Positions 1 through 64,000 are shown, counted from the stretch's first letter. The stretch is DNA of 64,000 nucleotides from Clostridium thermobutyricum (GCA_016842005.1 JAENYD010000001.1:102754-166753); one strand, 5' to 3'. Numbers and translations are program-made. The notes: generated from the sequence alone by a model not told the origin.

Positions 1-983
1 GTGGCCGTCGCTCCGCCCACCAGTCCCACTGCCATGGGCATTTCGAGTGTTCCTACAAGATTGCCGTCCATGTTTTTTTCCCAGGCAGTCAGTGAAGTAT
101 ACCTGCCAAAACGGGACGCGTATGCATGGGCCCCTGCTTCCACCGCCCTGGTATCGTTGCCTGTGGCCAGCACTACCGCGGTTACCCCGTTCATTATCCC
201 CTTATTATGGGTGGCGGCCCTGTAGGGGTCAGCCTCTGCAAAGGCCCCTGCCATAACTATCCCGTCAACAACCTCTTCCCCGCCTATATCATCCTTTCCA
301 ATCACTGTCCTCGCCCTGACAAGTCTTTTGACCGCAAGGTTGGACAGTATCCTCAGATATACCTTTCCGCCTGTTATCTTTTCTATCATCGGGGCCAGAG
401 CTTCAGCCATGGAATTTACCGCATTGGCCCCCATGGCATCCCTTGTATCCACTATGAGATGGGTTATTACCATTGCCCCCAGCCTGGTATCAATTACCCT
501 CACTTCGATATCTTTCACTCCTCCGCCCAGCCTTACAAGTATGGGGTCCTGACCGTTGGCCAGTTCCATTATCTCTTCCTTGTTTTCAAGGATGGCCATC
601 TTGGCGCCGAAGGGGTCGGCAATATTTACAGCTTGTATCTGGGCTATCATCACCGGTCCCGAATTGCTTGCAAAAATGCCCCCTTTATTCCTGGTGAATC
701 TGGCTGCATGGCTGGCAGCCGCTACCACCGAAGGTTCTTCGGTGGCCATGGGGACAAAGTATTCTTTCCCATTGACCAGAAAGTTGCTTGCCACACCCAG
801 AGGCACTTCAATCTTTCCTATGACATTCTCTATCATTTTGTCTGCCTTTTCTATGCCAAGGGCCCCCGGATTTTTCAGCAGTTCAATATCTTCTTTTTCC
901 AGTCCTGCAAAGTCTTTCACTATCTCCAGTCTTTCATCTATACTCAGCTTGAAAAAACCTGATATGCGCGATGTCTGTGCCAT
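1..983 (-). CDS. mvaA: Hydroxymethylglutaryl-CoA reductase, class II. N-terminal ~327 aa are present; the C-terminus runs off the left window edge.
   Basis: Reverse-strand translation from the ATG at 981-983 (RBS GAGGAGG 7 nt upstream) gives MAQTSRISGFFKLSIDERLEIVKDFAGL...VPMATEEPSVVAAASHAA...DTRDAMGANAVNSMAE...DPYRAATHNKGIMNGV...LEMPMAVGLVGGAT. This is colinear with class II HMG-CoA reductases such as P. mevalonii and Staphylococcus MvaA. It is absent from the ORF track only because it has no stop inside the window. Confidence 0.85.
   Translation of the reverse strand, partial: MAQTSRISGFFKLSIDERLEIVKDFAGLEKEDIELLKNPGALGIEKADKMIENVIGKIEVPLGVASNFLVNGKEYFVPMATEEPSVVAAASHAARFTRNKGGIFASNSGPVMIAQIQAVNIADPFGAKMAILENKEEIMELANGQDPILVRLGGGVKDIEVRVIDTRLGAMVITHLIVDTRDAMGANAVNSMAEALAPMIEKITGGKVYLRILSNLAVKRLVRARTVIGKDDIGGEEVVDGIVMAGAFAEADPYRAATHNKGIMNGVTAVVLATGNDTRAVEAGAHAYASRFGRYTSLTAWEKNMDGNLVGTLEMPMAVGLVGGATA
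126..962 (+). other. Spurious antisense ORF (not a gene)
   Basis: 278-aa + strand ORF rich in H/Y/C/P with no family resemblance. It lies exactly antisense to the well-supported HMG-CoA reductase reading frame. Confidence 0.7.
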
Positions 984-1056
984 AGTACAGTCCTCCTCAA
1001 ACATTCATAAGATATTATAATTCCGGCAGCGCTGCATAAGACCATGACAGATTATA

Positions 1057-1190
1057 AACAGGATTCTTGGCTTCAGGTGGAGTTTTAACCCCATCTGAAG
1101 CTTAGAAACCGCTATCCAGGGACGTAGCGCCGCTTATCTCCCGCCTGAAAGGACGGGAGTATCAGCGGCGGTGGTCATCGGATAAACAGT
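1057..1190 (+). repeat. Copy A of a ~140-nt structured intergenic repeat family (nested GC-rich hairpins)
   Basis: aacaggattcttggcttcaggtggagttttaaccccatctgaagcttagaaaccgctatccagggacgtagcgccgcttatctcccgcctgaaaggacgggagtatcagcggcggtggtcatcgg... About 75-80% identical to the reverse complement of 5225-5363. The first 36 nt also match the reverse complement of 20840-20877. Stems: GCTTCAG/CTGAAGC, CTCCCG/CGGGAG nested inside GCGCCGC/GCGGCG. Confidence 0.6.
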
Positions 1191-1224
1191 CATCCTTTGG
1201 CAGCGCCGCCGGTAGTTTCCCGGT

Positions 1225-2571
1225 TTAGATTACCAGCAGGTTTACCAGCCATCCTGCACAGTAAAGGGTCATGAACTGGACGCCGTAGTTAACGCCCCAT
1301 CGGTTCAATACCCCCGCAACCAGTGCAACCAGAAGAACGCCTCCGATATTTATCAGTCCGGCATCCATAAATGCCAGCATCATAACCAGTCCGAAGAATA
1401 TCCCCAGCAATGCCTCATGGGATATTCTCTCAAAAACGAATTTGCATATCCTTGTTGAATACTTGATTGTTATGGGATAGGTAACCAAAAGAGCAACTGC
1501 CGCTCCCACAACAACCGGCAGGATAAAGTCTCCGCTGTTCAGAATATGATGCATGTTGTTCTCCAGGGAAAATCTTGGGGGAGCATTGAACAGCGCATTG
1601 GCGGGACCCAGCGCCATGGGGCTCAGGGGTATACCCAACGCAATCAGCGGTATAAGAGTCCCCGAAATATAGGTGGCATTGGTAAGGGCATCCATAGTGG
1701 ATATGGCACGGGAAGCCCTCTTCACGGGATCCTTTACCCGGGACGACAGCGTTTCTCCCAGGAATATTGTCATCCCTACAGGACTCATGAAAAATGTAAC
1801 ACAACCCACTATACTGCCTATTACTGAACTGACTATTTCGGATTTTTCGAGTATCTTGAAGGGGTTGGGAAGCCCCTTGTGTCCTCCGTCTTCCCTCAGG
1901 GTAACAGTCTTATAGGAATGTCTGGTAAGGTTCTCTCTGCTGCTCTTTATCATAAGTTCCAGAATGTTTACAATCATGGGCCCTATTGTTATGGCCAGGA
2001 AGAAAGAAATAAATACCACTTTGCCTTCCTGTACCGCTTCCACTCCCCAGTACAGGTGGCGCAGTCCCTGTATAAGCAGGGCCATCGGTACTATACTTAT
2101 AAGGGATATTACCTTTTCCCTGGCCATCAATGCCAGGAATACAGCCCCGAAGAAGAACAGCTGATTGGAATACTGTTTGATGACCGGCGCCAGCGGTACC
2201 AGCGCATTTGCCAGAATCAGGCTCACCGGTACGGCAATCAATGTGCCTATCACAGAACCCGAAGCCATCTTACGTATACTCACATCAGCCTTTCCGTGAG
2301 ATTTCAATATTACGGCATGCTCCACCATGGGTGCTGCCATAACCCCGCCGGGGATACCTGCCACAGCAACCGGTATGGAATCCGTCAGTTTCTTTGCAAC
2401 AATGGCAGCTATAAAAAATGCCAGGATAACAGCAGGATGCATGCCGGTCAGGACCAGCGCCAGGGTGATTGGCGCCAGCACGGCAGTTTCATCAGTTCCC
2501 GGAGCGACCCCGATAAATGTATAAACCACAGATCCAAGCACAGATGCAATTATCATCTGGACTATTAACAC
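1225..2571 (-). CDS. TctA-family (DUF112) transporter large permease. Start uncertain: GTG at 2571 or ATG at 2556.
   Basis: 448-aa polytopic membrane protein with an internally duplicated pattern (G.aPGtdetAvlaPiTLAL...IPGGvmAAPMVEHAV...RKMASGSVIGTLIA; second half GIPLSPMALGPANALF...) typical of TctA/DUF112. It lies directly downstream of a sigma-54 promoter. Confidence 0.55.
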   Translation of the reverse strand: MLIVQMIIASVLGSVVYTFIGVAPGTDETAVLAPITLALVLTGMHPAVILAFFIAAIVAKKLTDSIPVAVAGIPGGVMAAPMVEHAVILKSHGKADVSIRKMASGSVIGTLIAVPVSLILANALVPLAPVIKQYSNQLFFFGAVFLALMAREKVISLISIVPMALLIQGLRHLYWGVEAVQEGKVVFISFFLAITIGPMIVNILELMIKSSRENLTRHSYKTVTLREDGGHKGLPNPFKILEKSEIVSSVIGSIVGCVTFFMSPVGMTIFLGETLSSRVKDPVKRASRAISTMDALTNATYISGTLIPLIALGIPLSPMALGPANALFNAPPRFSLENNMHHILNSGDFILPVVVGAAVALLVTYPITIKYSTRICKFVFERISHEALLGIFFGLVMMLAFMDAGLINIGGVLLVALVAGVLNRWGVNYGVQFMTLYCAGWLVNLLVI

Positions 2572-2573
2572 GC

Positions 2574-2849
2574 CTAATCATTCCCCTCTTCATATATTAA
2601 ATTTCTTTTCGGCTTGAACACAATTGTACAGATAATAAATCCGATTAAAACACCGGCTAACCCGAAAAACAACGGTTTCGGCGGTGTGTCGGGAGCAATT
2701 ATATAACCCCCCAGCGCCCCCGCAGTACAGATTGCAAGCGAATAAAGCAATTCTTTAAAGTTCACATAATCTCCCCATACTTCTGCCGTTACCACCTTTT
2801 CTTCTGCGCCGCCCTTGTCGGCACTGCCAGCAGTTTTATTGTTATCCAT
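2574..2849 (-). CDS. Small 2-TM membrane protein, putative TctB-like small subunit
   Basis: The ORF track starts at 2867, but a perfect RBS AAAGGAGGTG sits 6 nt before the second ATG (MDNNKTAGS...). It has two hydrophobic helices and is adjacent to, and possibly translationally coupled with, the TctA-like gene. Confidence 0.4.
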   Translation of the reverse strand: MDNNKTAGSADKGGAEEKVVTAEVWGDYVNFKELLYSLAICTAGALGGYIIAPDTPPKPLFFGLAGVLIGFIICTIVFKPKRNLIYEEGND

Positions 2850-2896
2850 CGGAACACCTCCTTTCATATTCTGTTTGTCCTGTTATGATATATTCA

Positions 2897-2912
2897 CGCA
2901 ACTTCCGTGCCA
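2897..2912 (-). promoter_or_regulatory. Sigma-54 (RpoN) -24/-12 promoter
   Basis: The reverse complement reads TGGCAC-GGAAG-TTGC, an exact match to the TGGCAC-N5-TTGCW consensus. It lies ~36-50 nt upstream of the small membrane protein ATG (2849) and directly downstream of the sigma-54 activator gene. Confidence 0.6.
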
Positions 2913-2954
2913 TATTGAAATACCTGGTAATAGCGCCCTTCAGGGAGAATAAAA

Positions 2955-3064
2955 AGCTTACAGTTGTATATTTTGTATACAACTGTAAGCTTTTTGCTTT
3001 CTTCTGCCATGTTTCAGGTGTATATCAAGTATACAGAATTTTGGAGTTGTATACTTAGTATACA
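2955..3064. promoter_or_regulatory. Three TGTATA-N5-TATACA inverted repeats: putative enhancer (UAS) sites for the adjacent sigma-54 activator
   Basis: Site 1 at 2965-2981 is embedded in a 37-bp near-perfect palindrome (AGCTTACAGTTGTATA ttttg TATACAACTGTAAGCT, 2955-2991). Site 2 is at 3019-3035 (TGTATAtcaagTATACA) and site 3 at 3048-3064 (TGTATActtagTATACA). Their centres sit ~65, ~120 and ~150 bp upstream of the -24/-12 element. Confidence 0.45.
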
Positions 3065-3066
3065 CA

Positions 3067-4863
3067 TTATTGGATGTTATATTTCTTCAATTTTTCGTAA
3101 AAGGTCCTGCGGCTTATTCCCAGGAGCTCAATGGCCCGGCTTTTATTGTTGTTGCTCATATCAAGGGCTTTTATGATGGCTTCTTTTTCAACATCGCTGA
3201 TAACCTCATCCAGCTTCCTGAAACCTGTCATCCTTTTCTTGATACCTCTGGAATCAGTCTTTTCGGTCTCCCTGAGGTATGAAGGGATTTTATCTTCAGA
3301 TACGATTTCATGGTCTGCAAGGGCAATGGCATGCTCAATCACATTTTTAAGTTCCCTTATATTCCCGGGCCAATCATATTCAAGAAGCAGTTTGAGGCAT
3401 TTATTGGAAAAAAACGCTTTTTTCCCGAATCTCCGGTTGAAATGCTCTGTATAGTACCTTATCAGGGCGAGGATATCTATTTTTCTTTCCCTTAGGGGAG
3501 GCAGATTGATAGCAAAAACATTCAGCCTGTAAAAAAGGTCTTTCCGGAATTTTTTCTGGTTCACCATACTGTACAGGTCTTTACTGGTAGCGGCAATCAC
3601 CCTGACATCCACCCTGAGAACCTCCTCTCCCCCTACCTTTTCAAATTCACCCTCCTGAAGAAACCTTAACAGCTTGGGTTGCATGGAAAGGGGCATATCC
3701 CCGATTTCATCCAGGAAAAGAGTACCTCTATGGGCCAGTTCAATTTTCCCTCTTTTCCCTCCCTTTTTGGCTCCTGTAAAAGCGCCTTCAACATACCCGA
3801 ACAGTTCGCTCTCTATCAGATTCTCAGGCAGGGCGGAACAGTTTATGGCAACAAAATCCCTGTCCCGTCTTCTACTGGCATGGTGTATGGCCTTTGCCAC
3901 AAGTTCCTTCCCAGTTCCGCTTTCTCCCAATATCAGGACACTTGAATCGGTTTTGGCAATACGGGCTGCCACAGCCAGCTCTTCTCTCAGCTTCTTGCTG
4001 TTTCCTATAATCCTGTCAAAAGCCCCGGGCAGTTTTATCTCGCTTTTCAATTCTTTCTCCAGATAGTAGTTTACTACATTCATCTTTTCCAGCTGGTTGG
4101 CCAGCTGCAGGATCTCGGTAATATCGTGAAAGGTAGAAATGGCACCCACTACCCTGTCACCCGTTTTAATGGGATTTATATTTGCAACAATGGTAGTCCC
4201 AAGGCTCTCTATCTTTATGGTCTGTTCGGTAACCGGCTTTCCTGTTTTCAGGACCTGTATTATCCTCGCGTTGGGTTCCACCTCGGAAAGATACTTGTTG
4301 GTTATATGGTGGGGCTTCACATCCAGTATCCGCATGTATGCCTTGTTTGCAAATACCACCTTTGTACTTGCGTCTACGATTACAACCCCCTCCCGAAGAC
4401 AGTCCAGGGATTCTTTTAAATATATATCATTGTTCAAAGAAAACAAACTGCTGTGCTTTTCTCCATAATTAAAGTCTTTGAATTTTCCTTCCATAAACAG
4501 ATTGAAAATATCGTTCCGGGAGATAATGCCTTTCAATCTCCCGCTGCTGTCAACCACATATCCTACCGAACATTTAGGTCTCTCTATAAACTCCTTTACA
4601 ACCTGTCTGTATGTGTATTCCTCTTCAAACTTTATGAAATTGCTGTCTGACAGCAGTTCAAGCCTGATCCCGTCATCTTGAGCTTCAAGCACATCCTTGA
4701 GCCATACCACTCCTACAAGTTTGCACCGCCCTTCTACCAGAGGAATGGATTTAAAATTATGCCCCTTGAATATCTCCACGGCTTTACGGGCTTTTTCGTC
4801 AACGTTCAGATAAATAACTTTTTCGGACATTATACTTTTCGCATTCATGCTGTTTTCCTCCAA
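3067..4863 (-). CDS. Sigma-54-dependent transcriptional activator with CBS pair, PAS, AAA+ sigma-54 interaction and Fis-type HTH domains
   Basis: N-terminal tandem CBS-like region; central AAA+ domain with GESGTGKE Walker A and GAFTGA-type motif (EGAFTGAKK), then ...TLFLDEIGDMPL...VRVIAAT; C-terminal HTH (ELLGISRRTFYEKLKKYNIQ). Confidence 0.85.
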   Translation of the reverse strand: MEENSMNAKSIMSEKVIYLNVDEKARKAVEIFKGHNFKSIPLVEGRCKLVGVVWLKDVLEAQDDGIRLELLSDSNFIKFEEEYTYRQVVKEFIERPKCSVGYVVDSSGRLKGIISRNDIFNLFMEGKFKDFNYGEKHSSLFSLNNDIYLKESLDCLREGVVIVDASTKVVFANKAYMRILDVKPHHITNKYLSEVEPNARIIQVLKTGKPVTEQTIKIESLGTTIVANINPIKTGDRVVGAISTFHDITEILQLANQLEKMNVVNYYLEKELKSEIKLPGAFDRIIGNSKKLREELAVAARIAKTDSSVLILGESGTGKELVAKAIHHASRRRDRDFVAINCSALPENLIESELFGYVEGAFTGAKKGGKRGKIELAHRGTLFLDEIGDMPLSMQPKLLRFLQEGEFEKVGGEEVLRVDVRVIAATSKDLYSMVNQKKFRKDLFYRLNVFAINLPPLRERKIDILALIRYYTEHFNRRFGKKAFFSNKCLKLLLEYDWPGNIRELKNVIEHAIALADHEIVSEDKIPSYLRETEKTDSRGIKKRMTGFRKLDEVISDVEKEAIIKALDMSNNNKSRAIELLGISRRTFYEKLKKYNIQ

Positions 4864-5224
4864 TTATTAAAAAGCTGTCTGTCAATGGGTCAACAACTGT
4901 GCCCGGAATATAATATAATTCTATAAGATATCAGAAAACCCTTTTTACTATCATTTGCCAGGTTCAGAGACCTTCATCCTGTGCCCGGAGTAAGATAATA
5001 GGGAGTAGATGGTGGATGCATATGAGGTTGTAAAACCTTAAAGGATAGAAAAAAACTCGTGAGGGAAAAGTATCTGAACCTCCGCTCTCTTATACACGAT
5101 AACTCGCCTTGAGGCGCAAGGTTTTTGAGGAAAACCGGCAACAATAATCTTATTCTTTACTGGCGGTGAAGCATACTGCTGAAAATCCAACTGGCTTCCA
5201 TAGAAAAAGCCGGGGTTAGTCCCT

Positions 5225-5363
5225 GGCTTAGAATTTTGTCCGATGTTACCGCCGTCAATACTTCTGTCCTTTTATGCGGGAGATAGTCGGCGCTACGCCC
5301 CCGGATAACGGATTTCAAGCTTCAGATGGGGTTCAAACCCCGCCTGTAGCTTGAAATCCTGTC
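5225..5363 (-). repeat. Copy B of the structured intergenic repeat family, inverted relative to copy A
   Basis: The reverse complement of 5225-5363 aligns with 1057-1190. Shared blocks: ggtttgaaccccatctgaagctt, gaaatccgttatccgggggcgtagcgccg, ctatctcccgc, gacggcggt, catcgga. Confidence 0.6.
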
Positions 5364-6049
5364 TATAGCTTCAGTTCCCCTATATTCCCCAACCCTTCAT
5401 ATGAAATAAGGTTCAATTGAGCTTCTGTTGATTTGATATGCTCTTCTATAGCCTTCACAGATTTTGATGCGTCCTTTTGTCTCAATGCTTCAAGAATATC
5501 ATGATGCTGATCGGGAGTAAAATACTGTTTTTCCAGCATAGGGTCATTGAGTATATAAAACACATCGTATATATCAGTCTTGATAATAATGTCCTTTACG
5601 TAATTATACAGACATTTATTACCGGTGATTTTAGCTATTGCTTTGTGAAAATCTGCTCCAAGTGTATAGGCCTCTGCACGATTTTTTACCATATACGCGT
5701 TTTTTTCTTTTTCCAGTATCTGTTCCAGTCTTTCTATGTCCTCATGGGATGCCCTCTCAGAAGCAATTCTGACAGACATTTTCTCTATTTCAACTCTTAC
5801 CGCAAAAGCATCTTTAATCTCATCATAGGTTTTTTTGGTTACAAATGCACCTTTGTTTGGAATGATTGCCAGCAAGCCATCTCTTTCTAAAAGTTTAAGA
5901 GCCGTGTGCACCGGGGTCCTGCTAACATTAAGAATATCTGCTATCTCACTTTCCACCAGCTTATAGTTGGGAGGGAACTTATTTAACATAATAGCTTTCT
6001 TGAGTTTTTCATATACAATATCATCCAGTGTTTTTTTATCTTTTTTCAA
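5363..6049 (-). CDS. GntR-family transcriptional regulator (FadR/FCD C-terminal domain)
   Basis: N-terminal wHTH (ESEIADILNVSRTPVHTALKLLERDGLL) followed by an all-helical FCD-like domain. Confidence 0.8.
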   Translation of the reverse strand: MKKDKKTLDDIVYEKLKKAIMLNKFPPNYKLVESEIADILNVSRTPVHTALKLLERDGLLAIIPNKGAFVTKKTYDEIKDAFAVRVEIEKMSVRIASERASHEDIERLEQILEKEKNAYMVKNRAEAYTLGADFHKAIAKITGNKCLYNYVKDIIIKTDIYDVFYILNDPMLEKQYFTPDQHHDILEALRQKDASKSVKAIEEHIKSTEAQLNLISYEGLGNIGELKL

Positions 6050-6180
6050 TGCACCTACCTCCTAGGGTCTGCTTAAGAATCATTGTTTATTGGAAACACT
6101 GTTGTCTTTCAATAGATAATCGGCTGAATATATTATATATAAAGATACAGTTTATGCAAAGTATTCTGTTTCTAAAAATA

Positions 6181-7173
6181 TTAAGCATCACAATGACGAT
6201 TGTCTGCAGCAACAGGGCATGCTACAAAGTGGTCTTCACTGATTTGTATCAAATCAGGCCTCTGACGCATACACTGACTGCATGAATACGTGCATCTTGG
6301 ATGAAATGTACATCCCTCCGGCGGATTTATTGGGTTTGGAATATCTCCTTGAAGAATAATTCTATCTTTGATTATTTTTGGATTAGGTTCAGGTATTGCT
6401 GAGAGCAGGGCTTTGGTATAGGGATGGACAGGATTTTTAAATATAGTTTTGCTGTAAGCCAGTTCAACTATTCTTCCCAGGTACATAACCCCTACCTTAT
6501 CACTGATATGCTTTATAACGCTCAAATCATGAGAAATAAAAATATATGTCAGATTAAACTCTTTTTGTAAATCTTTTAAAAGGTTCAATATCTGGGCCTG
6601 TACTGAAACATCGAGGGCAGATACTGCTTCATCACATATTATAAGCTTAGGATGCAGGGATAGGGCTCTGGCAATACAAATTCTCTGTCTTTGACCTCCG
6701 CTGAACTCATGGGGATATCTTCCATAATGTTCACTGTTTAAGCCGACAATTTCAAGTAAATGCCTAACCCTTTTTTCCCTTTCCTTTTTATCGGGAATAA
6801 TATTGAAAACCAGGAGAGGCTCACCAATAATCTTCCCTACCGTCATTTTGGGGTTTAAAGAAGCGTAGGGGTCCTGAAATACAATCTGTATATCCCGTCG
6901 GAGTTTACGCATATCTTTCCCTTTTAGACTATATATGTTAGTACCTTCAAAAATACACTGCCCATCGGTAGGCTCAATCAGCCTCAGGATCAAACGCCCG
7001 AGAGTACTTTTTCCGCAACCGCTTTCGCCGACAAGGCCAAAGGTTTCTCCCCGTCGTATTGCTAAAGAAACACCATCTACTGCCTTGACATAACCTTTAA
7101 TATTTGATAGCATACCTGAGCGCACAGTAAAATATTTTTTCAGGTCTTTGGTTTCAAGTAATACATCCCGCAT
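6181..7173 (-). CDS. Oligopeptide/dipeptide ABC transporter ATP-binding protein (OppF/DppF type)
   Basis: Walker [10 protein letters not shown], signature LSGGQRQR, Walker [13 protein letters not shown], and the C-terminal Cys-rich oligopeptide-ABC extension. Confidence 0.85.
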
Positions 7174-8165
7174 TATGATTCACCCCCAGTACTTCCATTC
7201 AAGGGATTCCAACAGCATATCCTATGATTATTATGCATTATTCGGGATTGTGGCTCTTCTTTCTTGCACTGTTCCGTTACGTATTTGCACCGGGGTGCGA
7301 ATCTGCATCCTTTCGGCATATTAAGAGGATCCGGCAGTCCCCCTTCAATAGTGTTCAGCCTGTCACGATCTTTTTCAAGGGTTGGGATTGAATCCAGCAA
7401 TGCCTGGGTATACGGATGAGCAGGTTTCTCAAAAATGGTCTCAATATCTGCTTCCTCCATAATTTTACCCGCATACATTACGCAAACCCTGCTACACATC
7501 TGTGCTACAACCCCCATATCATGGGTGACCAGTAGTATGGAAGTATTAAACTGTCTGTTAATATCCCTTATGAGATCCAGTATTTGAGCCTGTATAGTGA
7601 CATCCAGGGCGGTGGTGGGTTCGTCTGCAATCAGCAACTGAGGATTACACGCTAATGCCATCGCTATCATTACCCTTTGACGCATACCCCCTGAAAACTG
7701 GTGCGGATAGTTATTGATGCGTTTTTCAGGCGAAGGTATATCTACTAGGTCGAGCAGTTCTATAGACTTTTTTAGTGCTTCCCTATTATTCATACCGGTA
7801 TGTATTGAAAATGCTTCTATTAGCTGGTTTCCTATGGTATACACCGGGTTTAACGAGGTCATTGGTTCCTGAAATATCATTGAAATTTGATTTCCTCTTA
7901 TTCTTCTCATCTGCTCATTGGTCTTCTTTAGCAGGTCTTCACCACGGAAAATTATTTCACCGCCCGCTATTTTCCCCGGAGGATTTGGCACCAACTGCAT
8001 TACCGATAAGGAAGTAACACTTTTACCGCTGCCGCTTTCGCCTACCAGGCCTAAAATTTCACCATTTCCAATGCTGAAACTAATACCATCGACCGCCGTA
8101 ACTCTTCCCCTTTCAGTGTTGAATACAGTTGTTAAGTTCTTAACTTCCAAAGTTATATTACTCAT
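7173..8165 (-). CDS. Oligopeptide/dipeptide ABC transporter ATP-binding protein (OppD/DppD type)
   Basis: GESGSGKS, FSGGMRQR, LLIADEPTTALD. The likely true start is MSNITLEV, preceded by RBS AGGAGTG. Its stop overlaps the downstream ATPase gene. Confidence 0.85.
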   Translation of the reverse strand: MSNITLEVKNLTTVFNTERGRVTAVDGISFSIGNGEILGLVGESGSGKSVTSLSVMQLVPNPPGKIAGGEIIFRGEDLLKKTNEQMRRIRGNQISMIFQEPMTSLNPVYTIGNQLIEAFSIHTGMNNREALKKSIELLDLVDIPSPEKRINNYPHQFSGGMRQRVMIAMALACNPQLLIADEPTTALDVTIQAQILDLIRDINRQFNTSILLVTHDMGVVAQMCSRVCVMYAGKIMEEADIETIFEKPAHPYTQALLDSIPTLEKDRDRLNTIEGGLPDPLNMPKGCRFAPRCKYVTEQCKKEEPQSRIMHNNHRICCWNPLNGSTGGES

Positions 8166-8192
8166 AATTATCACTCCTGCCTGCAACATATA

Positions 8193-9119
8193 TCAGTCTT
8201 CCGCATCAAACCGGATTCTGGGATCAAGGTATGAATATGTTAAATCGGTCAATAAATTTACAGCAACGAAGGTTATAGCTAAAATGAATACTACCGCCTG
8301 AACAACGGGATAATCCCTCTGTCCTATTGCAGTTATTACCAATCTGCCGATCCCAGGCCATTCAAAAACACTTTCTGTTACCACCGCACCCCCAAGAAGT
8401 TTCCCGAACTGCAGTCCTACCACGGTAACCAGAGGTATAAGACTATTTTTTAACGCATGCTTGAGTACTACTACCTTTTCCTTTGCTCCCTTTGCACGGG
8501 CAGTTCTCACATAATCCTCGGATAATACTTCCAGTAAACCGGATCTTGTGAGACGACTTATCATCGCAAGGTAGAATGACCCCAGTGCAACCATAGGGAG
8601 TACAAGATGCCTGAAAGTACCGCGGCCTGAAGTAGGGAATAATCCCAATTTTACAGAAAACACAATGACAAGCATTATACCCAGCCAAAATGTCGGCATA
8701 GACTGCAATCCCAAGGCTATTCCCATGGAGGTGTAGTCTGCCAGTGTATTTCTTTTAACTGCCGCAATTATCCCCATAGGAACTGCAAAAATAATAGCGA
8801 ACACCATAGCCGACACTGCAAGTTCAAGAGTTGCGGGAAGTCTTTCGATAGCAATTTGAAAGGCGGGTCTCCTGTGAACCATCGAAAGGCCAAAGTCGCA
8901 TTTTACAGCACCTTTTAAAAACCTGGCGTATTGTATATAGATAGGGTCATCGTATCCGAGGGAATGCCGGAATTCAGCAATCTGCGCATCGGTTGCATCG
9001 GGAGGCAGCAGTAATTGTGCTGGGTCTCCTGAAAGATGCATGATAAAGAATGTCACTACAGAGACCCCTAAAACTACAATAACAGCCTGTGGGAGCTTCC
9101 TTAACAAGTATTGTACCAT
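8193..9119 (-). CDS. ABC transporter permease (DppB/OppB type)
   Basis: N-terminal MVQYLLRKLPQAVIVVLGVSVVTFF... plus an EAA-like loop, typical of DppB. Confidence 0.85.
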   Translation of the reverse strand: MVQYLLRKLPQAVIVVLGVSVVTFFIMHLSGDPAQLLLPPDATDAQIAEFRHSLGYDDPIYIQYARFLKGAVKCDFGLSMVHRRPAFQIAIERLPATLELAVSAMVFAIIFAVPMGIIAAVKRNTLADYTSMGIALGLQSMPTFWLGIMLVIVFSVKLGLFPTSGRGTFRHLVLPMVALGSFYLAMISRLTRSGLLEVLSEDYVRTARAKGAKEKVVVLKHALKNSLIPLVTVVGLQFGKLLGGAVVTESVFEWPGIGRLVITAIGQRDYPVVQAVVFILAITFVAVNLLTDLTYSYLDPRIRFDAED

Positions 9120-9202
9120 ACCACCACTCCTATGATTAATAAGGTTTGTGGTTAGGGGCCATATGACCCCTAACCATCATCTTATTCTTTCTGCTGTCCT
9201 TT

Positions 9203-10738
9203 TTACCGTTTTTCCACGTTGTACATGAATACCATGCCATCAACCGGTGCTTCAAAGTTGACATTTGCCCTGTATGCATAGTAGGCTTCCTGATTGTACA
9301 GGTAACCCCATGCTGCATCGTCATAAAGCAATTTGTGTATTTGCTTATAGATATCTTCACGGGAGCTTTGGTCCATTGTAGACCTTCCTTTATCAAGAAG
9401 CTCGTCAACCTTGGTATTCTTATAGTAGTAACCTCTTGCTTCAGAATGGAAAAGCGAATACAGGTATCTGTCCGGCTCTATTTGCGTGTCCCAGGTAAAC
9501 AGATAAGACTGGAACTCCCTGTTTTTGTAGCGTTGAAATTGAGTGGCGGGGTCTGTTATATCAAGTTCCACTTTAATTCCAACCTCTCCCAGCTGGGCAG
9601 CTATAGCCTGGGCAACATCAAGGGTATTGGTTGTTCCTTCAACCCCCTGGGGTGGGGTAGCCAACCTAAGGGTGAAACCGTCTTCACATCCTGCTTCCTT
9701 AAGCAGTTGCTTTGCCTTTTCCGGATCATAGGGATATGGTTTAATGCTATCATCAAATCCCTTTGTGCATCTGAATACAGGACCGGCCATAGGCCTTGCT
9801 GTACCCAGAAGAATATTCTCAACTATAGCGTCTTTATCAATAGCATAGTTAATTGCTTGCCGTACCTTCACGTTGTCCAGGGGCGCATTAAAGGTATCAA
9901 GTCCCATATAAAGCATCACACCTGTCTTGGCTGAGGTCTTGATATCCGGATTATCCTGCAATTCTTTCAGCCTATTTGGAGGTACCGATGTTATAATATC
10001 GACTTCCCCTGTAGTCAGGGATGCTACACGGGTTGAAGCTTCAGAAATAGGCCTGAAAATAATCTTATCGACTTTCGGTGCTCCCTTCCAGTAGCCTTTA
10101 TTCGCTTTTAGGACGACCTTTTCTCCGGGTACGAATTCCTCAAAGATGAAAGGCCCGGAACCTATGGGATTTTGTCCAAACTCAATATTCCCCATTTCCT
10201 CAACAGCCTTTGGAGGTACAATAAACATTAGTGTCATTATATTAAGAAGTGCTGCATAGGGCTGCTTTGTTTTAATGATTACCGTTTTTGCATCGGGTGC
10301 CTGAACATCTTCGACCAGGCTGAGCCTCCAGGCCTGGGGAGATTTTACCTCAGGGTCCATTATCCTGTCCAGGGAATACTTAACCGCATTGGCATCAACG
10401 GGTTCACCGTTGGTGAATGTAATGCCTTCTCTCAAATGAAATATCCATGTGTTCTTATCCGGGTTCTCCCATGACTCTGCAAGCCATGGTTCGTATTCGT
10501 AATTCTGATTTATCCTTATCAGTGTATCGAAAATGTTATTCGATATGTTTTGAGTCTCGGTCTGAGATGCAAGGGCATAATCAAGGGCTGTGACATCCCT
10601 TGTCTGTGCTATGACAACGACAATCTCTTCGGCTCCACCGCTGCCAGCATTATCATTTTCTGCACTGTTGGAACACGAAGTGAGTAAAGGTACAATACAT
10701 AATGTTAGTACCAGCACTCCAAACAACATTTTTCTCAT
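9203..10738 (-). CDS. ABC transporter substrate-binding lipoprotein, family 5 (DppA/OppA/NikA-like)
   Basis: Lipoprotein signal sequence (LLTSCSNS) and a 511-aa cluster-C solute-binding protein fold. Confidence 0.8.
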   Translation of the reverse strand: MRKMLFGVLVLTLCIVPLLTSCSNSAENDNAGSGGAEEIVVVIAQTRDVTALDYALASQTETQNISNNIFDTLIRINQNYEYEPWLAESWENPDKNTWIFHLREGITFTNGEPVDANAVKYSLDRIMDPEVKSPQAWRLSLVEDVQAPDAKTVIIKTKQPYAALLNIMTLMFIVPPKAVEEMGNIEFGQNPIGSGPFIFEEFVPGEKVVLKANKGYWKGAPKVDKIIFRPISEASTRVASLTTGEVDIITSVPPNRLKELQDNPDIKTSAKTGVMLYMGLDTFNAPLDNVKVRQAINYAIDKDAIVENILLGTARPMAGPVFRCTKGFDDSIKPYPYDPEKAKQLLKEAGCEDGFTLRLATPPQGVEGTTNTLDVAQAIAAQLGEVGIKVELDITDPATQFQRYKNREFQSYLFTWDTQIEPDRYLYSLFHSEARGYYYKNTKVDELLDKGRSTMDQSSREDIYKQIHKLLYDDAAWGYLYNQEAYYAYRANVNFEAPVDGMVFMYNVEKR

Positions 10739-10758
10739 TTTCTACTCCTCCTTGTAAT

Positions 10759-11661
10759 TTATTCCACCTCTGACACCGACAATTTGGGGTCATATGCGTC
10801 TCTCAATCCATCACCGAAAAGGTTTACCCCCAGCACTGTGAGCATAATTGCAATACCGGGGAAAGTTGCTACCCACCATCCATCATAAATATACTGCCTC
10901 CCCTCGCTGAGCATACCACCCCATGTAGGATGTGGCGGGGGAACACCCAGGCCGAGAAAGCTCAGGGAGGATTCTGATATGATTATTCCAGCCAGAGACA
11001 GGGTTGCTATTACTATGATGGATGCAAATATGTTCGGGAAAATGTGGAAGACCATGATACGAAAATCACTGCAACCTATAGCTCTTGCCGCTTCTATGTA
11101 TTCCTTCTCTTTAACCGACAGAACGGCTCCACGGGTGACCCTGGCATAAACCACCCAGTTGGCGATGCCAAAAACTATGATTAGATTTATTGTGCTGGTA
11201 CCCAAAACCGCAATTACTGCAATTGAAAGTAGTATAAGCGGGAATGCCAGCTGGATGTCCCCCAGTCTGCTGATTACGGAATCCAGTAAACCTCCGTGAT
11301 ACCCGGCAACTAGGCCTAACGCTACTCCTAGAACGCTTGAGATAATGGTAGAAGAGAAACTAACTAACAAAGACTTTCTTGAACCGAAAATTACCCTGCT
11401 AAACACATCTCTCCCCAAACTATCAGTACCCAGCGGATATTTTAAACTCCCACCCTTGAGCCAGAATGGGGGTTTAAGCCTTTGCTCGAGGTTAACCTCT
11501 TCAGGGTCATGGGGAGTAATATATGGAGCAAACAATGCTGTTAAGATTACGAAAATAACTATTATTAAACCTAACACCGCTGTTTTTCTCTTCAATAACC
11601 TTTTCAAACAGTCACCTCCAGCAAGAATATATTTAGAGGGGTACTTAACGCAGCATCGCAT
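10759..11661 (-). CDS. ABC transporter permease (DppC/OppC type). The start is probably an internal alternative codon.
   Basis: Conserved DppC N-terminal domain and EAA motif region (YIEAARAIGCSDFRIMVFHIFPN). Confidence 0.8.
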   Translation of the reverse strand: MRCCVKYPSKYILAGGDCLKRLLKRKTAVLGLIIVIFVILTALFAPYITPHDPEEVNLEQRLKPPFWLKGGSLKYPLGTDSLGRDVFSRVIFGSRKSLLVSFSSTIISSVLGVALGLVAGYHGGLLDSVISRLGDIQLAFPLILLSIAVIAVLGTSTINLIIVFGIANWVVYARVTRGAVLSVKEKEYIEAARAIGCSDFRIMVFHIFPNIFASIIVIATLSLAGIIISESSLSFLGLGVPPPHPTWGGMLSEGRQYIYDGWWVATFPGIAIMLTVLGVNLFGDGLRDAYDPKLSVSEVE

Positions 11662-11736
11662 CAGGTCATAATATGAACACCACCTTTAGATAATCTATTA
11701 CTGTTTAATAGCCTTCGCTGATTACCTCTCAGAAAA

Positions 11737-12855
11737 TTAAAAACCATCTTCAAAGAACCTAATTGTAGACCTGTAGAGGGCCCTTTCATAAGGGTTATCG
11801 CTGTCTATGGAAAGGTTATATCCTTTGTTTACTAAAATGCTTATAAGTGGTATCAACTGGTCTTCGTATATGCGCATAGCCCTTTCAGGGAACACCCCTG
11901 GCCACCCGTTGCAGCTAACTACCACCCTCCTGTGAATAGTGCTGATACCGGGCGGAATATCATTATACTCGGGTGCATCAGTTTCAAAAACATACTTGTC
12001 AAGGGTCCCGTAAGGGATTCCCTCTATCGCCTTGACTTGTACCGGGTCCTTTGATGCATCATACGGGTCGGCAGTCAAATCAAGGATTATTGTGTCTTTC
12101 TTGAAGTATTCTATCAAATCATTGGTTATTATGTATTTTGTAAAATCCACTCGTTTGGTAGCATCAATTAACAGGTCAGTGACAGCAAATATTTTTTTTA
12201 ACTCTTCCTTTAGATGTGTGGTATCCTTTTCCAGATAGGTCAGTATCATTCCCGGTATTTTCTTAGAGACACCCTTATTGTTAATCTTTTCCTCCATATA
12301 TTTAAAACAGGCATATCCCGCATTAATACCCAGGTTTCCCATACCCAGGACCGTAATGTAGTAGGGAGGCCTATCTTCAGAATAAAAGTCGTTTCTTCTT
12401 TTTTCCATTTCATCAACTGCGGTGCATACACCAGCCCATGCAGTTTGTTCATAAGTTACCACCATTCTTTGATTAGCATCGTTCACAATGGAATCTAGAG
12501 AAAATGAGTTCACCTTTTTTTTCTTGAGCGCTTCTCTCAACTCCGGTTTGGAATCGTAATGCAACATGGAAAGAAGGCCGGCGTTCTCTTTCATATTGTT
12601 TATCTCATCATAATTTGGTGCTCTTAATACAATAATCAGGTCCTGCTGGAACACCTCTTTATTGTTTACAAACCGGACTCTTCTGTTTACTTTTTTATAA
12701 TCCTCTTTTGTGAAACCCATTTTGTTCCCGTACCCTTCCTCCATATACACGTCAACATCATATTTATTGAGCTTTTCTATGAAACTGGGAAGAAAGGCTC
12801 TTCTTTCTCCGGCTTCTTTATGCATTACCGGAAGACCAATAGTTTTGATTTTCAT
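11737..12855 (-). CDS. AlaDH/PNT-family NAD(P)-dependent oxidoreductase, N5-(carboxyethyl)ornithine synthase (CEOS)-like opine-type enzyme
   Basis: N-terminal MKIKTIGLPVMHKEAGERRAFLPSFIEKL...DVYMEEGYG and Rossmann motif VLGMGNLGINAGY match the AlaDH/PNT architecture. It is the first gene of the Dpp-family operon. Confidence 0.5.
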   Translation of the reverse strand: MKIKTIGLPVMHKEAGERRAFLPSFIEKLNKYDVDVYMEEGYGNKMGFTKEDYKKVNRRVRFVNNKEVFQQDLIIVLRAPNYDEINNMKENAGLLSMLHYDSKPELREALKKKKVNSFSLDSIVNDANQRMVVTYEQTAWAGVCTAVDEMEKRRNDFYSEDRPPYYITVLGMGNLGINAGYACFKYMEEKINNKGVSKKIPGMILTYLEKDTTHLKEELKKIFAVTDLLIDATKRVDFTKYIITNDLIEYFKKDTIILDLTADPYDASKDPVQVKAIEGIPYGTLDKYVFETDAPEYNDIPPGISTIHRRVVVSCNGWPGVFPERAMRIYEDQLIPLISILVNKGYNLSIDSDNPYERALYRSTIRFFEDGF

Positions 12856-13050
12856 TAGACAATGTGCCTCCTTCTAATTCATCCATATACGCATGCATAA
12901 TAGTATTCATGATTGCATGCAATTTTGTATTTGGCGTAGTATTCTATTTTTATCCTGTGATTCCTTCTTTTTTTTTTATTTAGCGTTAAATTTTTTGGTT
13001 TAAAATAAATCCTGTAAAATACCTTGCCAAATTGCAGGTAAGAAAATAGA

Positions 13051-13113
13051 AAAAAAAAACGATACATCCTTTATCCTGGAATGTACCAACAAACCAAATA
13101 AATAGGATGTATC
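13051..13113 (-). terminator. Rho-independent terminator-like hairpin followed by a 10-nt U tract on the - strand
   Basis: GATACATCCT...AGGATGTATC inverted repeat at 13061-13070 / 13104-13113, with the A10 run at 13051-13060 giving U10 on the - strand. It lies 300 nt downstream of the LysE-family gene inside a 560-nt AT-rich spacer. Confidence 0.4.
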
Positions 13114-13417
13114 GGCCTATTAAGCCCCTACCAGAATTGAACATTGAAAACCTTAATAAAATATAATTCCTCAAGGGGTAGTTAAATTGCAAAACGGAAC
13201 AGAAAACTGCTTACTGATGAAAATAAACCGGGTATCCCCTCTGATAACGGCCCGCAGTTCACATCCCGGATATTCCAAAATCCCTGCAGCGGCCTGGGAA
13301 TGGAGCATGAGAGAATACCATGCAGAGTTCTACAATTCTATGAGGATTTGATGCTTATTGTCCAGATTTAGAAGGTTCATTCGAATACTGAATGACCCCT
13401 GGTATATGTGAATCTCC

Positions 13418-14023
13418 TTATTTCTGAAGGAGGTGTGTAATCCCGCATATGGATATGGCACTGTAGATCAACAACAACCCCATGGCGATGTTAAATGCCT
13501 TTCTGTATTTTGACAGGAACCTTTGAAACACTGCACCGAATAAAGCCCAGCAAGAAGTGGCTATAAGTGCCACCAAAGCCAGCAACACAGAAAACATTAT
13601 TAAAGCTGCATTTGTCTTATAATATGGAATGATGAAATTGGATACAACTGTTATACCATATAATATCACTTTGGGATTGGCAAATTGAAGCGTCATGCCT
13701 GTAAAAAACGAGTTTAAAGCCATATTTCCGTCCCCGTGCCCCGGCTTATCGCTTTTCATAATTCTTACTGCCAGGTATGTCATGTATACTGCCCCCACAA
13801 TTCCCATGAAGAACTTAACCCGGGGAATAATATTAAAAAGTAATAGGTTAAAGTAGCTGCACAGCACCATAATAACGACGAAACCTGTGAATATGCCCAG
13901 TAAGAATTTGAATGTCTTCCTGAATCCAAACTTACCGGCATTGACCATGGACATAATATTGTTCGGTCCCGGTGTAAAGGTTACAACCAATACATAAGAT
14001 AAAAAAGGAACAAGTTCAAGCAT
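13418..14023 (-). CDS. LysE/RhtB-family amino-acid exporter
   Basis: 201 aa, 6 TM, N-terminal MLELVPFLSYVLVVTFTPGPNN consensus of LysE-type translocators. Confidence 0.75.
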   Translation of the reverse strand: MLELVPFLSYVLVVTFTPGPNNIMSMVNAGKFGFRKTFKFLLGIFTGFVVIMVLCSYFNLLLFNIIPRVKFFMGIVGAVYMTYLAVRIMKSDKPGHGDGNMALNSFFTGMTLQFANPKVILYGITVVSNFIIPYYKTNAALIMFSVLLALVALIATSCWALFGAVFQRFLSKYRKAFNIAMGLLLIYSAISICGITHLLQK

Positions 14024-14186
14024 ATCTATACCTCCATCATATCTGTATGTTATAATACACAGGAAGTGCGTTAAAATATGTGTATGTTTTTATTATACAT
14101 CATAATGTATTGCGAGACTTAGTATGGTAATATATTATCCTGAATAACTGCCGGAAGCCGGCCGCTGAAAACATGCTAATTTTCAA

Positions 14187-14456
14187 GTGATCGGGAGAGG
14201 GGTTATATCATTGTATTACGTATATATACTGGAATGTAGAGACGGGACTTTGTATACCGGGTGGACCACTGATATTGACAAGAGGATAGCAAAGCATAAC
14301 CGGGGTAAAGGTGGCAAATATACCCGTTCAAGATATCCGGTATCATTAAAGTATTCTGAAAAATTCATGACAAGAAAAGAAGCCCTGCAGAGGGAATATG
14401 TTATTAAGCAACTGTCAAGGGAAGAAAAGGTTAAACTGATAACCGGGCAATTTTAG
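14187..14456 (+). CDS. GIY-YIG nuclease-domain protein (UPF0213 family)
   Basis: YYVYILECRDGTLYTGWTTDIDKRIAKHN...GKGGKYTR is the canonical GIY-YIG motif. Confidence 0.7.
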   Translation: MIGRGVISLYYVYILECRDGTLYTGWTTDIDKRIAKHNRGKGGKYTRSRYPVSLKYSEKFMTRKEALQREYVIKQLSREEKVKLITGQF

Positions 14457-14617
14457 TATTAGTATCTTACAAGTAAAATTTTGCGCAAATATGGCAAGAA
14501 ATTTTTGTGCAAACCTTTAGACCAGCTTATAGCAGGGATTTCAGAGGATGAAAAAATTTTTCAACTTTTTGGTCCCGGCTTGTCCGGGTTAGGAAGGGAC
14601 AAAAAATAACACGGGGG

Positions 14618-14830
14618 TTATGCCTTTCCCCCATGCTTTTCAATAAATTTTATGTACTCGCATATCAGTTCATCCAGTTTTTCGCTCAGCTCGAGAATCT
14701 TCTCCCCTTTCAGGCCGTTATGTGTCTTCTTTATTTCCTGAGTAAGTTCGGTTTTCAGACTTCTGATCCTTTCAGCCAGGTCATTTCCCCTGTTATCTTT
14801 ACCAACCATCAATAATATGCCTCCTAGCAT
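14618..14830 (-). CDS. Spo0E-like sporulation regulatory protein (aspartyl-phosphate phosphatase family)
   Basis: IRSLKTEL...LSEKLDELICEY is the Spo0E-family signature (SQELDxLI-type). Confidence 0.6.
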   Translation of the reverse strand: MLGGILLMVGKDNRGNDLAERIRSLKTELTQEIKKTHNGLKGEKILELSEKLDELICEYIKFIEKHGGKA

Positions 14831-14835
14831 TTCTG

Positions 14836-15051
14836 TTACCGTATCTTCACCGTTTCCAAAAGCAGCTCATATATCTCGACCAGTTCTGTAGCCGCTTTAA
14901 TCACTCGTTCTCCGTAATGGTATGTCAAATCCCCATAATCCGCTTTTCCCCTAACAAGGACCTCTTTTAAAACCGGATCCCTGTCAATCCTCTCTCCTAT
15001 TCTGCTGAGAACGCCCCTTGCTTCCTTTAGCGGTTCGCTCCCATATGACAT
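14836..15051 (-). CDS. Hypothetical small protein (71 aa)
   Basis: ORF only. It is charged and helical with no motif I recognise, and is co-oriented with the Spo0E-like gene. Confidence 0.3.
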   Translation of the reverse strand: MSYGSEPLKEARGVLSRIGERIDRDPVLKEVLVRGKADYGDLTYHYGERVIKAATELVEIYELLLETVKIR

Positions 15052-15333
15052 TCCCCCTTAAAGGATTTAAGCAAACTTAGATAATATTTGACTTCCAAAG
15101 GGGAAATCCTTCTTTTTGGTAAAAAAATTTCACCGCAAATTTAGGCATAACTGGCTGATATTATTGCATATTATACATAATTATACCATATTCTATAATT
15201 TTCGCATCTTTGGAAGCCGATAATACGGACTGTGCCGATTTTTGCAAACTGTCACTAAAATGGAAAACCCATAGAAGATGCATGATTCAGCCCTGATCTC
15301 CCTGTGGTTATATTCCGGACCTGTTTCTGCCAC

Positions 15334-16836
15334 CTATCTGCAGGGAAGATGAATACTAACCCTGGTACCCTCATTCACATTGCTTCTTATCTCAATCTTA
15401 CCCTTATGGCTGTCAATAATCCATTTCGCTATGGATAATCCCAGACCGTGACCTCCGGTTACCTTTGACCTTGACTTGTCCGAGCGGTAAAACCTGTCAA
15501 AGACATGGGGGATGTCTTCTGCCGGAATGCCAATACCCGTATCTTCAATGACCACAACCAGGTGATTTTTATGGGTATACAGCCCAATCTTTATTTTCCC
15601 CCCTGGCGGAGTAAATTTTATACTGTTGTCTACAAACACCCTGATTGCCTGTTTCAGTGCTTTGCGGTCTGCATAAATCCGGACGTCTCCGCCTGCTTCA
15701 GATATTATCTCATGGTCAGCATCTATAAGCTTTGTTTCCCTTACAACTTCGTCAATAAGTTCATTCATGATGAAATCTTCTTTTTGGAGTCTGTGCAGGT
15801 CCTTATCTGCCCTTGCCAGGAACAGCAGTTTTTCTGTCAGGTCCTTCATGTTCTCGGATTCACTTTTTACCGCACTGATGGACTCTTCCAGCACATTTCT
15901 GTCATCTTTCCCCCAGCGGTCCAGGAGGCTGGCATACCCTTGAATTACCGAGATGGGCGTCCTCAGTTCGTGAGAGGCATCCGATACAAACTGGTTCTGA
16001 CGCTCATAAGAATTCTGTATCCGGTCAATCATCTGGTTGAAAGTCTGAGCCAGTTCTTTCAGCTCATCCTTGGAGCCCCTTACATCAAGGCGTTTGTCTA
16101 GATTGTTAATGGTAATGGATTTGACTGTCTCAGTCATTGTTTCTATAGGCTTCAGCATTTTTCTGCTGACTCTGGAACCCACCAGGACGGATGTTAAGAC
16201 ACTAATGCTGTTTGCTGCCATCAGGACAATAAACAGCATTCTTATATACATGTTTTCGGTTTCCACTCCTTTTGTGATCTGAATGTACAATGGCCGGGCA
16301 TCTTTATTCACAGAAGTATTGAAGACCATTACCTGCCTGCCATCAATATCCCTTAAGACCGGAAGGTCGGGAAAATACTGAAACCTGTTTATCTCGTCAT
16401 TATCTGAAGATGCATATAAAACCTTTTTCCCTTCATCAAATACTGTTATATGATATTCCTCCCGCTGGGCCACCATGGTCAATTGCTCCTCGGGAAGCGC
16501 TGACGACCGGTTTATGATATACCCGATATCCTGGCTGTTCCCCCTGAGCTCTCGCCGTACCTGGTCGAATGCATAAAACCTGAATCCTACCAGGATGACA
16601 GCACTTGAAAAAAGAAGCAGCAGCGAAAACAGAAAAGCATACACCGTTGTAATTTTAAAGGTGATTGAGAACCGAAAAAGTTCTTTGATCTTCTCTACTG
16701 CAAGACCCAACAGGGGGATTGCCCTGAAAGCGGTCCTGAAGATGAGAAAAAGCCCCTTAAAACAGAGCCCCAAAAAAAACAGCAGTATCCTGAAAATCTG
16801 TTTTAATGCACTGTCCGGCTTCCTGTTATTTTTCAT
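15334..16836 (-). CDS. Sensor histidine kinase (2 TM, HAMP, HisKA, HATPase_c)
   Basis: H-box SHELRTPISVIQGYASLL; N, G1 and G2 boxes (DTGIGIPAED...GGHGLGLSI). Confidence 0.85.
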   Translation of the reverse strand: MKNNRKPDSALKQIFRILLFFLGLCFKGLFLIFRTAFRAIPLLGLAVEKIKELFRFSITFKITTVYAFLFSLLLLFSSAVILVGFRFYAFDQVRRELRGNSQDIGYIINRSSALPEEQLTMVAQREEYHITVFDEGKKVLYASSDNDEINRFQYFPDLPVLRDIDGRQVMVFNTSVNKDARPLYIQITKGVETENMYIRMLFIVLMAANSISVLTSVLVGSRVSRKMLKPIETMTETVKSITINNLDKRLDVRGSKDELKELAQTFNQMIDRIQNSYERQNQFVSDASHELRTPISVIQGYASLLDRWGKDDRNVLEESISAVKSESENMKDLTEKLLFLARADKDLHRLQKEDFIMNELIDEVVRETKLIDADHEIISEAGGDVRIYADRKALKQAIRVFVDNSIKFTPPGGKIKIGLYTHKNHLVVVIEDTGIGIPAEDIPHVFDRFYRSDKSRSKVTGGHGLGLSIAKWIIDSHKGKIEIRSNVNEGTRVSIHLPCR

Positions 16837-17551
16837 GTTTTAAGAGATATCCCACCCCTCTGACCGTATAGATGAACTTATCATCAAACCTGTCGTCAAT
16901 CTTGCTTCGCAGGTATCTTATATACACATCCACAACGTTTGTATCGCCAATGTAATCGTATCCCCAGACTTCTTCCATTATCCTGTCCCTTGGCAGCACA
17001 ATATTCTGATTCTCCATAAGGTATTTCAGCAAATCGAATTCTTTTTTGGTTAATTCGATAATACTCCCTTTGTATATTACCTGGTACCTGTCCGGGTCCA
17101 TCTCCAGGGGGCCGGCTGCCAGGCCGGTGCTTTGGACATCAAGATTTTCCGTTCGCCTCAGGACTGTACGTATCCTGGCCAGCAGTTCCTCAATTGCAAA
17201 AGGTTTTGTTATATAATCGTCCGCTCCGATATCAAGACCCATAACCTTGTCCATGGTCTCATCCCTGGCAGTAAGCATTATCACCGGTACATCCGAAGCC
17301 TGTCTGATACGTCTGCAGACCTCCATCCCATTCAACCCCGGCAGCATGATATCCAGCACCACCAGGGATACATCCCCGCTCAACGCCTTTTCAAGCCCTG
17401 TCCTCCCGTCATGTGCCCGGTCGACAGTATATCCTTCATGCCGCAGTTCCAGTTCAAGAAACCGGGCGATCTTCACTTCGTCTTCCACTACCAGAATTTT
17501 GGTCTGTGCCAAGTCCATCACTCCCAAAGACCTTATTGAACCTTCTTTCAT
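16826..17551 (-). CDS. OmpR-family response regulator
   Basis: REC domain (KILVVEDE...VLDIMLPG...) plus a winged-helix C-terminus (YIRYLRSKID...YTVRGVGY). Probable true start at MDLAQTK (17518). Confidence 0.85.
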   Translation of the reverse strand: MKEGSIRSLGVMDLAQTKILVVEDEVKIARFLELELRHEGYTVDRAHDGRTGLEKALSGDVSLVVLDIMLPGLNGMEVCRRIRQASDVPVIMLTARDETMDKVMGLDIGADDYITKPFAIEELLARIRTVLRRTENLDVQSTGLAAGPLEMDPDRYQVIYKGSIIELTKKEFDLLKYLMENQNIVLPRDRIMEEVWGYDYIGDTNVVDVYIRYLRSKIDDRFDDKFIYTVRGVGYLLKHEK

Positions 17552-17614
17552 TTTACTATATTACTTCCATTTTTGCATTCATCAGAATAATTTGAACGAC
17601 CATATATCCAGACA

Positions 17615-17643
17615 AATTGCCTGCACATAAGATGCAGGCAATT
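17615..17643 (-). terminator. 10-bp stem hairpin (ATTGCCTGCA/TGCAGGCAAT), candidate terminator of the DUF4342 gene
   Basis: Perfect 10-bp stem with a 7-nt loop. On the - strand it is followed by UUUGUCUGGAUAUAU. Confidence 0.35.
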
Positions 17644-17759
17644 TGGCGCAAAAGGCAAACAGGTTTTGAAAATATCGGGGACATTCCTGACCGCTGTCAG
17701 AAATGTGGAGGCTTCAGCAGATGTGTCCCCTGGCCGCTGAAGCGGATAGCAGTTTCACT

Positions 17760-18236
17760 CTACCCTTGATCGGTGGGGTCACTGCTGTTGTCCGAACATA
17801 TCCTGTCTGTGAATGAATTTACAGCAGTGGACATTTTATCAAATACTTTATTTATCTCGGTATCTTCCCCATCCTCTTTCTCGATTTTTATTTTGTGCTT
17901 TGTCAGTAATGCGGCAGGTATCCCGATAATGACCACCGGGGTTGCAAAAATGGTAACTATCACTGCAACGGTAAGGGGCAGGTTTACCAGGTCACTGTTC
18001 TTTCCCCTGATAACCAGCTTTGTCCTGTTCCCTTTATGGATAATTTCTTTAACCCCATTCATAAATTTGCTGCAGTCCTTTGGTTTTTTCCCTGGTTTTG
18101 TCCTGTTCTCTTTCTCCAGTAGCACCAGTGTCTCAACAATATCGCCGTTGCACTTCTCCAGGGCCGCCTTTGCCTCTTCATAGCCCACATTTGCCCTTTG
18201 CCTGATCAGGTCAATCTGTTCCAGATTACCGGTCAT
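17760..18236 (-). CDS. DUF4342-type protein with an N-terminal UBA/TS-N-like domain
   Basis: IDLIRQRANVGYEEAKAALEKCNGDIVETLVLL resembles the EF-Ts N-terminal/UBA fold. A hydrophobic helix sits mid-protein. Confidence 0.5.
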   Translation of the reverse strand: MTGNLEQIDLIRQRANVGYEEAKAALEKCNGDIVETLVLLEKENRTKPGKKPKDCSKFMNGVKEIIHKGNRTKLVIRGKNSDLVNLPLTVAVIVTIFATPVVIIGIPAALLTKHKIKIEKEDGEDTEINKVFDKMSTAVNSFTDRICSDNSSDPTDQG

Positions 18237-18584
18237 GTTAAATTCCTCCCCAAAATATGTAAATTATATTTGCCTGAAATGAACGCCACTGACAGTGGCT
18301 TTCCATATCTGCTGATACTATCATATAGGACCATTATTAAAGGATGTTTAGGACAACATTAGAATCTGATTAGAAAATATGCAGTTGGTATACGAAAAGG
18401 GCCTTACATTTATAGGCGCACAGAAACTGCATCGTCATCAGTATTAACAGGAAATATCCGTGATGCTGCGAAGCATAATGTATAAAGGGCTGAAAAGACC
18501 TTTCTTTTTGTGTTAAAATAGACTTATTAACCGGATAATATTTAACAACAGGCTATTCATAGTTGTTTTGAAAGGGATGTTGAT

Positions 18585-20765
18585 ATGAGTAAAGCGTTAG
18601 TACTGGCCGAAAAGCCGTCTGTAGGAAGAGACCTGGCCAGGGTACTGAATTGCAGCAATAAAGGGAACGGCTACCTGGAGGGAAAAGAGTATATAGTTAC
18701 CTGGGCCCTGGGGCATCTGGTTACACTGGCTGAGCCCGAGGTCTACGATAAAAAATACAAATCATGGCGGATAGAAGACCTGCCCATGCTGCCTGAGCAT
18801 TTGAATCTTGTTGTAATAAAACAGAGCAGCCGGCAGTTTGCCTCCGTAAAGCAGCAGATGCACAGAAAGGATGTAAATCAGATTATTATTGCCACCGATG
18901 CGGGTCGGGAGGGTGAGCTTGTGGCCCGGTGGATAATAGAAAAGGCCGGCGTAAGGAAGCCGGTCAAACGTCTGTGGATTTCCTCGGTGACCGATAAGGC
19001 TATCAGGGAAGGCTTCAGCAGATTAAAGGATGGCAAGGAATATGAAAACCTTTATGCCTCTGCCGTTGCCCGGGCTGAAGCGGACTGGCTTGTGGGCATA
19101 AATGCCACACGGGCTTTGACCTGCAAGTATAACGCCCGGCTTTCCTGCGGGAGGGTTCAGACCCCCACCCTTGCCATCATCGCCGGGAAAGAGGAAGAGA
19201 TCCGGAACTTTACACCCAGGCCCTATTACGGTATTGTTGCTGCAGCCGACAGACTGAAGCTGACATGGCAGGACGGCCGGACCAAAAGCTTCAGGACCTT
19301 TGACAGGGATAAAAGAAATAAGGTGTTTATGCAGATACAGGACAAGGATGCTGAAGTTACAGAAGTAAATAAAGTCTACAGGAAAAAATTTGCTCCCCTG
19401 CTTTATGACCTGACAGAGCTTCAACGGGATGCCAACAGGATTTACGGCTATTCGGCAAAGGAAACCCTTTCAATCATGCAAAGACTGTATGAACATCATA
19501 AGGTGTTAACCTATCCCAGAACCGATTCCAGGTATATTTCAACAGATATCGTAGGTACCTTAGATGATAGGATTAAGGCCTGCGGGGTTGGCCCTTACTC
19601 CAAAACCGCCCGTAAAGCCCTTAAATATCCCATAACGAAGAAAATGCCTTTCGTTGATAACAGTAAGGTTTCGGACCATCACGCCATCATCCCCACCGAG
19701 CAGGCGGTTTATCTGGATGAATTGAGCGACAGGGAAAAAAAGATATATGACCTGGTTGTCAAACGCTTCCTGGCTGTCCTTTATCCTCCCTTCGAGTACC
19801 AGCAGACAACAATAAGGGCGACAATTGGAGGGGAACTTTTCATTGCAAAGGGGAAGGTTGTTATGGCTCAGGGCTGGAAGGAGGTCTATGATAACGGCTA
19901 CGACGATGAAGAGCAGGACCAGGATATTTCTGAGCAGATACTGCCGGATGTGAACAAAGGTGATGCCATAAAGATACTCGGCCTCACCCAGACTGAAGGA
20001 GAGACCAAACCACCGGTGCCCTTCAATGAAGGAAGTCTCCTTTCAGCCATGGAAAATCCGGCAAAATATATGGCCGGTGAGAGCAAGGCCCTGCTAAAGA
20101 CCATTGGAGAAACCGGGGGACTTGGAACGGTAGCCACAAGGGCGGATATCATAGACAAACTGTTTAACAGTTTTCTGATTGAAAAAAAAGGGAAAGACAT
20201 CTTTATTACTTCCAAGGGCAGACAGCTTCTGGAGCTGGTTCCCGAAGGCCTTAAGTCTCCGGCCCTGACTGCGGAGTGGGAACAAAAACTGAGCCATATT
20301 TCAAAAGGTTCCCTCAGTAAAAAAGCCTTCATCAGTGAAATGAGGGATTATGCTAAAGAGGTGGTTGAGAAAATAAAAAACAGGGAAGCGGTGTTCCGGC
20401 ATGACAATATTACAAGGACCAGGTGCCCGGATTGCGGCAAGTACATGCTTGAGGTCAACGGAAAGAAGGGCAGAATGCTTGTGTGCCAGGACAGGGAATG
20501 CGGGCACAGGATAGGGCTTGCCAGAAAAACCAATGCAAGGTGCCCGGAATGCCATAAAAAACTCGAACTGCGGGGAGAAGGAGACGGACAGATATTTGTC
20601 TGCCTGTGCGGGTACAGGGAAAAACTCTCTTCCTTTAAGGAAAGAAAAGAAAGGGAAAGCAGCAGGGTTTCAAAGAAAGAGGTGACCAAATACCTTAAAA
20701 AGCAACAGAAAGATAAGCCAATCAATTCCGCCCTTGCAGACGCCCTTTCCAAACTCGACCTTTAA
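18585..20765 (+). CDS. topB: DNA topoisomerase III (type IA) with two C-terminal C4 zinc ribbons
   Basis: TOPRIM N-terminus (MSKALVLAEKPSVGRDLARVL...GHLV), the catalytic region, and C-terminal CPDCGKY...CQDRECGH and CPECHKK...CLCGY motifs. Confidence 0.9.
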   Translation: MSKALVLAEKPSVGRDLARVLNCSNKGNGYLEGKEYIVTWALGHLVTLAEPEVYDKKYKSWRIEDLPMLPEHLNLVVIKQSSRQFASVKQQMHRKDVNQIIIATDAGREGELVARWIIEKAGVRKPVKRLWISSVTDKAIREGFSRLKDGKEYENLYASAVARAEADWLVGINATRALTCKYNARLSCGRVQTPTLAIIAGKEEEIRNFTPRPYYGIVAAADRLKLTWQDGRTKSFRTFDRDKRNKVFMQIQDKDAEVTEVNKVYRKKFAPLLYDLTELQRDANRIYGYSAKETLSIMQRLYEHHKVLTYPRTDSRYISTDIVGTLDDRIKACGVGPYSKTARKALKYPITKKMPFVDNSKVSDHHAIIPTEQAVYLDELSDREKKIYDLVVKRFLAVLYPPFEYQQTTIRATIGGELFIAKGKVVMAQGWKEVYDNGYDDEEQDQDISEQILPDVNKGDAIKILGLTQTEGETKPPVPFNEGSLLSAMENPAKYMAGESKALLKTIGETGGLGTVATRADIIDKLFNSFLIEKKGKDIFITSKGRQLLELVPEGLKSPALTAEWEQKLSHISKGSLSKKAFISEMRDYAKEVVEKIKNREAVFRHDNITRTRCPDCGKYMLEVNGKKGRMLVCQDRECGHRIGLARKTNARCPECHKKLELRGEGDGQIFVCLCGYREKLSSFKERKERESSRVSKKEVTKYLKKQQKDKPINSALADALSKLDL

Positions 20766-20772
20766 ATGTCAA

Positions 20773-20819
20773 GGGGACGGTTCTTCTGACACAAAAAAAT
20801 TGTCAGGAGAACCGTCCCC
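20773..20819 (+). repeat. 19-bp stem hairpin (GGGGACGGTTCTTCTGACA / TGTCAGGAGAACCGTCCCC) with no U tract, followed by CCCCTGACA direct repeats and repeat copy C
   Basis: One G-U wobble in the 19-bp stem. The downstream sequence CCCCTGACAgtgCCCCTGACAtgGGGGG runs into the 20840-20877 repeat core. Confidence 0.4.
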
Positions 20820-20839
20820 CTGACAGTGCCCCTGACATG

Positions 20840-20877
20840 GGGGGTCAAAACCCCGCCTGAAGCCAAGAATCCTGTTT
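20840..20877 (-). repeat. Copy C (core only) of the structured intergenic repeat family
   Basis: ggggtcaaaaccccgcctgaagccaagaatcctgttt is ~90% identical to the reverse complement of 1057-1092. It has the same orientation as copy B. Confidence 0.55.
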
Positions 20878-20948
20878 GTACTTTTCCCAAATTCAATGTA
20901 TTTTTATGGTATAATTATACTTAATATTATAAGGACAGGTGTATTACA

Positions 20949-23900
20949 ATGTTTATAGCTGATTTTCACATACATTCAAAATATTCAAGGGCCACCAGCA
21001 GGGAATGTGTACCTGAAGTGCTTGACATGTGGGCCAGGCGTAAAGGGATTGACGTTATAGGAACGGGTGATTTCACCCATCCGGCATGGCGGGAAGAATT
21101 AAAGGAGAAGCTTGTGCCTTCCGGAGAAGGTCTCTATGTCCTTAAGGATGATTTCAGTATAGGGGACAAGGTCTCAGAAGCACGTTCGAAGCCTCGTTTC
21201 ATGGTTTCCGGGGAAATAAGCTCAATATACAAGAAAAACGGAAGGGTAAGAAAGGTCCACAACCTGATACTTCTGCCCGGCCTGGAGTATGCTGAATCAA
21301 TATCCCGGCGGCTTGAGGCCGTAGGCAATTTGCATTCCGACGGCAGGCCGATATTGGGCCTGGACAGCAGGGACCTGCTTGAGATAGTCCTTGATATGTG
21401 CCCGGATGCCATATTCATCCCTGCCCATATATGGACCCCGCATTTCTCCCTGTATGGTGCATATTCCGGCTTTGACAACATCAGGGAATGTTTCGAAGAC
21501 CTTACCGGTTGTATATATGCCCTTGAAACGGGCCTTTCCTCTGATCCTCCAATGAACTGGCGTCTTTCCGCACTGGATGAGTTCACACTGGTTTCCAACT
21601 CTGATGCCCATTCCCCGGCAAAACTGGGAAGGGAGGCAAACATTTTTGATACCGGGCTTTCTTATACGTGTATATTGAATGCTTTGAAAAACCGCAGGAC
21701 AAAAGAATTTTACGGTACAATAGAGTTTTTCCCGGAGGAAGGAAAATACCACTACGACGGTCACAGGGCATGTAAGGTATGCTGGAAGCCTTCGGATACA
21801 AAGGCTGCACGAGGCGTATGCCCTGTATGCGGCGGCAGGATTACAGTGGGAGTGCTTCACCGGGTTGAAGACCTTGCAGACAGGGAAGAGGGGTTTGTCC
21901 CTCCGGCAGCAAGGCATTTTGAAAGCCTTGTTCCGCTTGATGAGATAATAGCCTCCTCAATGGGTTTTACTACTGCCAGCGCGAAGGTAAAGGGAAAGTA
22001 CGATGACCTGATACGGAGCCTCGGACCGGAGCTGTTTATACTCCGTGAGGCCCCGCTGAAGGATATTGAACTGGCGGCAGGACCATGCATAGCTGAAGGC
22101 ATCCGCCGGCTGCGATGCGGCAAGGTTGAAATACAACCCGGATTTGATGGAGAATACGGCAGAATTAAAGTAATAGACAAAAGCGAAATAGATATGCTTT
22201 CAGGTCAGCTGAGCTTTATTGCCCCTGAAATTATTGAAGATAAAAAGAACTTCACCGGTGAAGCCCAACCGGCACCGGTTTTAGCAGATAACTGTCCCTC
22301 AGGCGGCAGCGAGGACACTGTTAAAACTGCTCCCCCGGACATCCCCTACAGGTTGAACCGGGAGCAGTGGGAGGCTGTTTCGTCCTCCAGCCCGGCCATT
22401 GCGGTAATCGCAGGCCCCGGAACCGGAAAAACAAAAACACTGGTGTCCCGTATCGCATACCTTGTTGAAAAATGTGATGTACATCCCTCCCGGATAACCG
22501 CCGTTACCTTTACCAATAAAGCCGCAAACGAGATGCGCACCCGTCTGGAAAAACACTTTGGAGATAAGAGGACGGCAGATGCAATGGCCATAGGAACCTT
22601 CCACTCCATATGTCTTCAGATTTTATCCGGATGGAAGGGCAAGAATAACATAACCGTTATTGATGAGTATAACGCCCTTTCAATAGTCGAGGAAATATTA
22701 AAGGCCATGGAATTGAAAATTTCTCCGCGGGATGCGATGAGAGAAATATCACTGATTAAAAGCGGTGCATCGCCGGGAGAAAATAAAGAAATATCGATTC
22801 AAAAGGGGACATTCCGCAGCAAGGAATACCCGCATCGCAGCGGTGTGTCCCCTGACCTTATATATGATTTATACTGTTCACAGCTTGAACGTTACGGTGT
22901 AATGGACTATGACGATATTCTCCTCGAAGTGCTCAAAAGGTTTGAAGCTACAAATACAGAGGATATACCGGGCAGGAACCTGGATAACTCTTTCTCATAT
23001 CTGCTGGTGGATGAATTCCAGGATATAAATGGAATTCAGTACCGCTTGATAAAGGAATGGGGCAGAAAAAGCAAAAGTATTTTCATCATAGGTGACCCTG
23101 ACCAGTCCATCTATGGTTTCAGGGGCTCGGATTTCCGCTATTTTGAAAGGTTCAAAGAGGATTTTCCCGACACCCAGCATGTCCGGCTAACACAGAATTA
23201 CCGGTCCACACCTGAAATAATTGTTTGTGCCAAATCGGTAATCTCAAAGGAAACTGCAGGGGCGCTCACCCGTTCCCTGGATGCAACAAGGAAAAGCGGT
23301 GCCAAGGTACGCCTTGTAGAGACCCGTGATGAATTTTCAGAGGCTATTTTTGTTGCAAAGGAGATAAACCGTATGGTCGGCGGCGTTGACATGCTTGATG
23401 CCCATGCGCTGCCGGCATCCGGCGGAAAAAGGCCCGTGACAGGACACCCGAGAGGCTTTTCGGATATTGCCGTGCTATACCGTACCAACCGCCAGGCAGA
23501 AATTCTGGAGCACTGTCTCCGAAAAGAGGGCATCCAGTATGTGGTGGTGGGGCGGGACCAGTTCCTTTCGGATAAACCGGTCCGTGAAGCCATCGCCTTC
23601 TTCAAACTTTTGCTCAACCCCGGAGATATTGCTTCACTACGGGTATGCCTTAATGCAGAAGGCCTATATCCGGCAGACCTGAGCCAAAAGGTCCTGGAAA
23701 TCTATGCTGGGGCTGAGAAAAGCGTAGCTTCCCTTGCAAAAATCATAGAAGGCATCCAACTGCCACCGCATATCCCGGACAAACCCCTGCATTTGGCAGA
23801 GGTGTTAAGGAAATATAAAGGCACCATCAATAAAGAAAAACCGTATAAGATTATAGATGCATGGATCAACGACAACAACCTGTCAGGCATCAGGTCCATG

Positions 23901-24317
23901 GAACTGCTTTTAAACACGGCGGTTATGCATGATCAGATGTCTTCCTTCATTCAAACCCTTGTACTGGGACGTGAAAGTGATGTTGTCCGCAGCGGCAGCA
24001 AGGTTTATTCTCCGGATGCGGTATCACTGATGACCATACACGGAGCAAAAGGTCTTGAATTCCCCGCAGTGTTCATATGCGGCGTAGACGACGGCATGAT
24101 CCCTCTGAGGAACAGCAGGCATGCCCTTAATATCGGAGAGGAGAGACGGCTTTTCTATGTGGGGATGACAAGGGCACAGGATGAACTTATACTTCTGACT
24201 TCCCGTACCCCGTCGCCTTTTATTGCCAGCATACCTCAAGAGCATCTTGTAACAGAAAGGGCCTTTATCCAAAAGCCGTCGCCCCAGTGTGAGCAAATCA
24301 GCCTTTTTGACATATGA
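20949..24317 (+). CDS. Fusion protein: N-terminal EndoQ-like PHP-domain nuclease (TIGR00375 type, with Zn-ribbon) plus C-terminal UvrD/PcrA-family SF1 helicase
   Basis: N-terminus MFIADFHIHSKYSRATS...GIDVIGTGDFTHPAW (PHP). Zn ribbon CKVCW...CPVCGG. From aa ~470 the helicase motifs: Walker A GPGTGKT, DEFQD, QNYRST, TIHGAKGLEF, YVGMTRAQ. Confidence 0.8.
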   Translation: MFIADFHIHSKYSRATSRECVPEVLDMWARRKGIDVIGTGDFTHPAWREELKEKLVPSGEGLYVLKDDFSIGDKVSEARSKPRFMVSGEISSIYKKNGRVRKVHNLILLPGLEYAESISRRLEAVGNLHSDGRPILGLDSRDLLEIVLDMCPDAIFIPAHIWTPHFSLYGAYSGFDNIRECFEDLTGCIYALETGLSSDPPMNWRLSALDEFTLVSNSDAHSPAKLGREANIFDTGLSYTCILNALKNRRTKEFYGTIEFFPEEGKYHYDGHRACKVCWKPSDTKAARGVCPVCGGRITVGVLHRVEDLADREEGFVPPAARHFESLVPLDEIIASSMGFTTASAKVKGKYDDLIRSLGPELFILREAPLKDIELAAGPCIAEGIRRLRCGKVEIQPGFDGEYGRIKVIDKSEIDMLSGQLSFIAPEIIEDKKNFTGEAQPAPVLADNCPSGGSEDTVKTAPPDIPYRLNREQWEAVSSSSPAIAVIAGPGTGKTKTLVSRIAYLVEKCDVHPSRITAVTFTNKAANEMRTRLEKHFGDKRTADAMAIGTFHSICLQILSGWKGKNNITVIDEYNALSIVEEILKAMELKISPRDAMREISLIKSGASPGENKEISIQKGTFRSKEYPHRSGVSPDLIYDLYCSQLERYGVMDYDDILLEVLKRFEATNTEDIPGRNLDNSFSYLLVDEFQDINGIQYRLIKEWGRKSKSIFIIGDPDQSIYGFRGSDFRYFERFKEDFPDTQHVRLTQNYRSTPEIIVCAKSVISKETAGALTRSLDATRKSGAKVRLVETRDEFSEAIFVAKEINRMVGGVDMLDAHALPASGGKRPVTGHPRGFSDIAVLYRTNRQAEILEHCLRKEGIQYVVVGRDQFLSDKPVREAIAFFKLLLNPGDIASLRVCLNAEGLYPADLSQKVLEIYAGAEKSVASLAKIIEGIQLPPHIPDKPLHLAEVLRKYKGTINKEKPYKIIDAWINDNNLSGIRSMELLLNTAVMHDQMSSFIQTLVLGRESDVVRSGSKVYSPDAVSLMTIHGAKGLEFPAVFICGVDDGMIPLRNSRHALNIGEERRLFYVGMTRAQDELILLTSRTPSPFIASIPQEHLVTERAFIQKPSPQCEQISLFDI

Positions 24318-24332
24318 CAAAAATAACCGTTT

Positions 24333-25088
24333 CTACTGTTTGCCTACTGTCTGGAGCACTTCCTTGAGTTTCTCGCCTGTGGTTTTTTTTCTGCATTTAT
24401 CGCATAGTAATCCGTCCATGTCTATTCCTTTCTTATTCTTTATATACTCATACTGCTCCCGGGTCATGAAGTGATCTCCACACCGGGTGCATTTGAGGAG
24501 TTCAAAGGTCTTGTTCCATATCCTTCTTTTTCCCTGATGTTCTTCGATTTCTATGGCACCGGTAGGACATACATAGGCGCATGCCCCGCATCCGATACAT
24601 TCTGGAGGGGTTTCCTCAAAGGGTGTCGATACTTTTTTTATTGTCCCTCTGTTTACCATGGAAATGGCATGGGCGCCCACTTCATCGCATGCCCTTACAC
24701 ACAGGCCGCACAGGATGCATTTTTCCTCATTATCAATCTTAAATCTGGTTTCAGGAGGGATATTATATTCTTCGGATAACCGCTTAATAAAGTCACTGCC
24801 GGGGGCCCTGGCAGAGAGTAACCTCATAATGGTCCTCCGCATTTCCTTTATTCTTTCCGAGCAGGTGATGACCTCTATCTCTTTTGTAACAGGGTATGAG
24901 CAGGAAGTAACAATTTTCCGCCTTGAACCGTCGACAATCTCAACAATGCACATCCTGCAGTTTCCCTGCCCCGGCAGGGCTTCAGAGTGGCATAATGCAG
25001 GTATGTGTATACCGTTTCTTTCAGCTACGTTCAGAATGTATTCACCGTGCTCCGCACTGCACTCTTTACCGTCTATAATAATATTCAT
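24333..25088 (-). CDS. NuoG-N-terminal-like Fe-S protein ([2Fe-2S] ferredoxin domain plus two [4Fe-4S] motifs): putative electron-transfer subunit
   Basis: MNIIIDGKECSAE...IPALCH...CRMC (2Fe-2S); CILCGLCVRAC and CIGCGACAYVCP (4Fe-4S). Its start overlaps the stop of the NuoF-like gene. Confidence 0.7.
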   Translation of the reverse strand: MNIIIDGKECSAEHGEYILNVAERNGIHIPALCHSEALPGQGNCRMCIVEIVDGSRRKIVTSCSYPVTKEIEVITCSERIKEMRRTIMRLLSARAPGSDFIKRLSEEYNIPPETRFKIDNEEKCILCGLCVRACDEVGAHAISMVNRGTIKKVSTPFEETPPECIGCGACAYVCPTGAIEIEEHQGKRRIWNKTFELLKCTRCGDHFMTREQYEYIKNKKGIDMDGLLCDKCRKKTTGEKLKEVLQTVGKQ

Positions 25089-26935
25089 TCCGCCACCCCT
25101 CCCTTTATCTTAACAGCATTGAACCTGCAGACGTCCCTGCATGCTCCGCATTTAATACATTTTGAAGCATCTATCGTGAAATTCGACTTCAGTTGCCCTG
25201 AAATAGCCCCGGACGGGCAATTTTTCCGGCACAGACCGCAGCCTTTGCAGGCATCACCGTCGATGTAGTAACTGGTCAGCTCTTTACACGTACCTGCCGG
25301 ACAGCGTTTGTTGACTATATGCTCAAGGTATTCTTCCCGGAAGTATTTTATGGTGGTAATGACCGGGTTGGGGGCAGTCTTCCCGAGCCCGCACAGTGAT
25401 GCCTCTTTTATTGTCCCGGACAATTCAAGCAGCAAATCAATGTCTTCTTCCCGTCCCTTTCCCGCACAAATACCCTCTACCAACTCCAGCATCCTCTTTA
25501 TCCCTTCCCGGCAGGGAACACACTTGCCGCAGGATTCTCCGGCCAGGAAGTTCAGATAATATCTGGCCACCTCAACCATACAGGTATCTTCATCCATTAC
25601 TATCATTCCGCCTGACCCCATCATTGAACCGGCTTCATCCAGGGAATCGAAATCCACCTTCAGGTCCACCAGACTTTCGGGTACACAACCGCCTGAAGGA
25701 CCGCCGGTCTGAACTGCCTTAAACTTCTTGTTCCCCGGTATCCCTCCTCCGATATCAAAGATTATCTCTCTGAGGGTTATTCCCATGGGGACTTCTATCA
25801 ACCCGGTATTGTTTACTTTCCCCACGAGGGAGAATACTTTTGTACCTTTGCTTTTCCCGGTACCAATCGAGCTAAACCACCCGGCCCCTTTGATTATTAT
25901 CTCGGGGACGTTTGCCCAGGTTTCAACGTTGTTAAGCACCGTAGGCTGTCCCCACAGGCCCCTTTCGGTTGAATGAATATATTTTGTCCTGGGTTCTCCC
26001 ACATTGCCCTCAATAGAAGACATGAGCGCCGTGGATTCGCCGCATACAAAGGCCCCCCCGCCTCTCACGATCTGGATATCGAAATTGAACTCTCTACCAA
26101 GGATATTGCTTCCCAGAAATCTTCTCTCTTTAGCTTGTTCTATTGCCTTCGACATGTTTTCTATTGCCAGGGAATATTCGTCCCTGATATATATATATCC
26201 CTGTTCGGCCCGGATAGCATATGCACAGATGAGCATACCTTCAATAACACTGTGCGGGTCACCTTCCATTATGCTTCTGTCCATAAATGCACCCGGATCC
26301 CCTTCATCACCGTTGCAGACAACGTACTTGGGAAAACTGTTTACTTTATTGCACTGTTCCCACTTGCTGCCTGTGGGATATCCGCCTCCGCCTCTGCCTC
26401 TCAAACCGGATTTTTTTATCTCTGATATGACATCACCAGGGGATAAATTAAACAATGCCTTTTTCAATGCCTGGTAACCGCCGCGCTCGATATAGTCTTC
26501 AATGTTTGCCGGGTCCACCTCTCCTATATTCCGCAGGGCGATCTTTTTCTGTCTGCCGTAGAATTGGCTGTCTTTATGGGATTTTACCCTTTGCCCTGTG
26601 GAGGTATCCAGATATAGCAGCCTGTCAATTATTTCATCGTTTTTTATGGTTCTGTCTATTATTTCATCCACATCTGACACTTTTACATTACAATAAAAGA
26701 TGTCATCAGGATAAATTTTTACTATGGGCCCTTTTTCGCACAGTCCGTTACACCCTGTGGCCTTGACTACAGGACGGATTTTTGCTTTTATACCCGATGC
26801 CCCGGCTTTTCGTTTAAGCTCCTTATATATCTCAAGACTGTTATTAGCCAGACAGCCTGTACCACAGCAAACAAGAACCGTTTTTTTCTTCCTGCTATTG
26901 AATATCTTCACTGTTCCGGCCTCCAAACCCGTCAA
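25085..26935 (-). CDS. NuoF-like NADH-binding flavoprotein with an N-terminal thioredoxin-like [2Fe-2S] domain and a C-terminal 2x[4Fe-4S] ferredoxin domain (HydB/BfuB-type)
   Basis: GRGGGGYPTGSKWE (FMN/NADH site); ESCGKCVPCREG (N3 cluster); C-terminal CKGCGLCRKNCP and CIKCGACRDVC; N-terminal CCGTGC...C..C. Confidence 0.85.
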   Translation of the reverse strand: MTGLEAGTVKIFNSRKKKTVLVCCGTGCLANNSLEIYKELKRKAGASGIKAKIRPVVKATGCNGLCEKGPIVKIYPDDIFYCNVKVSDVDEIIDRTIKNDEIIDRLLYLDTSTGQRVKSHKDSQFYGRQKKIALRNIGEVDPANIEDYIERGGYQALKKALFNLSPGDVISEIKKSGLRGRGGGGYPTGSKWEQCNKVNSFPKYVVCNGDEGDPGAFMDRSIMEGDPHSVIEGMLICAYAIRAEQGYIYIRDEYSLAIENMSKAIEQAKERRFLGSNILGREFNFDIQIVRGGGAFVCGESTALMSSIEGNVGEPRTKYIHSTERGLWGQPTVLNNVETWANVPEIIIKGAGWFSSIGTGKSKGTKVFSLVGKVNNTGLIEVPMGITLREIIFDIGGGIPGNKKFKAVQTGGPSGGCVPESLVDLKVDFDSLDEAGSMMGSGGMIVMDEDTCMVEVARYYLNFLAGESCGKCVPCREGIKRMLELVEGICAGKGREEDIDLLLELSGTIKEASLCGLGKTAPNPVITTIKYFREEYLEHIVNKRCPAGTCKELTSYYIDGDACKGCGLCRKNCPSGAISGQLKSNFTIDASKCIKCGACRDVCRFNAVKIKGGVAE

Positions 26936-27392
26936 TAATTTTTTTTACCATTTTAGGAGTAACTTTCCCAAAGTATTTGCCATCAACAACCATAACAGGC
27001 GCTATTGCGCAGGAACCCAGGCAGTTTACCGTTTCAAGGGAAAACAGGCCATCTTCTGTAGTTTCCCCCGGTGAGATATTGAGCAGCTTTTGAATTTCAT
27101 CAATTATCAGGCCTGAGCCCCTTATATGGCATGCTGTTCCGTCACATACCTTTATTACATACCTGCCTTTGGGTTTCAGGCTTAATGCCTTGTAGAATGT
27201 AGCCATGCTGTACAGCTTGCTCATAGGAATATCAAGATATTCATGTATGACTGTCAGCGATTCCCTCGGCAGGTAGTTATATTGCTTCTGTATATCCTGG
27301 AGTATTGCAAGCAAGAACCTCTGTTCTTCAGGATATCTTTTCAGTATTGAGCGGGTACAAGAAATTATTTCCTGTGTCTTTTCAGAGGACAT
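26895..27392 (-). CDS. NuoE-like thioredoxin-fold [2Fe-2S] protein (HydC/BfuC-type)
   Basis: CDGTACHIRG...CLGSCAIAPVMVVDGKY is the canonical NuoE/HoxE motif set. Confidence 0.85.
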   Translation of the reverse strand: MSSEKTQEIISCTRSILKRYPEEQRFLLAILQDIQKQYNYLPRESLTVIHEYLDIPMSKLYSMATFYKALSLKPKGRYVIKVCDGTACHIRGSGLIIDEIQKLLNISPGETTEDGLFSLETVNCLGSCAIAPVMVVDGKYFGKVTPKMVKKIIDGFGGRNSEDIQ

Positions 27393-27429
27393 ATATGTTA
27401 CACCTTCTCCCAGATTAATAATCTATCGT

Positions 27430-27708
27430 TTAACCTCCTGCTACAACGGGAAAGATACTTATCTCGTCATCCGGCCTTAAAGGAGTGTCCAGAAATTCCA
27501 TATGAACGATATTCCTGCCGTTTACCAGAATAATTATCTCATCACTTAATTGACGGTCACCGGTAAATATTAATTCCCGGAATTTTTTACCGTATTTTAT
27601 GCACAGTTCATCCAGAAGCTCCTGAACAGTAGTACACCGGTTATATTCAATTTCCCTGGAACCTGTGTAGTCCCTTATATATGCAAAAAACTTTATTTTC
27701 ATGACCAT
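27430..27708 (-). CDS. MoaD/ThiS-family small sulfur-carrier-like protein (C-terminal GG)
   Basis: ~92 aa from MVMKIKFFAYIRDYTG..., ending ...ISIFPVVAGG. The ORF-track start at 27762 is probably too far upstream. Confidence 0.6.
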   Translation of the reverse strand: MVMKIKFFAYIRDYTGSREIEYNRCTTVQELLDELCIKYGKKFRELIFTGDRQLSDEIIILVNGRNIVHMEFLDTPLRPDDEISIFPVVAGG

Positions 27709-27800
27709 TAACCCCGATAAAGAAATTTTACCCGTGAGTTGACCGCACGAATATGCCGCCAACTCACAGGTAAGTATTCCATATTAATATTTTTTGTCCT

Positions 27801-29606
27801 TTACTTGAGCGCAAGCTCCTTCAACTTATTATCCTCAGGCACACCTTCACTGTTCCATCCTCTTACCTCATAGTACTCCTTGAGCATTACATCCAGTTCA
27901 ACTACTTTGCCTTTGGCGGGACCCGATGGCAGTGGTTCATTCAGCAGTCTGGGCGGCAGGGTATCATCCGCTTTGGTAAAGCCTGCTTCCAGATTGAACA
28001 GCCTCTCCAGGTTCCATATACGCTCTCCCTTTTGAAGTATTTCTTCATCAGTACAGTCAATGCCCAGGGCTGTCCTCAGCATGGAAGAAATCTCGGGAAG
28101 TCCGAGACCAAAGGTTGTAAAAAGACATATCCCGGCAGAATCTATGACTGCAGTAAGGTCCTGGAAGGTTTTCAGCCAGGATGCCTTGTCGGTTGTTACC
28201 AGGGGATCAAGTTTCTCAGGAACACCCAGAATTTCAGGTGATGTCAGGTATCCTCTTACATGGCAGGCCCCGCGGTTGGATGTCGCATATTCAAGACCCA
28301 TGCCCTGTACGCCCCTTGCATCGTATGCAGGCATCTCCTGTTTCTTGACCGTCATGGACAGTTCAGGGTGCCCGTAACCGGATGCCATCCTGTAAGACCC
28401 TTCCGCCAGTTTGTCTCCAAAGCCTTCCCTCAGACCGGTCATTTTTGTCAGCTCGACAATGGCGTCCGCATCCCCGAATCTCAGTTTCCTGCCCACTTCT
28501 TCTTCCGGGAGAATGCCTTTTTCACTCATTTCCATGGCGCATGCTATTGTAGAACCCATGGTAATCGGGTCAAGTCCCAGCTCATTACAGATGAAATTTG
28601 CCTTGCAGATCGCAGCCAGGTCTTTAACTCCGCAGTCCGCACCATAGGCCCAGCCTGCTTCATATTCAGGTCCTTCCCCAAAACCCTTGAATTTGCCTTC
28701 AGGAACCCTGGTAATCCTTCCGCAGCCTATGGAACATCCGAAACAGCCTTTGTTTCTTACAAGAAATTTTTCAGTCAGCGATTCTCCTCCTGTTTCGTCC
28801 GCATCTTCAAAATAACCGCCATCTCGCCAGTTCCTGGTCGGCAGGGCTCCCGATTGATTCAATATATTCACGAGTACTTCAGTTCCATAGGTAGGAAGCC
28901 CCGTACCCGCTACAGGGTCTTCTTTAAGTTTCCTTCTTGCATCAATGCATTTTTCGAGGAATGCGTCAGGCTCAGCGACCTGTACAGACCTGGACCCTCT
29001 TACAGCTACGGCCTTCAGATTTTTTGACCCCATTACCGCACCAAGGCCCGAACGCCCGGCGGCCCTGTGCTTATCGTTCATTACAGTGGCAAAGAGTACC
29101 AGTTTCTCACCTGCCGGTCCTATGCATGTAACTCTGGCATCCTCCGCCGTTTCTTCCAGCAGCTGGTCTGTGGTTTCAAATACGTTTTTGCCCCACAGGT
29201 GCCTGGCATCCCTCAGTTCTACATGGTCATCGTTTATCCAGAGATAAACAGGTTTTTTAGACTTGCCTTCAAAAATAATACCGTCGTAGCCGGCAAACTT
29301 CAGTTCGGGTCCGAAGTGTCCACCCGAGTTTGAAGCACCTATTGTTCCTGTAAGGGGGGCCTTTGCAATAACTTCATATCTCCCCGCACTTGCCGCAAAT
29401 GTGCCGGTAAGCGGACCCGTCATGAATATGAGTTTGTTGTCAGGGCTGAGGGGGTCAACCCTGGGGTCCACCTCATCCATCATTATTTTTGTACCCAGAC
29501 CTCTTCCTCCTATATATGCCCTGGCATCTTCCATGTTCAAGGCCTCTTTTTTAACAGTGCCTTCGGTCAGGTTTACACGGAGTAAAGTACCGACAAAACC
29601 GAACAT
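27801..29606 (-). CDS. aor: Tungsten-containing aldehyde:ferredoxin oxidoreductase (AOR family)
   Basis: N-terminal [46 protein letters not shown] is the AOR family consensus. 601 aa, full length. Confidence 0.9.
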
Positions 29607-30109
29607 TATTCACTCACCTCCCCGAACAAATCCTTGAACTTCTCGGCAATTACCTTTTTCCTGCCTACTGTGTTGGGCGCAGCCTCTTTAAATTCAATGG
29701 CCCCTGACGGGCAGAACTCCGCACATTTTGGTTCTCCTTCACAAAGGTCACATTTGACGATTTTCTTTTCTGTCGGGCTGAATGTTATGTTGCCAAGGGG
29801 ACATGCACTTACGCACAGTTTGCAGCCTATGCACTTCTTCTCGTCAATCACAACCGTCCCATCTTCGGCCTTACGTATGGCTGAAGTGGGACATACCTTC
29901 ATACAGGAAGGCTCTTCGCACTGCATGCACATGACAGGTACGGATATAGCTGCTTCATCGTATGATAGAACGGATACCCTGGAGTTTTTGGGGTTAAATG
30001 CTTTGATTTTGCTGAAGGAACATATCAGCTCACATGTCCTGCAGCCAATACATTTTTCGGGCGACAGCATCAGTATTTTACCCACTTTGCTTCTGGTCAC
30101 CATTTTCAC
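29606..30109 (-). CDS. Poly-ferredoxin with four CxxCxxCxxxCP [4Fe-4S] motifs (AorA-like electron-transfer subunit)
   Basis: [37 protein letters not shown] and [15 protein letters not shown]. Its stop overlaps the AOR start. Confidence 0.8.
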
Positions 30110-30577
30110 CTGGCACCAGATTGCACCTCCTTTTATTTGATATATAACCTTGTGTGAGACTGCAGCCCTTGGCTATCTGCATTCTGCACACAAAAAAATT
30201 TCATTATTTAAGATGCAAGAGACAGGTTGCATATAAAAAGCAAAGGAACCTCATCCTTCAAGGTGCAAAACACCTCAATTATTGATTCGGCTCCTTTGCT
30301 CATGGCAGGCATAACGATTGCTCCTTACACCCTTTCGCCTCACAAATCCCGCAGGGATCGGCAAGGTCGGAGTCTCGCTCATTATCTCATTATAATTTAT
30401 GAAATCTTTTAAAAAATCAGACCTGCAAATCATCAGGGTATTAGGTATACAGGATCGGTTGGTTATTTGATATAATCAAATTAGATTTGATATTATTCTC
30501 CTGATTTTATTATAATAAACAGTGCCCATAAAAATCAAACTGTTTTGCTATTTTTTTAATCATTTTTTATAAAAAAA

Positions 30578-30612
30578 AAGAGCCCGGGTATTCAGACTCT
30601 TTTCCTGTCCTG
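30578..30612. terminator. Bidirectional terminator-like hairpin flanked by an A run and a T run
   Basis: aaaaaaaaAGAGcccgggtattcagaCTCTtttcc, immediately 3' of the IclR gene. Confidence 0.4.
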
Positions 30613-30634
30613 TTCCAAAATATGTTAGCTCTGA

Positions 30635-31429
30635 TTACAGCACCACATTATGAACCATATCCGACATAACACGGCCGTAATGGGTTAGATGCCTGACCAT
30701 CCCCTTAATCTCCCGGTCGGGTAGTTTCTCAATGAACCCTATAACCGACAGGGCCCCCACTATTTTGTCCCCGAAACCTACGACAGGTACCGCAATTTCG
30801 CGGAAATCCCCGTATTCTCCGTCGCTTAGAATATAGCCCTGAAGACGAGCCTCGATCATTTCTTTTTCCAGCAGACCGGGATCGGTAATGGTCTTTTCGG
30901 TATAGGCCGGCATCCCGGTCATATTTAATATATGGTCCCTTTCGGCTTTGCTGATATAAGCCAGAAAAACCTTGCCGGAAGCGCTCGCATGCATGGGCAA
31001 AGCAGTGCCCAAATCCAAATGGATGCTGTCTCTTGAAGGACTTTCTTTTGCCAGGATGCAGCTCACCTTTGTATCGGTACGCAGGAAAAAATAGGTGCTC
31101 TGATGCACCTTTTCATGGAGTTCCCGGAGAACCTTGCCCATCTCGTCATAGGGGAAGTCCTTTCTCAAATAGCATTCTCCCACCCTGAAAGCCTCGGGTC
31201 CGATGCGGTAATCCTTGGTCTTTGGGTTCTGGATTATGAAGCCTTCCAGTAACAGGGTCGAAAGATAATGGTGCATACTGCTTTTGTTGATATCCATAGC
31301 TTCAGCCAGCTGGTTGAGACTGAGCCCTTCATTTACATGGGCCATGTATTTCAGGATCTGAAGGCATTTTTGAGCCGATGAAATAATTTTAGCTTCCTTA
31401 TTCATATTTTCACTCTTCTCCAAATACAA
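30635..31429 (-). CDS. IclR-family transcriptional regulator
   Basis: Typical N-terminal HTH (LSLNQLAEAMDINKSSMHHYLSTLLLEGFI) and a C-terminal effector domain. Confidence 0.8.
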   Translation of the reverse strand: MYLEKSENMNKEAKIISSAQKCLQILKYMAHVNEGLSLNQLAEAMDINKSSMHHYLSTLLLEGFIIQNPKTKDYRIGPEAFRVGECYLRKDFPYDEMGKVLRELHEKVHQSTYFFLRTDTKVSCILAKESPSRDSIHLDLGTALPMHASASGKVFLAYISKAERDHILNMTGMPAYTEKTITDPGLLEKEMIEARLQGYILSDGEYGDFREIAVPVVGFGDKIVGALSVIGFIEKLPDREIKGMVRHLTHYGRVMSDMVHNVVL

Positions 31430-32561
31430 GCATAGTTAAAGTTTGATTGATATGCAGCCCTTCGTACTGTTCCCCATAAGTGTTGAACCCACAGACGGGA
31501 GCTACGCTCAGCATCTTTGATATTTCCAGGGTGTTTCTCTGTACTTCTGATTCTATATATCTCAGGAGGCAGTTGAAAACAATCATTGCACTTATTTTAC
31601 CCAGTTTATCCCGGGCTGTGTCAATAGCCTTTCCGGTTTCCGCAATCAGATTTCCGGGGTCCATAACCGTAAGCCTGCTGTTTTCGGTTATCCTGCTGAA
31701 AAACTTCAGGCCTCCGTCTTTTTCCGCCCGCAATGGGCTTCTCAGATAATAATTCCCTCCGATGTTGATACCCAAAGGATGTGTAACAAACATCTCCGGA
31801 TTTAAATTATTGGTTTTTGAGCCAATGGCTCTGCAGTACTCGCTTACGGCAGGCCTTCCGTTAAACTCGTATACCACCCTTTTTTCGGGGTCAGCTTTGG
31901 TAACCCTTAATTTCTTCTGGGTGGGCAGATAATTATTTGTACAAATGGTGGCAAAAGGCGTGTTGGTCTTTATCAGGATAAATATCAGGGCATTGCTGAA
32001 TATTTCAAAATTAAGATGCAGGAAAACCTTATTGAAACTATAGTCGTCTCCTGCGGAACCCCCTACTGTTTTTAACCGCCGGGCGGTTTTTGTAATCCCC
32101 ATGATTACAAACTCTTCCACTTCGGAGGTCCCATCGATCAATACAATTCCCACATATTTGTCATCCAGCTGGTCCGGCGTGGTGTCCAGCTGACGGGCGG
32201 CTTCGGTAACTGCGACCCTGGCAGCACTGATCGGGTCTTTGTCAATATTTTTCCCCAATCCGATACCCACCTTCATGCTATCGGAGTTAAAGCTCATAGC
32301 TGCAAGGCTATTGCTTTGAAAACCCCGGGAGGTAATGACTACACCGGTAGTACAGCCGGCAAATATAGCCGAGGCAAGACAGGGATCCCGGGATGCTCCT
32401 TGGAATGCCTTTGCTATTTTTGCCTGGTCAAATTGACTGGAACAGAAGTATAAGACCAGCCGGGTATTCTCCTGCTTTATCTGTTCTATAACACTGGTTA
32501 CCGTTTTTTCTTCCTGCCCGAATTCTGCATGACCCACCTTTACCCCAAAATTCCCCCCCAC
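31410..32561 (-). CDS. FIST-domain (FIST_N + FIST_C) sensory protein
   Basis: 383 aa with the two-part FIST architecture. It overlaps the downstream IclR gene by 20 nt. Confidence 0.65.
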   Translation of the reverse strand: MGGNFGVKVGHAEFGQEEKTVTSVIEQIKQENTRLVLYFCSSQFDQAKIAKAFQGASRDPCLASAIFAGCTTGVVITSRGFQSNSLAAMSFNSDSMKVGIGLGKNIDKDPISAARVAVTEAARQLDTTPDQLDDKYVGIVLIDGTSEVEEFVIMGITKTARRLKTVGGSAGDDYSFNKVFLHLNFEIFSNALIFILIKTNTPFATICTNNYLPTQKKLRVTKADPEKRVVYEFNGRPAVSEYCRAIGSKTNNLNPEMFVTHPLGINIGGNYYLRSPLRAEKDGGLKFFSRITENSRLTVMDPGNLIAETGKAIDTARDKLGKISAMIVFNCLLRYIESEVQRNTLEISKMLSVAPVCGFNTYGEQYEGLHINQTLTMLVFGEE

Positions 32562-33105
32562 GTTAGCACCTCCTCATACTTCTAAATCCGTAAACCCTTA
32601 CTAATTATTATACCTTATCCGGCAATTACTTCAATGACAGATGAATATACCTTACTCTCATCCAATAGAATACTTTAAAAAAGTCAGCCCTAGTAAAACG
32701 GGAAACCCAGAACCGACTTTGCGTCATTTTTACCTGGAAGGAAATACATCTCATACCGTCTTGGGACGTACCATTTACCCGTTTTAAACCAATATCATCG
32801 ATGTATAACCATCGCCCCTTGGGTAGACGCAACCCTGTCCCCAGTGGGCTTTTGTTTATAAGTTTGTCGCCTATAAACTCATCTAGGCTGGGGTTGGTCG
32901 CAGTATACTACTAAGCATATCGCTCAATAGTACCACTTCCTTCCCTCTTGGGACTTAGTAGAAACGAGTGAACCCCGCTCCTACTCAAGTTTATTATATA
33001 CAAAATATTATAGTTCGTATAGTATTCAAATGGGTAATCATGTTGATTTTTGTTTATGTAGTGATACCTTTAGACCCAAAAAAATGGAGTTATTTTATGG
33101 ATTTG

Positions 33106-33146
33106 AGAATCAAAAAACCCTTGAAAATCAAGGGTTTTATTTTTGG
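33106..33146. terminator. Bidirectional rho-independent terminator at the 3' end of the tRNA operon
   Basis: AAAAAACCCTTGAaaatCAAGGGTTTTATTTTT. Confidence 0.65.
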
Positions 33147-33220
33147 TGCGCCCTGAGGGACTCGAACCCCCGACCAACTGATTCGAAGTCAGCGACTCTA
33201 TCCAACTGAGCTAAGGGCGC
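33145..33220 (-). tRNA. tRNA-Arg (anticodon TCG)
   Basis: Reverse complement GCGCCCTTAGCTCAGTTGGATAGAGTCGCTGACTTCGAATCAGTTGGTCGGGGGTTCGAGTCCCTCAGGGCGCACCA. Cloverleaf with encoded CCA. Confidence 0.85.
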
Positions 33221-33229
33221 ATATGAACC

Positions 33230-33303
33230 TGGAGCGGATGAAGGGAATCGAACCCTCGCGACTGGCTTGGAAGGCCAGGGCTCTACCACTGAGCTACACC
33301 CGC
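33230..33303 (-). tRNA. tRNA-Gly (anticodon TCC), copy 1
   Basis: Reverse complement GCGGGTGTAGCTCAGTGGTAGAGCCCTGGCCTTCCAAGCCAGTCGCGAGGGTTCGATTCCCTTCATCCGCTCCA. Confidence 0.85.
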
Positions 33304-33323
33304 ATCATGCCTGAAGAAAATAA

Positions 33324-33401
33324 TGGTGACCCATCCGCGACTCGAACGCGGGACACCCTGATTAAAAGTCAGGTGCTCTACCGACTGAGCTAATGGGCCA
33401 C
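33324..33401 (-). tRNA. tRNA-Lys (anticodon TTT)
   Basis: Reverse complement GTGGCCCATTAGCTCAGTCGGTAGAGCACCTGACTTTTAATCAGGGTGTCCCGCGTTCGAGTCGCGGATGGGTCACCA. Confidence 0.85.
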
Positions 33402-33405
33402 AAGA

Positions 33406-33482
33406 TGGCTGGGGCGGCAGGACTCGAACCTGCGGAATGCCAGAGTCAAAGTCTGGTGCCTTACCGGCTTGGCGACGCCCCA
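33406..33482 (-). tRNA. tRNA-Gln (anticodon TTG)
   Basis: Reverse complement TGGGGCGTCGCCAAGCCGGTAAGGCACCAGACTTTGACTCTGGCATTCCGCAGGTTCGAGTCCTGCCGCCCCAGCCA. It has the U1-A72 pair and the bacterial tRNA-Gln pattern. Confidence 0.85.
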
Positions 33483-33501
33483 AAGAAAACTGATTTGTAG
33501 A

Positions 33502-33579
33502 TGGGGTGGATAGTGGGAATCGAACCCACGACCTCCAGAGCCACAATCTGGCGCTCTAACCAACTGAGCTATACCCACC
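33502..33579 (-). tRNA. tRNA-His (anticodon GTG) with encoded G-1
   Basis: Reverse complement GGTGGGTATAGCTCAGTTGGTTAGAGCGCCAGATTGTGGCTCTGGAGGTCGTGGGTTCGATTCCCACTATCCACCCCA. The extra 5' G pairs with discriminator C73. Confidence 0.85.
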
Positions 33580-33603
33580 ATATTAACATTATATTAAGAT
33601 AAA

Positions 33604-33680
33604 TGGTGCGCCTGCAGGGACTCGAACCCCGGGCACACGGATTAGAAGTCCGTTGCTCTATCCACCTGAGCTACAGGCGC
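33604..33680 (-). tRNA. tRNA-Arg (anticodon TCT)
   Basis: Reverse complement GCGCCTGTAGCTCAGGTGGATAGAGCAACGGACTTCTAATCCGTGTGCCCGGGGTTCGAGTCCCTGCAGGCGCACCA. Confidence 0.85.
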
Positions 33681-33688
33681 ATGTAACA

Positions 33689-33762
33689 TGGAGCGGGTGA
33701 AGGGAATCGAACCCTCGCGACTGGCTTGGAAGGCCAGGGCTCTACCACTGAGCTACACCCGC
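33689..33762 (-). tRNA. tRNA-Gly (anticodon TCC), copy 2 (one substitution relative to copy 1)
   Basis: Reverse complement GCGGGTGTAGCTCAGTGGTAGAGCCCTGGCCTTCCAAGCCAGTCGCGAGGGTTCGATTCCCTTCACCCGCTCCA. Confidence 0.85.
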
Positions 33763-33783
33763 ATTTATCTCCGACAATTAATT

Positions 33784-33812
33784 ATTATAGCAAAGTAGCA
33801 AATCTATGTCAA
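33784..33812 (-). promoter_or_regulatory. Consensus sigma-A promoter (TTGACA-17-TATAAT) driving the tRNA operon
   Basis: - strand TTGACAtagatttgctactttgcTATAAT, ~25 nt upstream of the first tRNA 5' end. Confidence 0.6.
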
Positions 33813-33894
33813 TATGTTTATTTTCCCAGAGCACACATTATACAAAGGTTGCAGCCTCATCTCAAATCATTATATGCATGGCTGCAATGAAAAA

Positions 33895-34425
33895 TTATAT
33901 ATAAATTATCTCAGAAATAATATTGCCCTCTGCAATTTCAATTATTCCGAAGCTGGGTTTGAATAAACCGCGGGGATTCCCGGTGCTCCCTGGATTTACA
34001 AAAATCATTCCTTCTTCCCGGATTATGCGGGGTTGGTGAGTATGTCCGTAAAGCACAATATCTGCATCCAGTTCTTTTCCCCGGTAATACAGGGAAGTCA
34101 GACCTTCCTTCACCCTGTATCTGTGTCCATGGGTGGCGAAAAACCTTTTGCCCTGGATATCCACCACCAGTTCGGCGGTAATTTCATCCCCGGACGGCCT
34201 GTGCCCAAATATCCGGTCGCAGTTTCCTATAATGGTGTACACTTTTCCGGAGTACACTTCTTTTATATATTGCGCATCCGAAACAAAATCCCCCAGATGA
34301 AAAACAAGGTCAATATTTCCCATTTTCTTAACAGCCTTCAGCAGATCGGCCTTTCTGCCGTGACTGTCACTTACAATGCCGATTTTCAACCTTTTTCCCC
34401 CTTCAACGGGCCCTTCAGTATACAC
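33895..34425 (-). CDS. YfcE/MJ0936-family metallophosphoesterase (B. subtilis YsnB-like)
   Basis: IGIVSDSHG...LGDFV...GHTHQP motifs. It lies downstream of rph-rdgB as in Bacillus. Confidence 0.75.
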   Translation of the reverse strand: MYTEGPVEGGKRLKIGIVSDSHGRKADLLKAVKKMGNIDLVFHLGDFVSDAQYIKEVYSGKVYTIIGNCDRIFGHRPSGDEITAELVVDIQGKRFFATHGHRYRVKEGLTSLYYRGKELDADIVLYGHTHQPRIIREEGMIFVNPGSTGNPRGLFKPSFGIIEIAEGNIISEIIYI

Positions 34426-34997
34426 TTTATTTTATGCAGTGCCTTTGACCTGTGGCTTATGGCATTCTTCTCCTCCGGTTTCAATTCTGCAAAGGTTTTT
34501 TGGTGTTCAGCCACATAGAATAGGGGGTCATAGCCAAACCCGCCGTTCCCCCGGGGCTCCAAAAGAATCTGCCCGTGACATTCCCCCAAGGCCTGGATAT
34601 GCGTCCCATCGGGAAATACCACCACAACCGCACATACAAACCTGGCCCTTCTCTCTCCCCCTGGTATATCTTGCATTAACTCAAGGAGCTTCCGGTTATT
34701 GTCTTCATCCGATGCCCCTTCCCCTGCAAACCTGGCGGAGTATACTCCCGGTTTGCCATCCAGGGCATCTACCACCAGCCCGGAATCATCTGCCAGGACT
34801 GTTTCTCCCGTTGCCTGCATAACCTCGAATGCCTTCTTGTACGCATTGGCTTCAAAAGTCGCTCCATCTTCCACCACATTCACATTTATTCCCGTTTCTT
34901 CAAGGGATATCACCGAATAACCCGTATCGTCCAGTATTGTTTTGATTTCCTCAACCTTATTCCTGTTCCTGCTGGCCACTATTATTCTTTTCTCCAT
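34386..34997 (-). CDS. rdgB: Non-canonical purine NTP pyrophosphatase (RdgB/HAM1, dITP/XTP pyrophosphatase)
   Basis: [15 protein letters not shown]...FGYDPLFYV...[12 protein letters not shown]. Start taken at MEKRIIV. Confidence 0.85.
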
Positions 34998-35742
34998 CCT
35001 TCGGCAAACCCCCAATCAAGTCTTTACCCAGGGCCTTTTTCTGTGCTTCAATAAGCTGCGCAATACCCTTTTCCCCCAGACGCATCATCCGGTACATCTC
35101 ATCCATGCTGAAGGGGAACCCTTCGGCTGTACCCTGTATTTCAACAATCTTATTGCTGCCGGTCATGACCAGGTTCATATCCACCTGGGCCCTGCTGTCT
35201 TCCTCGAAACACAGGTCCAGCATGGGCTGTCCGTCCACTATGCCCACACTGACGGCGGCTATCATGTTTATAAGGGGTATTTCTTCCACTATACCTTCCC
35301 GCTTCATATAGTTCAGGGCATCAACCAGGGCAATAAAGGAGCCGGTAATGGAAGCGGTTCTGGTACCGCCATCAGCCTGCAATACATCGCAGTCTATCCA
35401 GATGGTGTACTCCCCGCCGAGCTTGTCCAGTTCAACTATAGAACGGAAGGCCCTGCCAATAAGCCTCTGAATTTCATGGGTTCGGCCCTGTATTTTCCCT
35501 CTTGAAGCCTCCCTTGCCTTTCTGACCTGGGTTGACCGGGGAAGCATGGAATATTCGGCGGTAATCCATCCCTGACCCGTGCCTTTTACAAAAGGGGGAA
35601 CTCCTTCCTGAAGAGAAGCGGTGCATAAAACCTTGGTATCACCTGTCTCCATCAGCACTGAACCCTCTCCGTATTTCGTATAGTATCTTGTGATTTTAAC
35701 AGGTCTGAGCTGGTCAAACGCCCTGCCATCAATTCTGTCCAC
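34957..35742 (-). CDS. rph: Ribonuclease PH
   Basis: [43 protein letters not shown]... is the RNase PH consensus. Its 3' end overlaps rdgB. Confidence 0.9.
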
Positions 35743-35826
35743 TATCTCATCTCCTTCTACGAAGATATTACATCATTATCATATATTTTTCAACAATGTC
35801 AATGCCTGCTCATGCAGGCATATGGA

Positions 35827-36852
35827 CTAATATATATTGGCAAACACAGGGACATCAATGGTCCTGTCAAGTACCGTTCCGCCGGGCAGTTCGGCAAACT
35901 TGCCGTCCACCAGCAGCTGCACGCCTACAACCGATGGGTATTCCCTCAGGGTCAGGGTCACTGACCTGACGATATTCTCCGCTATCCTCTCACTCCCCTG
36001 GTAATCGAATACCCCTTTCTCAAAATTTATGTAGACAATACCGTTTTTTAACCCCATACCCATAATCTTTGAGTTTTCAGGAATATCCGACTTCAGTCCC
36101 GAACCTTCGGGAGGCCCCTCCAAAAGGCATTTCATTGCCGCATCCATGCCACTGCCTGCGCTCCCTACCCCGACAGTGAGAGGGACGAAATACTGAAAGC
36201 CTTTATCATTTTGCCTGTAAAAATAGACAGTAACCTTTGAGCCTGACGCACTGCCTGTAAGGTTTATGTCCCCCCTGGTTATGGGCCCATCCACCCGGGT
36301 ACCGAATTCAAGAGTATCAAGAAATTTCCCTTCAAACATGAACTGTACACTGTCCACGGTATTGAATTCGGTAAGGGTATATACGATGGATTTTATCATC
36401 AATTCTTCTTCACCGGCATTGCGGCAGTCAAGGGCTTCTCCCGACAGGTCTATCCTGGCCAGCCCGTCCCTTATGGTAAGTCCCAGTATTTTTGTCCCTG
36501 CCGGTATGGTAGGATACAGCCCTGCATCTTCTGCTATCTCCGCAGCTTCCTGCCCGTCAATTATCTTTTCCAGGGCCGCCCTGGCAATACCCTCTTCCCA
36601 TTCGATTTCCCGCATTACAGGGACAAGATAGCCCATGTCATCTTTATAATAGAGCACGGTTTCTCTCAACCTGACCTCCGTATCCTCCGGCACAGATTCT
36701 TCCTCCCCTGTGTCAATATTATCGCGGGGCTCCGGTTCTGCCTGCTCCTCCCCGGATATGAAGTCCTTCAGAGCCTGTATAGGGTTGAAACATCCCGTCA
36801 TCAGCAAGACAATGCAAAATATGCTCAGTCCCAGTATTACCTGTCTTCGCAT
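35827..36852 (-). CDS. gerM: GerM-like lipoprotein (tandem Germane domains), spore germination/sporulation protein
   Basis: Lipobox LLMTGC. Two GerMN-like repeats. Gene order gerM-rph-rdgB-ysnB as in B. subtilis. Confidence 0.7.
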   Translation of the reverse strand: MRRQVILGLSIFCIVLLMTGCFNPIQALKDFISGEEQAEPEPRDNIDTGEEESVPEDTEVRLRETVLYYKDDMGYLVPVMREIEWEEGIARAALEKIIDGQEAAEIAEDAGLYPTIPAGTKILGLTIRDGLARIDLSGEALDCRNAGEEELMIKSIVYTLTEFNTVDSVQFMFEGKFLDTLEFGTRVDGPITRGDINLTGSASGSKVTVYFYRQNDKGFQYFVPLTVGVGSAGSGMDAAMKCLLEGPPEGSGLKSDIPENSKIMGMGLKNGIVYINFEKGVFDYQGSERIAENIVRSVTLTLREYPSVVGVQLLVDGKFAELPGGTVLDRTIDVPVFANIY

Positions 36853-36919
36853 CCCTATTCCTCCCTAATAATACTTATCTATCAAATTATATATATTAGA
36901 AAGCAAGGGACACTATGAG

Positions 36920-37450
36920 TTATTTTTTCTTTATTTTTTTCATATAACCTCCAACGGCAGTCCTGGTATCGCTGATGGTCACAAAAGCTCCCTCATCCAC
37001 CTCATGGACTGTATTCATGAGCCTGTGCAGTTCTTTTCTGGGCATTACCACATACAGGAGACACCTGGGACCCTCTTTGCCCATACCCTGCACCTCGGTA
37101 ACCCCGAACCCCATATCCCTCAGACTCTGGACCATCTCCTCATTGCACCGGTTGGATATTACCCTTGCGGTAATGGTTCCTATGGCCATTTTATCCTCAA
37201 TAAAGCTTCCTACAATATTGCCGGTGGCAAAACCGAGGGCGTATGCCAGTATGTTTCCCACATTGTACAAATTGCTGACCACTTTGAGCAGTACCACTAT
37301 ATATATGGTAACTTCAAAGAAACCAATGATTGCAGCATAATATTTCTTTCCCCTCATCAGCATGAGAATCCTGATGGTTGTAAGGGAAACATCGGCTACC
37401 CGTGCCAGGAATATCAAAAGATAACCCAAAAATAATTCCATTAAAATCAC
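36920..37450 (-). CDS. DUF2179/UPF0316-family membrane protein
   Basis: 176 aa with an N-terminal 3-TM region plus a C-terminal soluble domain. Resembles the UPF0316 family. Confidence 0.45.
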   Translation of the reverse strand: MILMELFLGYLLIFLARVADVSLTTIRILMLMRGKKYYAAIIGFFEVTIYIVVLLKVVSNLYNVGNILAYALGFATGNIVGSFIEDKMAIGTITARVISNRCNEEMVQSLRDMGFGVTEVQGMGKEGPRCLLYVVMPRKELHRLMNTVHEVDEGAFVTISDTRTAVGGYMKKIKKK

Positions 37451-37581
37451 CCCATAGAGTTTAATATTGTTAAATACTGATATATTATGCCTGTAAAATA
37501 TAGATAATACTATACTTAATTCCGGGAGAAGTCAACCCATAAAACCGGGTTATAAAAAAAGAGGAGAAAAATTTCCCCCTC

Positions 37582-39630
37582 TCACTGGTTGCTGTTTGCC
37601 ATTAATATTTCATTCACATAACGCTTTATACCGTTGACCAGTGCCACAGCACACTTCTGGCGGTAATCATCCGTCCTGAACAATGCCTCTTCATTTTTGT
37701 TTGTCAGGAACCCCAGCTCTGCTATAACAGCAGGCATTTTTGTCTCCCTGGTCACCACCAGTTTTTCCCTGGGGTCGAGACCCCTGTCGGCAGTATTCAG
37801 CTCCTTGATCATTTCCTCCTGTATTATCCTGGCAAAGGTATAGTTATCCCTGTTGTCCTCTTCGCTTTTTGAGCTGGGATAGTATAGGGTTTCCACGCCG
37901 TACATTGAACTGCTGGGATGGGCGTTTATGTGTACGCTCACAAAAAGGTCCGCATTTGCCTGGTTGGCTATCTCCGCCCGCTTGTACAGGTCAACCAGGT
38001 AGTCATCCGTCCTGGTCATAAGAACGTTGAACCCGGCCTCCTCAAGCAAAGCTTTAAGCCTGAATGAAATATCCAGGTTGAGGTCTTTTTCCTTAAGGCC
38101 GCTTTTTGCCATGCCTCCGGGGTCTTCTCCGCCATGACCGGGGTCAATGGCAATAAGCATATTCTGATAAAGGGCAGGGACGCCGGATATCTGCAAAGTA
38201 ATCCTGTCTGTTTTCTCCGGTGAAGTAACTTCATACTTTATTCCGTCTTTAAGGTAGAGCACCACATAACTGGCCCCTGGGAACTCGCTGAAAGGGACTG
38301 TCTCAATCTTGTCCACAATTCCATCGTCTATAATTACTTCGCCTTCTTCCAGATTAATCCCCCCGCCCAGAATCTCAATCAGCAGCGTCTTGCTGTTGCT
38401 GTCATATATTACTTTGTATTCAACCTCTTTATCCACATTTACAGCAAGAGAAGATGTTTTCCATTCTGTTTCCTTATACTCCACTGCATCAATGAGGGCA
38501 CCGTCAAGAAAAATCTTCATCCCATCCTGGCCGTTCTCCACACTGTACTGCAGGGGGGTCTCGAGGTCCACAACAACCCTTACGGTATTTTTTTCGAACT
38601 GTGAATACCTGACCGCTATGATACCGTCTTTGTCAACAGGTATGGAGCCGTCTGTAAAACCGTCCAGATAGGCGTTGTGAAGGTCCACCACTATCCTGTC
38701 CGGCTGCTCCAGGACCATTGCCCGGTATTCCATTCTGGAAGAGGAATTTATTGACACCATATTCCTTCCGTCTTTTTGGTCAAAACTTATCCCTTTGACA
38801 CTGTTCATGGTCCGTATTTTAAGTTCCCTGTTTTCTTCGTCATATACCGTGCTGTAACCGGAAGGACTTTCAAGGTCTATGACAACCCTGGAGATATTGG
38901 GTCCTGTCTCGAACTGGGAGGCCCGCACCCTTATCATGTTGCCGCTGTTTATATCCAGACTGTTTACAGGAGACCTGAAAACAGTGTTGGGAAAGTCTAT
39001 TACAAGCCTGCCCGGTTCCTGGAGAAACATGGTTTTGTACATCACCCTGCCGGTGGTCTTCAGTATGACCGCATCCTCTTCAGTATCATAGGATATACCA
39101 AGTATATCGGCTGCAGGATAATCCAGCAGCACCGTATAAGTGGCGGCATCCCACCCTACCTCAAGGCCAAGGGATTCTCCTATGGCCCTCACCGGAACCA
39201 TGGTCCTGTCATTGATTATTTTGGCGGGCACATCCAGGGATATGTTTTTATCGTTTATCAGCATTTGGTCGCTGTTTATCTTTAGCTTTACAATCTTGTC
39301 CTGGGTGGTGACAGTAACCTCATATTCCTCGGCGTCCCAGTCCACCCTGGCGCCGGCGCTTTCGGATATAACCCTTACAGGGACAAGGGTTCTGCCTTCC
39401 AGTATTACAGGAGGCACATCGGTTTGTATTACCTTCCCGTTAAGCTTCAGAGTAACCGGAGGGGCATTGTATGTAATCTGCTTGCCATCCATGAACAATA
39501 TAAGGGTTTCTGCTTTCAGTGCCAGAGCAGGGACTGCAGATATCAATAATACCATTATTACTACCACAATTACTGCAAACTTCTTCACCATCATTACCTC
39601 CTGCTGAGAAATATTGTGTATTGGCTGCAT
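37582..39630 (-). CDS. N-acetylmuramoyl-L-alanine amidase (Amidase_3 catalytic domain) with N-terminal Cu-amine-oxidase-N-like repeats and AMIN domains
   Basis: C-terminal LIAIDPGHGGEDPGG...FVSVHINA (amidase_3). N-terminal repeats TLVPVRVISESAGARVDWD and TMVPVRAIGESLGLEVGWD. Signal sequence present. Confidence 0.8.
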   Translation of the reverse strand: MQPIHNISQQEVMMVKKFAVIVVVIMVLLISAVPALALKAETLILFMDGKQITYNAPPVTLKLNGKVIQTDVPPVILEGRTLVPVRVISESAGARVDWDAEEYEVTVTTQDKIVKLKINSDQMLINDKNISLDVPAKIINDRTMVPVRAIGESLGLEVGWDAATYTVLLDYPAADILGISYDTEEDAVILKTTGRVMYKTMFLQEPGRLVIDFPNTVFRSPVNSLDINSGNMIRVRASQFETGPNISRVVIDLESPSGYSTVYDEENRELKIRTMNSVKGISFDQKDGRNMVSINSSSRMEYRAMVLEQPDRIVVDLHNAYLDGFTDGSIPVDKDGIIAVRYSQFEKNTVRVVVDLETPLQYSVENGQDGMKIFLDGALIDAVEYKETEWKTSSLAVNVDKEVEYKVIYDSNSKTLLIEILGGGINLEEGEVIIDDGIVDKIETVPFSEFPGASYVVLYLKDGIKYEVTSPEKTDRITLQISGVPALYQNMLIAIDPGHGGEDPGGMAKSGLKEKDLNLDISFRLKALLEEAGFNVLMTRTDDYLVDLYKRAEIANQANADLFVSVHINAHPSSSMYGVETLYYPSSKSEEDNRDNYTFARIIQEEMIKELNTADRGLDPREKLVVTRETKMPAVIAELGFLTNKNEEALFRTDDYRQKCAVALVNGIKRYVNEILMANSNQ

Positions 39631-39764
39631 TTCATGCTAAAAGACAATATGTATACTTTCGACCTGTTTTGCCAAAATCCCTGCCCGTTTTCCGTCATTT
39701 TCACCCATTTCTTCAAGTTTAATCTTGCTGTAATAATGCTGTAATATTGCTGTAACATGCTTAT

Positions 39765-40013
39765 TTGGTGTATATTTTTGGGATTATTTCTAAAACTATT
39801 ACAGACAGATGTCTGATGGGAGGGACAGGGGTATTGCACGCAGAAGCAAAAGAATTACTTAAGACAATTCAGCAAATCAGGCACAAATTGGAGATATTAA
39901 TTGAAGCAAAAGGCACGGACGATAACGAAGTCATTGCCACAAGCAAAGAATTGGATGAACTGTTGAACAATTATCACAGTATATCCGGCAAAAACGAATA
40001 CAATACAGAATGA
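39765..40013 (+). CDS. Spo0E-like sporulation regulatory protein
   Basis: IQQIRHKLEILIE...SKELDELLNNY is the Spo0E-family motif. The true start is probably an internal Met. Confidence 0.55.
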   Translation: MVYIFGIISKTITDRCLMGGTGVLHAEAKELLKTIQQIRHKLEILIEAKGTDDNEVIATSKELDELLNNYHSISGKNEYNTE

Positions 40014-40243
40014 CCGGACAGTATCCCTGTTTACCCGTATTATACTCCCTTCAGTCATTTTTAAGCTGAATTTAATATACCCTTCCATGATTTTAGACCG
40101 TGATAGGCCGTTATAAGTTCCTTTTCCGGGGTGGATGAAGCCTGTTTATAATCCCCGGGGCACCGGATTAATGGAAAAGTACCGCAGGCATTTGACAATT
40201 AAACCCGGCGGTACTTAATCACAGCAGTCGTTATCCTTCAAAC

Positions 40244-41221
40244 TCATAATACCTTATACAGTTCATCACTTTCAGGGGGAGATATCGGTACTTCCCTGCC
40301 CTCCTCCACCAGGACCCTGTCTTTTTCTATTATTTCACCAATCTCTACCGCCTGTATGCCTGTCTCCTTCAGGGCGTTCAGCATCCTGTCGCTGTTTTTA
40401 CAGGTTATTATCATGCACCCGCTGGAAATCAGTTTCAAAGGGTCCAGGCCCAGTTCTTCACATATGACCCTGGTTTCCTCCCTTACCGGAATTTTGTCCC
40501 TGTACACCCTCATACCTGTCCCGGAGGCCTCTGCTATCTCCCACAGGGCACCCAGCACGCCCCCTTCGGTGACATCGTGCATGGCTGTAGCCCCATTCCG
40601 TCCCCCTATTATCCCTTCTTTCACCACGCTTATGAATTCCATGAAAGAACGGGCCCGGGACAACACGGTACTGCCCACCTTGCCTTTCAGCCGGCTTTCA
40701 AGGTCATATGCCAGTATGGCAGTGCCTTCCAGTCCTGCCCATTTTGTCATGATTATTCTGTTTCCTGTTTCCGCCCCGGACGAATTCACCGTTTTCCCCT
40801 TGGGTGCCCTGCCTATGGCAGTGGTGGACACAACCAAACGGTTTACCGCAGGGGTAATCTCGGTATGTCCCCCTATTATCTCCACCTTCAGTGAAGCCGC
40901 CTGCTCCGCCGCCTGGGTAACAACCTGGCGGATTTCCTCCACAGCGGTCCCCTCCGGGGCCATTATTGTCATGAGAAGGCCCAGGGGCTCCACGCCGTTG
41001 GCCGCCACATCATTGCACGATATATGCACCGCCAACCGTCCCACTTCGCTGGCAGCACCTGTTATAGGGTCTGTGGAAAGAACACACACATATTCTCCAA
41101 AGTCCAGTACACTACAATCTTCCCCTATCTTCGGCCTGACCAGTACTTCTTCCCTCCTGAACTCAAATGCGGAGAAAATCTCATCCTGGAGTACATGGTG
41201 GGGAAGTTTGCCGCTTTGCAT
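40244..41221 (-). CDS. AIR-synthase-related (PurM-like superfamily) protein, HypE/ThiL-like
   Basis: PurM N- and C-domain pattern (DCSVLDFGE...STDPITGA...GGHTEIT...MHDVTEGGVLGALWEIA). Start set at MQSGKLP (41221) with RBS AGAGGGGA. The upstream extension in the ORF track is probably not coding. Confidence 0.6.
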   Translation of the reverse strand: MQSGKLPHHVLQDEIFSAFEFRREEVLVRPKIGEDCSVLDFGEYVCVLSTDPITGAASEVGRLAVHISCNDVAANGVEPLGLLMTIMAPEGTAVEEIRQVVTQAAEQAASLKVEIIGGHTEITPAVNRLVVSTTAIGRAPKGKTVNSSGAETGNRIIMTKWAGLEGTAILAYDLESRLKGKVGSTVLSRARSFMEFISVVKEGIIGGRNGATAMHDVTEGGVLGALWEIAEASGTGMRVYRDKIPVREETRVICEELGLDPLKLISSGCMIITCKNSDRMLNALKETGIQAVEIGEIIEKDRVLVEEGREVPISPPESDELYKVL

Positions 41222-41331
41222 GTCTGATCCCCTCTTTACGCTAGATTGTACTTGAAGTGAAAACAGGTAATATGCCGTTGAATAAACCTGTCCTTTCATA
41301 CACCGGCATACAGTATGATTATACCATGGAA

Positions 41332-41919
41332 TCATCTGCCGCAAAATACCTCTTTCCATTTCTCCACCGTCAACATCCTGTGGTCGGACACTATGGCAAT
41401 ATATTCTATATCTTCCGGTTCCACAGGATGAAAAATCATCACTTCTGCATCATAGCCCTGTTCCCGGTCTTTCCTTCGCATAAGATTATCCTTGAAGCTC
41501 AGGGAGGTTTCCCAGTATTCTTCTGCAATGCGCTTTCCTTCGTTTGCCAGAAATCCTTCTGCCTTTTGGAATTCTTCCAGGCTGCGCAGCACGAAAGGCT
41601 CATAGAGAATGTTTGCCTTATTCTCATTGGCTATCCAGCACCGCTCCGGGTCTATTCTCAATGCCAGAAGCATGCTGTGGGAATGCCAGCGATGACCGTC
41701 ATTGAAATTCATACTGGCAAAAACAGCCCTGCTCCTGTCCACCCAGCATGGTATGCGGGACGGTCTATGGGAGTTCATAAAACCGTGGAAATCCTGGTAT
41801 CGGCTTCTGTACGTGGTTTTGTTGTCATATCTGACGCCTTCCTTTTTTATCCCGGGCAAATCGTTCAGATTGACAATATGATACACAACCCCTGTCTCCG
41901 TATAATCAGGAAAAATCAT
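41332..41919 (-). CDS. Hypothetical protein, possible DUF4433 (DarT-like ADP-ribosyltransferase fold)
   Basis: Strong RBS AGGAGG. N-terminal VVYHIVNLNDLPGIKKEGV and C-terminal EVMIFHPVEPEDIEYIAIV are reminiscent of DUF4433/DarT motifs. There is no macrodomain neighbour. Confidence 0.3.
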   Translation of the reverse strand: MIFPDYTETGVVYHIVNLNDLPGIKKEGVRYDNKTTYRSRYQDFHGFMNSHRPSRIPCWVDRSRAVFASMNFNDGHRWHSHSMLLALRIDPERCWIANENKANILYEPFVLRSLEEFQKAEGFLANEGKRIAEEYWETSLSFKDNLMRRKDREQGYDAEVMIFHPVEPEDIEYIAIVSDHRMLTVEKWKEVFCGR

Positions 41920-42375
41920 GGCATGTCCTCCTGCAATCCATATCAGTCAGTAATTAAGTTTTGATATGCCGCTGATTTTTATACTGTCAATTAATAGAGA
42001 CAGACATTAACCGGCTTCATGGAAATCCACTCATGCGAAAATGCTTTAAAGGAAACTTGAGTTTGCCAAACCATTCAAAGCGTGCACTGTTTTCCATGAA
42101 GCCCCATTACCCCAAAAATTGTTTTCAGATTCAGCCAGAGACGTACCGCAGAATGCTGCGGTACGTCTCTGGCTTTTAATATATTATTTGTCTTATATTT
42201 GGGAAAGCTAATCATCGGAGGTGAGTTTCCTTGACCAATATTAACTGCGCGGAAAACTGCATACACCAGAAAAATGGAAAATGCCAGCTTACTCACATCA
42301 GTATTGTTTCTGAAGTCCGCGATTCCAAGTGTGCCTATTTCCAGGCCAGGGAGGCACCGGGCACAGCCGGCAAGC

Positions 42376-43758
42376 CTAAATAATGAACATGGCAATAATT
42401 GTTGTTACTATCAGTCCTATCATAACCGGCTTGAAATTCCTGCGGGCCAGGTCAACGGGCAGCACTCTGCAGATAGCGGCCGCCGGAATCAGCCCCCAGG
42501 GCACCAGGGTGCCTCCCCCGACCCATATGGCAGCTATCTGTCCGAGAGCGGCAAGGGCCGCTATGCTGCCATTAACAGCCGTACCGAATACCTTTGCCAG
42601 GGAACCGGCCAGAGACATACCCGAGAATCCCGAGCCGTCCAGCCCGGTGATGGCACCTACCACCGTTTCCATGGTTGCCACCGCCGGCGTGTTCATTGGT
42701 ACTGCAGCCGCCATGGCCCTTCCGATATCCGACAGGATACCCTGGGAACCGGCGGGCAGTATCCCTTCTCCGAACACCGCGTCAATGGGAGATATCTCCC
42801 CCATATAGAAAAAAGCTGCGATGGGAATTATGGGCCCGAATACCTCCATGCCGAATCTGAAACCCTCTATCAAGAACCGGGTTATCTCCTCCAGGGCCTT
42901 TTTCCCGTACAGCAGAATGCACACTGCCATTAATACAAGAACTGCCGTCCCGCCTATGAGAGCCGTGGCTTCCCCTCCCCTTAAACGCAGGAAAAACATG
43001 ATTACTACGTCCAGCAGAAAGGCCAGGGGTACCAGCCATGCAGTAAATCTGCTTATCCAGGTTATCTCCGCCTCTTTTTTTTCTTCAAATTCCTCTATCA
43101 CTGTTTCCTCGATATTTCCCAGCCTCATATCCCTTTTCAGGAATATATATGCGACCACCACCGTGGTGACGCCCATTACCATTACCAGGGGAATACCTCC
43201 GGCCATCACATCCACAACCCCTATTCCCGCTGCAGTGGCGGTTATAGTGGGTGCCCCCTGTATGATATAGTCACTGGACAGGGCTATACCGTGACCGAAG
43301 AGATTTATCGCCATGGCGACACCTATTGCCGGCAGTCCCGCCCTGATACCTGCAGGCAGCAATACTGCCCCTACAAGGGCAGTGGCCGGGGAAGGCCAGA
43401 AAAACCACGATGCCAGCAGCATTATTATCCCGATAAACCAGAATGCGATATCGGGATTTTTTATCAATCTGGCGAAAGGTGATACCATAAGTACATTGGC
43501 CCCAATCTTCTCCATCATCTTTGACATGGCAACAATCAGAGATATAACCAGTATAATGCCCAGAAGCTCGTTACCTGCCACAATAAAAGAATCAAAAATT
43601 GCCCTGGTTGCCCCTGTTATGGATCCTGTGCCGGCCAAACCCAATAAAAAAATACCTGCTATGCATGGAATGACCGTATCCTTGCGCATCACCATCACAG
43701 CAAGTATTACAACAACCATTACGGCATATATCCAGTGAAGCAGTGTAAGGTGAACCAT
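42376..43758 (-). CDS. Polytopic membrane permease (ion-transporter superfamily, YfcC/DcuC/NhaC-like), family uncertain
   Basis: ~460 aa with 10-12 TM helices and an internal amphipathic loop (EETVIEEFEEKKEAE). No specific family motif recognised. Confidence 0.4.
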   Translation of the reverse strand: MVHLTLLHWIYAVMVVVILAVMVMRKDTVIPCIAGIFLLGLAGTGSITGATRAIFDSFIVAGNELLGIILVISLIVAMSKMMEKIGANVLMVSPFARLIKNPDIAFWFIGIIMLLASWFFWPSPATALVGAVLLPAGIRAGLPAIGVAMAINLFGHGIALSSDYIIQGAPTITATAAGIGVVDVMAGGIPLVMVMGVTTVVVAYIFLKRDMRLGNIEETVIEEFEEKKEAEITWISRFTAWLVPLAFLLDVVIMFFLRLRGGEATALIGGTAVLVLMAVCILLYGKKALEEITRFLIEGFRFGMEVFGPIIPIAAFFYMGEISPIDAVFGEGILPAGSQGILSDIGRAMAAAVPMNTPAVATMETVVGAITGLDGSGFSGMSLAGSLAKVFGTAVNGSIAALAALGQIAAIWVGGGTLVPWGLIPAAAICRVLPVDLARRNFKPVMIGLIVTTIIAMFII

Positions 43759-44042
43759 TTTTCCCGCTCCCTTCAAAAAATGTCCTTAATATCAGTATAC
43801 GCTCCCGTTCAAATATTGTGACATCCCATTGGCACCCCATCGGAGGCGTTCACTGAATTCCCATCGAAGACGTTCCTTAAATTTCGCTTCTGCAGTCGTT
43901 CAAAGTAAAAAAATAAACCGGCACTGGTATGAGGTACCGATTTATATTTTTTCTTGAAATTAATAAAAGCTTATTCTGCCTGCACATATAAGGGCGGGCA
44001 CTGTTTTGAATTCGAATAGAAACATTACTTATTCATCATCAA

Positions 44043-44774
44043 TTAATATCCCAGTCCTCTTACAATCTCATGATCAAGAATTTTTTTCCGTTCCTTCCAG
44101 TCTGGCATATGAACGGTTAAAAAATCATAGAATTCTTTATTATGCTTAGGATAAAGAAAGTGTGTTAACTCATGTAAGACAACATAATCAATACAGGATG
44201 GCGGAGCTTTGTACAAATAATAATTAAGATTAATTTTACTGTGCTTTCTGGAGCAGCTACCCCAAAGGGTCTTCATTTTCCTTACTTGAAGTATCGGTTT
44301 AGCAATATCATGTTTAGCAATAATGGGATATAGCTTATCAATAACCGTTAGAAAATACGACTTGCTTTGTTTTTGCCACCAACGCTCAAATTGCTTTTGC
44401 AAAGCCTGTTTATCATCAGGAACAGGAGATTGTATATTAATAAAGCCTTCTTTTTGTTCTACTTTATATATTTTAGATTCACTGACAATAATCCTCTTCT
44501 GCCTCCCTAGAATACGCGTTGATACTCCACTGTGTATTCTTGTTTCAACTTCATTAGCCTCCGCTTCTTTATAATAATTTAATGACTTTTCTATCCATGC
44601 AGTCTTGCTGTTCAGATATTCATGTATCCATGCATCTGATGCGCCAAACGGAGTAGTTAGCTTAACAGTACCATTTGGAAACACTTTAAGCCGGATTCGT
44701 TTTACATTTTTACGCTCAATAATTACTTCCACTTTATTCAATGAGCCTGTTAAAGATATCTCTATTTTATTCAT
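44043..44774 (-). CDS. YgjP-like (DUF45/WLM, SprT-like) zinc metallopeptidase-motif protein
   Basis: HELTHFLYPKHNKEF (HExxH). The family is typically linked to hsdR loci. Confidence 0.8.
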   Translation of the reverse strand: MNKIEISLTGSLNKVEVIIERKNVKRIRLKVFPNGTVKLTTPFGASDAWIHEYLNSKTAWIEKSLNYYKEAEANEVETRIHSGVSTRILGRQKRIIVSESKIYKVEQKEGFINIQSPVPDDKQALQKQFERWWQKQSKSYFLTVIDKLYPIIAKHDIAKPILQVRKMKTLWGSCSRKHSKINLNYYLYKAPPSCIDYVVLHELTHFLYPKHNKEFYDFLTVHMPDWKERKKILDHEIVRGLGY

Positions 44775-44777
44775 GGC

Positions 44778-47700
44778 CTAATACCTGCTCACCGCCGTTT
44801 TCATGAGAGCCTCCAACATAATATCTATTTCTTCTACTGTTAGACCAACATCATGTTCATCAATAAAATCCCAAATCAAATCATCAAGGGCTTGCTCCAT
44901 GTCTTTATGCACAGCTACATTATGACGCCAGTCTACTTTTGCTCGATCGGCAATGGCCTTCTTTATTTCTATGGCCAATTGTCCCATAGCTTCTTCTAAT
45001 TCCGGCGAAATATCCCTTATCGCCCTGGAAACAACATCCTGAACAGATCCATAAAAAGCTTTTGCATCACTATCGTTATCTATACAGGTCGGGTAATGAT
45101 GACCGGTATAACCCCTTTTAAAATCCTCTGCTATTCTTTCCATATTTGACAAATAGGAAGCATCGTTCCTAGACGCTTTGTATTCAGCAAGAGTTTCTCT
45201 TACTTGCTCAGAAAATTTCTTGTATAGTAACGGATCATCATAACGATATGTTTCCAATTCTCCTACCATACGGGTACGGATGGCATCCCCCTTTGCAGAT
45301 TTGCTTTCCAACATTTCCAACTGCTTCTTCATATCTTCAGTGTTGTGTATAGAAACGGGTTCCACAACGATTTGACTGGGTTCGGAGAGCACAAAATTAT
45401 TTAATAGACTTCTAATACCATCTTCATATTTACTGAAATCTACTTTCTCATAGTATCGAAGCAAAACCGCCCCTCGCAGTTTCTGAAAGTGGAGTAGATC
45501 CTTTTTGTATTCTTGAATCTGTTCATATCCTATAGAATTATACAGAGCATAGCTTCCCATAGCCAAATCCAAAAGGCGTGAGTAGATTGAAAGCTTTTCA
45601 TAAAATTTCTTTCTTATATCATCGTCCGCTAATACGCTTTGCCAACCTTCAGAATTATTTCGGTCAAACTCCTTCCCTTCGAATATTGCCCACAGTTCCT
45701 GATATGCATTTTTTAGCTTGAGCTTTTGGTCTTCTGCCCCAAGGATAGCGTTCTTAATGTCTTCCGTATCATACCCATCCATTCCGGATTTTGTATCAGA
45801 ATACATATCCATGGCAGTATTCAGTTTGCCAAAGATACCCCAATAATCCACAATAAGGCCAAAATCTTTGCCCGGGTATACCCGATTTACGCGGGCAATG
45901 GCCTGCAATAATGAATGCTCCTTCATTGGTTTGTCCACATATATCACAGCAGCAACAGGTGCATCAAAGCCGGTTAGCAGTTTATCCTTTACGATAAGCA
46001 TTTCCACATCTTCACCGCCAACAAAGCTATTCTTTGCCCAATCGTCATATTTCTCATAATTGTTCCCGAAAAGTGGTTCCACCTCTTCTTTAAAGAATGT
46101 CTTTATCTTCTCTTTACTTTCGCTGGTAAGTTCGTCCCCTTCTTTAACATCTTCGGGCGATATTACCACCGCCGTCTTAATACCGCCAAGCCTCTTTAAC
46201 GACTTATGAAGCTCAATAGCGGCGGGGCGGGATGAGGCTGCTACCATAGCCTTAAAACCCTTTGGCTTGGCATAACTGATAAAGTGTTCGTGAATATCAA
46301 AAGCTACCATATCTATACGCTGTCGTGTTTGAGCCAACGGCAAAAAACGACTCCATTTCCTCTTCATGTCCTCCTGTTCACTGGGCTTCAATGGTGCAAT
46401 GATGTATTTAAGATAATCATCAATCTTATCACTCGTCACATCTTGCGGAATTATCCTGCCTTCGTAGACAAGTGGAACAATGACACCATCTTTCACCGCC
46501 TTATCTATAGGATAACTATCAATAAGCGGACCAAACCTCGCGTAGGTATTAAACTTATCTTTCTTAAGCAAAGGAGTACCGGTGAAACCTATTTTAGTCG
46601 CATTGGGTAGTACATCAACCATAAAATTGTGAAGTTGTCCCGATTGTGTCCTATGGCTTTCATCCACTAGTAAAAAAATATTGTCATCCTTAATCCTGAC
46701 TCTGGTTTTTGCCGCTGTATCAAATTTATGCACAAGGGTAGTAATAACAATTTCTCCTTTATCCTTCAAGAGACCAATTAACCCTTTACCTGTCTTGGCT
46801 CGGCTCGGACTCATCTGTGCCTTTACGAAATTATCTCTAAGTTGCTTATCTAAATTGATACGGTCGCTGACAAGCACAAAGCGGGGATTCTTGATATCGG
46901 GATCCGATATTATTTTCTTTACCAGCATCACCATGGTAAGGGATTTACCGCTGCCCTGCGTATGCCAGATTACACCGTTTTTCGTATTCTTTCCATCTTC
47001 GCCTTTTATACGTTTCATAGCTTTCTGTATGCCAAAGAACTGCTGATAACGGGCAATTTTTTTTACATTATTATCATACAGAATGAAATAACGAATAATC
47101 TCCAGTAACCTCTCCCTAGAAAGCATTGATACAATAGTTCTATCCTGTTCAACTATTTTTCCATCAGGACTAACATTGCCGCATTTTTCTTGCTGCCATT
47201 TATAATCCTTTTCCCTCCATATACTGAAGTGCTCGAAAAGCGTTCCGCAGGTCCCATATTTAACGATATTGGGGTTCATCGCCATTACGATTTGGACGAA
47301 TTTAAAAAGATGGGGGATATAATCAGGCTGCCAGTTACGTATGTTTTGTGTTACACCTTCATCCACATTTATACCGGATTTTTTACATTCAATCACCACT
47401 ATTGGAATACCGTTTATAAGTAGCACAATATCAGGCCGTGTATATTTTCCATTAGACCTTTCAACCGAAAATTCGTCTGTAACCTGCCATATATTGTTCT
47501 CCGGATGTTCCCAATCAATGAACTTCAAGTCAAAGGACTGACGCCCTCCGTCAAACAGTTCTTCTTCATAGCTGCTGCCGGAAATTAACATATCATAAAC
47601 AGTCTTGCTTGCCGACATCAGGCCTGAGACAAGCGGTACATCAATATCATTTATTGCCTTACCTATAGAGCGGTCAGAGAAAGGGGTTTGCTTTCCTCTG

Positions 47701-47885
47701 TAAAAGAAGGACTGGCGCTGCAGAAATTCACGCAGAACGTCAGTAAAAATTACGTTTGAAAGTCGGCCACGCAGGATTTCCGCCTGTGAACGTGGAACAT
47801 ACTGATACCCTAGTTTTTCCAGCACTTTTATCGCCCTGTCCTGGCTCTCCGGACGTTCATTGAACATAGTATGGTCTGGCATCAA
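44778..47885 (-). CDS. hsdR: Type I restriction enzyme R subunit
   Basis: 1035 aa. Helicase motifs TQGSGKSLTM (I) and LLVDESHRTQSG (II). N-terminal nuclease region. Confidence 0.9.
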   Translation of the reverse strand: MMPDHTMFNERPESQDRAIKVLEKLGYQYVPRSQAEILRGRLSNVIFTDVLREFLQRQSFFYRGKQTPFSDRSIGKAINDIDVPLVSGLMSASKTVYDMLISGSSYEEELFDGGRQSFDLKFIDWEHPENNIWQVTDEFSVERSNGKYTRPDIVLLINGIPIVVIECKKSGINVDEGVTQNIRNWQPDYIPHLFKFVQIVMAMNPNIVKYGTCGTLFEHFSIWREKDYKWQQEKCGNVSPDGKIVEQDRTIVSMLSRERLLEIIRYFILYDNNVKKIARYQQFFGIQKAMKRIKGEDGKNTKNGVIWHTQGSGKSLTMVMLVKKIISDPDIKNPRFVLVSDRINLDKQLRDNFVKAQMSPSRAKTGKGLIGLLKDKGEIVITTLVHKFDTAAKTRVRIKDDNIFLLVDESHRTQSGQLHNFMVDVLPNATKIGFTGTPLLKKDKFNTYARFGPLIDSYPIDKAVKDGVIVPLVYEGRIIPQDVTSDKIDDYLKYIIAPLKPSEQEDMKRKWSRFLPLAQTRQRIDMVAFDIHEHFISYAKPKGFKAMVAASSRPAAIELHKSLKRLGGIKTAVVISPEDVKEGDELTSESKEKIKTFFKEEVEPLFGNNYEKYDDWAKNSFVGGEDVEMLIVKDKLLTGFDAPVAAVIYVDKPMKEHSLLQAIARVNRVYPGKDFGLIVDYWGIFGKLNTAMDMYSDTKSGMDGYDTEDIKNAILGAEDQKLKLKNAYQELWAIFEGKEFDRNNSEGWQSVLADDDIRKKFYEKLSIYSRLLDLAMGSYALYNSIGYEQIQEYKKDLLHFQKLRGAVLLRYYEKVDFSKYEDGIRSLLNNFVLSEPSQIVVEPVSIHNTEDMKKQLEMLESKSAKGDAIRTRMVGELETYRYDDPLLYKKFSEQVRETLAEYKASRNDASYLSNMERIAEDFKRGYTGHHYPTCIDNDSDAKAFYGSVQDVVSRAIRDISPELEEAMGQLAIEIKKAIADRAKVDWRHNVAVHKDMEQALDDLIWDFIDEHDVGLTVEEIDIMLEALMKTAVSRY

Positions 47886-49186
47886 GACACCCCCTGTTCT
47901 CTGACTCTTACTATTCCTGTTAGCAATAATTGCATCAGGGCTTTCTTCTGCCTTTTTAACTCCTCAAGCTGCTTTTCATGCAGGTTAATTTCGCGGTCTG
48001 CGGTGGAGAGGATTTCTGCAATGGCAGTTTGCTCAGATATAGTGGGCAACTTAACAGAAATTTTAGTAAGGCTAGCCCTCGATAGATTAAACCTTATTGC
48101 TCCTTGAGCCAACATGTAAAGAATCTTTCTGAAAGCTAACCCTCTAAAATAATAGCATGCAAATTCAGGTAATAAAGTATTGAAATCATTCAATCTGAAG
48201 CCCATACAAAAACTATTCAGATATACCTCATCTATATCACCAAGATAAACGGCAGACATCCCCACTTCATTCTGAGTTTCAGAAGAAGTTGTGAAAAATA
48301 TATCCCCATAACGGACTTTGTTCTGTTTTTCATTATCCAGAATATTTACAAGCTCCAACTTCCTTACATCAATTACAGGGTTTTCATAAATATTATTGTA
48401 CGGAATATAATACTTCCCATATCCGAAATCTTCTTTGCTTTTCCCGCTTAGACCAGCATAGGTATGCCCTATATCTCCTAATCTAATCTCCTTCCATTTA
48501 CCTGTAAATCCAGGAAGACGTTTTCTGCCTGTAAGCAGGTTCTGCATCAGCCATTTTTTCTGTTGCTTTTTCTCTGCAATTAGCCGCTCTTTCAATTTAA
48601 TGGCTTTGTCCCATATAGACAAAACTCCTGCAATTTTCTTCTGCTCGGATATAGGAGGCATATGAACCCAAAGATTCATAAAAGATTTTTTACTCATAAC
48701 CCTGTTCCTTCCTGCTCCGCCCGGCGATATATCTGATAACATCTTTTTAAAATATGGCTGAATCACATAATACTTATAAAAATTTGGACAGGCATTTTCC
48801 CTGAATACATAGGTTGGAAACCTATGTGATACCAATTTGCCCGCATCGTTTTTATCTGCCAGTGCTATTGCGTGTTCCCACGCGAATGTGATATTAACAA
48901 CCAGATCCTTTTCGGCAACTAAGAATAACTCCTCCATGGCAACAGTATCCGGGTCATCTATAAACTCATGGAATGTTCCCTTTGCATGACTTCTAAGCCC
49001 CAAGCGCCAGTAACCTTTCTTAGGCTTAGGCACTTTTCTTTCTACATGGTCAAGTATATAGTTTAGTTGTTTTACATCCCAATCCTTAGGGTTAATACCT
49101 GCTTTTGTTTTTTTATACCCCTCAGGCACCACACCTTTTCTTATCTGCTCTATACGTTCCCTTATCTCAGGCTTCAATTTTTTCAC
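47882..49186 (-). CDS. hsdS: Type I restriction-modification specificity subunit (two TRDs)
   Basis: Two target-recognition domains separated by, and ending with, conserved coiled-coil regions (ISEQKKIAGVLSIWDKAIKLKERLIAEKK...; ISEQTAIAEILSTADREINLHEKQLEELKRQKKALMQ). Confidence 0.85.
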   Translation of the reverse strand: MKKLKPEIRERIEQIRKGVVPEGYKKTKAGINPKDWDVKQLNYILDHVERKVPKPKKGYWRLGLRSHAKGTFHEFIDDPDTVAMEELFLVAEKDLVVNITFAWEHAIALADKNDAGKLVSHRFPTYVFRENACPNFYKYYVIQPYFKKMLSDISPGGAGRNRVMSKKSFMNLWVHMPPISEQKKIAGVLSIWDKAIKLKERLIAEKKQQKKWLMQNLLTGRKRLPGFTGKWKEIRLGDIGHTYAGLSGKSKEDFGYGKYYIPYNNIYENPVIDVRKLELVNILDNEKQNKVRYGDIFFTTSSETQNEVGMSAVYLGDIDEVYLNSFCMGFRLNDFNTLLPEFACYYFRGLAFRKILYMLAQGAIRFNLSRASLTKISVKLPTISEQTAIAEILSTADREINLHEKQLEELKRQKKALMQLLLTGIVRVREQGVS

Positions 49187-50038
49187 CTACAATTCTTTGG
49201 TTTTATTTTTACTGCTAATTCTTTTAAACTCTTTTTTTTCAAGCTGTTTTATGCTTTCATCCGGGGTAGGCAGGTCTTCAGGCATGGTTCCTCCCAGTTT
49301 TCTAATTGTATCCCGTACGGTTTTACCCACTTCATAATGAGTTTTATTTGCCTCTTCTTTTCCCTTTATTTTTTCTCTTCTCATTTTTTCATCAGTTTGA
49401 GTTGCACGGAATAGATTGGCTGCAAGTTAAGTACTGCCCATATGGTCAAGTATTTTTTGATTCTTTTTTAGTTTCTTTCTTCTATGTATTTCTTTAACCC
49501 CTAGCCCTCCATAAAGGCCCTGATAGCCCTTATTTTGGAACACCGCATACTCTTGCGGAGTTTCAATCCCTGCCATCTGTGCTGCTTCAGCCAAAGATTT
49601 ATTATGCTCACGGATTTCTCTCCGGATTGTCAGACGTTTTGTGTTTTCATCCAATTCATCGAACTCATCCTGCAATTCCTGTCGTCTTGTCTGAATGGCA
49701 AAATAGGTCTGACCAAGAGCTATAATTTTCTTCCTCGGATCCGCATTCTGCACGATTAAATAACATGCATACCGCGAAAGCTCAATATCTTCTATTCTAC
49801 GTTGAGCGCCTTTAGGCAATTTTATCATTTTCGTGACGTCACGAAAATGATCTTTTACATTGACATTACTATTTTCACATGCTTCCTTTGCTTTTTCCAA
49901 AACCTTGTGAAAATTCTCCCAGCGGGCATATTCGAGAACTGGAGCCAATTCCCTTGCCAACCAGCATTCTACTCCATATTCGTTAATATGCTTTATTTCA
50001 TCAAAGGTTTTGAAACTGTATTTTTCAATATTACTCAT
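49187..50038 (-). pseudogene. dinD: dinD/rhuM-family gene (DNA-damage-inducible protein D-like) interrupted by a single in-frame TAA
   Basis: The 203-aa ORF (…AGQTYFAIQTRRQEL…KNQKILDHMGST*) and the downstream 65-aa ORF (…ANKTHYEVGKTVRDTIRKLGGTMPEDLPTP…) are the same frame. The only break is the TAA at 49427-49429. Read-through gives ...HMGST*LAANLFRATQTDEKMRREKIKGKEEANKTHY..., colinear with E. coli DinD ...HMGSTELAANLFRATQTEEKLKRDG...ANTTHF.... Confidence 0.75.
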
Positions 50039-51627
50039 AATCCCAACTCCTCCAGATATCTTGCCATCTGTGTTTCCACTTCGGCAAGTTCCTTTTGGAT
50101 GTTTACAATATTGGATCTAACTTCTTCAATATCCACCAAAGCTTCTTCTTCAAAAGTATCGACATATCGGGGAATATTCAAATTGTACTCGTTGGATACT
50201 ATCTCTTCAGCATCCGCTACATGTGCAAACTTTGCGATATCTGTCCGATTCTCATAGGCTTTTACAATATCGTTTATATGTTTTGTTTCAAGCTTATTCT
50301 GATTCTTATCTTTTCTATATCGGAGATTGCCTTTTTCATCTTTACCTGAAGCATCTATGAAAAGCACATCATTACGATTGCGGTTTTTCTTGAAAACCAG
50401 TATACAGGCTGGAATGCTTGTACCATAAAACAGATTGGCAGGTAGCCCGATAACCGCATCCAATAGATTCTTATCGATCACGGCTTTTCTTATTCTTCCT
50501 TCAGACGCACCCCTAAACAAGACGCCGTGAGGAGCAACGGCAGCAATTCTACCGCCGCTTTTCAAGCTGGCAATCATGTGTAACAAGAACGCCCAGTCTC
50601 CTTTACTGGCCGGTGGTACTCCCCAATCAAAGCGATGATACCTGTCAAGTGATGCTTCCATCTTGAATCTTTTCCCTTTATCAGCCATTTCCCCGGATGA
50701 ATTAAAACCGGCTGCCCATTTATCCTGCGAGAATGGCATATTGGCCACTATAACGTCAAACTGCATGAGATTGCCGTCAGCGTCCAAATGCAGAGGGTTA
50801 GCAATCGTATCACCCCAAGCAATACTAGCGTCTAAAATGTCATGTATAAACATATTCATTCTTGCCATTGCCCAGGAAGAACCGTTCATTTCCTGACCGT
50901 ACAGAGCCAGTTTTTTTTCATAACCGTTGCCCTCCTCCTTTTCAATGGCTATTTTCCCGGTCCGTATTAGTAATGAACCGGATCCACAGGTGGGATCGTA
51001 TATGGTATCGCTTATTTTGGGATTTACAATACGCGCCATAAGCTCCGATACCTCTGGCGGGGTAAAGAACGAGCCTGCCTTTTTGCCTGCCTGGCTAGCA
51101 AACTCACCAATCATGTATTCATATGCATCGCCTATTGTGTCGGCAGCTACTTTACCTTCCTCCGGTTGTATGGAAGACGGACGTAAGTCAAGGGATACAA
51201 AATCCTCAAGCAATTCTCTTAGACGGGTATTTCTTTGCTTATGGTTGCCCAACATGGCTTCGCTGTTAAAATCGACACTTCTAAAGACGCCTGCAAGTTG
51301 GGATGGATTGTCATCTTCTATACCACGCAAAGCAATGTTTATGAGTTCTCCCAAATTATCTCTATACCTGTTTTCATATAACCATGAAAATGTATGTTCT
51401 TTTTTTATTACAAATGGAAGCCTGTTAATAGCTCTCTGTAACCTTATTGGGTCATTGTATTTTTTTCTTAATCCGTCAACGCTGTCCATATATTTATCGC
51501 TGAGATATTTAACAAAGAGCATTGACAAAACGTAATCCTTATAGTTAGCTGCATCAATGGTCCCCCTGAATGTATTGGCACCTCTCCAGAGTGCGGCCTC
51601 AATGTCTTTTCTCGTGGTAGCCATCAC
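50035..51627 (-). CDS. hsdM: Type I restriction-modification N6-adenine DNA methyltransferase subunit
   Basis: HsdM N-terminal domain (MMATTRKDIEAALWRGANTFRG), AdoMet motif I (DPTCGSGSLL) and motif IV (NMPF). Confidence 0.9.
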   Translation of the reverse strand: MMATTRKDIEAALWRGANTFRGTIDAANYKDYVLSMLFVKYLSDKYMDSVDGLRKKYNDPIRLQRAINRLPFVIKKEHTFSWLYENRYRDNLGELINIALRGIEDDNPSQLAGVFRSVDFNSEAMLGNHKQRNTRLRELLEDFVSLDLRPSSIQPEEGKVAADTIGDAYEYMIGEFASQAGKKAGSFFTPPEVSELMARIVNPKISDTIYDPTCGSGSLLIRTGKIAIEKEEGNGYEKKLALYGQEMNGSSWAMARMNMFIHDILDASIAWGDTIANPLHLDADGNLMQFDVIVANMPFSQDKWAAGFNSSGEMADKGKRFKMEASLDRYHRFDWGVPPASKGDWAFLLHMIASLKSGGRIAAVAPHGVLFRGASEGRIRKAVIDKNLLDAVIGLPANLFYGTSIPACILVFKKNRNRNDVLFIDASGKDEKGNLRYRKDKNQNKLETKHINDIVKAYENRTDIAKFAHVADAEEIVSNEYNLNIPRYVDTFEEEALVDIEEVRSNIVNIQKELAEVETQMARYLEELGL

Positions 51628-52226
51628 TTTCCCTCCTTATCATTTGATACTACACTGTTCATTACTGCCGCCATAAGTCGCCGGTCTTCTATAATCAGTT
51701 GATTTAATAACTGCTTTTTCTTCTTATATAGCAGCCACATCTGACCAATTATTTTCTGTTTTTTATATTCAATAATGGGAATTTCCAGTGCTTTTAATGC
51801 TTTAATTGATATTGTCTTTATTGCCGAAACTGAGCCAATAATATTACTATTTAACCAAGCCAATCCTCCATTTTCCAACAGACAGGCAATATAGGCCGGA
51901 TAATAGCCTTTTAGCGCACGGATAATAAAAAGATTGCTTGAAAAGGTAGTGTATGGCATTTCTATAGTTATTAATGTTGCAGTATCCGGGTTTAACCGTT
52001 TCAACAGAATATCATTTTTCCGAATAAAATAACTTTCATCAATAACAGCCTGCCTTGCTATTTTAGTAAGGCCTTGTATTTCATTGAAATCTCCTAGATT
52101 ATTCGGCTGAATGATGCTATATGTTGTTGTTCCTTTATTATATTGTAGCACTGATTGTCTAGTATCAGATACACCATTCAATACATCGGCAATATCGCCT
52201 AATTTAACTTTATTTAATAATGCCAT
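51624..52226 (-). CDS. Half-size type I specificity subunit (single TRD plus conserved C-terminal helix)
   Basis: ~200 aa: one TRD followed by a conserved coiled region (IEYKKQKIIGQMWLLYKKKKQLLNQLIIEDRRL). Its stop overlaps the hsdM start. Confidence 0.65.
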   Translation of the reverse strand: MALLNKVKLGDIADVLNGVSDTRQSVLQYNKGTTTYSIIQPNNLGDFNEIQGLTKIARQAVIDESYFIRKNDILLKRLNPDTATLITIEMPYTTFSSNLFIIRALKGYYPAYIACLLENGGLAWLNSNIIGSVSAIKTISIKALKALEIPIIEYKKQKIIGQMWLLYKKKKQLLNQLIIEDRRLMAAVMNSVVSNDKEGK

Positions 52227-52337
52227 TTCATCACTCCTTTTCAACAACCGTTACAGGAGAACAAATTCATAAATATAGTTTAAATACTTGAAAGTCAAAG
52301 CCATCTATCTTATATGATGATGGTTTTGGCTTCGATT

Positions 52338-52535
52338 AAGCTAACCTCTTGGCGGAAACGGGCGTTACCATAGCTATCTTTTTGTCTTATCCTTCCGTCC
52401 TCTCTATGGATAACAAGTTCAGAGCCTTGATTTCTCGCTATTTCCTGCGCAATGTCAATTACTTCTTTTTGTGTATCGGTACGAATAGTAGCTTTTTCGT
52501 TTCCTCCCCTTTAACCGCCAACCGCCATCGGGATC
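52338..52535 (-). pseudogene. DUF2188-family small-protein remnant with several frameshifts and an in-frame stop
   Basis: Three - strand frames carry consecutive pieces of the DUF2188 consensus: KLYHDPDGGW / RLAVKGEE / NEKATIRTDTQKEVIDIAQEIARNQGSELVIHREDGRIRQKDSYGN, then APFPPRG after another 1-nt slip. Confidence 0.5.
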
Positions 52536-52918
52536 ATGGTATAATTTGCATATCAAAAATTCATTGACACCCCATTTCTCACAAAAGTCTTTGACGAACC
52601 TAGTGGAATTATATCACAATAATCCCATTAGTCAATATGTATTTTTTTATGTTAAGCTTTAACATATATAATATTGGTTATTTTTTGTTGCCTTAACGTA
52701 TACTTTCCGCTTAAGTTATCACATCACATATGAAAAATAGAAACCGCTGGCCTTATGGATCAAATGCCCACTAACATAAGTCCACAGATAATATGATTTA
52801 GCTATGAACGGGAAAAAAGAACATCTCTTCTGCCCGTTTTTAGAATATTTCCATTGACATATGTGTACATATAATATATAGTGTGTATATACTATATATG
52901 CAATGAAGGGAGAACAGC

Positions 52919-53299
52919 ATGTTCATCACTATTTCTCCGAACAATCCGGACCCGCTGTACAAGCAGATAAAAGACCAGATTAAAACCGCCATAATGGCGG
53001 GCGAAGTAAAACCTGGAGATACGCTGCCTTCCATCCGGGGTCTGGCAAAAGAACTGAAGACCAGTGTCATAACCATAAAAAGGGCATATACCGACCTGGA
53101 ACAGGAAGGATTTATAACAACGCGGCAGGGCATGGGTTCTTTTGTCACTGACATAAGCCGGGAGAGGCTCAGACTTGAAAAGCTAGGCGAAATCCGCAAA
53201 AAGCTGGCGCATCTCACCGAAGATGCCGCCCGCTTCGATATTTCCGCCGGCGATATTATCCGCATACTTAAAGAATTGGAGGGAAGATTTGATGGATAA
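52919..53299 (+). CDS. GntR-family regulator, YtrA subfamily (short C-terminus)
   Basis: wHTH (TLPSIRGLAKELKTSVITIKRAYTDLEQEGFI) with a ~50-aa C-terminal tail. It is the first gene of an ABC-exporter operon. Confidence 0.8.
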   Translation: MFITISPNNPDPLYKQIKDQIKTAIMAGEVKPGDTLPSIRGLAKELKTSVITIKRAYTDLEQEGFITTRQGMGSFVTDISRERLRLEKLGEIRKKLAHLTEDAARFDISAGDIIRILKELEGRFDG

Positions 53300-54173
53300 C
53301 ATACTGGAGGTTGTGAACCTTCGCAAGGAATACAGGGAATTCACATTGAAGGATATATCATTTTCACTGCCCAGGGGATACATCATGGGCCTTATAGGTC
53401 CCAACGGTGCGGGAAAAACCACCACAATAAAGCTGATTATGAACATTATAAACCCCGACGGCGGTAAGGTAAGTGTTTTCGGCCGGTCTTACAGGGACAG
53501 CGAAGAAGAAATAAAGAATAGAATTGGTTATGTGGGTGAAACACAGTATTTCTTCGAAGATATGACAGTGGACTGGACCGAAAGATTTATCTCAGCGTAT
53601 TATGAAAAATGGGACCCGGGGATGTTTGACAGCCTGATCAAACGTTTCGGGGTTAGCAGGACCAAAAAGACCAAAGAGCTTTCAAAGGGGATGAAGGTAA
53701 AACTATCCCTTGCCCTCGCCCTTGCCCATCACCCGCAGCTGCTCATCCTTGACGAACCCACATCGGGTCTTGACCCGGTTGTGCGGAGAGAAATACTGGA
53801 TATGCTCCTGGACCTGATACAGGATGACGGGAAATCGGTGCTGATGTCTTCCCATATAACCGAAGATATTGAGAAGATTGCCGACTATGTCACATATATT
53901 GTTGACGGGAATATAACCCTTACGGATGAAAAGGAGAATATACTGTCCAGCTGGAAAAAAATTCACATCAAGGGAGAGCTGGCGACCCCCTGGATAAAAT
54001 CAAAGCTAAAGGCCGTGCAGGAGAACATCTTCGGCATATCGGGCATGACCGACGATTACAGGGCGATACTGGAGCATACAGGCGGTTCAAAGGGCAGCAG
54101 CGGTATAAGGGTGGAAAACGCAACCCTTGACGATATACTCATATCCTTTGTAAAGGGGGGAAAACAATGCTGA
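53292..54173 (+). CDS. ABC transporter ATP-binding protein (ABC-2/bacitracin-type exporter ATPase)
   Basis: Walker A GPNGAGKTT, signature LSKGMKVK, Walker B LLILDEPTSGLD. Start at ATG 53292 overlaps the GntR stop. Confidence 0.85.
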   Translation: MDNILEVVNLRKEYREFTLKDISFSLPRGYIMGLIGPNGAGKTTTIKLIMNIINPDGGKVSVFGRSYRDSEEEIKNRIGYVGETQYFFEDMTVDWTERFISAYYEKWDPGMFDSLIKRFGVSRTKKTKELSKGMKVKLSLALALAHHPQLLILDEPTSGLDPVVRREILDMLLDLIQDDGKSVLMSSHITEDIEKIADYVTYIVDGNITLTDEKENILSSWKKIHIKGELATPWIKSKLKAVQENIFGISGMTDDYRAILEHTGGSKGSSGIRVENATLDDILISFVKGGKQC

Positions 54174-54829
54174 ATCTCATATTAAAGGATATCTACAATT
54201 CAAAGAAAATCATTATACTCTATGCGCTTGTGGGAATAGGATTAATTCTCTCCATGAACATGTCTTCACCGAACACAGGCAGTGTAGGCGCTTTTGTATT
54301 CATTATGGCGTACGGCGTGGTCATCAGGAACGAATACCTTGAGGACAAAAATAATGCATACACGCTGTACAGAACCCTGCCCATAAGACCGTATAAAGTG
54401 GTTGTAAGCAAGTATATAACCGGTATCCTGGTAATAATGCTGGCTATGGTATTATCCGTCTCGGTACAGTGTTTTGCCTCCCGGTTTTTCCTCACCGGCT
54501 TGCCGGTATCCCCGCAACAGTTCTACCTGCCCGCTGTGTCGGCAGGCTGCTCTGCACTGATGTTCGTGGGAGGATTCTATGTAATGGCGTTTAAATACGG
54601 TACAGTGAAGGCTATAAACTATGCAAGATTGATATTGTTCGCCCTGTTCTGCGGGCTGATGTTTCTTATAACCATTTTAAAAAGAATGGCAGTGGATATG
54701 AACCTCAGCGGCATCGCATCCATCATTGAAAATATACGCGGCATATGGATTGTATTAATTGTAATGGCTGTATACATCATGTTCATGGTGATAAGTATAA
54801 GGCTTTACGGGCAAAAAAATGAGATATAG
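54167..54829 (+). CDS. ABC-2-type membrane permease (6 TM)
   Basis: 220-aa polytopic protein translationally coupled to the ATPase. Typical of YtrA-controlled exporter modules. Confidence 0.65.
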   Translation: MLNLILKDIYNSKKIIILYALVGIGLILSMNMSSPNTGSVGAFVFIMAYGVVIRNEYLEDKNNAYTLYRTLPIRPYKVVVSKYITGILVIMLAMVLSVSVQCFASRFFLTGLPVSPQQFYLPAVSAGCSALMFVGGFYVMAFKYGTVKAINYARLILFALFCGLMFLITILKRMAVDMNLSGIASIIENIRGIWIVLIVMAVYIMFMVISIRLYGQKNEI

Positions 54830-54874
54830 GGTACGAAGAATGGACAGGGGAAGAATCCCTCTGTCCATTCCTGT

Positions 54875-56308
54875 TTATGCGTCCAGCAGTTCTTTCAGTA
54901 TAGCGTTTACCAGTTGCGGGTTGGCCTTTCCTTTGGTTTCTCTCATGGTCTGACCCACCAGGAACCCGAAGGCCTTTGTCTTCCCGCCTTTATAATCTTC
55001 CACAGAGGCAGGATTTTTATCCAGTATACCCTGTATAATCTCTTTCAGTGCCTCTTCATCGTTTATCTGCACCAGCCCCAGCCTCTCCACTATAGTCTCC
55101 GGCTTTTCCCTGCTGTCAAACATCTCTTCGAAAACCTTCTTGGCAGCGGAACCGCTTATGGTCCCCTTATCAATCAGCCCAAGCAGCTCAGCCAGATATC
55201 CTGCCGGGAACGGGATCTCCTCCGCCTCCAGGCCCCTGTCGTTCATAATTCTCATCAGTTCACCCATAACCCAGTTGCTGACGGTTTTTGCATCCCCATG
55301 ATAGTTTTTGTTACATTCCTCAAAGAACAGGGCCAGGGTCAGTGATGCGGTAATCACTCCGGCATCGTACCCGGGAAGTCCCAGTTCCTTTACATACCTT
55401 TCCTTCTTGACATGGGGCAGTTCAGGCAGTTCGGACCTTAACCGCTCTACATAGTTTCTTTCCAGCACCACCGGTACCAGGTCGGGTTCCGGAAAATACC
55501 TGTAGTCATGGGCTTCTTCCTTGCTTCTTAATGATGTGTTCTTACCTTTGGCGTCATCCCATTTTCTGGTCTCCTGCACCACCTCGCCGCCGGATTCCAG
55601 TACCCTGACCTGCCTCTTCCTCTCGTTTTCTATGGCATTGACAAGGGATTTGAACGAATTGAGGTTCTTCATCTCGGTTCTTGTACCCAACTGGGTGCTT
55701 CCTTCCGGCCGCACGGAAAGATTTACGTCAAACCTGAGGGAACCCTCCTGCATCTTGCAGTCGGATACGCCGACATATTCCAGTATGGATTTTATCTTTT
55801 CTGCATAGGCCCTGGCCTCTTCGGCACTGCGTATATCCGGCTCGGACACTATCTCTATCAATGGTACGCCGCACCGGTTGTAATCCACCAGGGTGCTGCC
55901 GTCATCCGTATCATGGAGCAGTTTCCCCGCATCCTCTTCTATGTGAATCCTGGTAATGCCAATATTCTTACTTCCCTTTTCACCTTCTATGGTAATATAT
56001 CCCCCTTTGCACAGGGGAAGATCGAACTGGGATATCTGATATGCCTTGGGCAGATCCGGGTAAAAATAGTTTTTCCTGTCCAGTTTGCTGAACTCCGCTA
56101 TCTCGCAGTTGGTGGCAAGACCGGCCTTTACAGCGTATTCGACCACCTTTTCATTCAATACCGGCAGTACCCCCGGCAGTCCCGTACAGATGGGGCAGCA
56201 ATGGGTATTCTCTTCACCGCCGAATTGGGTGGTACAGTCGCAGAATATCTTGGTTCTGGTACACAATTCCGCATGTATTTCAAGACCTATAACGGTTTCA
56301 TATTTCAA
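54875..56308 (-). CDS. gatB: Asp-tRNA(Asn)/Glu-tRNA(Gln) amidotransferase subunit B
   Basis: [15 protein letters not shown]...KIFCDC...[12 protein letters not shown] is the GatB consensus. Confidence 0.9.
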
Positions 56309-56323
56309 CAGTATTCACCTCCA

Positions 56324-57784
56324 CTATATTTCCGGGTTCCTGGTATGGTAATCGGTATCTTGCTCGAAGGCATAAGCAACCCTTAAAACGGTCCCTTCAT
56401 CAAAGGCCTTGCCGATTACCTGCAGGCCCACCGGAAGTCCGTCTGCAAAACCGCAGGGAATGGATATTCCCGGAAGTCCCGCAATATTTACCGGAATGGT
56501 ACAGATATCCGACAGGTACATCTGTACCGGGTCCTGGGTCTTGGCTCCTGCCTTAAAGGCCACATCCGGCGAAGTAGGGCATATAACCGCATCATAATTC
56601 TCAAAAACTTTGTCGAAATCCTGTTTTATCAGTGTCCGCACCTTTTGCGCTTTCTTGTAATAGGCATCATAATAACCGGAACTCAGAGTATAGGTGCCGA
56701 GCATTATGCGCCTTTTCACCTCTGCTCCGAAGCCCTCGCTCCTGCTCTTGACAAACAGGTCTCTCAGGTCGGAGAAGTTCTCCGCCCTGTAACCGTACCT
56801 TATGCCGTCATAACGGGCCAGGTTGGAACTGGCTTCAGCAGATGCAATTATGTAATAAACAGGCAGGGCGTAATCGGTATGGGGCAGGGATACTTCCTCA
56901 CATACAGCCCCCAGGGCCTCAAACTTTTTAATAGCGCTCAGAACCGCATCCTTAACTTCTTTATCTATTCCTTCACCGAAATATTCCCGGGGAATGGCAA
57001 GTTTCATGCCCTTTATATCCTCAACAAGGCTTCTGGTAAAGTCCGGTACCTCTATATCCACTGAAGTGGAGTCATACCTGTCATATCCGGAAATATAGTT
57101 CATGACCAGGGCACAGTCGGTTACATCCCGGGTAAAGGGACCTATCTGGTCCAGTGAAGAAGCGAAGGCAATCAGACCATACCTGGATATCCTCCCGTAA
57201 GTGGGTTTCATGCCTACCACCCCGCAGAGGGCAGCCGGCTGTCGGATGGAGCCCCCTGTATCCGAACCCAGGGCAAAATAGGACATCCCTGCGGCAACCG
57301 CCGCGGCGGACCCCCCGCTGGAGCCTCCGGGCACCCTCTCCAGGTCCCATGGGTTACAGCTCCTGAAGTAAGCCGAATTTTCGGTGGATGAACCCATGGC
57401 AAACTCGTCCAGATTGGTCTTGCCCACCAGAACGGCATCGGCGTCAGCCAGTCTTTCATATACTGTGGCACTGTAAGGGGGGATGAAATTATGTAGAATT
57501 TTAGAGGAACAGGTTGTCCTTACCCCTTCGGTACACATATTGTCCTTTAATCCCATAGGTATCCCGGCCAGAAGTGACACTTCCCGGCCTTCCCTGATCT
57601 TGTGGTCTACTTCACGGGCTTTGTCCAAAGCCTCTTCTTCGACTACCGTCATAAATGCCTTTACTCTGCCATCTATGTCTTTAATCCTGTCCAGTGCGGC
57701 CCGGGTAACTTCTTCGGCACTTATTTCCCTTTTCCTGATCATATCCGACAGTTGACGGATTGACATATAATGCAGCTTGTCCAT
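56324..57784 (-). CDS. gatA: Glu-tRNA(Gln) amidotransferase subunit A (amidase signature family)
   Basis: Amidase signature [14 protein letters not shown]...; N-terminal [20 protein letters not shown]. Confidence 0.9.
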
Positions 57785-57803
57785 ATTATTTCCTCCAATC
57801 CTT

Positions 57804-58088
57804 TTACTCAATCACCCTTGGTACCCTGAAACACCCTTTATCCTTGTCAGGGGCATTCATCAGCAGTTTGTCCCTGTCCATGGAAGGACGCACTTGGTCT
57901 TTTCTGAAGATATTCTTAACAGGCAGTATATGTGCTGTAGGCGGAACACTGTCGGTATCCACCTGTTTGAGTTTCTCGGCGTATTCCAGAATGTCGTTAA
58001 GGGTCCGGGTGTACATATCCTTTTCATCTTCGGAAAATTCGAGCCGTGCCAGCCCTGCAACATATTCAACATCCTTTCTGGTAATCAT
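57804..58088 (-). CDS. gatC: Glu-tRNA(Gln) amidotransferase subunit C
   Basis: [23 protein letters not shown]..., RBS GGAGGTGAAACA-ATG. The ORF-track upstream extension is not coding. Confidence 0.85.
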
Positions 58089-58108
58089 TGTTTCACCTCC
58101 ATATATAT

Positions 58109-58135
58109 CCCTGAATAAATATTGAGGGGGGGTAT
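58109..58135 (-). terminator. GC-rich hairpin (GGGAGGGG/CCCCCCCTC) between the small ORF and gatC: terminator or leader attenuator
   Basis: - strand GGGAGGGGttttcataCCCCCCCTCaatatttattc. Confidence 0.4.
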
Positions 58136-58213
58136 GAAAACCCCTCCCAGCATACATAACGCTATCTATTCTATTATAATCCAATTACGCCAAAAGTAAA
58201 AAATCTGTACGTA

Positions 58214-58354
58214 TTATTTGCCTTTATCTCTGATAAGCGTAACTTTCCAGCCGTTCATCCTCATGCTGAGCAACCACATAAGCTTGTTAAACATGGAATT
58301 GAAGCTGCAGTCTTCAATATAGTACACCTTGCCTCTTCTGACTTTGTATTTCAA
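58214..58354 (-). CDS. Candidate unannotated small ORF (46 aa, TTG start) between ligA and gatC
   Basis: RBS GGAGGGGTG 9 nt upstream of TTG. Translation MKYKVRRGKVYYIEDCSFNSMFNKLMWLLSMRMNGWKVTLIRDKGK. It is followed by the GC hairpin. Confidence 0.25.
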   Translation of the reverse strand: MKYKVRRGKVYYIEDCSFNSMFNKLMWLLSMRMNGWKVTLIRDKGK

Positions 58355-58500
58355 ATTTTACACCCCTCCGGAAATTTTCACCTTCAAGCCCATCCCTGAT
58401 ACAGACGGGTATAGTGTTACCCGCCTGCATGAGGACGCAGCTCAGATTTAACAAATAGACCTATAGGTATTATTATATCCACTTTTATCAGCAGCTTCAA

Positions 58501-60534
<2,034 letters not shown>

Positions 60535-60772
60535 CTAACCGTATTTTATCCTACATTAATTGATTTTACCATTAAAACACAGCCTGTGCCATAACAAATA
60601 CCCTCTGCACGGATTGCATCAGGAAGGAGACAGCCTTATAATCAAACCCCATCAGGAACACTCATGCACAGCCATTGAAGATACCGAGGACATCAACACC
60701 TTTTACCCCATAAGAGAAGACTATTTGTAAGGCGAAACTTCATTAAGGCGGAATTTTTACCCCGCCTGAGTG

Positions 60773-61726
60773 CTAGACTGACCCGTCAAAAAACGCCGCT
60801 ATCCTGTCTATGCTTTGGTACCCGCTGATATCATATTCCATTAGAGGAATTGTGCATAACACCCTGTCCCCGAACTTTTCCTCTATCTGTTTCAAAAATT
60901 TTTCTTCCACTTCTTTTCGTTTCATCAGGAAATCACTGTCAACCCTTTCAGGCAAAACCCTGTTCACAATTACCCCCTCCACAGGAATACCGTATCTTTC
61001 CAGAAAACCAATTGCCTTTTCGGTCTCGATAACGGGAAGCCGTTGTGGATTCAGGACAAAAACAAATCCTGCCCTTTTGTGGTCAACCAGAAAAGTCCTG
61101 GCTTTTTCAAAGCTTATCTTTCTTTTGAACAGTATGTCGATTATCGGGTCTTCCCTGGCCCTTTCCTCAAGGGATTTTTCCACTTTGGAAACCATGTTGA
61201 ACAGTTCATTCACATCTTTCCTGCGCTTTATGATGCCGTCCAGCCATCCTCCCATAAGTTCCGGCAGCGACAGCAGTCGCATTGTATGGCCGGTGGGGGC
61301 GGTGTCAAAGACCACCCTGTCATATTCCCTGCCCACAACATCAATAATCTCTATAAACTTGTCAAAGATGGCGGCTTCTGCGGCGCCGGGAGAATGATAG
61401 GCAGCATCCAGCTGTTTCTCTATTTCATTGATTATCAGCGGACTGAAGCCACCCTTCATCTGCTTTTTTATCCGGTCAATATATTTCTTGCTTTCTATCT
61501 CAGGGTCTATCTCTATACCATACAGATTTTCCGCCAGCTTTACCGCTTCATTCCCCAGCTCGGTCTCAAATATGTCACCCAGGGAATGGGCAGGGTCGGT
61601 AGACAAAACAAGGGTTTTATAGCCTTTTCTTGACAGGTATAGGGAAAAGGCGGAAGAACAGGTGGTCTTGCCTACTCCGCCCTTGCCCCCGAAGAAAACA
61701 ACCTGCTTATTTATCAAACCATCCAT
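60773..61726 (-). CDS. ArsA/Get3-family anion-transporting-type ATPase
   Basis: GGKGGVGKTT (deviant Walker A), STDPAHSL and DTAPTGHT motifs. Confidence 0.8.
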   Translation of the reverse strand: MDGLINKQVVFFGGKGGVGKTTCSSAFSLYLSRKGYKTLVLSTDPAHSLGDIFETELGNEAVKLAENLYGIEIDPEIESKKYIDRIKKQMKGGFSPLIINEIEKQLDAAYHSPGAAEAAIFDKFIEIIDVVGREYDRVVFDTAPTGHTMRLLSLPELMGGWLDGIIKRRKDVNELFNMVSKVEKSLEERAREDPIIDILFKRKISFEKARTFLVDHKRAGFVFVLNPQRLPVIETEKAIGFLERYGIPVEGVIVNRVLPERVDSDFLMKRKEVEEKFLKQIEEKFGDRVLCTIPLMEYDISGYQSIDRIAAFFDGSV

Positions 61727-61741
61727 ATCAATACCCCTCTC

Positions 61742-62035
61742 TCATCCCACATGGATATCGTATTTGCCCATCTGCTCGCTTATTATGTCTGTTTTGATGG
61801 ACATCCGTTTCTGCCATCCCTCCAGCTCTTTTGTCATATAGGGCAGCATCTCAAGTGTATAATAGGAAACAGGCGAAGGTATGCCAAGGAAATCAGAAAA
61901 ACATAAAAGCGTAAAATAATCATTGTAATCGATGGCATCCTTTTTTAATACATTGATGGAATTGTCCTTCAGACCTCCTGCATAGCCCGAAAAAAAATCC
62001 TTCAGTCCGGACATAAATCTGTTCTTTTTACCCAT
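61742..62035 (-). CDS. Hypothetical 97-aa protein paired with the ArsA-like ATPase
   Basis: ORF only. It sits 16 nt upstream of and co-oriented with the ATPase gene. Confidence 0.3.
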   Translation of the reverse strand: MGKKNRFMSGLKDFFSGYAGGLKDNSINVLKKDAIDYNDYFTLLCFSDFLGIPSPVSYYTLEMLPYMTKELEGWQKRMSIKTDIISEQMGKYDIHVG

Positions 62036-62214
62036 CGGCAGAACCTCCTCTGTTTAATTTTATCCCTATTCGGCCTTGGTTTCAATATTATGAGTAAAAT
62101 TGCCGGACCGGTATCCGGGATAAAAAAACAGGACAGGCCGTTACGCCTGCCCTGTCCTCGTTTGTTCACCGGCTTCCCGTTGCCGGTAATCCCTGATATG
62201 TCAAACCGTCCTTG

Positions 62215-63405
62215 CTATCCAAGAACCTTCCTGATTCTGTCTATGGCCCAGTCAATCTCCTCTTTTGTGATTACAAGGGGTGGGGCAAAACGGATAACAG
62301 TATAATGGGTCTCAAAACAAAGTACCCCTTCTTCCTTAAGCCTCATACAATAAGGCCTGGCATCCTCATTCAATTCCACACCAACCAGGAGACCCCTGCC
62401 CCTTACCTCTTTTATCACAGGGTTCTCTATCTCCCTCAGTCTGCCCATAAAGTATTCTCCCATTTCCCGGGCACGCTCCACCAGGTTCTCTTCTTCTATG
62501 ACCTCAAGGGCCGCGATGGCACAGGCACAGGCCAGGGGATTTCCGCCAAATGTGGAACCGTGGGATCCGGGCTCAAAAACCCCGAGAATCTCCTTATCGG
62601 CCGCTACGGCTGAAACCGGCATAACTCCGCCGCCCAGAGCCTTGCCCAGGACATAGATGTCCGGTGTTACTCCTTCCCAGTCCACTGCAAACTTTTTCCC
62701 GGTCCGTCCAAAACCTGTCTGGATTTCATCCGCAATAAACAATACATTATTTTGTTTGCACAGCTGATAGGCCTCTTTCAGGAATCCATCCCTCGGAATC
62801 AATATGCCTCCTTCCCCCTGGATGGGCTCGACCATAAATGCAGCCGTGTTCTCATTAATTGAAGCTTTCAATGCATCAATGTCACCATAGGGGATAATCC
62901 TGAACCCGGGGGTGAGGGGGCCATAACCTCTCTTGTAGGCCGGCTCGGATGAAAATGAAACTATAGTTATTGTACGCCCGTGAAAATTGCCCGAACACAC
63001 TATTATTTCCGCTTTGTCCTCTGCAACTTTCTTGACATCATAAGCCCAGCGCCTGGCAGCCTTTAATGCCGTTTCAACAGCCTCTGCCCCCGTATTCATG
63101 GGCAGTATCATGTTTTTGCCTGTAAAGGATGCCAGTTTTTCAAAGTACGGGCCCATCCGGTCGTTATTGAATGCCCTGGACGTCAATGTCACTTTATCCG
63201 CCTGTTCCTTCAGCGCTGCTATTACCTTCGGGTGCCTGTGCCCGTGGTTAAGGGCGGAATATGCGCTGAGCATATCCATATAGCGGTTCCCTTCCGGGTC
63301 CTCCACCCATACGCCTTCCGCCCTGGATATAACAATGGGCAGAGGATTGTAGTTGCGGGCGCCGTATTTCCCTGCAAGTCTGATTATCTCTTCGCTTTTT
63401 GTCAT
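62215..63405 (-). CDS. rocD: Ornithine--oxo-acid aminotransferase (class III PLP aminotransferase)
   Basis: LTSRAFNND (OAT hallmark) and the PLP-Lys region. Start set at MTKSEEII (ATG 63405). Confidence 0.75.
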
Positions 63406-63448
63406 TGATAAAATCCCCCCTATATGTTTTTGTATTATATATAAAGTA

Positions 63449-64000
63449 TTAAAACCTGAGTGACAGGCATGTGAGCCCTCCGTCCAGTTTTCTGAATTCG
63501 GACATGCCCACTTCCAAAGTCTTGTAGCCGGCCCTTTCCACCAGGGCTTTGGTCTTTTCAAATCCTTCCGGCACAATTACGTACCGGTTTATCCTTATGC
63601 AGTTTACCGAATAGCTTTCATCATCGTCCACCGCAATGACGTTGAAGTCTTCAAAATCAGGGCAGTCAATAAACTCGCCCGCTGCAAGAATATTATTATC
63701 GCCAAGGTATACCACCCCTGTTTTCAGGTGAAGCACTTCCCTGACAGGTATGGTTGACCCGGTATAACCGTACTTTTTCAGATACTGTATTAACTGCCTG
63801 GCCCCCTCCTCATTGGTCCTCTTTGAAAGCCCGATGAAGAAATGGTTCTCAACCCTCATCACATCCCCGCCTTCAAGAGTCCCGGGTGCTTTTATGGTTT
63901 CGATATCGCTGTAGAATTCTTTCAGCGCTTCCCTGATTTCAATTTCTTCTCCTTTTCTGCTTGGCGCCCCCGGATTGGTGATTATTGCACAATGCCCGGT
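63449..64000 (-). CDS. DDAH/amidinotransferase-superfamily protein (C-terminal catalytic Cys, GGLTCLSL). The N-terminus is beyond the right window edge.
   Basis: The reading frame is open to position 64000 (…[22 protein letters not shown]…). The C-terminal TCLSLRF is the DDAH active-site motif. Confidence 0.7.

Follow-up and report, generated by a model that had tools for sequence, protein, structure and literature searches.

We find that the region around 44 to 52 kb of the window, the 64,000-nt stretch of Clostridium thermobutyricum DNA analysed here, is a horizontally acquired type I restriction-modification (R-M) operon, intact apart from a DinD-family gene interrupted by a stop codon. 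As an R-M operon it is ordinary, one more example of the known "two S genes" kind. We consider it likely that one joint explanation covers the locus, namely an acquired two-S type I operon with an auxiliary HsdS_short and an optional slot for dinD, in which dinD was recently lost through a real nonsense mutation. The parts of the operon and its upstream region are as follows.

52608-52635, minus strand: candidate operon promoter, sigma-70-like, TTGACT-16-TATAAT plus extended -10 TG, agreeing with the consensus at 11 of 12 positions
52341-52556, minus strand: frameshifted remnant of a DUF2188 gene (PF09954), between the promoter candidate and the half-S gene
51624-52247, minus strand: half-S ORF by ORF call, hsdS_short, for a half-size HsdS with one TRD and one coiled-coil helix
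51624-52226, minus strand: hsdS_short from its likely start, ATG at 52226, preceded by the Shine-Dalgarno (SD) sequence AAGGAG
50035-51627, minus strand: hsdM, m6A methyltransferase subunit, with motifs DPTCGSG and NMPF
49187-50038, minus strand: dinD, whole reading frame including the internal TAA, from ORF order and NF008573
49427-50038, minus strand: N-terminal part of dinD, 203 codons with the Bro-N domain, ending in the premature TAA
49187-49426, minus strand: C-terminal part of dinD, 79 codons, in frame and conserved, with its first in-frame start at ATG 49384
49824-49851, no strand assigned: perfect 28-nt palindrome, ATCATTTTCGTGAC followed by GTCACGAAAATGAT, at dinD codons 63-72, conserved in homologues
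47882-49186, minus strand: hsdS ORF, hsdS_long, with two TRDs (Pfam, NCBIfam, PADLOC)
47882-49177, minus strand: hsdS_long from its likely start, TTG at 49177, with the SD sequence TAGGTG overlapping the dinD stop
44778-47885, minus strand: hsdR, restriction/translocase subunit, with motif II DESH
44043-44774, minus strand: YgjP-like gene (PF01863; PGAP name 'M48 family metallopeptidase'), with motif HELTH

The ORF coordinates bear out the original prediction of a six-gene array, all on the minus strand, in the order half-S, hsdM, dinD, hsdS, hsdR and ygjP-like gene. They do not bear out its claim that every gene is coupled to the next by 4-nt overlaps, as only three of the five junctions overlap (half-S/hsdM, hsdM/dinD and hsdS/hsdR, by 4 nt, or by 1 nt with an ATG start). 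The dinD and hsdS frames abut, or lie 9 nt apart if the conserved SD-TTG start at 49177 is used, which is also conserved in loci L001 and L090, and hsdR is separated from the YgjP-like gene by 3 nt. The island, from 43.8 to 52.9 kb, has a GC content of 0.391 versus 0.460 for the remaining window, and related operons lie in chromosomal contexts that are unrelated to each other. The six-gene order is identical in the closest relatives (loci L001, L089 and L091), and a YgjP-like homologue follows hsdR in related loci including L081, L089 and L091, as well as on an E. coli plasmid. The window has a coding fraction of 0.866 and is otherwise well formed. Upstream of the operon, the promoter at 52608-52635 is the best-scoring site of the scan but is a candidate only, since promoter-like sites in the region (32) are not above the number in shuffles (28.5). 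In the DUF2188 remnant one frame piece matches PF09954 (E 7.5e-17, model positions 15-62), with N-terminal 'DGGWRLKG' and C-terminal 'PFPPRG*' in a different frame.

Pfam and NCBIfam models confirm the HsdM, HsdS and HsdR identities read from the sequence earlier, and Pfam that of the YgjP-like protein, for which no NCBIfam model matched. HsdM matches PF02384 (E 2.6e-103) and TIGR00497 (302.7 bits, cut-off 242.75), and its NMPF variant is common to loci L001, L022, L023 and L026. HsdS_long matches PF01420 in two stretches and PADLOC Specificity_I with an E of 7.7e-88, while HsdR matches PF04313, PF18766, PF22679 and TIGR00348 (502.7 bits) and has the DESH motif. The YgjP-like protein matches PF01863 (E 1.1e-51), its HELTH being an HExxH metal site. 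Judged by sequence, the operon thus has what a type I system needs: methyltransferase motifs in HsdM, two TRDs in HsdS, and nuclease and SF2 motor domains in HsdR. HsdM and the two-TRD HsdS_long would methylate one asymmetric bipartite site, to which HsdR is predicted to add ATP-driven restriction. The nonsense codon in dinD probably leaves this core system working, because none of the core motifs is damaged and hsdS_long is provided with a Shine-Dalgarno sequence and start codon of its own.

The interrupted gene had been labelled dinD/rhuM, and the second half of this label has to be dropped, as the protein has no PF13310 match even at E<=10 and hhalign gives a DinD profile a probability of 0.1% against Arcobacter RhuM. 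We also rejected the idea of DinD and RhuM as one family, neither the PF13310 search nor hhalign finding homology. The gene is, by its domain content, a DinD with a Bro-N domain and not a RhuM. Its N part matches the NCBIfam DinD model NF008573 over residues 4-206 (317.9 bits) and its C part over residues 208-279 (95.3 bits), so that exactly one model position is missing across the stop; the parts are collinear and together reach about 413 bits, and the N part alone is above the cut-off of 242. Like E. coli DinD (NF008573 / PRK11525), the protein is collinear over the full length, with a Bro-N N-terminus and invariant C-terminal motifs. However, E. coli dinD stands alone beside yicG as an SOS gene, whereas the window gene is interrupted and overlaps hsdM, and therefore has no promoter region of its own. 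No Cheo-type (Firmicutes-type) LexA box occurs in 43000-53500. E. coli DinD is known for inhibition of RecA filaments.

The in-frame TAA was correctly placed at 49427-49429, for translation of 49184-50038 on the minus strand reads ...DHMGST*LAANLFRATQTDEK... with both parts in one frame. It is codon 204, and the T of its first codon position is A at 49429 on the plus strand. As 23 of the 57 long ORFs end in TAA, this codon serves as an ordinary stop here, and the window encodes no suppressor tRNA. The proposal that GAA had changed to TAA stands as regards the amino acid, Glu being invariant at this position in 14 and then in 28 homologues, but not as regards the codon: relatives have GAG at codon 204, so that a GAA intermediate can only be supposed. 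Also upheld is the conservation of the C-terminal piece, which is 85-91% identical to its closest relatives after the stop. The pN of the post-stop segment (0.065-0.081) is no higher than that of the N part, and this unrelaxed sequence supports the view that the stop is either a recent inactivation or a sequencing error.

Between these two, the TAA is most likely a recent and real loss-of-function mutation, which at the invariant Glu204 would split the helical C-terminal module into two halves. An error of base calling or assembly, with dinD intact in the organism, would account for the absence of relaxation after the stop and for the occurrence of the allele in one assembly only (P0021, a singleton), and an intact gene is the norm, since 83 of the 88 other dinD loci have an uninterrupted full-length match. 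Nevertheless, the altered base is a substitution that does not lie in a homopolymer, none of the long genes nearby is interrupted, the coding density of the window is normal, and dinD has been lost by other routes in related operons. Furthermore, DUF2188, a second accessory gene of the island, is broken too, which favours real decay, and we regard an error as unlikely. Another possibility is that the split gene still works, giving a 203-aa Bro-N protein and, through re-initiation at ATG 49384, 14 codons past the stop, a C-terminal protein of 65 aa. This would mirror a free-standing ORF for the DinD C-terminus beside hsdS in Arcobacter; the C part is still under constraint, and codon 218, Ile or Leu in 14 homologues, is ATG in the window alone. 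Yet no Shine-Dalgarno sequence lies upstream of ATG 49384, Ile to Met is a common conservative substitution, and a product starting at 218 would do without the invariant LAANLFRATQT, which the Arcobacter ORF partly keeps. The many database 'proteins' beginning MGSTELAANLF have the appearance of artefacts of gene calling on short contigs and do not help this idea, which we regard as very improbable.

The real nonsense loss would be one event among several in the same slot. As had been anticipated of DinD/RhuM genes, passengers of these kinds recur in hsd operons: HsdM is encoded immediately upstream in 23 of 69 dinD loci, and RhuM-type passengers have been listed before (PMC9881135). RhuM takes the same hsdM-hsdS slot of the same operon type on an Arcobacter plasmid; loci with RhuM in place of dinD are L087 and L093. 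The dinD gene is intact (281 aa) in loci L089, L090 and L091, reduced to a 7-codon stub in the same operon of Desulfoscipio (L081 and L082), and carries four stops in locus L013, while Fibrobacter loci have multi-gene cargo in the slot. Arcobacter/Aliarcobacter plasmids have a 99-aa ORF that overlaps RhuM on one side and hsdS on the other and shares 57-60% identity with the part of DinD starting at residue 203. Thus dinD is an optional accessory of the hsdM-hsdS slot, one that lineages appear to have gained, lost and swapped.

There are several hints of how DinD might relate to the R-M proteins. It consists of the Bro-N domain and a helical C-terminal module, and the 717-aa PADLOC Specificity_I model matches DinD over its positions 2-270. 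In active Btr190I of Bibersteinia trehalosi, hsdS is fused to dinD (PMC4996451). Btr190I and PADLOC PDLC03083 resemble the window in having DinD immediately 5' of hsdS in a type I operon, but in Btr190I the two are fused, whereas in the window they are separate, 0-9 nt apart, and dinD is interrupted. The existence of such fusions is an argument that DinD and HsdS are physically linked. In addition, the intact homologue P0002 (84% identical) matches PADLOC PDC-S13 end to end (E 1.6e-122); PDC-S13 is a candidate defence system defined by genomic association, and we found no experimental test of it in the literature. AlphaFold predicts the DinD structure with low confidence (pLDDT 61), and DdrC, the one fold lead from this model, falls short of significance. 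The slot nevertheless offers a natural allelic series, from intact dinD through the nonsense allele and the stub to replacement by RhuM with the DinD C-terminal module kept, and together with the natural DinD-HsdS fusions this opens the role of DinD in R-M systems to direct tests.

The dinD gene also contains the palindrome listed above, which, folded as RNA, would give a stem of 12 bp closed by a 4-nt loop (about -15 kcal/mol). Its conservation extends to 72 distinct homologues, and the compensatory codon pairs number at least 11. Neither Rfam, in which no family matched, nor a literature search aimed at the hairpin yielded a description of it. We tentatively suggest, as a possibility just short of an even chance, that the dinD family carries a previously undescribed cis-acting hairpin, with a fixed stem base CCAUUUU/AAAAUGG and an upper stem that is free to vary yet in every case complementary, functional at the level of RNA or single-stranded DNA. 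This element might serve as an autoregulatory site for a nucleic-acid-binding DinD, or a recombination site for cassette traffic in the hsdM-hsdS slot. The opposing explanation is a functionless, self-perpetuating quasi-palindrome, in which intrastrand template switching copies changes from arm to arm through two residue-tolerant codons. Template-switch 'correction' of quasi-palindromes yields compensatory changes, so that those seen here are what this process predicts. The palindrome has, moreover, decayed to 20 of 28 positions in enterobacterial dinD, E. coli included, and stem mismatches of both kinds occur (G.T 16, A.C 30), which leaves no clear RNA signature. Less easily explained by template switching are the retention of the palindrome across phyla, even in paralogue L051, whose protein is only 38% identical, and a choice among synonymous codons that favours pairing in 69 of 69 sequences. 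Separate copies, furthermore, lie just outside dinD in 7 loci (L019, L058 and L083-L086 among them), in about 3 independent settings, while no significant match to the palindrome model (E<0.01) occurs away from dinD in 1.5 Mb. On this evidence lack of function seems rather doubtful. If the hairpin is indeed functional, base pairing alone constrains two amino-acid positions of DinD, a rare and clean case of pairing dictating amino-acid identity and perhaps a new regulatory or recombination element. With a C-module that is separable and HsdS-adjacent or HsdS-fused, it would make DinD a plug-in R-M accessory with its own control element.

The half-S had been viewed as a spare gene that might supply alternative specificity. 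It is instead a conserved and positionally fixed component of the operon: in 23 other loci, a half-HsdS ORF of 180-226 aa has its end at the start of hsdM. The loci come from Bacillota, Spirochaetota, Fibrobacterota, Pseudomonadota, Bacteroidota-related groups and one Methanosarcinales archaeon, and these 23 proteins form a single similarity cluster with that of the window. The half-S/hsdM pair is also present on plasmids of Acetobacter, Bacillus, Acinetobacter and Arcobacter, and the database relatives of the half-S are all about 190-234 aa long. Although the window protein itself has no Pfam match, it matches an NCBIfam model (E 7e-6) and PADLOC Specificity_I (E 1e-10), PF01420 is matched by 19 of 24 family members, and the family profile matches solved HsdS chains and the half-S homodimer Esub1. 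That the locus is no shufflon was rightly predicted, as half-S and hsdS share no repeat of at least 14 nt, their proteins are only marginally similar, and no recombinase ORF lies in 41-56 kb. Mean pairwise identity within the family is 27% for half-S, 31% for HsdS_long and 58% for HsdM; the half-S thus evolves as fast as HsdS_long, the behaviour expected of a specificity-determining TRD. A layout that was first a staphylococcal novelty and then known from one Bacillus is phylogenetically broad, with 23 more loci and plasmids, and its breadth and TRD-like rate of evolution sharpen the question of the half-S role.

Extrapolating from experiments on distant relatives, we suggest that HsdS_short is an auxiliary subunit required for methylation to be efficient and specific, rather than a second specificity. 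The original prediction had raised the latter, with a half-S homodimer and HsdM giving a second, symmetric methylation and restriction specificity. A half-size HsdS can dimerise to a full S-like body, as in the Esub1 crystal structure (PMC11754733), results on truncated type IC HsdS point to the same dimerisation (cited in PMC10030836), and the half-S family varies as much as HsdS proteins with TRDs do. However, the two systems of the same layout with methylomes have a single asymmetric motif in the presence of both S genes. In S. xylosus the full S_short-M-S_long block yields a single non-palindromic bipartite motif, and both S genes are needed, removal of hsdS_short degrading methylation (PMC10030836) by weakening that one motif, with no second motif lost. 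BlihIA of Bacillus licheniformis DSM13 likewise has one motif, RTAC(N)5GCT (PMC12429846). A single bipartite motif is the very result that the original prediction gave as counting decisively against its half-S idea, though here it is seen in systems that are distant relatives and not in this genome. The fixed position of the half-S and its translational coupling to hsdM in the 23 loci also suit a stoichiometric partner, and a homodimer with its own specificity seems to us quite improbable.

Among solved structures, the type IC EcoR124I/II (7BST, 2W00) is nearest for HsdR, whose only solved relatives are EcoR124 HsdR chains, and EcoR124II HsdM is among the nearest for HsdM, at modest similarity (HsdM 215 bits, HsdR 130 bits). 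EcoR124 shares with the window an hsdM adjacent to hsdS and an hsdR of about 1035 aa, but has a single HsdS and no half-S, passenger gene or YgjP-like gene. An accessory gene among hsd genes is found in the EcoprrI type IC locus, where PrrC, an anticodon nuclease, is the classic example of a second-line effector that the R-M complex carries. It occupies a slot other than that of dinD and has no sequence relation to DinD, for which any effector role would be hypothetical.

The closest parallels are S. xylosus hsdRSMS and BlihIA. As in the window, a single-TRD hsdS_short of ~190-200 aa lies directly upstream of hsdM and a two-TRD hsdS_long downstream of it, the S genes have no common repeats, there is no invertase, and the systems are type IC-related; unlike them, the window has a DinD gene between hsdM and hsdS_long. 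Over its whole length, the S. xylosus hsdS_short can be aligned to the profile of the half-S family (hhalign probability 96.9%, E 1.4e-10), whereas HsdM and HsdR are only 39% and 28% identical to those of the window. In S. xylosus, hsdR precedes hsdS_short, while in the window it follows hsdS_long and is itself followed by the YgjP-like gene. Moreover, hsdS_short is reported to be 'highly conserved' within staphylococci (PMC10030836), in contrast to its fast evolution across the family of the window. The S. xylosus operon and the one studied here appear to share one layout and to belong to different subfamilies.

[quoted passage not shown] An ORF scan recovered six ORFs, all on the - strand and in the predicted order: half-S (hsdS_short), hsdM, dinD, hsdS (hsdS_long), hsdR and a ygjP-like gene. 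In Pfam and NCBIfam, hsdM matched PF02384 and PF12161, with TIGR00497 at 302.7 bits; hsdS matched PF01420 in two stretches, corresponding to two TRDs; and hsdR matched PF04313, PF18766 and PF22679, with TIGR00348 at 502.7 bits. The ygjP-like metallopeptidase gene matched PF01863 (E 1e-51), and a literature search for papers on YgjP or COG1451 with R-M systems returned nothing relevant. Catalytic signatures were found in HsdM (DPTCGSG and NMPF, the latter a clade variant common to four relatives), HsdR (DESH) and YgjP (HELTH), and the closest solved proteins to HsdM and HsdR lie in the neighbourhood of EcoR124 (type IC).

The original prediction that every gene overlaps the next by 4 nt holds at three junctions (4 nt, or 1 nt when the adjacent ATG is taken as the start) and fails at the remaining two, where the dinD stop directly adjoins the first possible start of hsdS and 3 nt separate hsdR from ygjP. 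The most likely start of hsdS is a TTG at 49177, preceded by a TAGGTG Shine-Dalgarno sequence; both elements are kept in the related loci L001 and L090. For the half-S, the most likely start is ATG 52226 behind AAGGAG, which gives the 200-aa form present in the protein collection.

The GC content is 0.391 in 43777-52918, versus 0.460 in the rest of the window. The island is flanked by a membrane protein gene on one side and by a GntR regulator and an ABC transporter on the other, with no integrase, tRNA or flanking repeat at its ends, and related operons occur in unrelated contexts, often next to other defence genes (Fic, RloB/AAA_21 and HNH, for example). Two features precede the half-S:

52635-52608, - strand: best promoter candidate
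52341-52556, - strand: remnant of a DUF2188 (PF09954) gene, between the promoter candidate and the half-S

Near a G4 run, the DUF2188 remnant is broken by at least one frameshift, and a further one probably precedes its C-terminal PFPPRG. A 195-aa ORF (41332-41919, - strand) roughly 2 kb away from the island has a weak, sub-threshold match to the DarT domain (PF14487, E 0.0017; 18.6 bits, below the cut-off of 22.5), an ssDNA ADP-ribosyltransferase. Seven clustered tRNA genes (Arg, Gly, Lys, Gln, His, Arg and Gly; 33144-33762, - strand) lie 10 kb away and are not adjacent to the island.

Judged from gene content across relatives, dinD is an optional passenger in this operon type. HsdM lies immediately upstream of it in 23 of 69 loci; immediately downstream, HsdS is found in 14 of 71 loci and an integrase or resolvase in about 11 of the 71. 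The gene is intact in the closest relatives. In Desulfoscipio sp. XC116 (L081:12182-12220, and L082), a half-S-hsdM-hsdS-hsdR-ygjP operon retains only the first seven dinD codons (MSDIQKY...) after hsdM, and nucleotide homology to the relatives ends 21 nt into dinD; this stub is a deletion scar. In a further related locus (L013), dinD is full of stops and sits beside an hsdM remnant. In Fibrobacter, dinD has helicase, DprA-like and KAP NTPase genes alongside it as cargo, and variable cargo fills two slots:

L083:13183-19596 and L085:13360-20474: dinD-hsdS and hsdS-hsdR slots of Fibrobacter

This cargo comprises a DEAD helicase with a phosphoribosyltransferase domain, a DprA-like protein, a KAP NTPase or DUF3800, DUF1016, and AAA_15/DUF4435, such that the slots amount to a defence island within a type I operon. 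On Arcobacter and Aliarcobacter plasmids, RhuM takes the place of dinD, and a 99-aa ORF is wedged between RhuM and hsdS, overlapping the RhuM stop and the hsdS start (L087:10468-10767 and L093:6468-6760). This ORF, absent from the PLSDB gene table of either plasmid record, consists of the DinD C-terminal module only, being 57-60% identical to the window from residue 203, which suggests that the module is separable and tied to hsdS. Comparison of the two Arcobacter copies was uninformative, with too little divergence and one indel. When the DinD C-terminal piece was searched against 1.84 billion representatives, many 80-110-aa 'proteins' starting MGSTELAANLF were found; these were judged to be gene-calling artefacts on short contigs and no sign of modules that stand alone. 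E. coli O6:H16 M9682-C1 carries two tandem dinD genes (L092:6986-7810 and 8152-8976), the extra copy lying at the border of a P4-family primase element that has been inserted next to the native dinD-yicG locus.

In the window, translation of the gene that separates hsdM from hsdS gives ...ILDHMGST*LAANLFRATQTDEK..., with the TAA at 49427-49429 and one frame on both sides. The NCBIfam DinD model aligns at positions 4-206 upstream of the stop and at 208-279 downstream of it, leaving a gap of one position, so exactly one codon was replaced by TAA. That codon was Glu, as had been proposed: the residue is invariant in 14, then in 28 homologues, and the position reads GAG in the three closest relatives for which DNA sequence was available. 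A sequencing or assembly error would fit the origin of the allele in a single assembly (exact-sequence look-ups of the 203-aa dinD fragment found no second assembly with it), and would also fit the codons after the stop, which are not relaxed (pN 0.065-0.081, equal to the upstream part). With synonymous sites already saturated in comparison with every available relative, these data fit only a recent event, mutation or error alike. However, the TAA is a substitution in non-repetitive sequence, the long surrounding genes are clean and the coding density of the window is normal (0.866), dinD loss recurs in relatives, and a second accessory gene of the island, DUF2188 upstream of the half-S, is frameshifted. 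We thus regard an error as the distinctly less probable origin and the TAA as quite probably a real mutation, with the optional DinD passenger knocked out here, probably recently. Recoding or read-through of the stop was judged unlikely, as TAA terminates 23 of 57 long ORFs and the window is without a suppressor tRNA, and a split dinD with re-initiation at ATG 49384 is a possible but weak reading. A strong polar effect of the TAA on hsdS was down-weighted because of the conserved Shine-Dalgarno-TTG start at 49177.

As for the protein itself, the label dinD/rhuM holds only in its first half: a Bro-N domain is present and a RhuM domain is absent even at E<=10, and the DinD profile gave an hhalign probability of 0.1% and no alignment against a genuine RhuM protein. 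DinD and RhuM occupy a common genomic niche without detectable shared ancestry. In the AlphaFold model (m6da5429f80a5) of P0002, an intact DinD homologue 84% identical to the window protein, which is weak overall (pLDDT 61) and reasonable in the helical region 130-270, the stop falls at the beginning of the predicted helix 202-221 and would remove three helices. The top Foldseek matches of this low-confidence model in the PDB are all DdrC, at non-significant values (E 0.02-0.2, TM 0.3-0.43), so that a possible likeness to the DdrC fold is a lead only; DdrC is a Deinococcus protein of the DNA-damage response and binds DNA breaks. No Cheo/LexA box was found in the island, so 'damage-inducible' is here a family name only. 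In PADLOC, full-length DinD models make up the candidate defence system PDC-S13 (P0002, E 1.6e-122), for which a literature search returned nothing relevant, and the first 270 positions of a 717-aa 'Specificity_I' model are DinD. An active DinD-HsdS fusion, Btr190I of Bibersteinia trehalosi, has been published (PMC4996451), and DinD or RhuM CDSs between hsd genes have been listed (PMC9881135). Our inference is that DinD acts on the HsdS side of the complex, or in concert with it.

A repeat scan flagged a perfect 28-nt palindrome in dinD (49824-49851; codons 63-72, DHFRDVTKMI), which is retained in 72 distinct homologues while its own sequence varies, with at least 11 different compensatory codon pairs. 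Codons 66 and 69 form the reverse-complement pairs CGT/ACG, GCT/AGC, GCC/GGC, GCG/CGC, GTT/AAC, GAG/CTC, TCC/GGA, GTG/CAC, CAC/GTG, GGT/ACC and CCT/AGG. A TTT codon has AAA as its partner (Phe/Lys) and a TTC codon GAA (Phe/Glu), while GAT is matched by ATC (Asp...Ile) and GAC by GTC (Asp...Val). Whether the partner of the Ala codon encodes Ser, Gly or Arg can be predicted from the third base of that Ala codon, which places the constraint on the nucleic acid and not on the protein.

Conservation of the dinD palindrome, observed against control
Cells paired: observed 89.8%; shuffles 77.3% (0 of 500 reach the observed value)
Double-change cells: observed 122; control 32 (0 of 500)
Covariation score: observed 0.363; control 0.125 (0 of 500)
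Cells paired, partner slid by 1-3 columns: observed 89.8%; control <=51%
Watson-Crick stem pairs of 12: observed 10.94; synonymous-codon resampling 7.58

Under synonymous resampling, 69 of 69 sequences exceeded the null (p = 5e-13). Conservation does not extend to the two innermost pairs, which fits a 12-bp stem with a 4-nt loop, and the mismatches (16 G.T, 30 A.C) discriminate neither between RNA and DNA nor between the two strands. Searching 1.5 Mb of sequence with a covariance model and by direct scanning placed the hairpin at the same position in nearly all dinD genes, including a paralogue with 38% protein identity (L051:14543-14570), and also outside the gene:

L085:12186-12213 and L086:10040-10067: directly after the hsdM stop
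L019:4094-4121, L083:13125-13152 and L084: directly after the dinD stop
L058:80-107 and 123-150: two or three tandem copies upstream of dinD

All extragenic copies have the core TTTTCGTGAnGnCACGAAAA, as does the intragenic copy of the window; in E. coli dinD the palindrome has decayed to 20 of 28 positions. An Rfam scan gave chance matches only and no family, and a single full-text literature search for dinD with a palindrome or hairpin gave nothing relevant. DinD itself might bind the element as an mRNA or ssDNA hairpin, in autoregulation; alternatively, the element might serve in processing or stability, or as a site at which the dinD cassette recombines. A serious rival is a non-functional quasi-palindrome kept up by template switching. 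An internal start at Met71, concealed by the hairpin, was rejected, as this residue is Thr or Ile throughout one clade and the short PADLOC variant does not align there.

The half-S, for its part, is a constant component of the operon type. Among 80 dinD loci, one genome per species, 34 have type I genes related to those of the window, 30 have a full-length hsdM, and in 23 a same-strand ORF of 180-226 aa ends at the hsdM start. All these ORFs cluster with the window half-S (PF01420 match in 19 of 24), relatives in the database are uniformly 190-234 aa, and the closest relatives (L001, L089, L090 and L091) share the gene order of the window; plasmids of Arcobacter, Acetobacter, Acinetobacter and Bacillus carry a half-S/hsdM pair as well. 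Among solved structures, the family profile matches HsdS chains and also Esub1, a half-S whose crystals contain a homodimer that imitates a complete S subunit (PMC11754733). Mean identity across the family is 27% for the half-S, 31% for HsdS_long, 58% for HsdM and 44.5% for HsdR; since the half-S is as variable as HsdS_long, it may have a role in DNA recognition. Comparison of the half-S with hsdS, together with the repeat scan, led us to reject a shufflon or phase variation, in agreement with the original prediction, which had also suggested that the spare half-S could supply an alternative specificity or symmetric recognition as a homodimer. In the 'hsdRSMS' system of S. xylosus both S proteins are expressed, and the complete S_short-M-S_long block directs methylation of a single asymmetric motif (TCAN6CTC or ACAYN5GGT), whereas without hsdS_short methylation is weak and degenerate, with no palindromic motif (PMC10030836); in B. 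licheniformis, BlihIA likewise combines these two S genes with a single motif (PMC12429846). These published methylomes of the same layout disfavour a specificity of its own for the half-S. The hsdS_short of the S. xylosus plasmid matches the half-S profile over its whole length (probability 96.9%), while HsdM and HsdR are 39% and 28% identical to those of the window and hsdR lies on the opposite side. The window operon is thus of the same architectural kind as S. xylosus hsdRSMS and BlihIA, in a distant subfamily.
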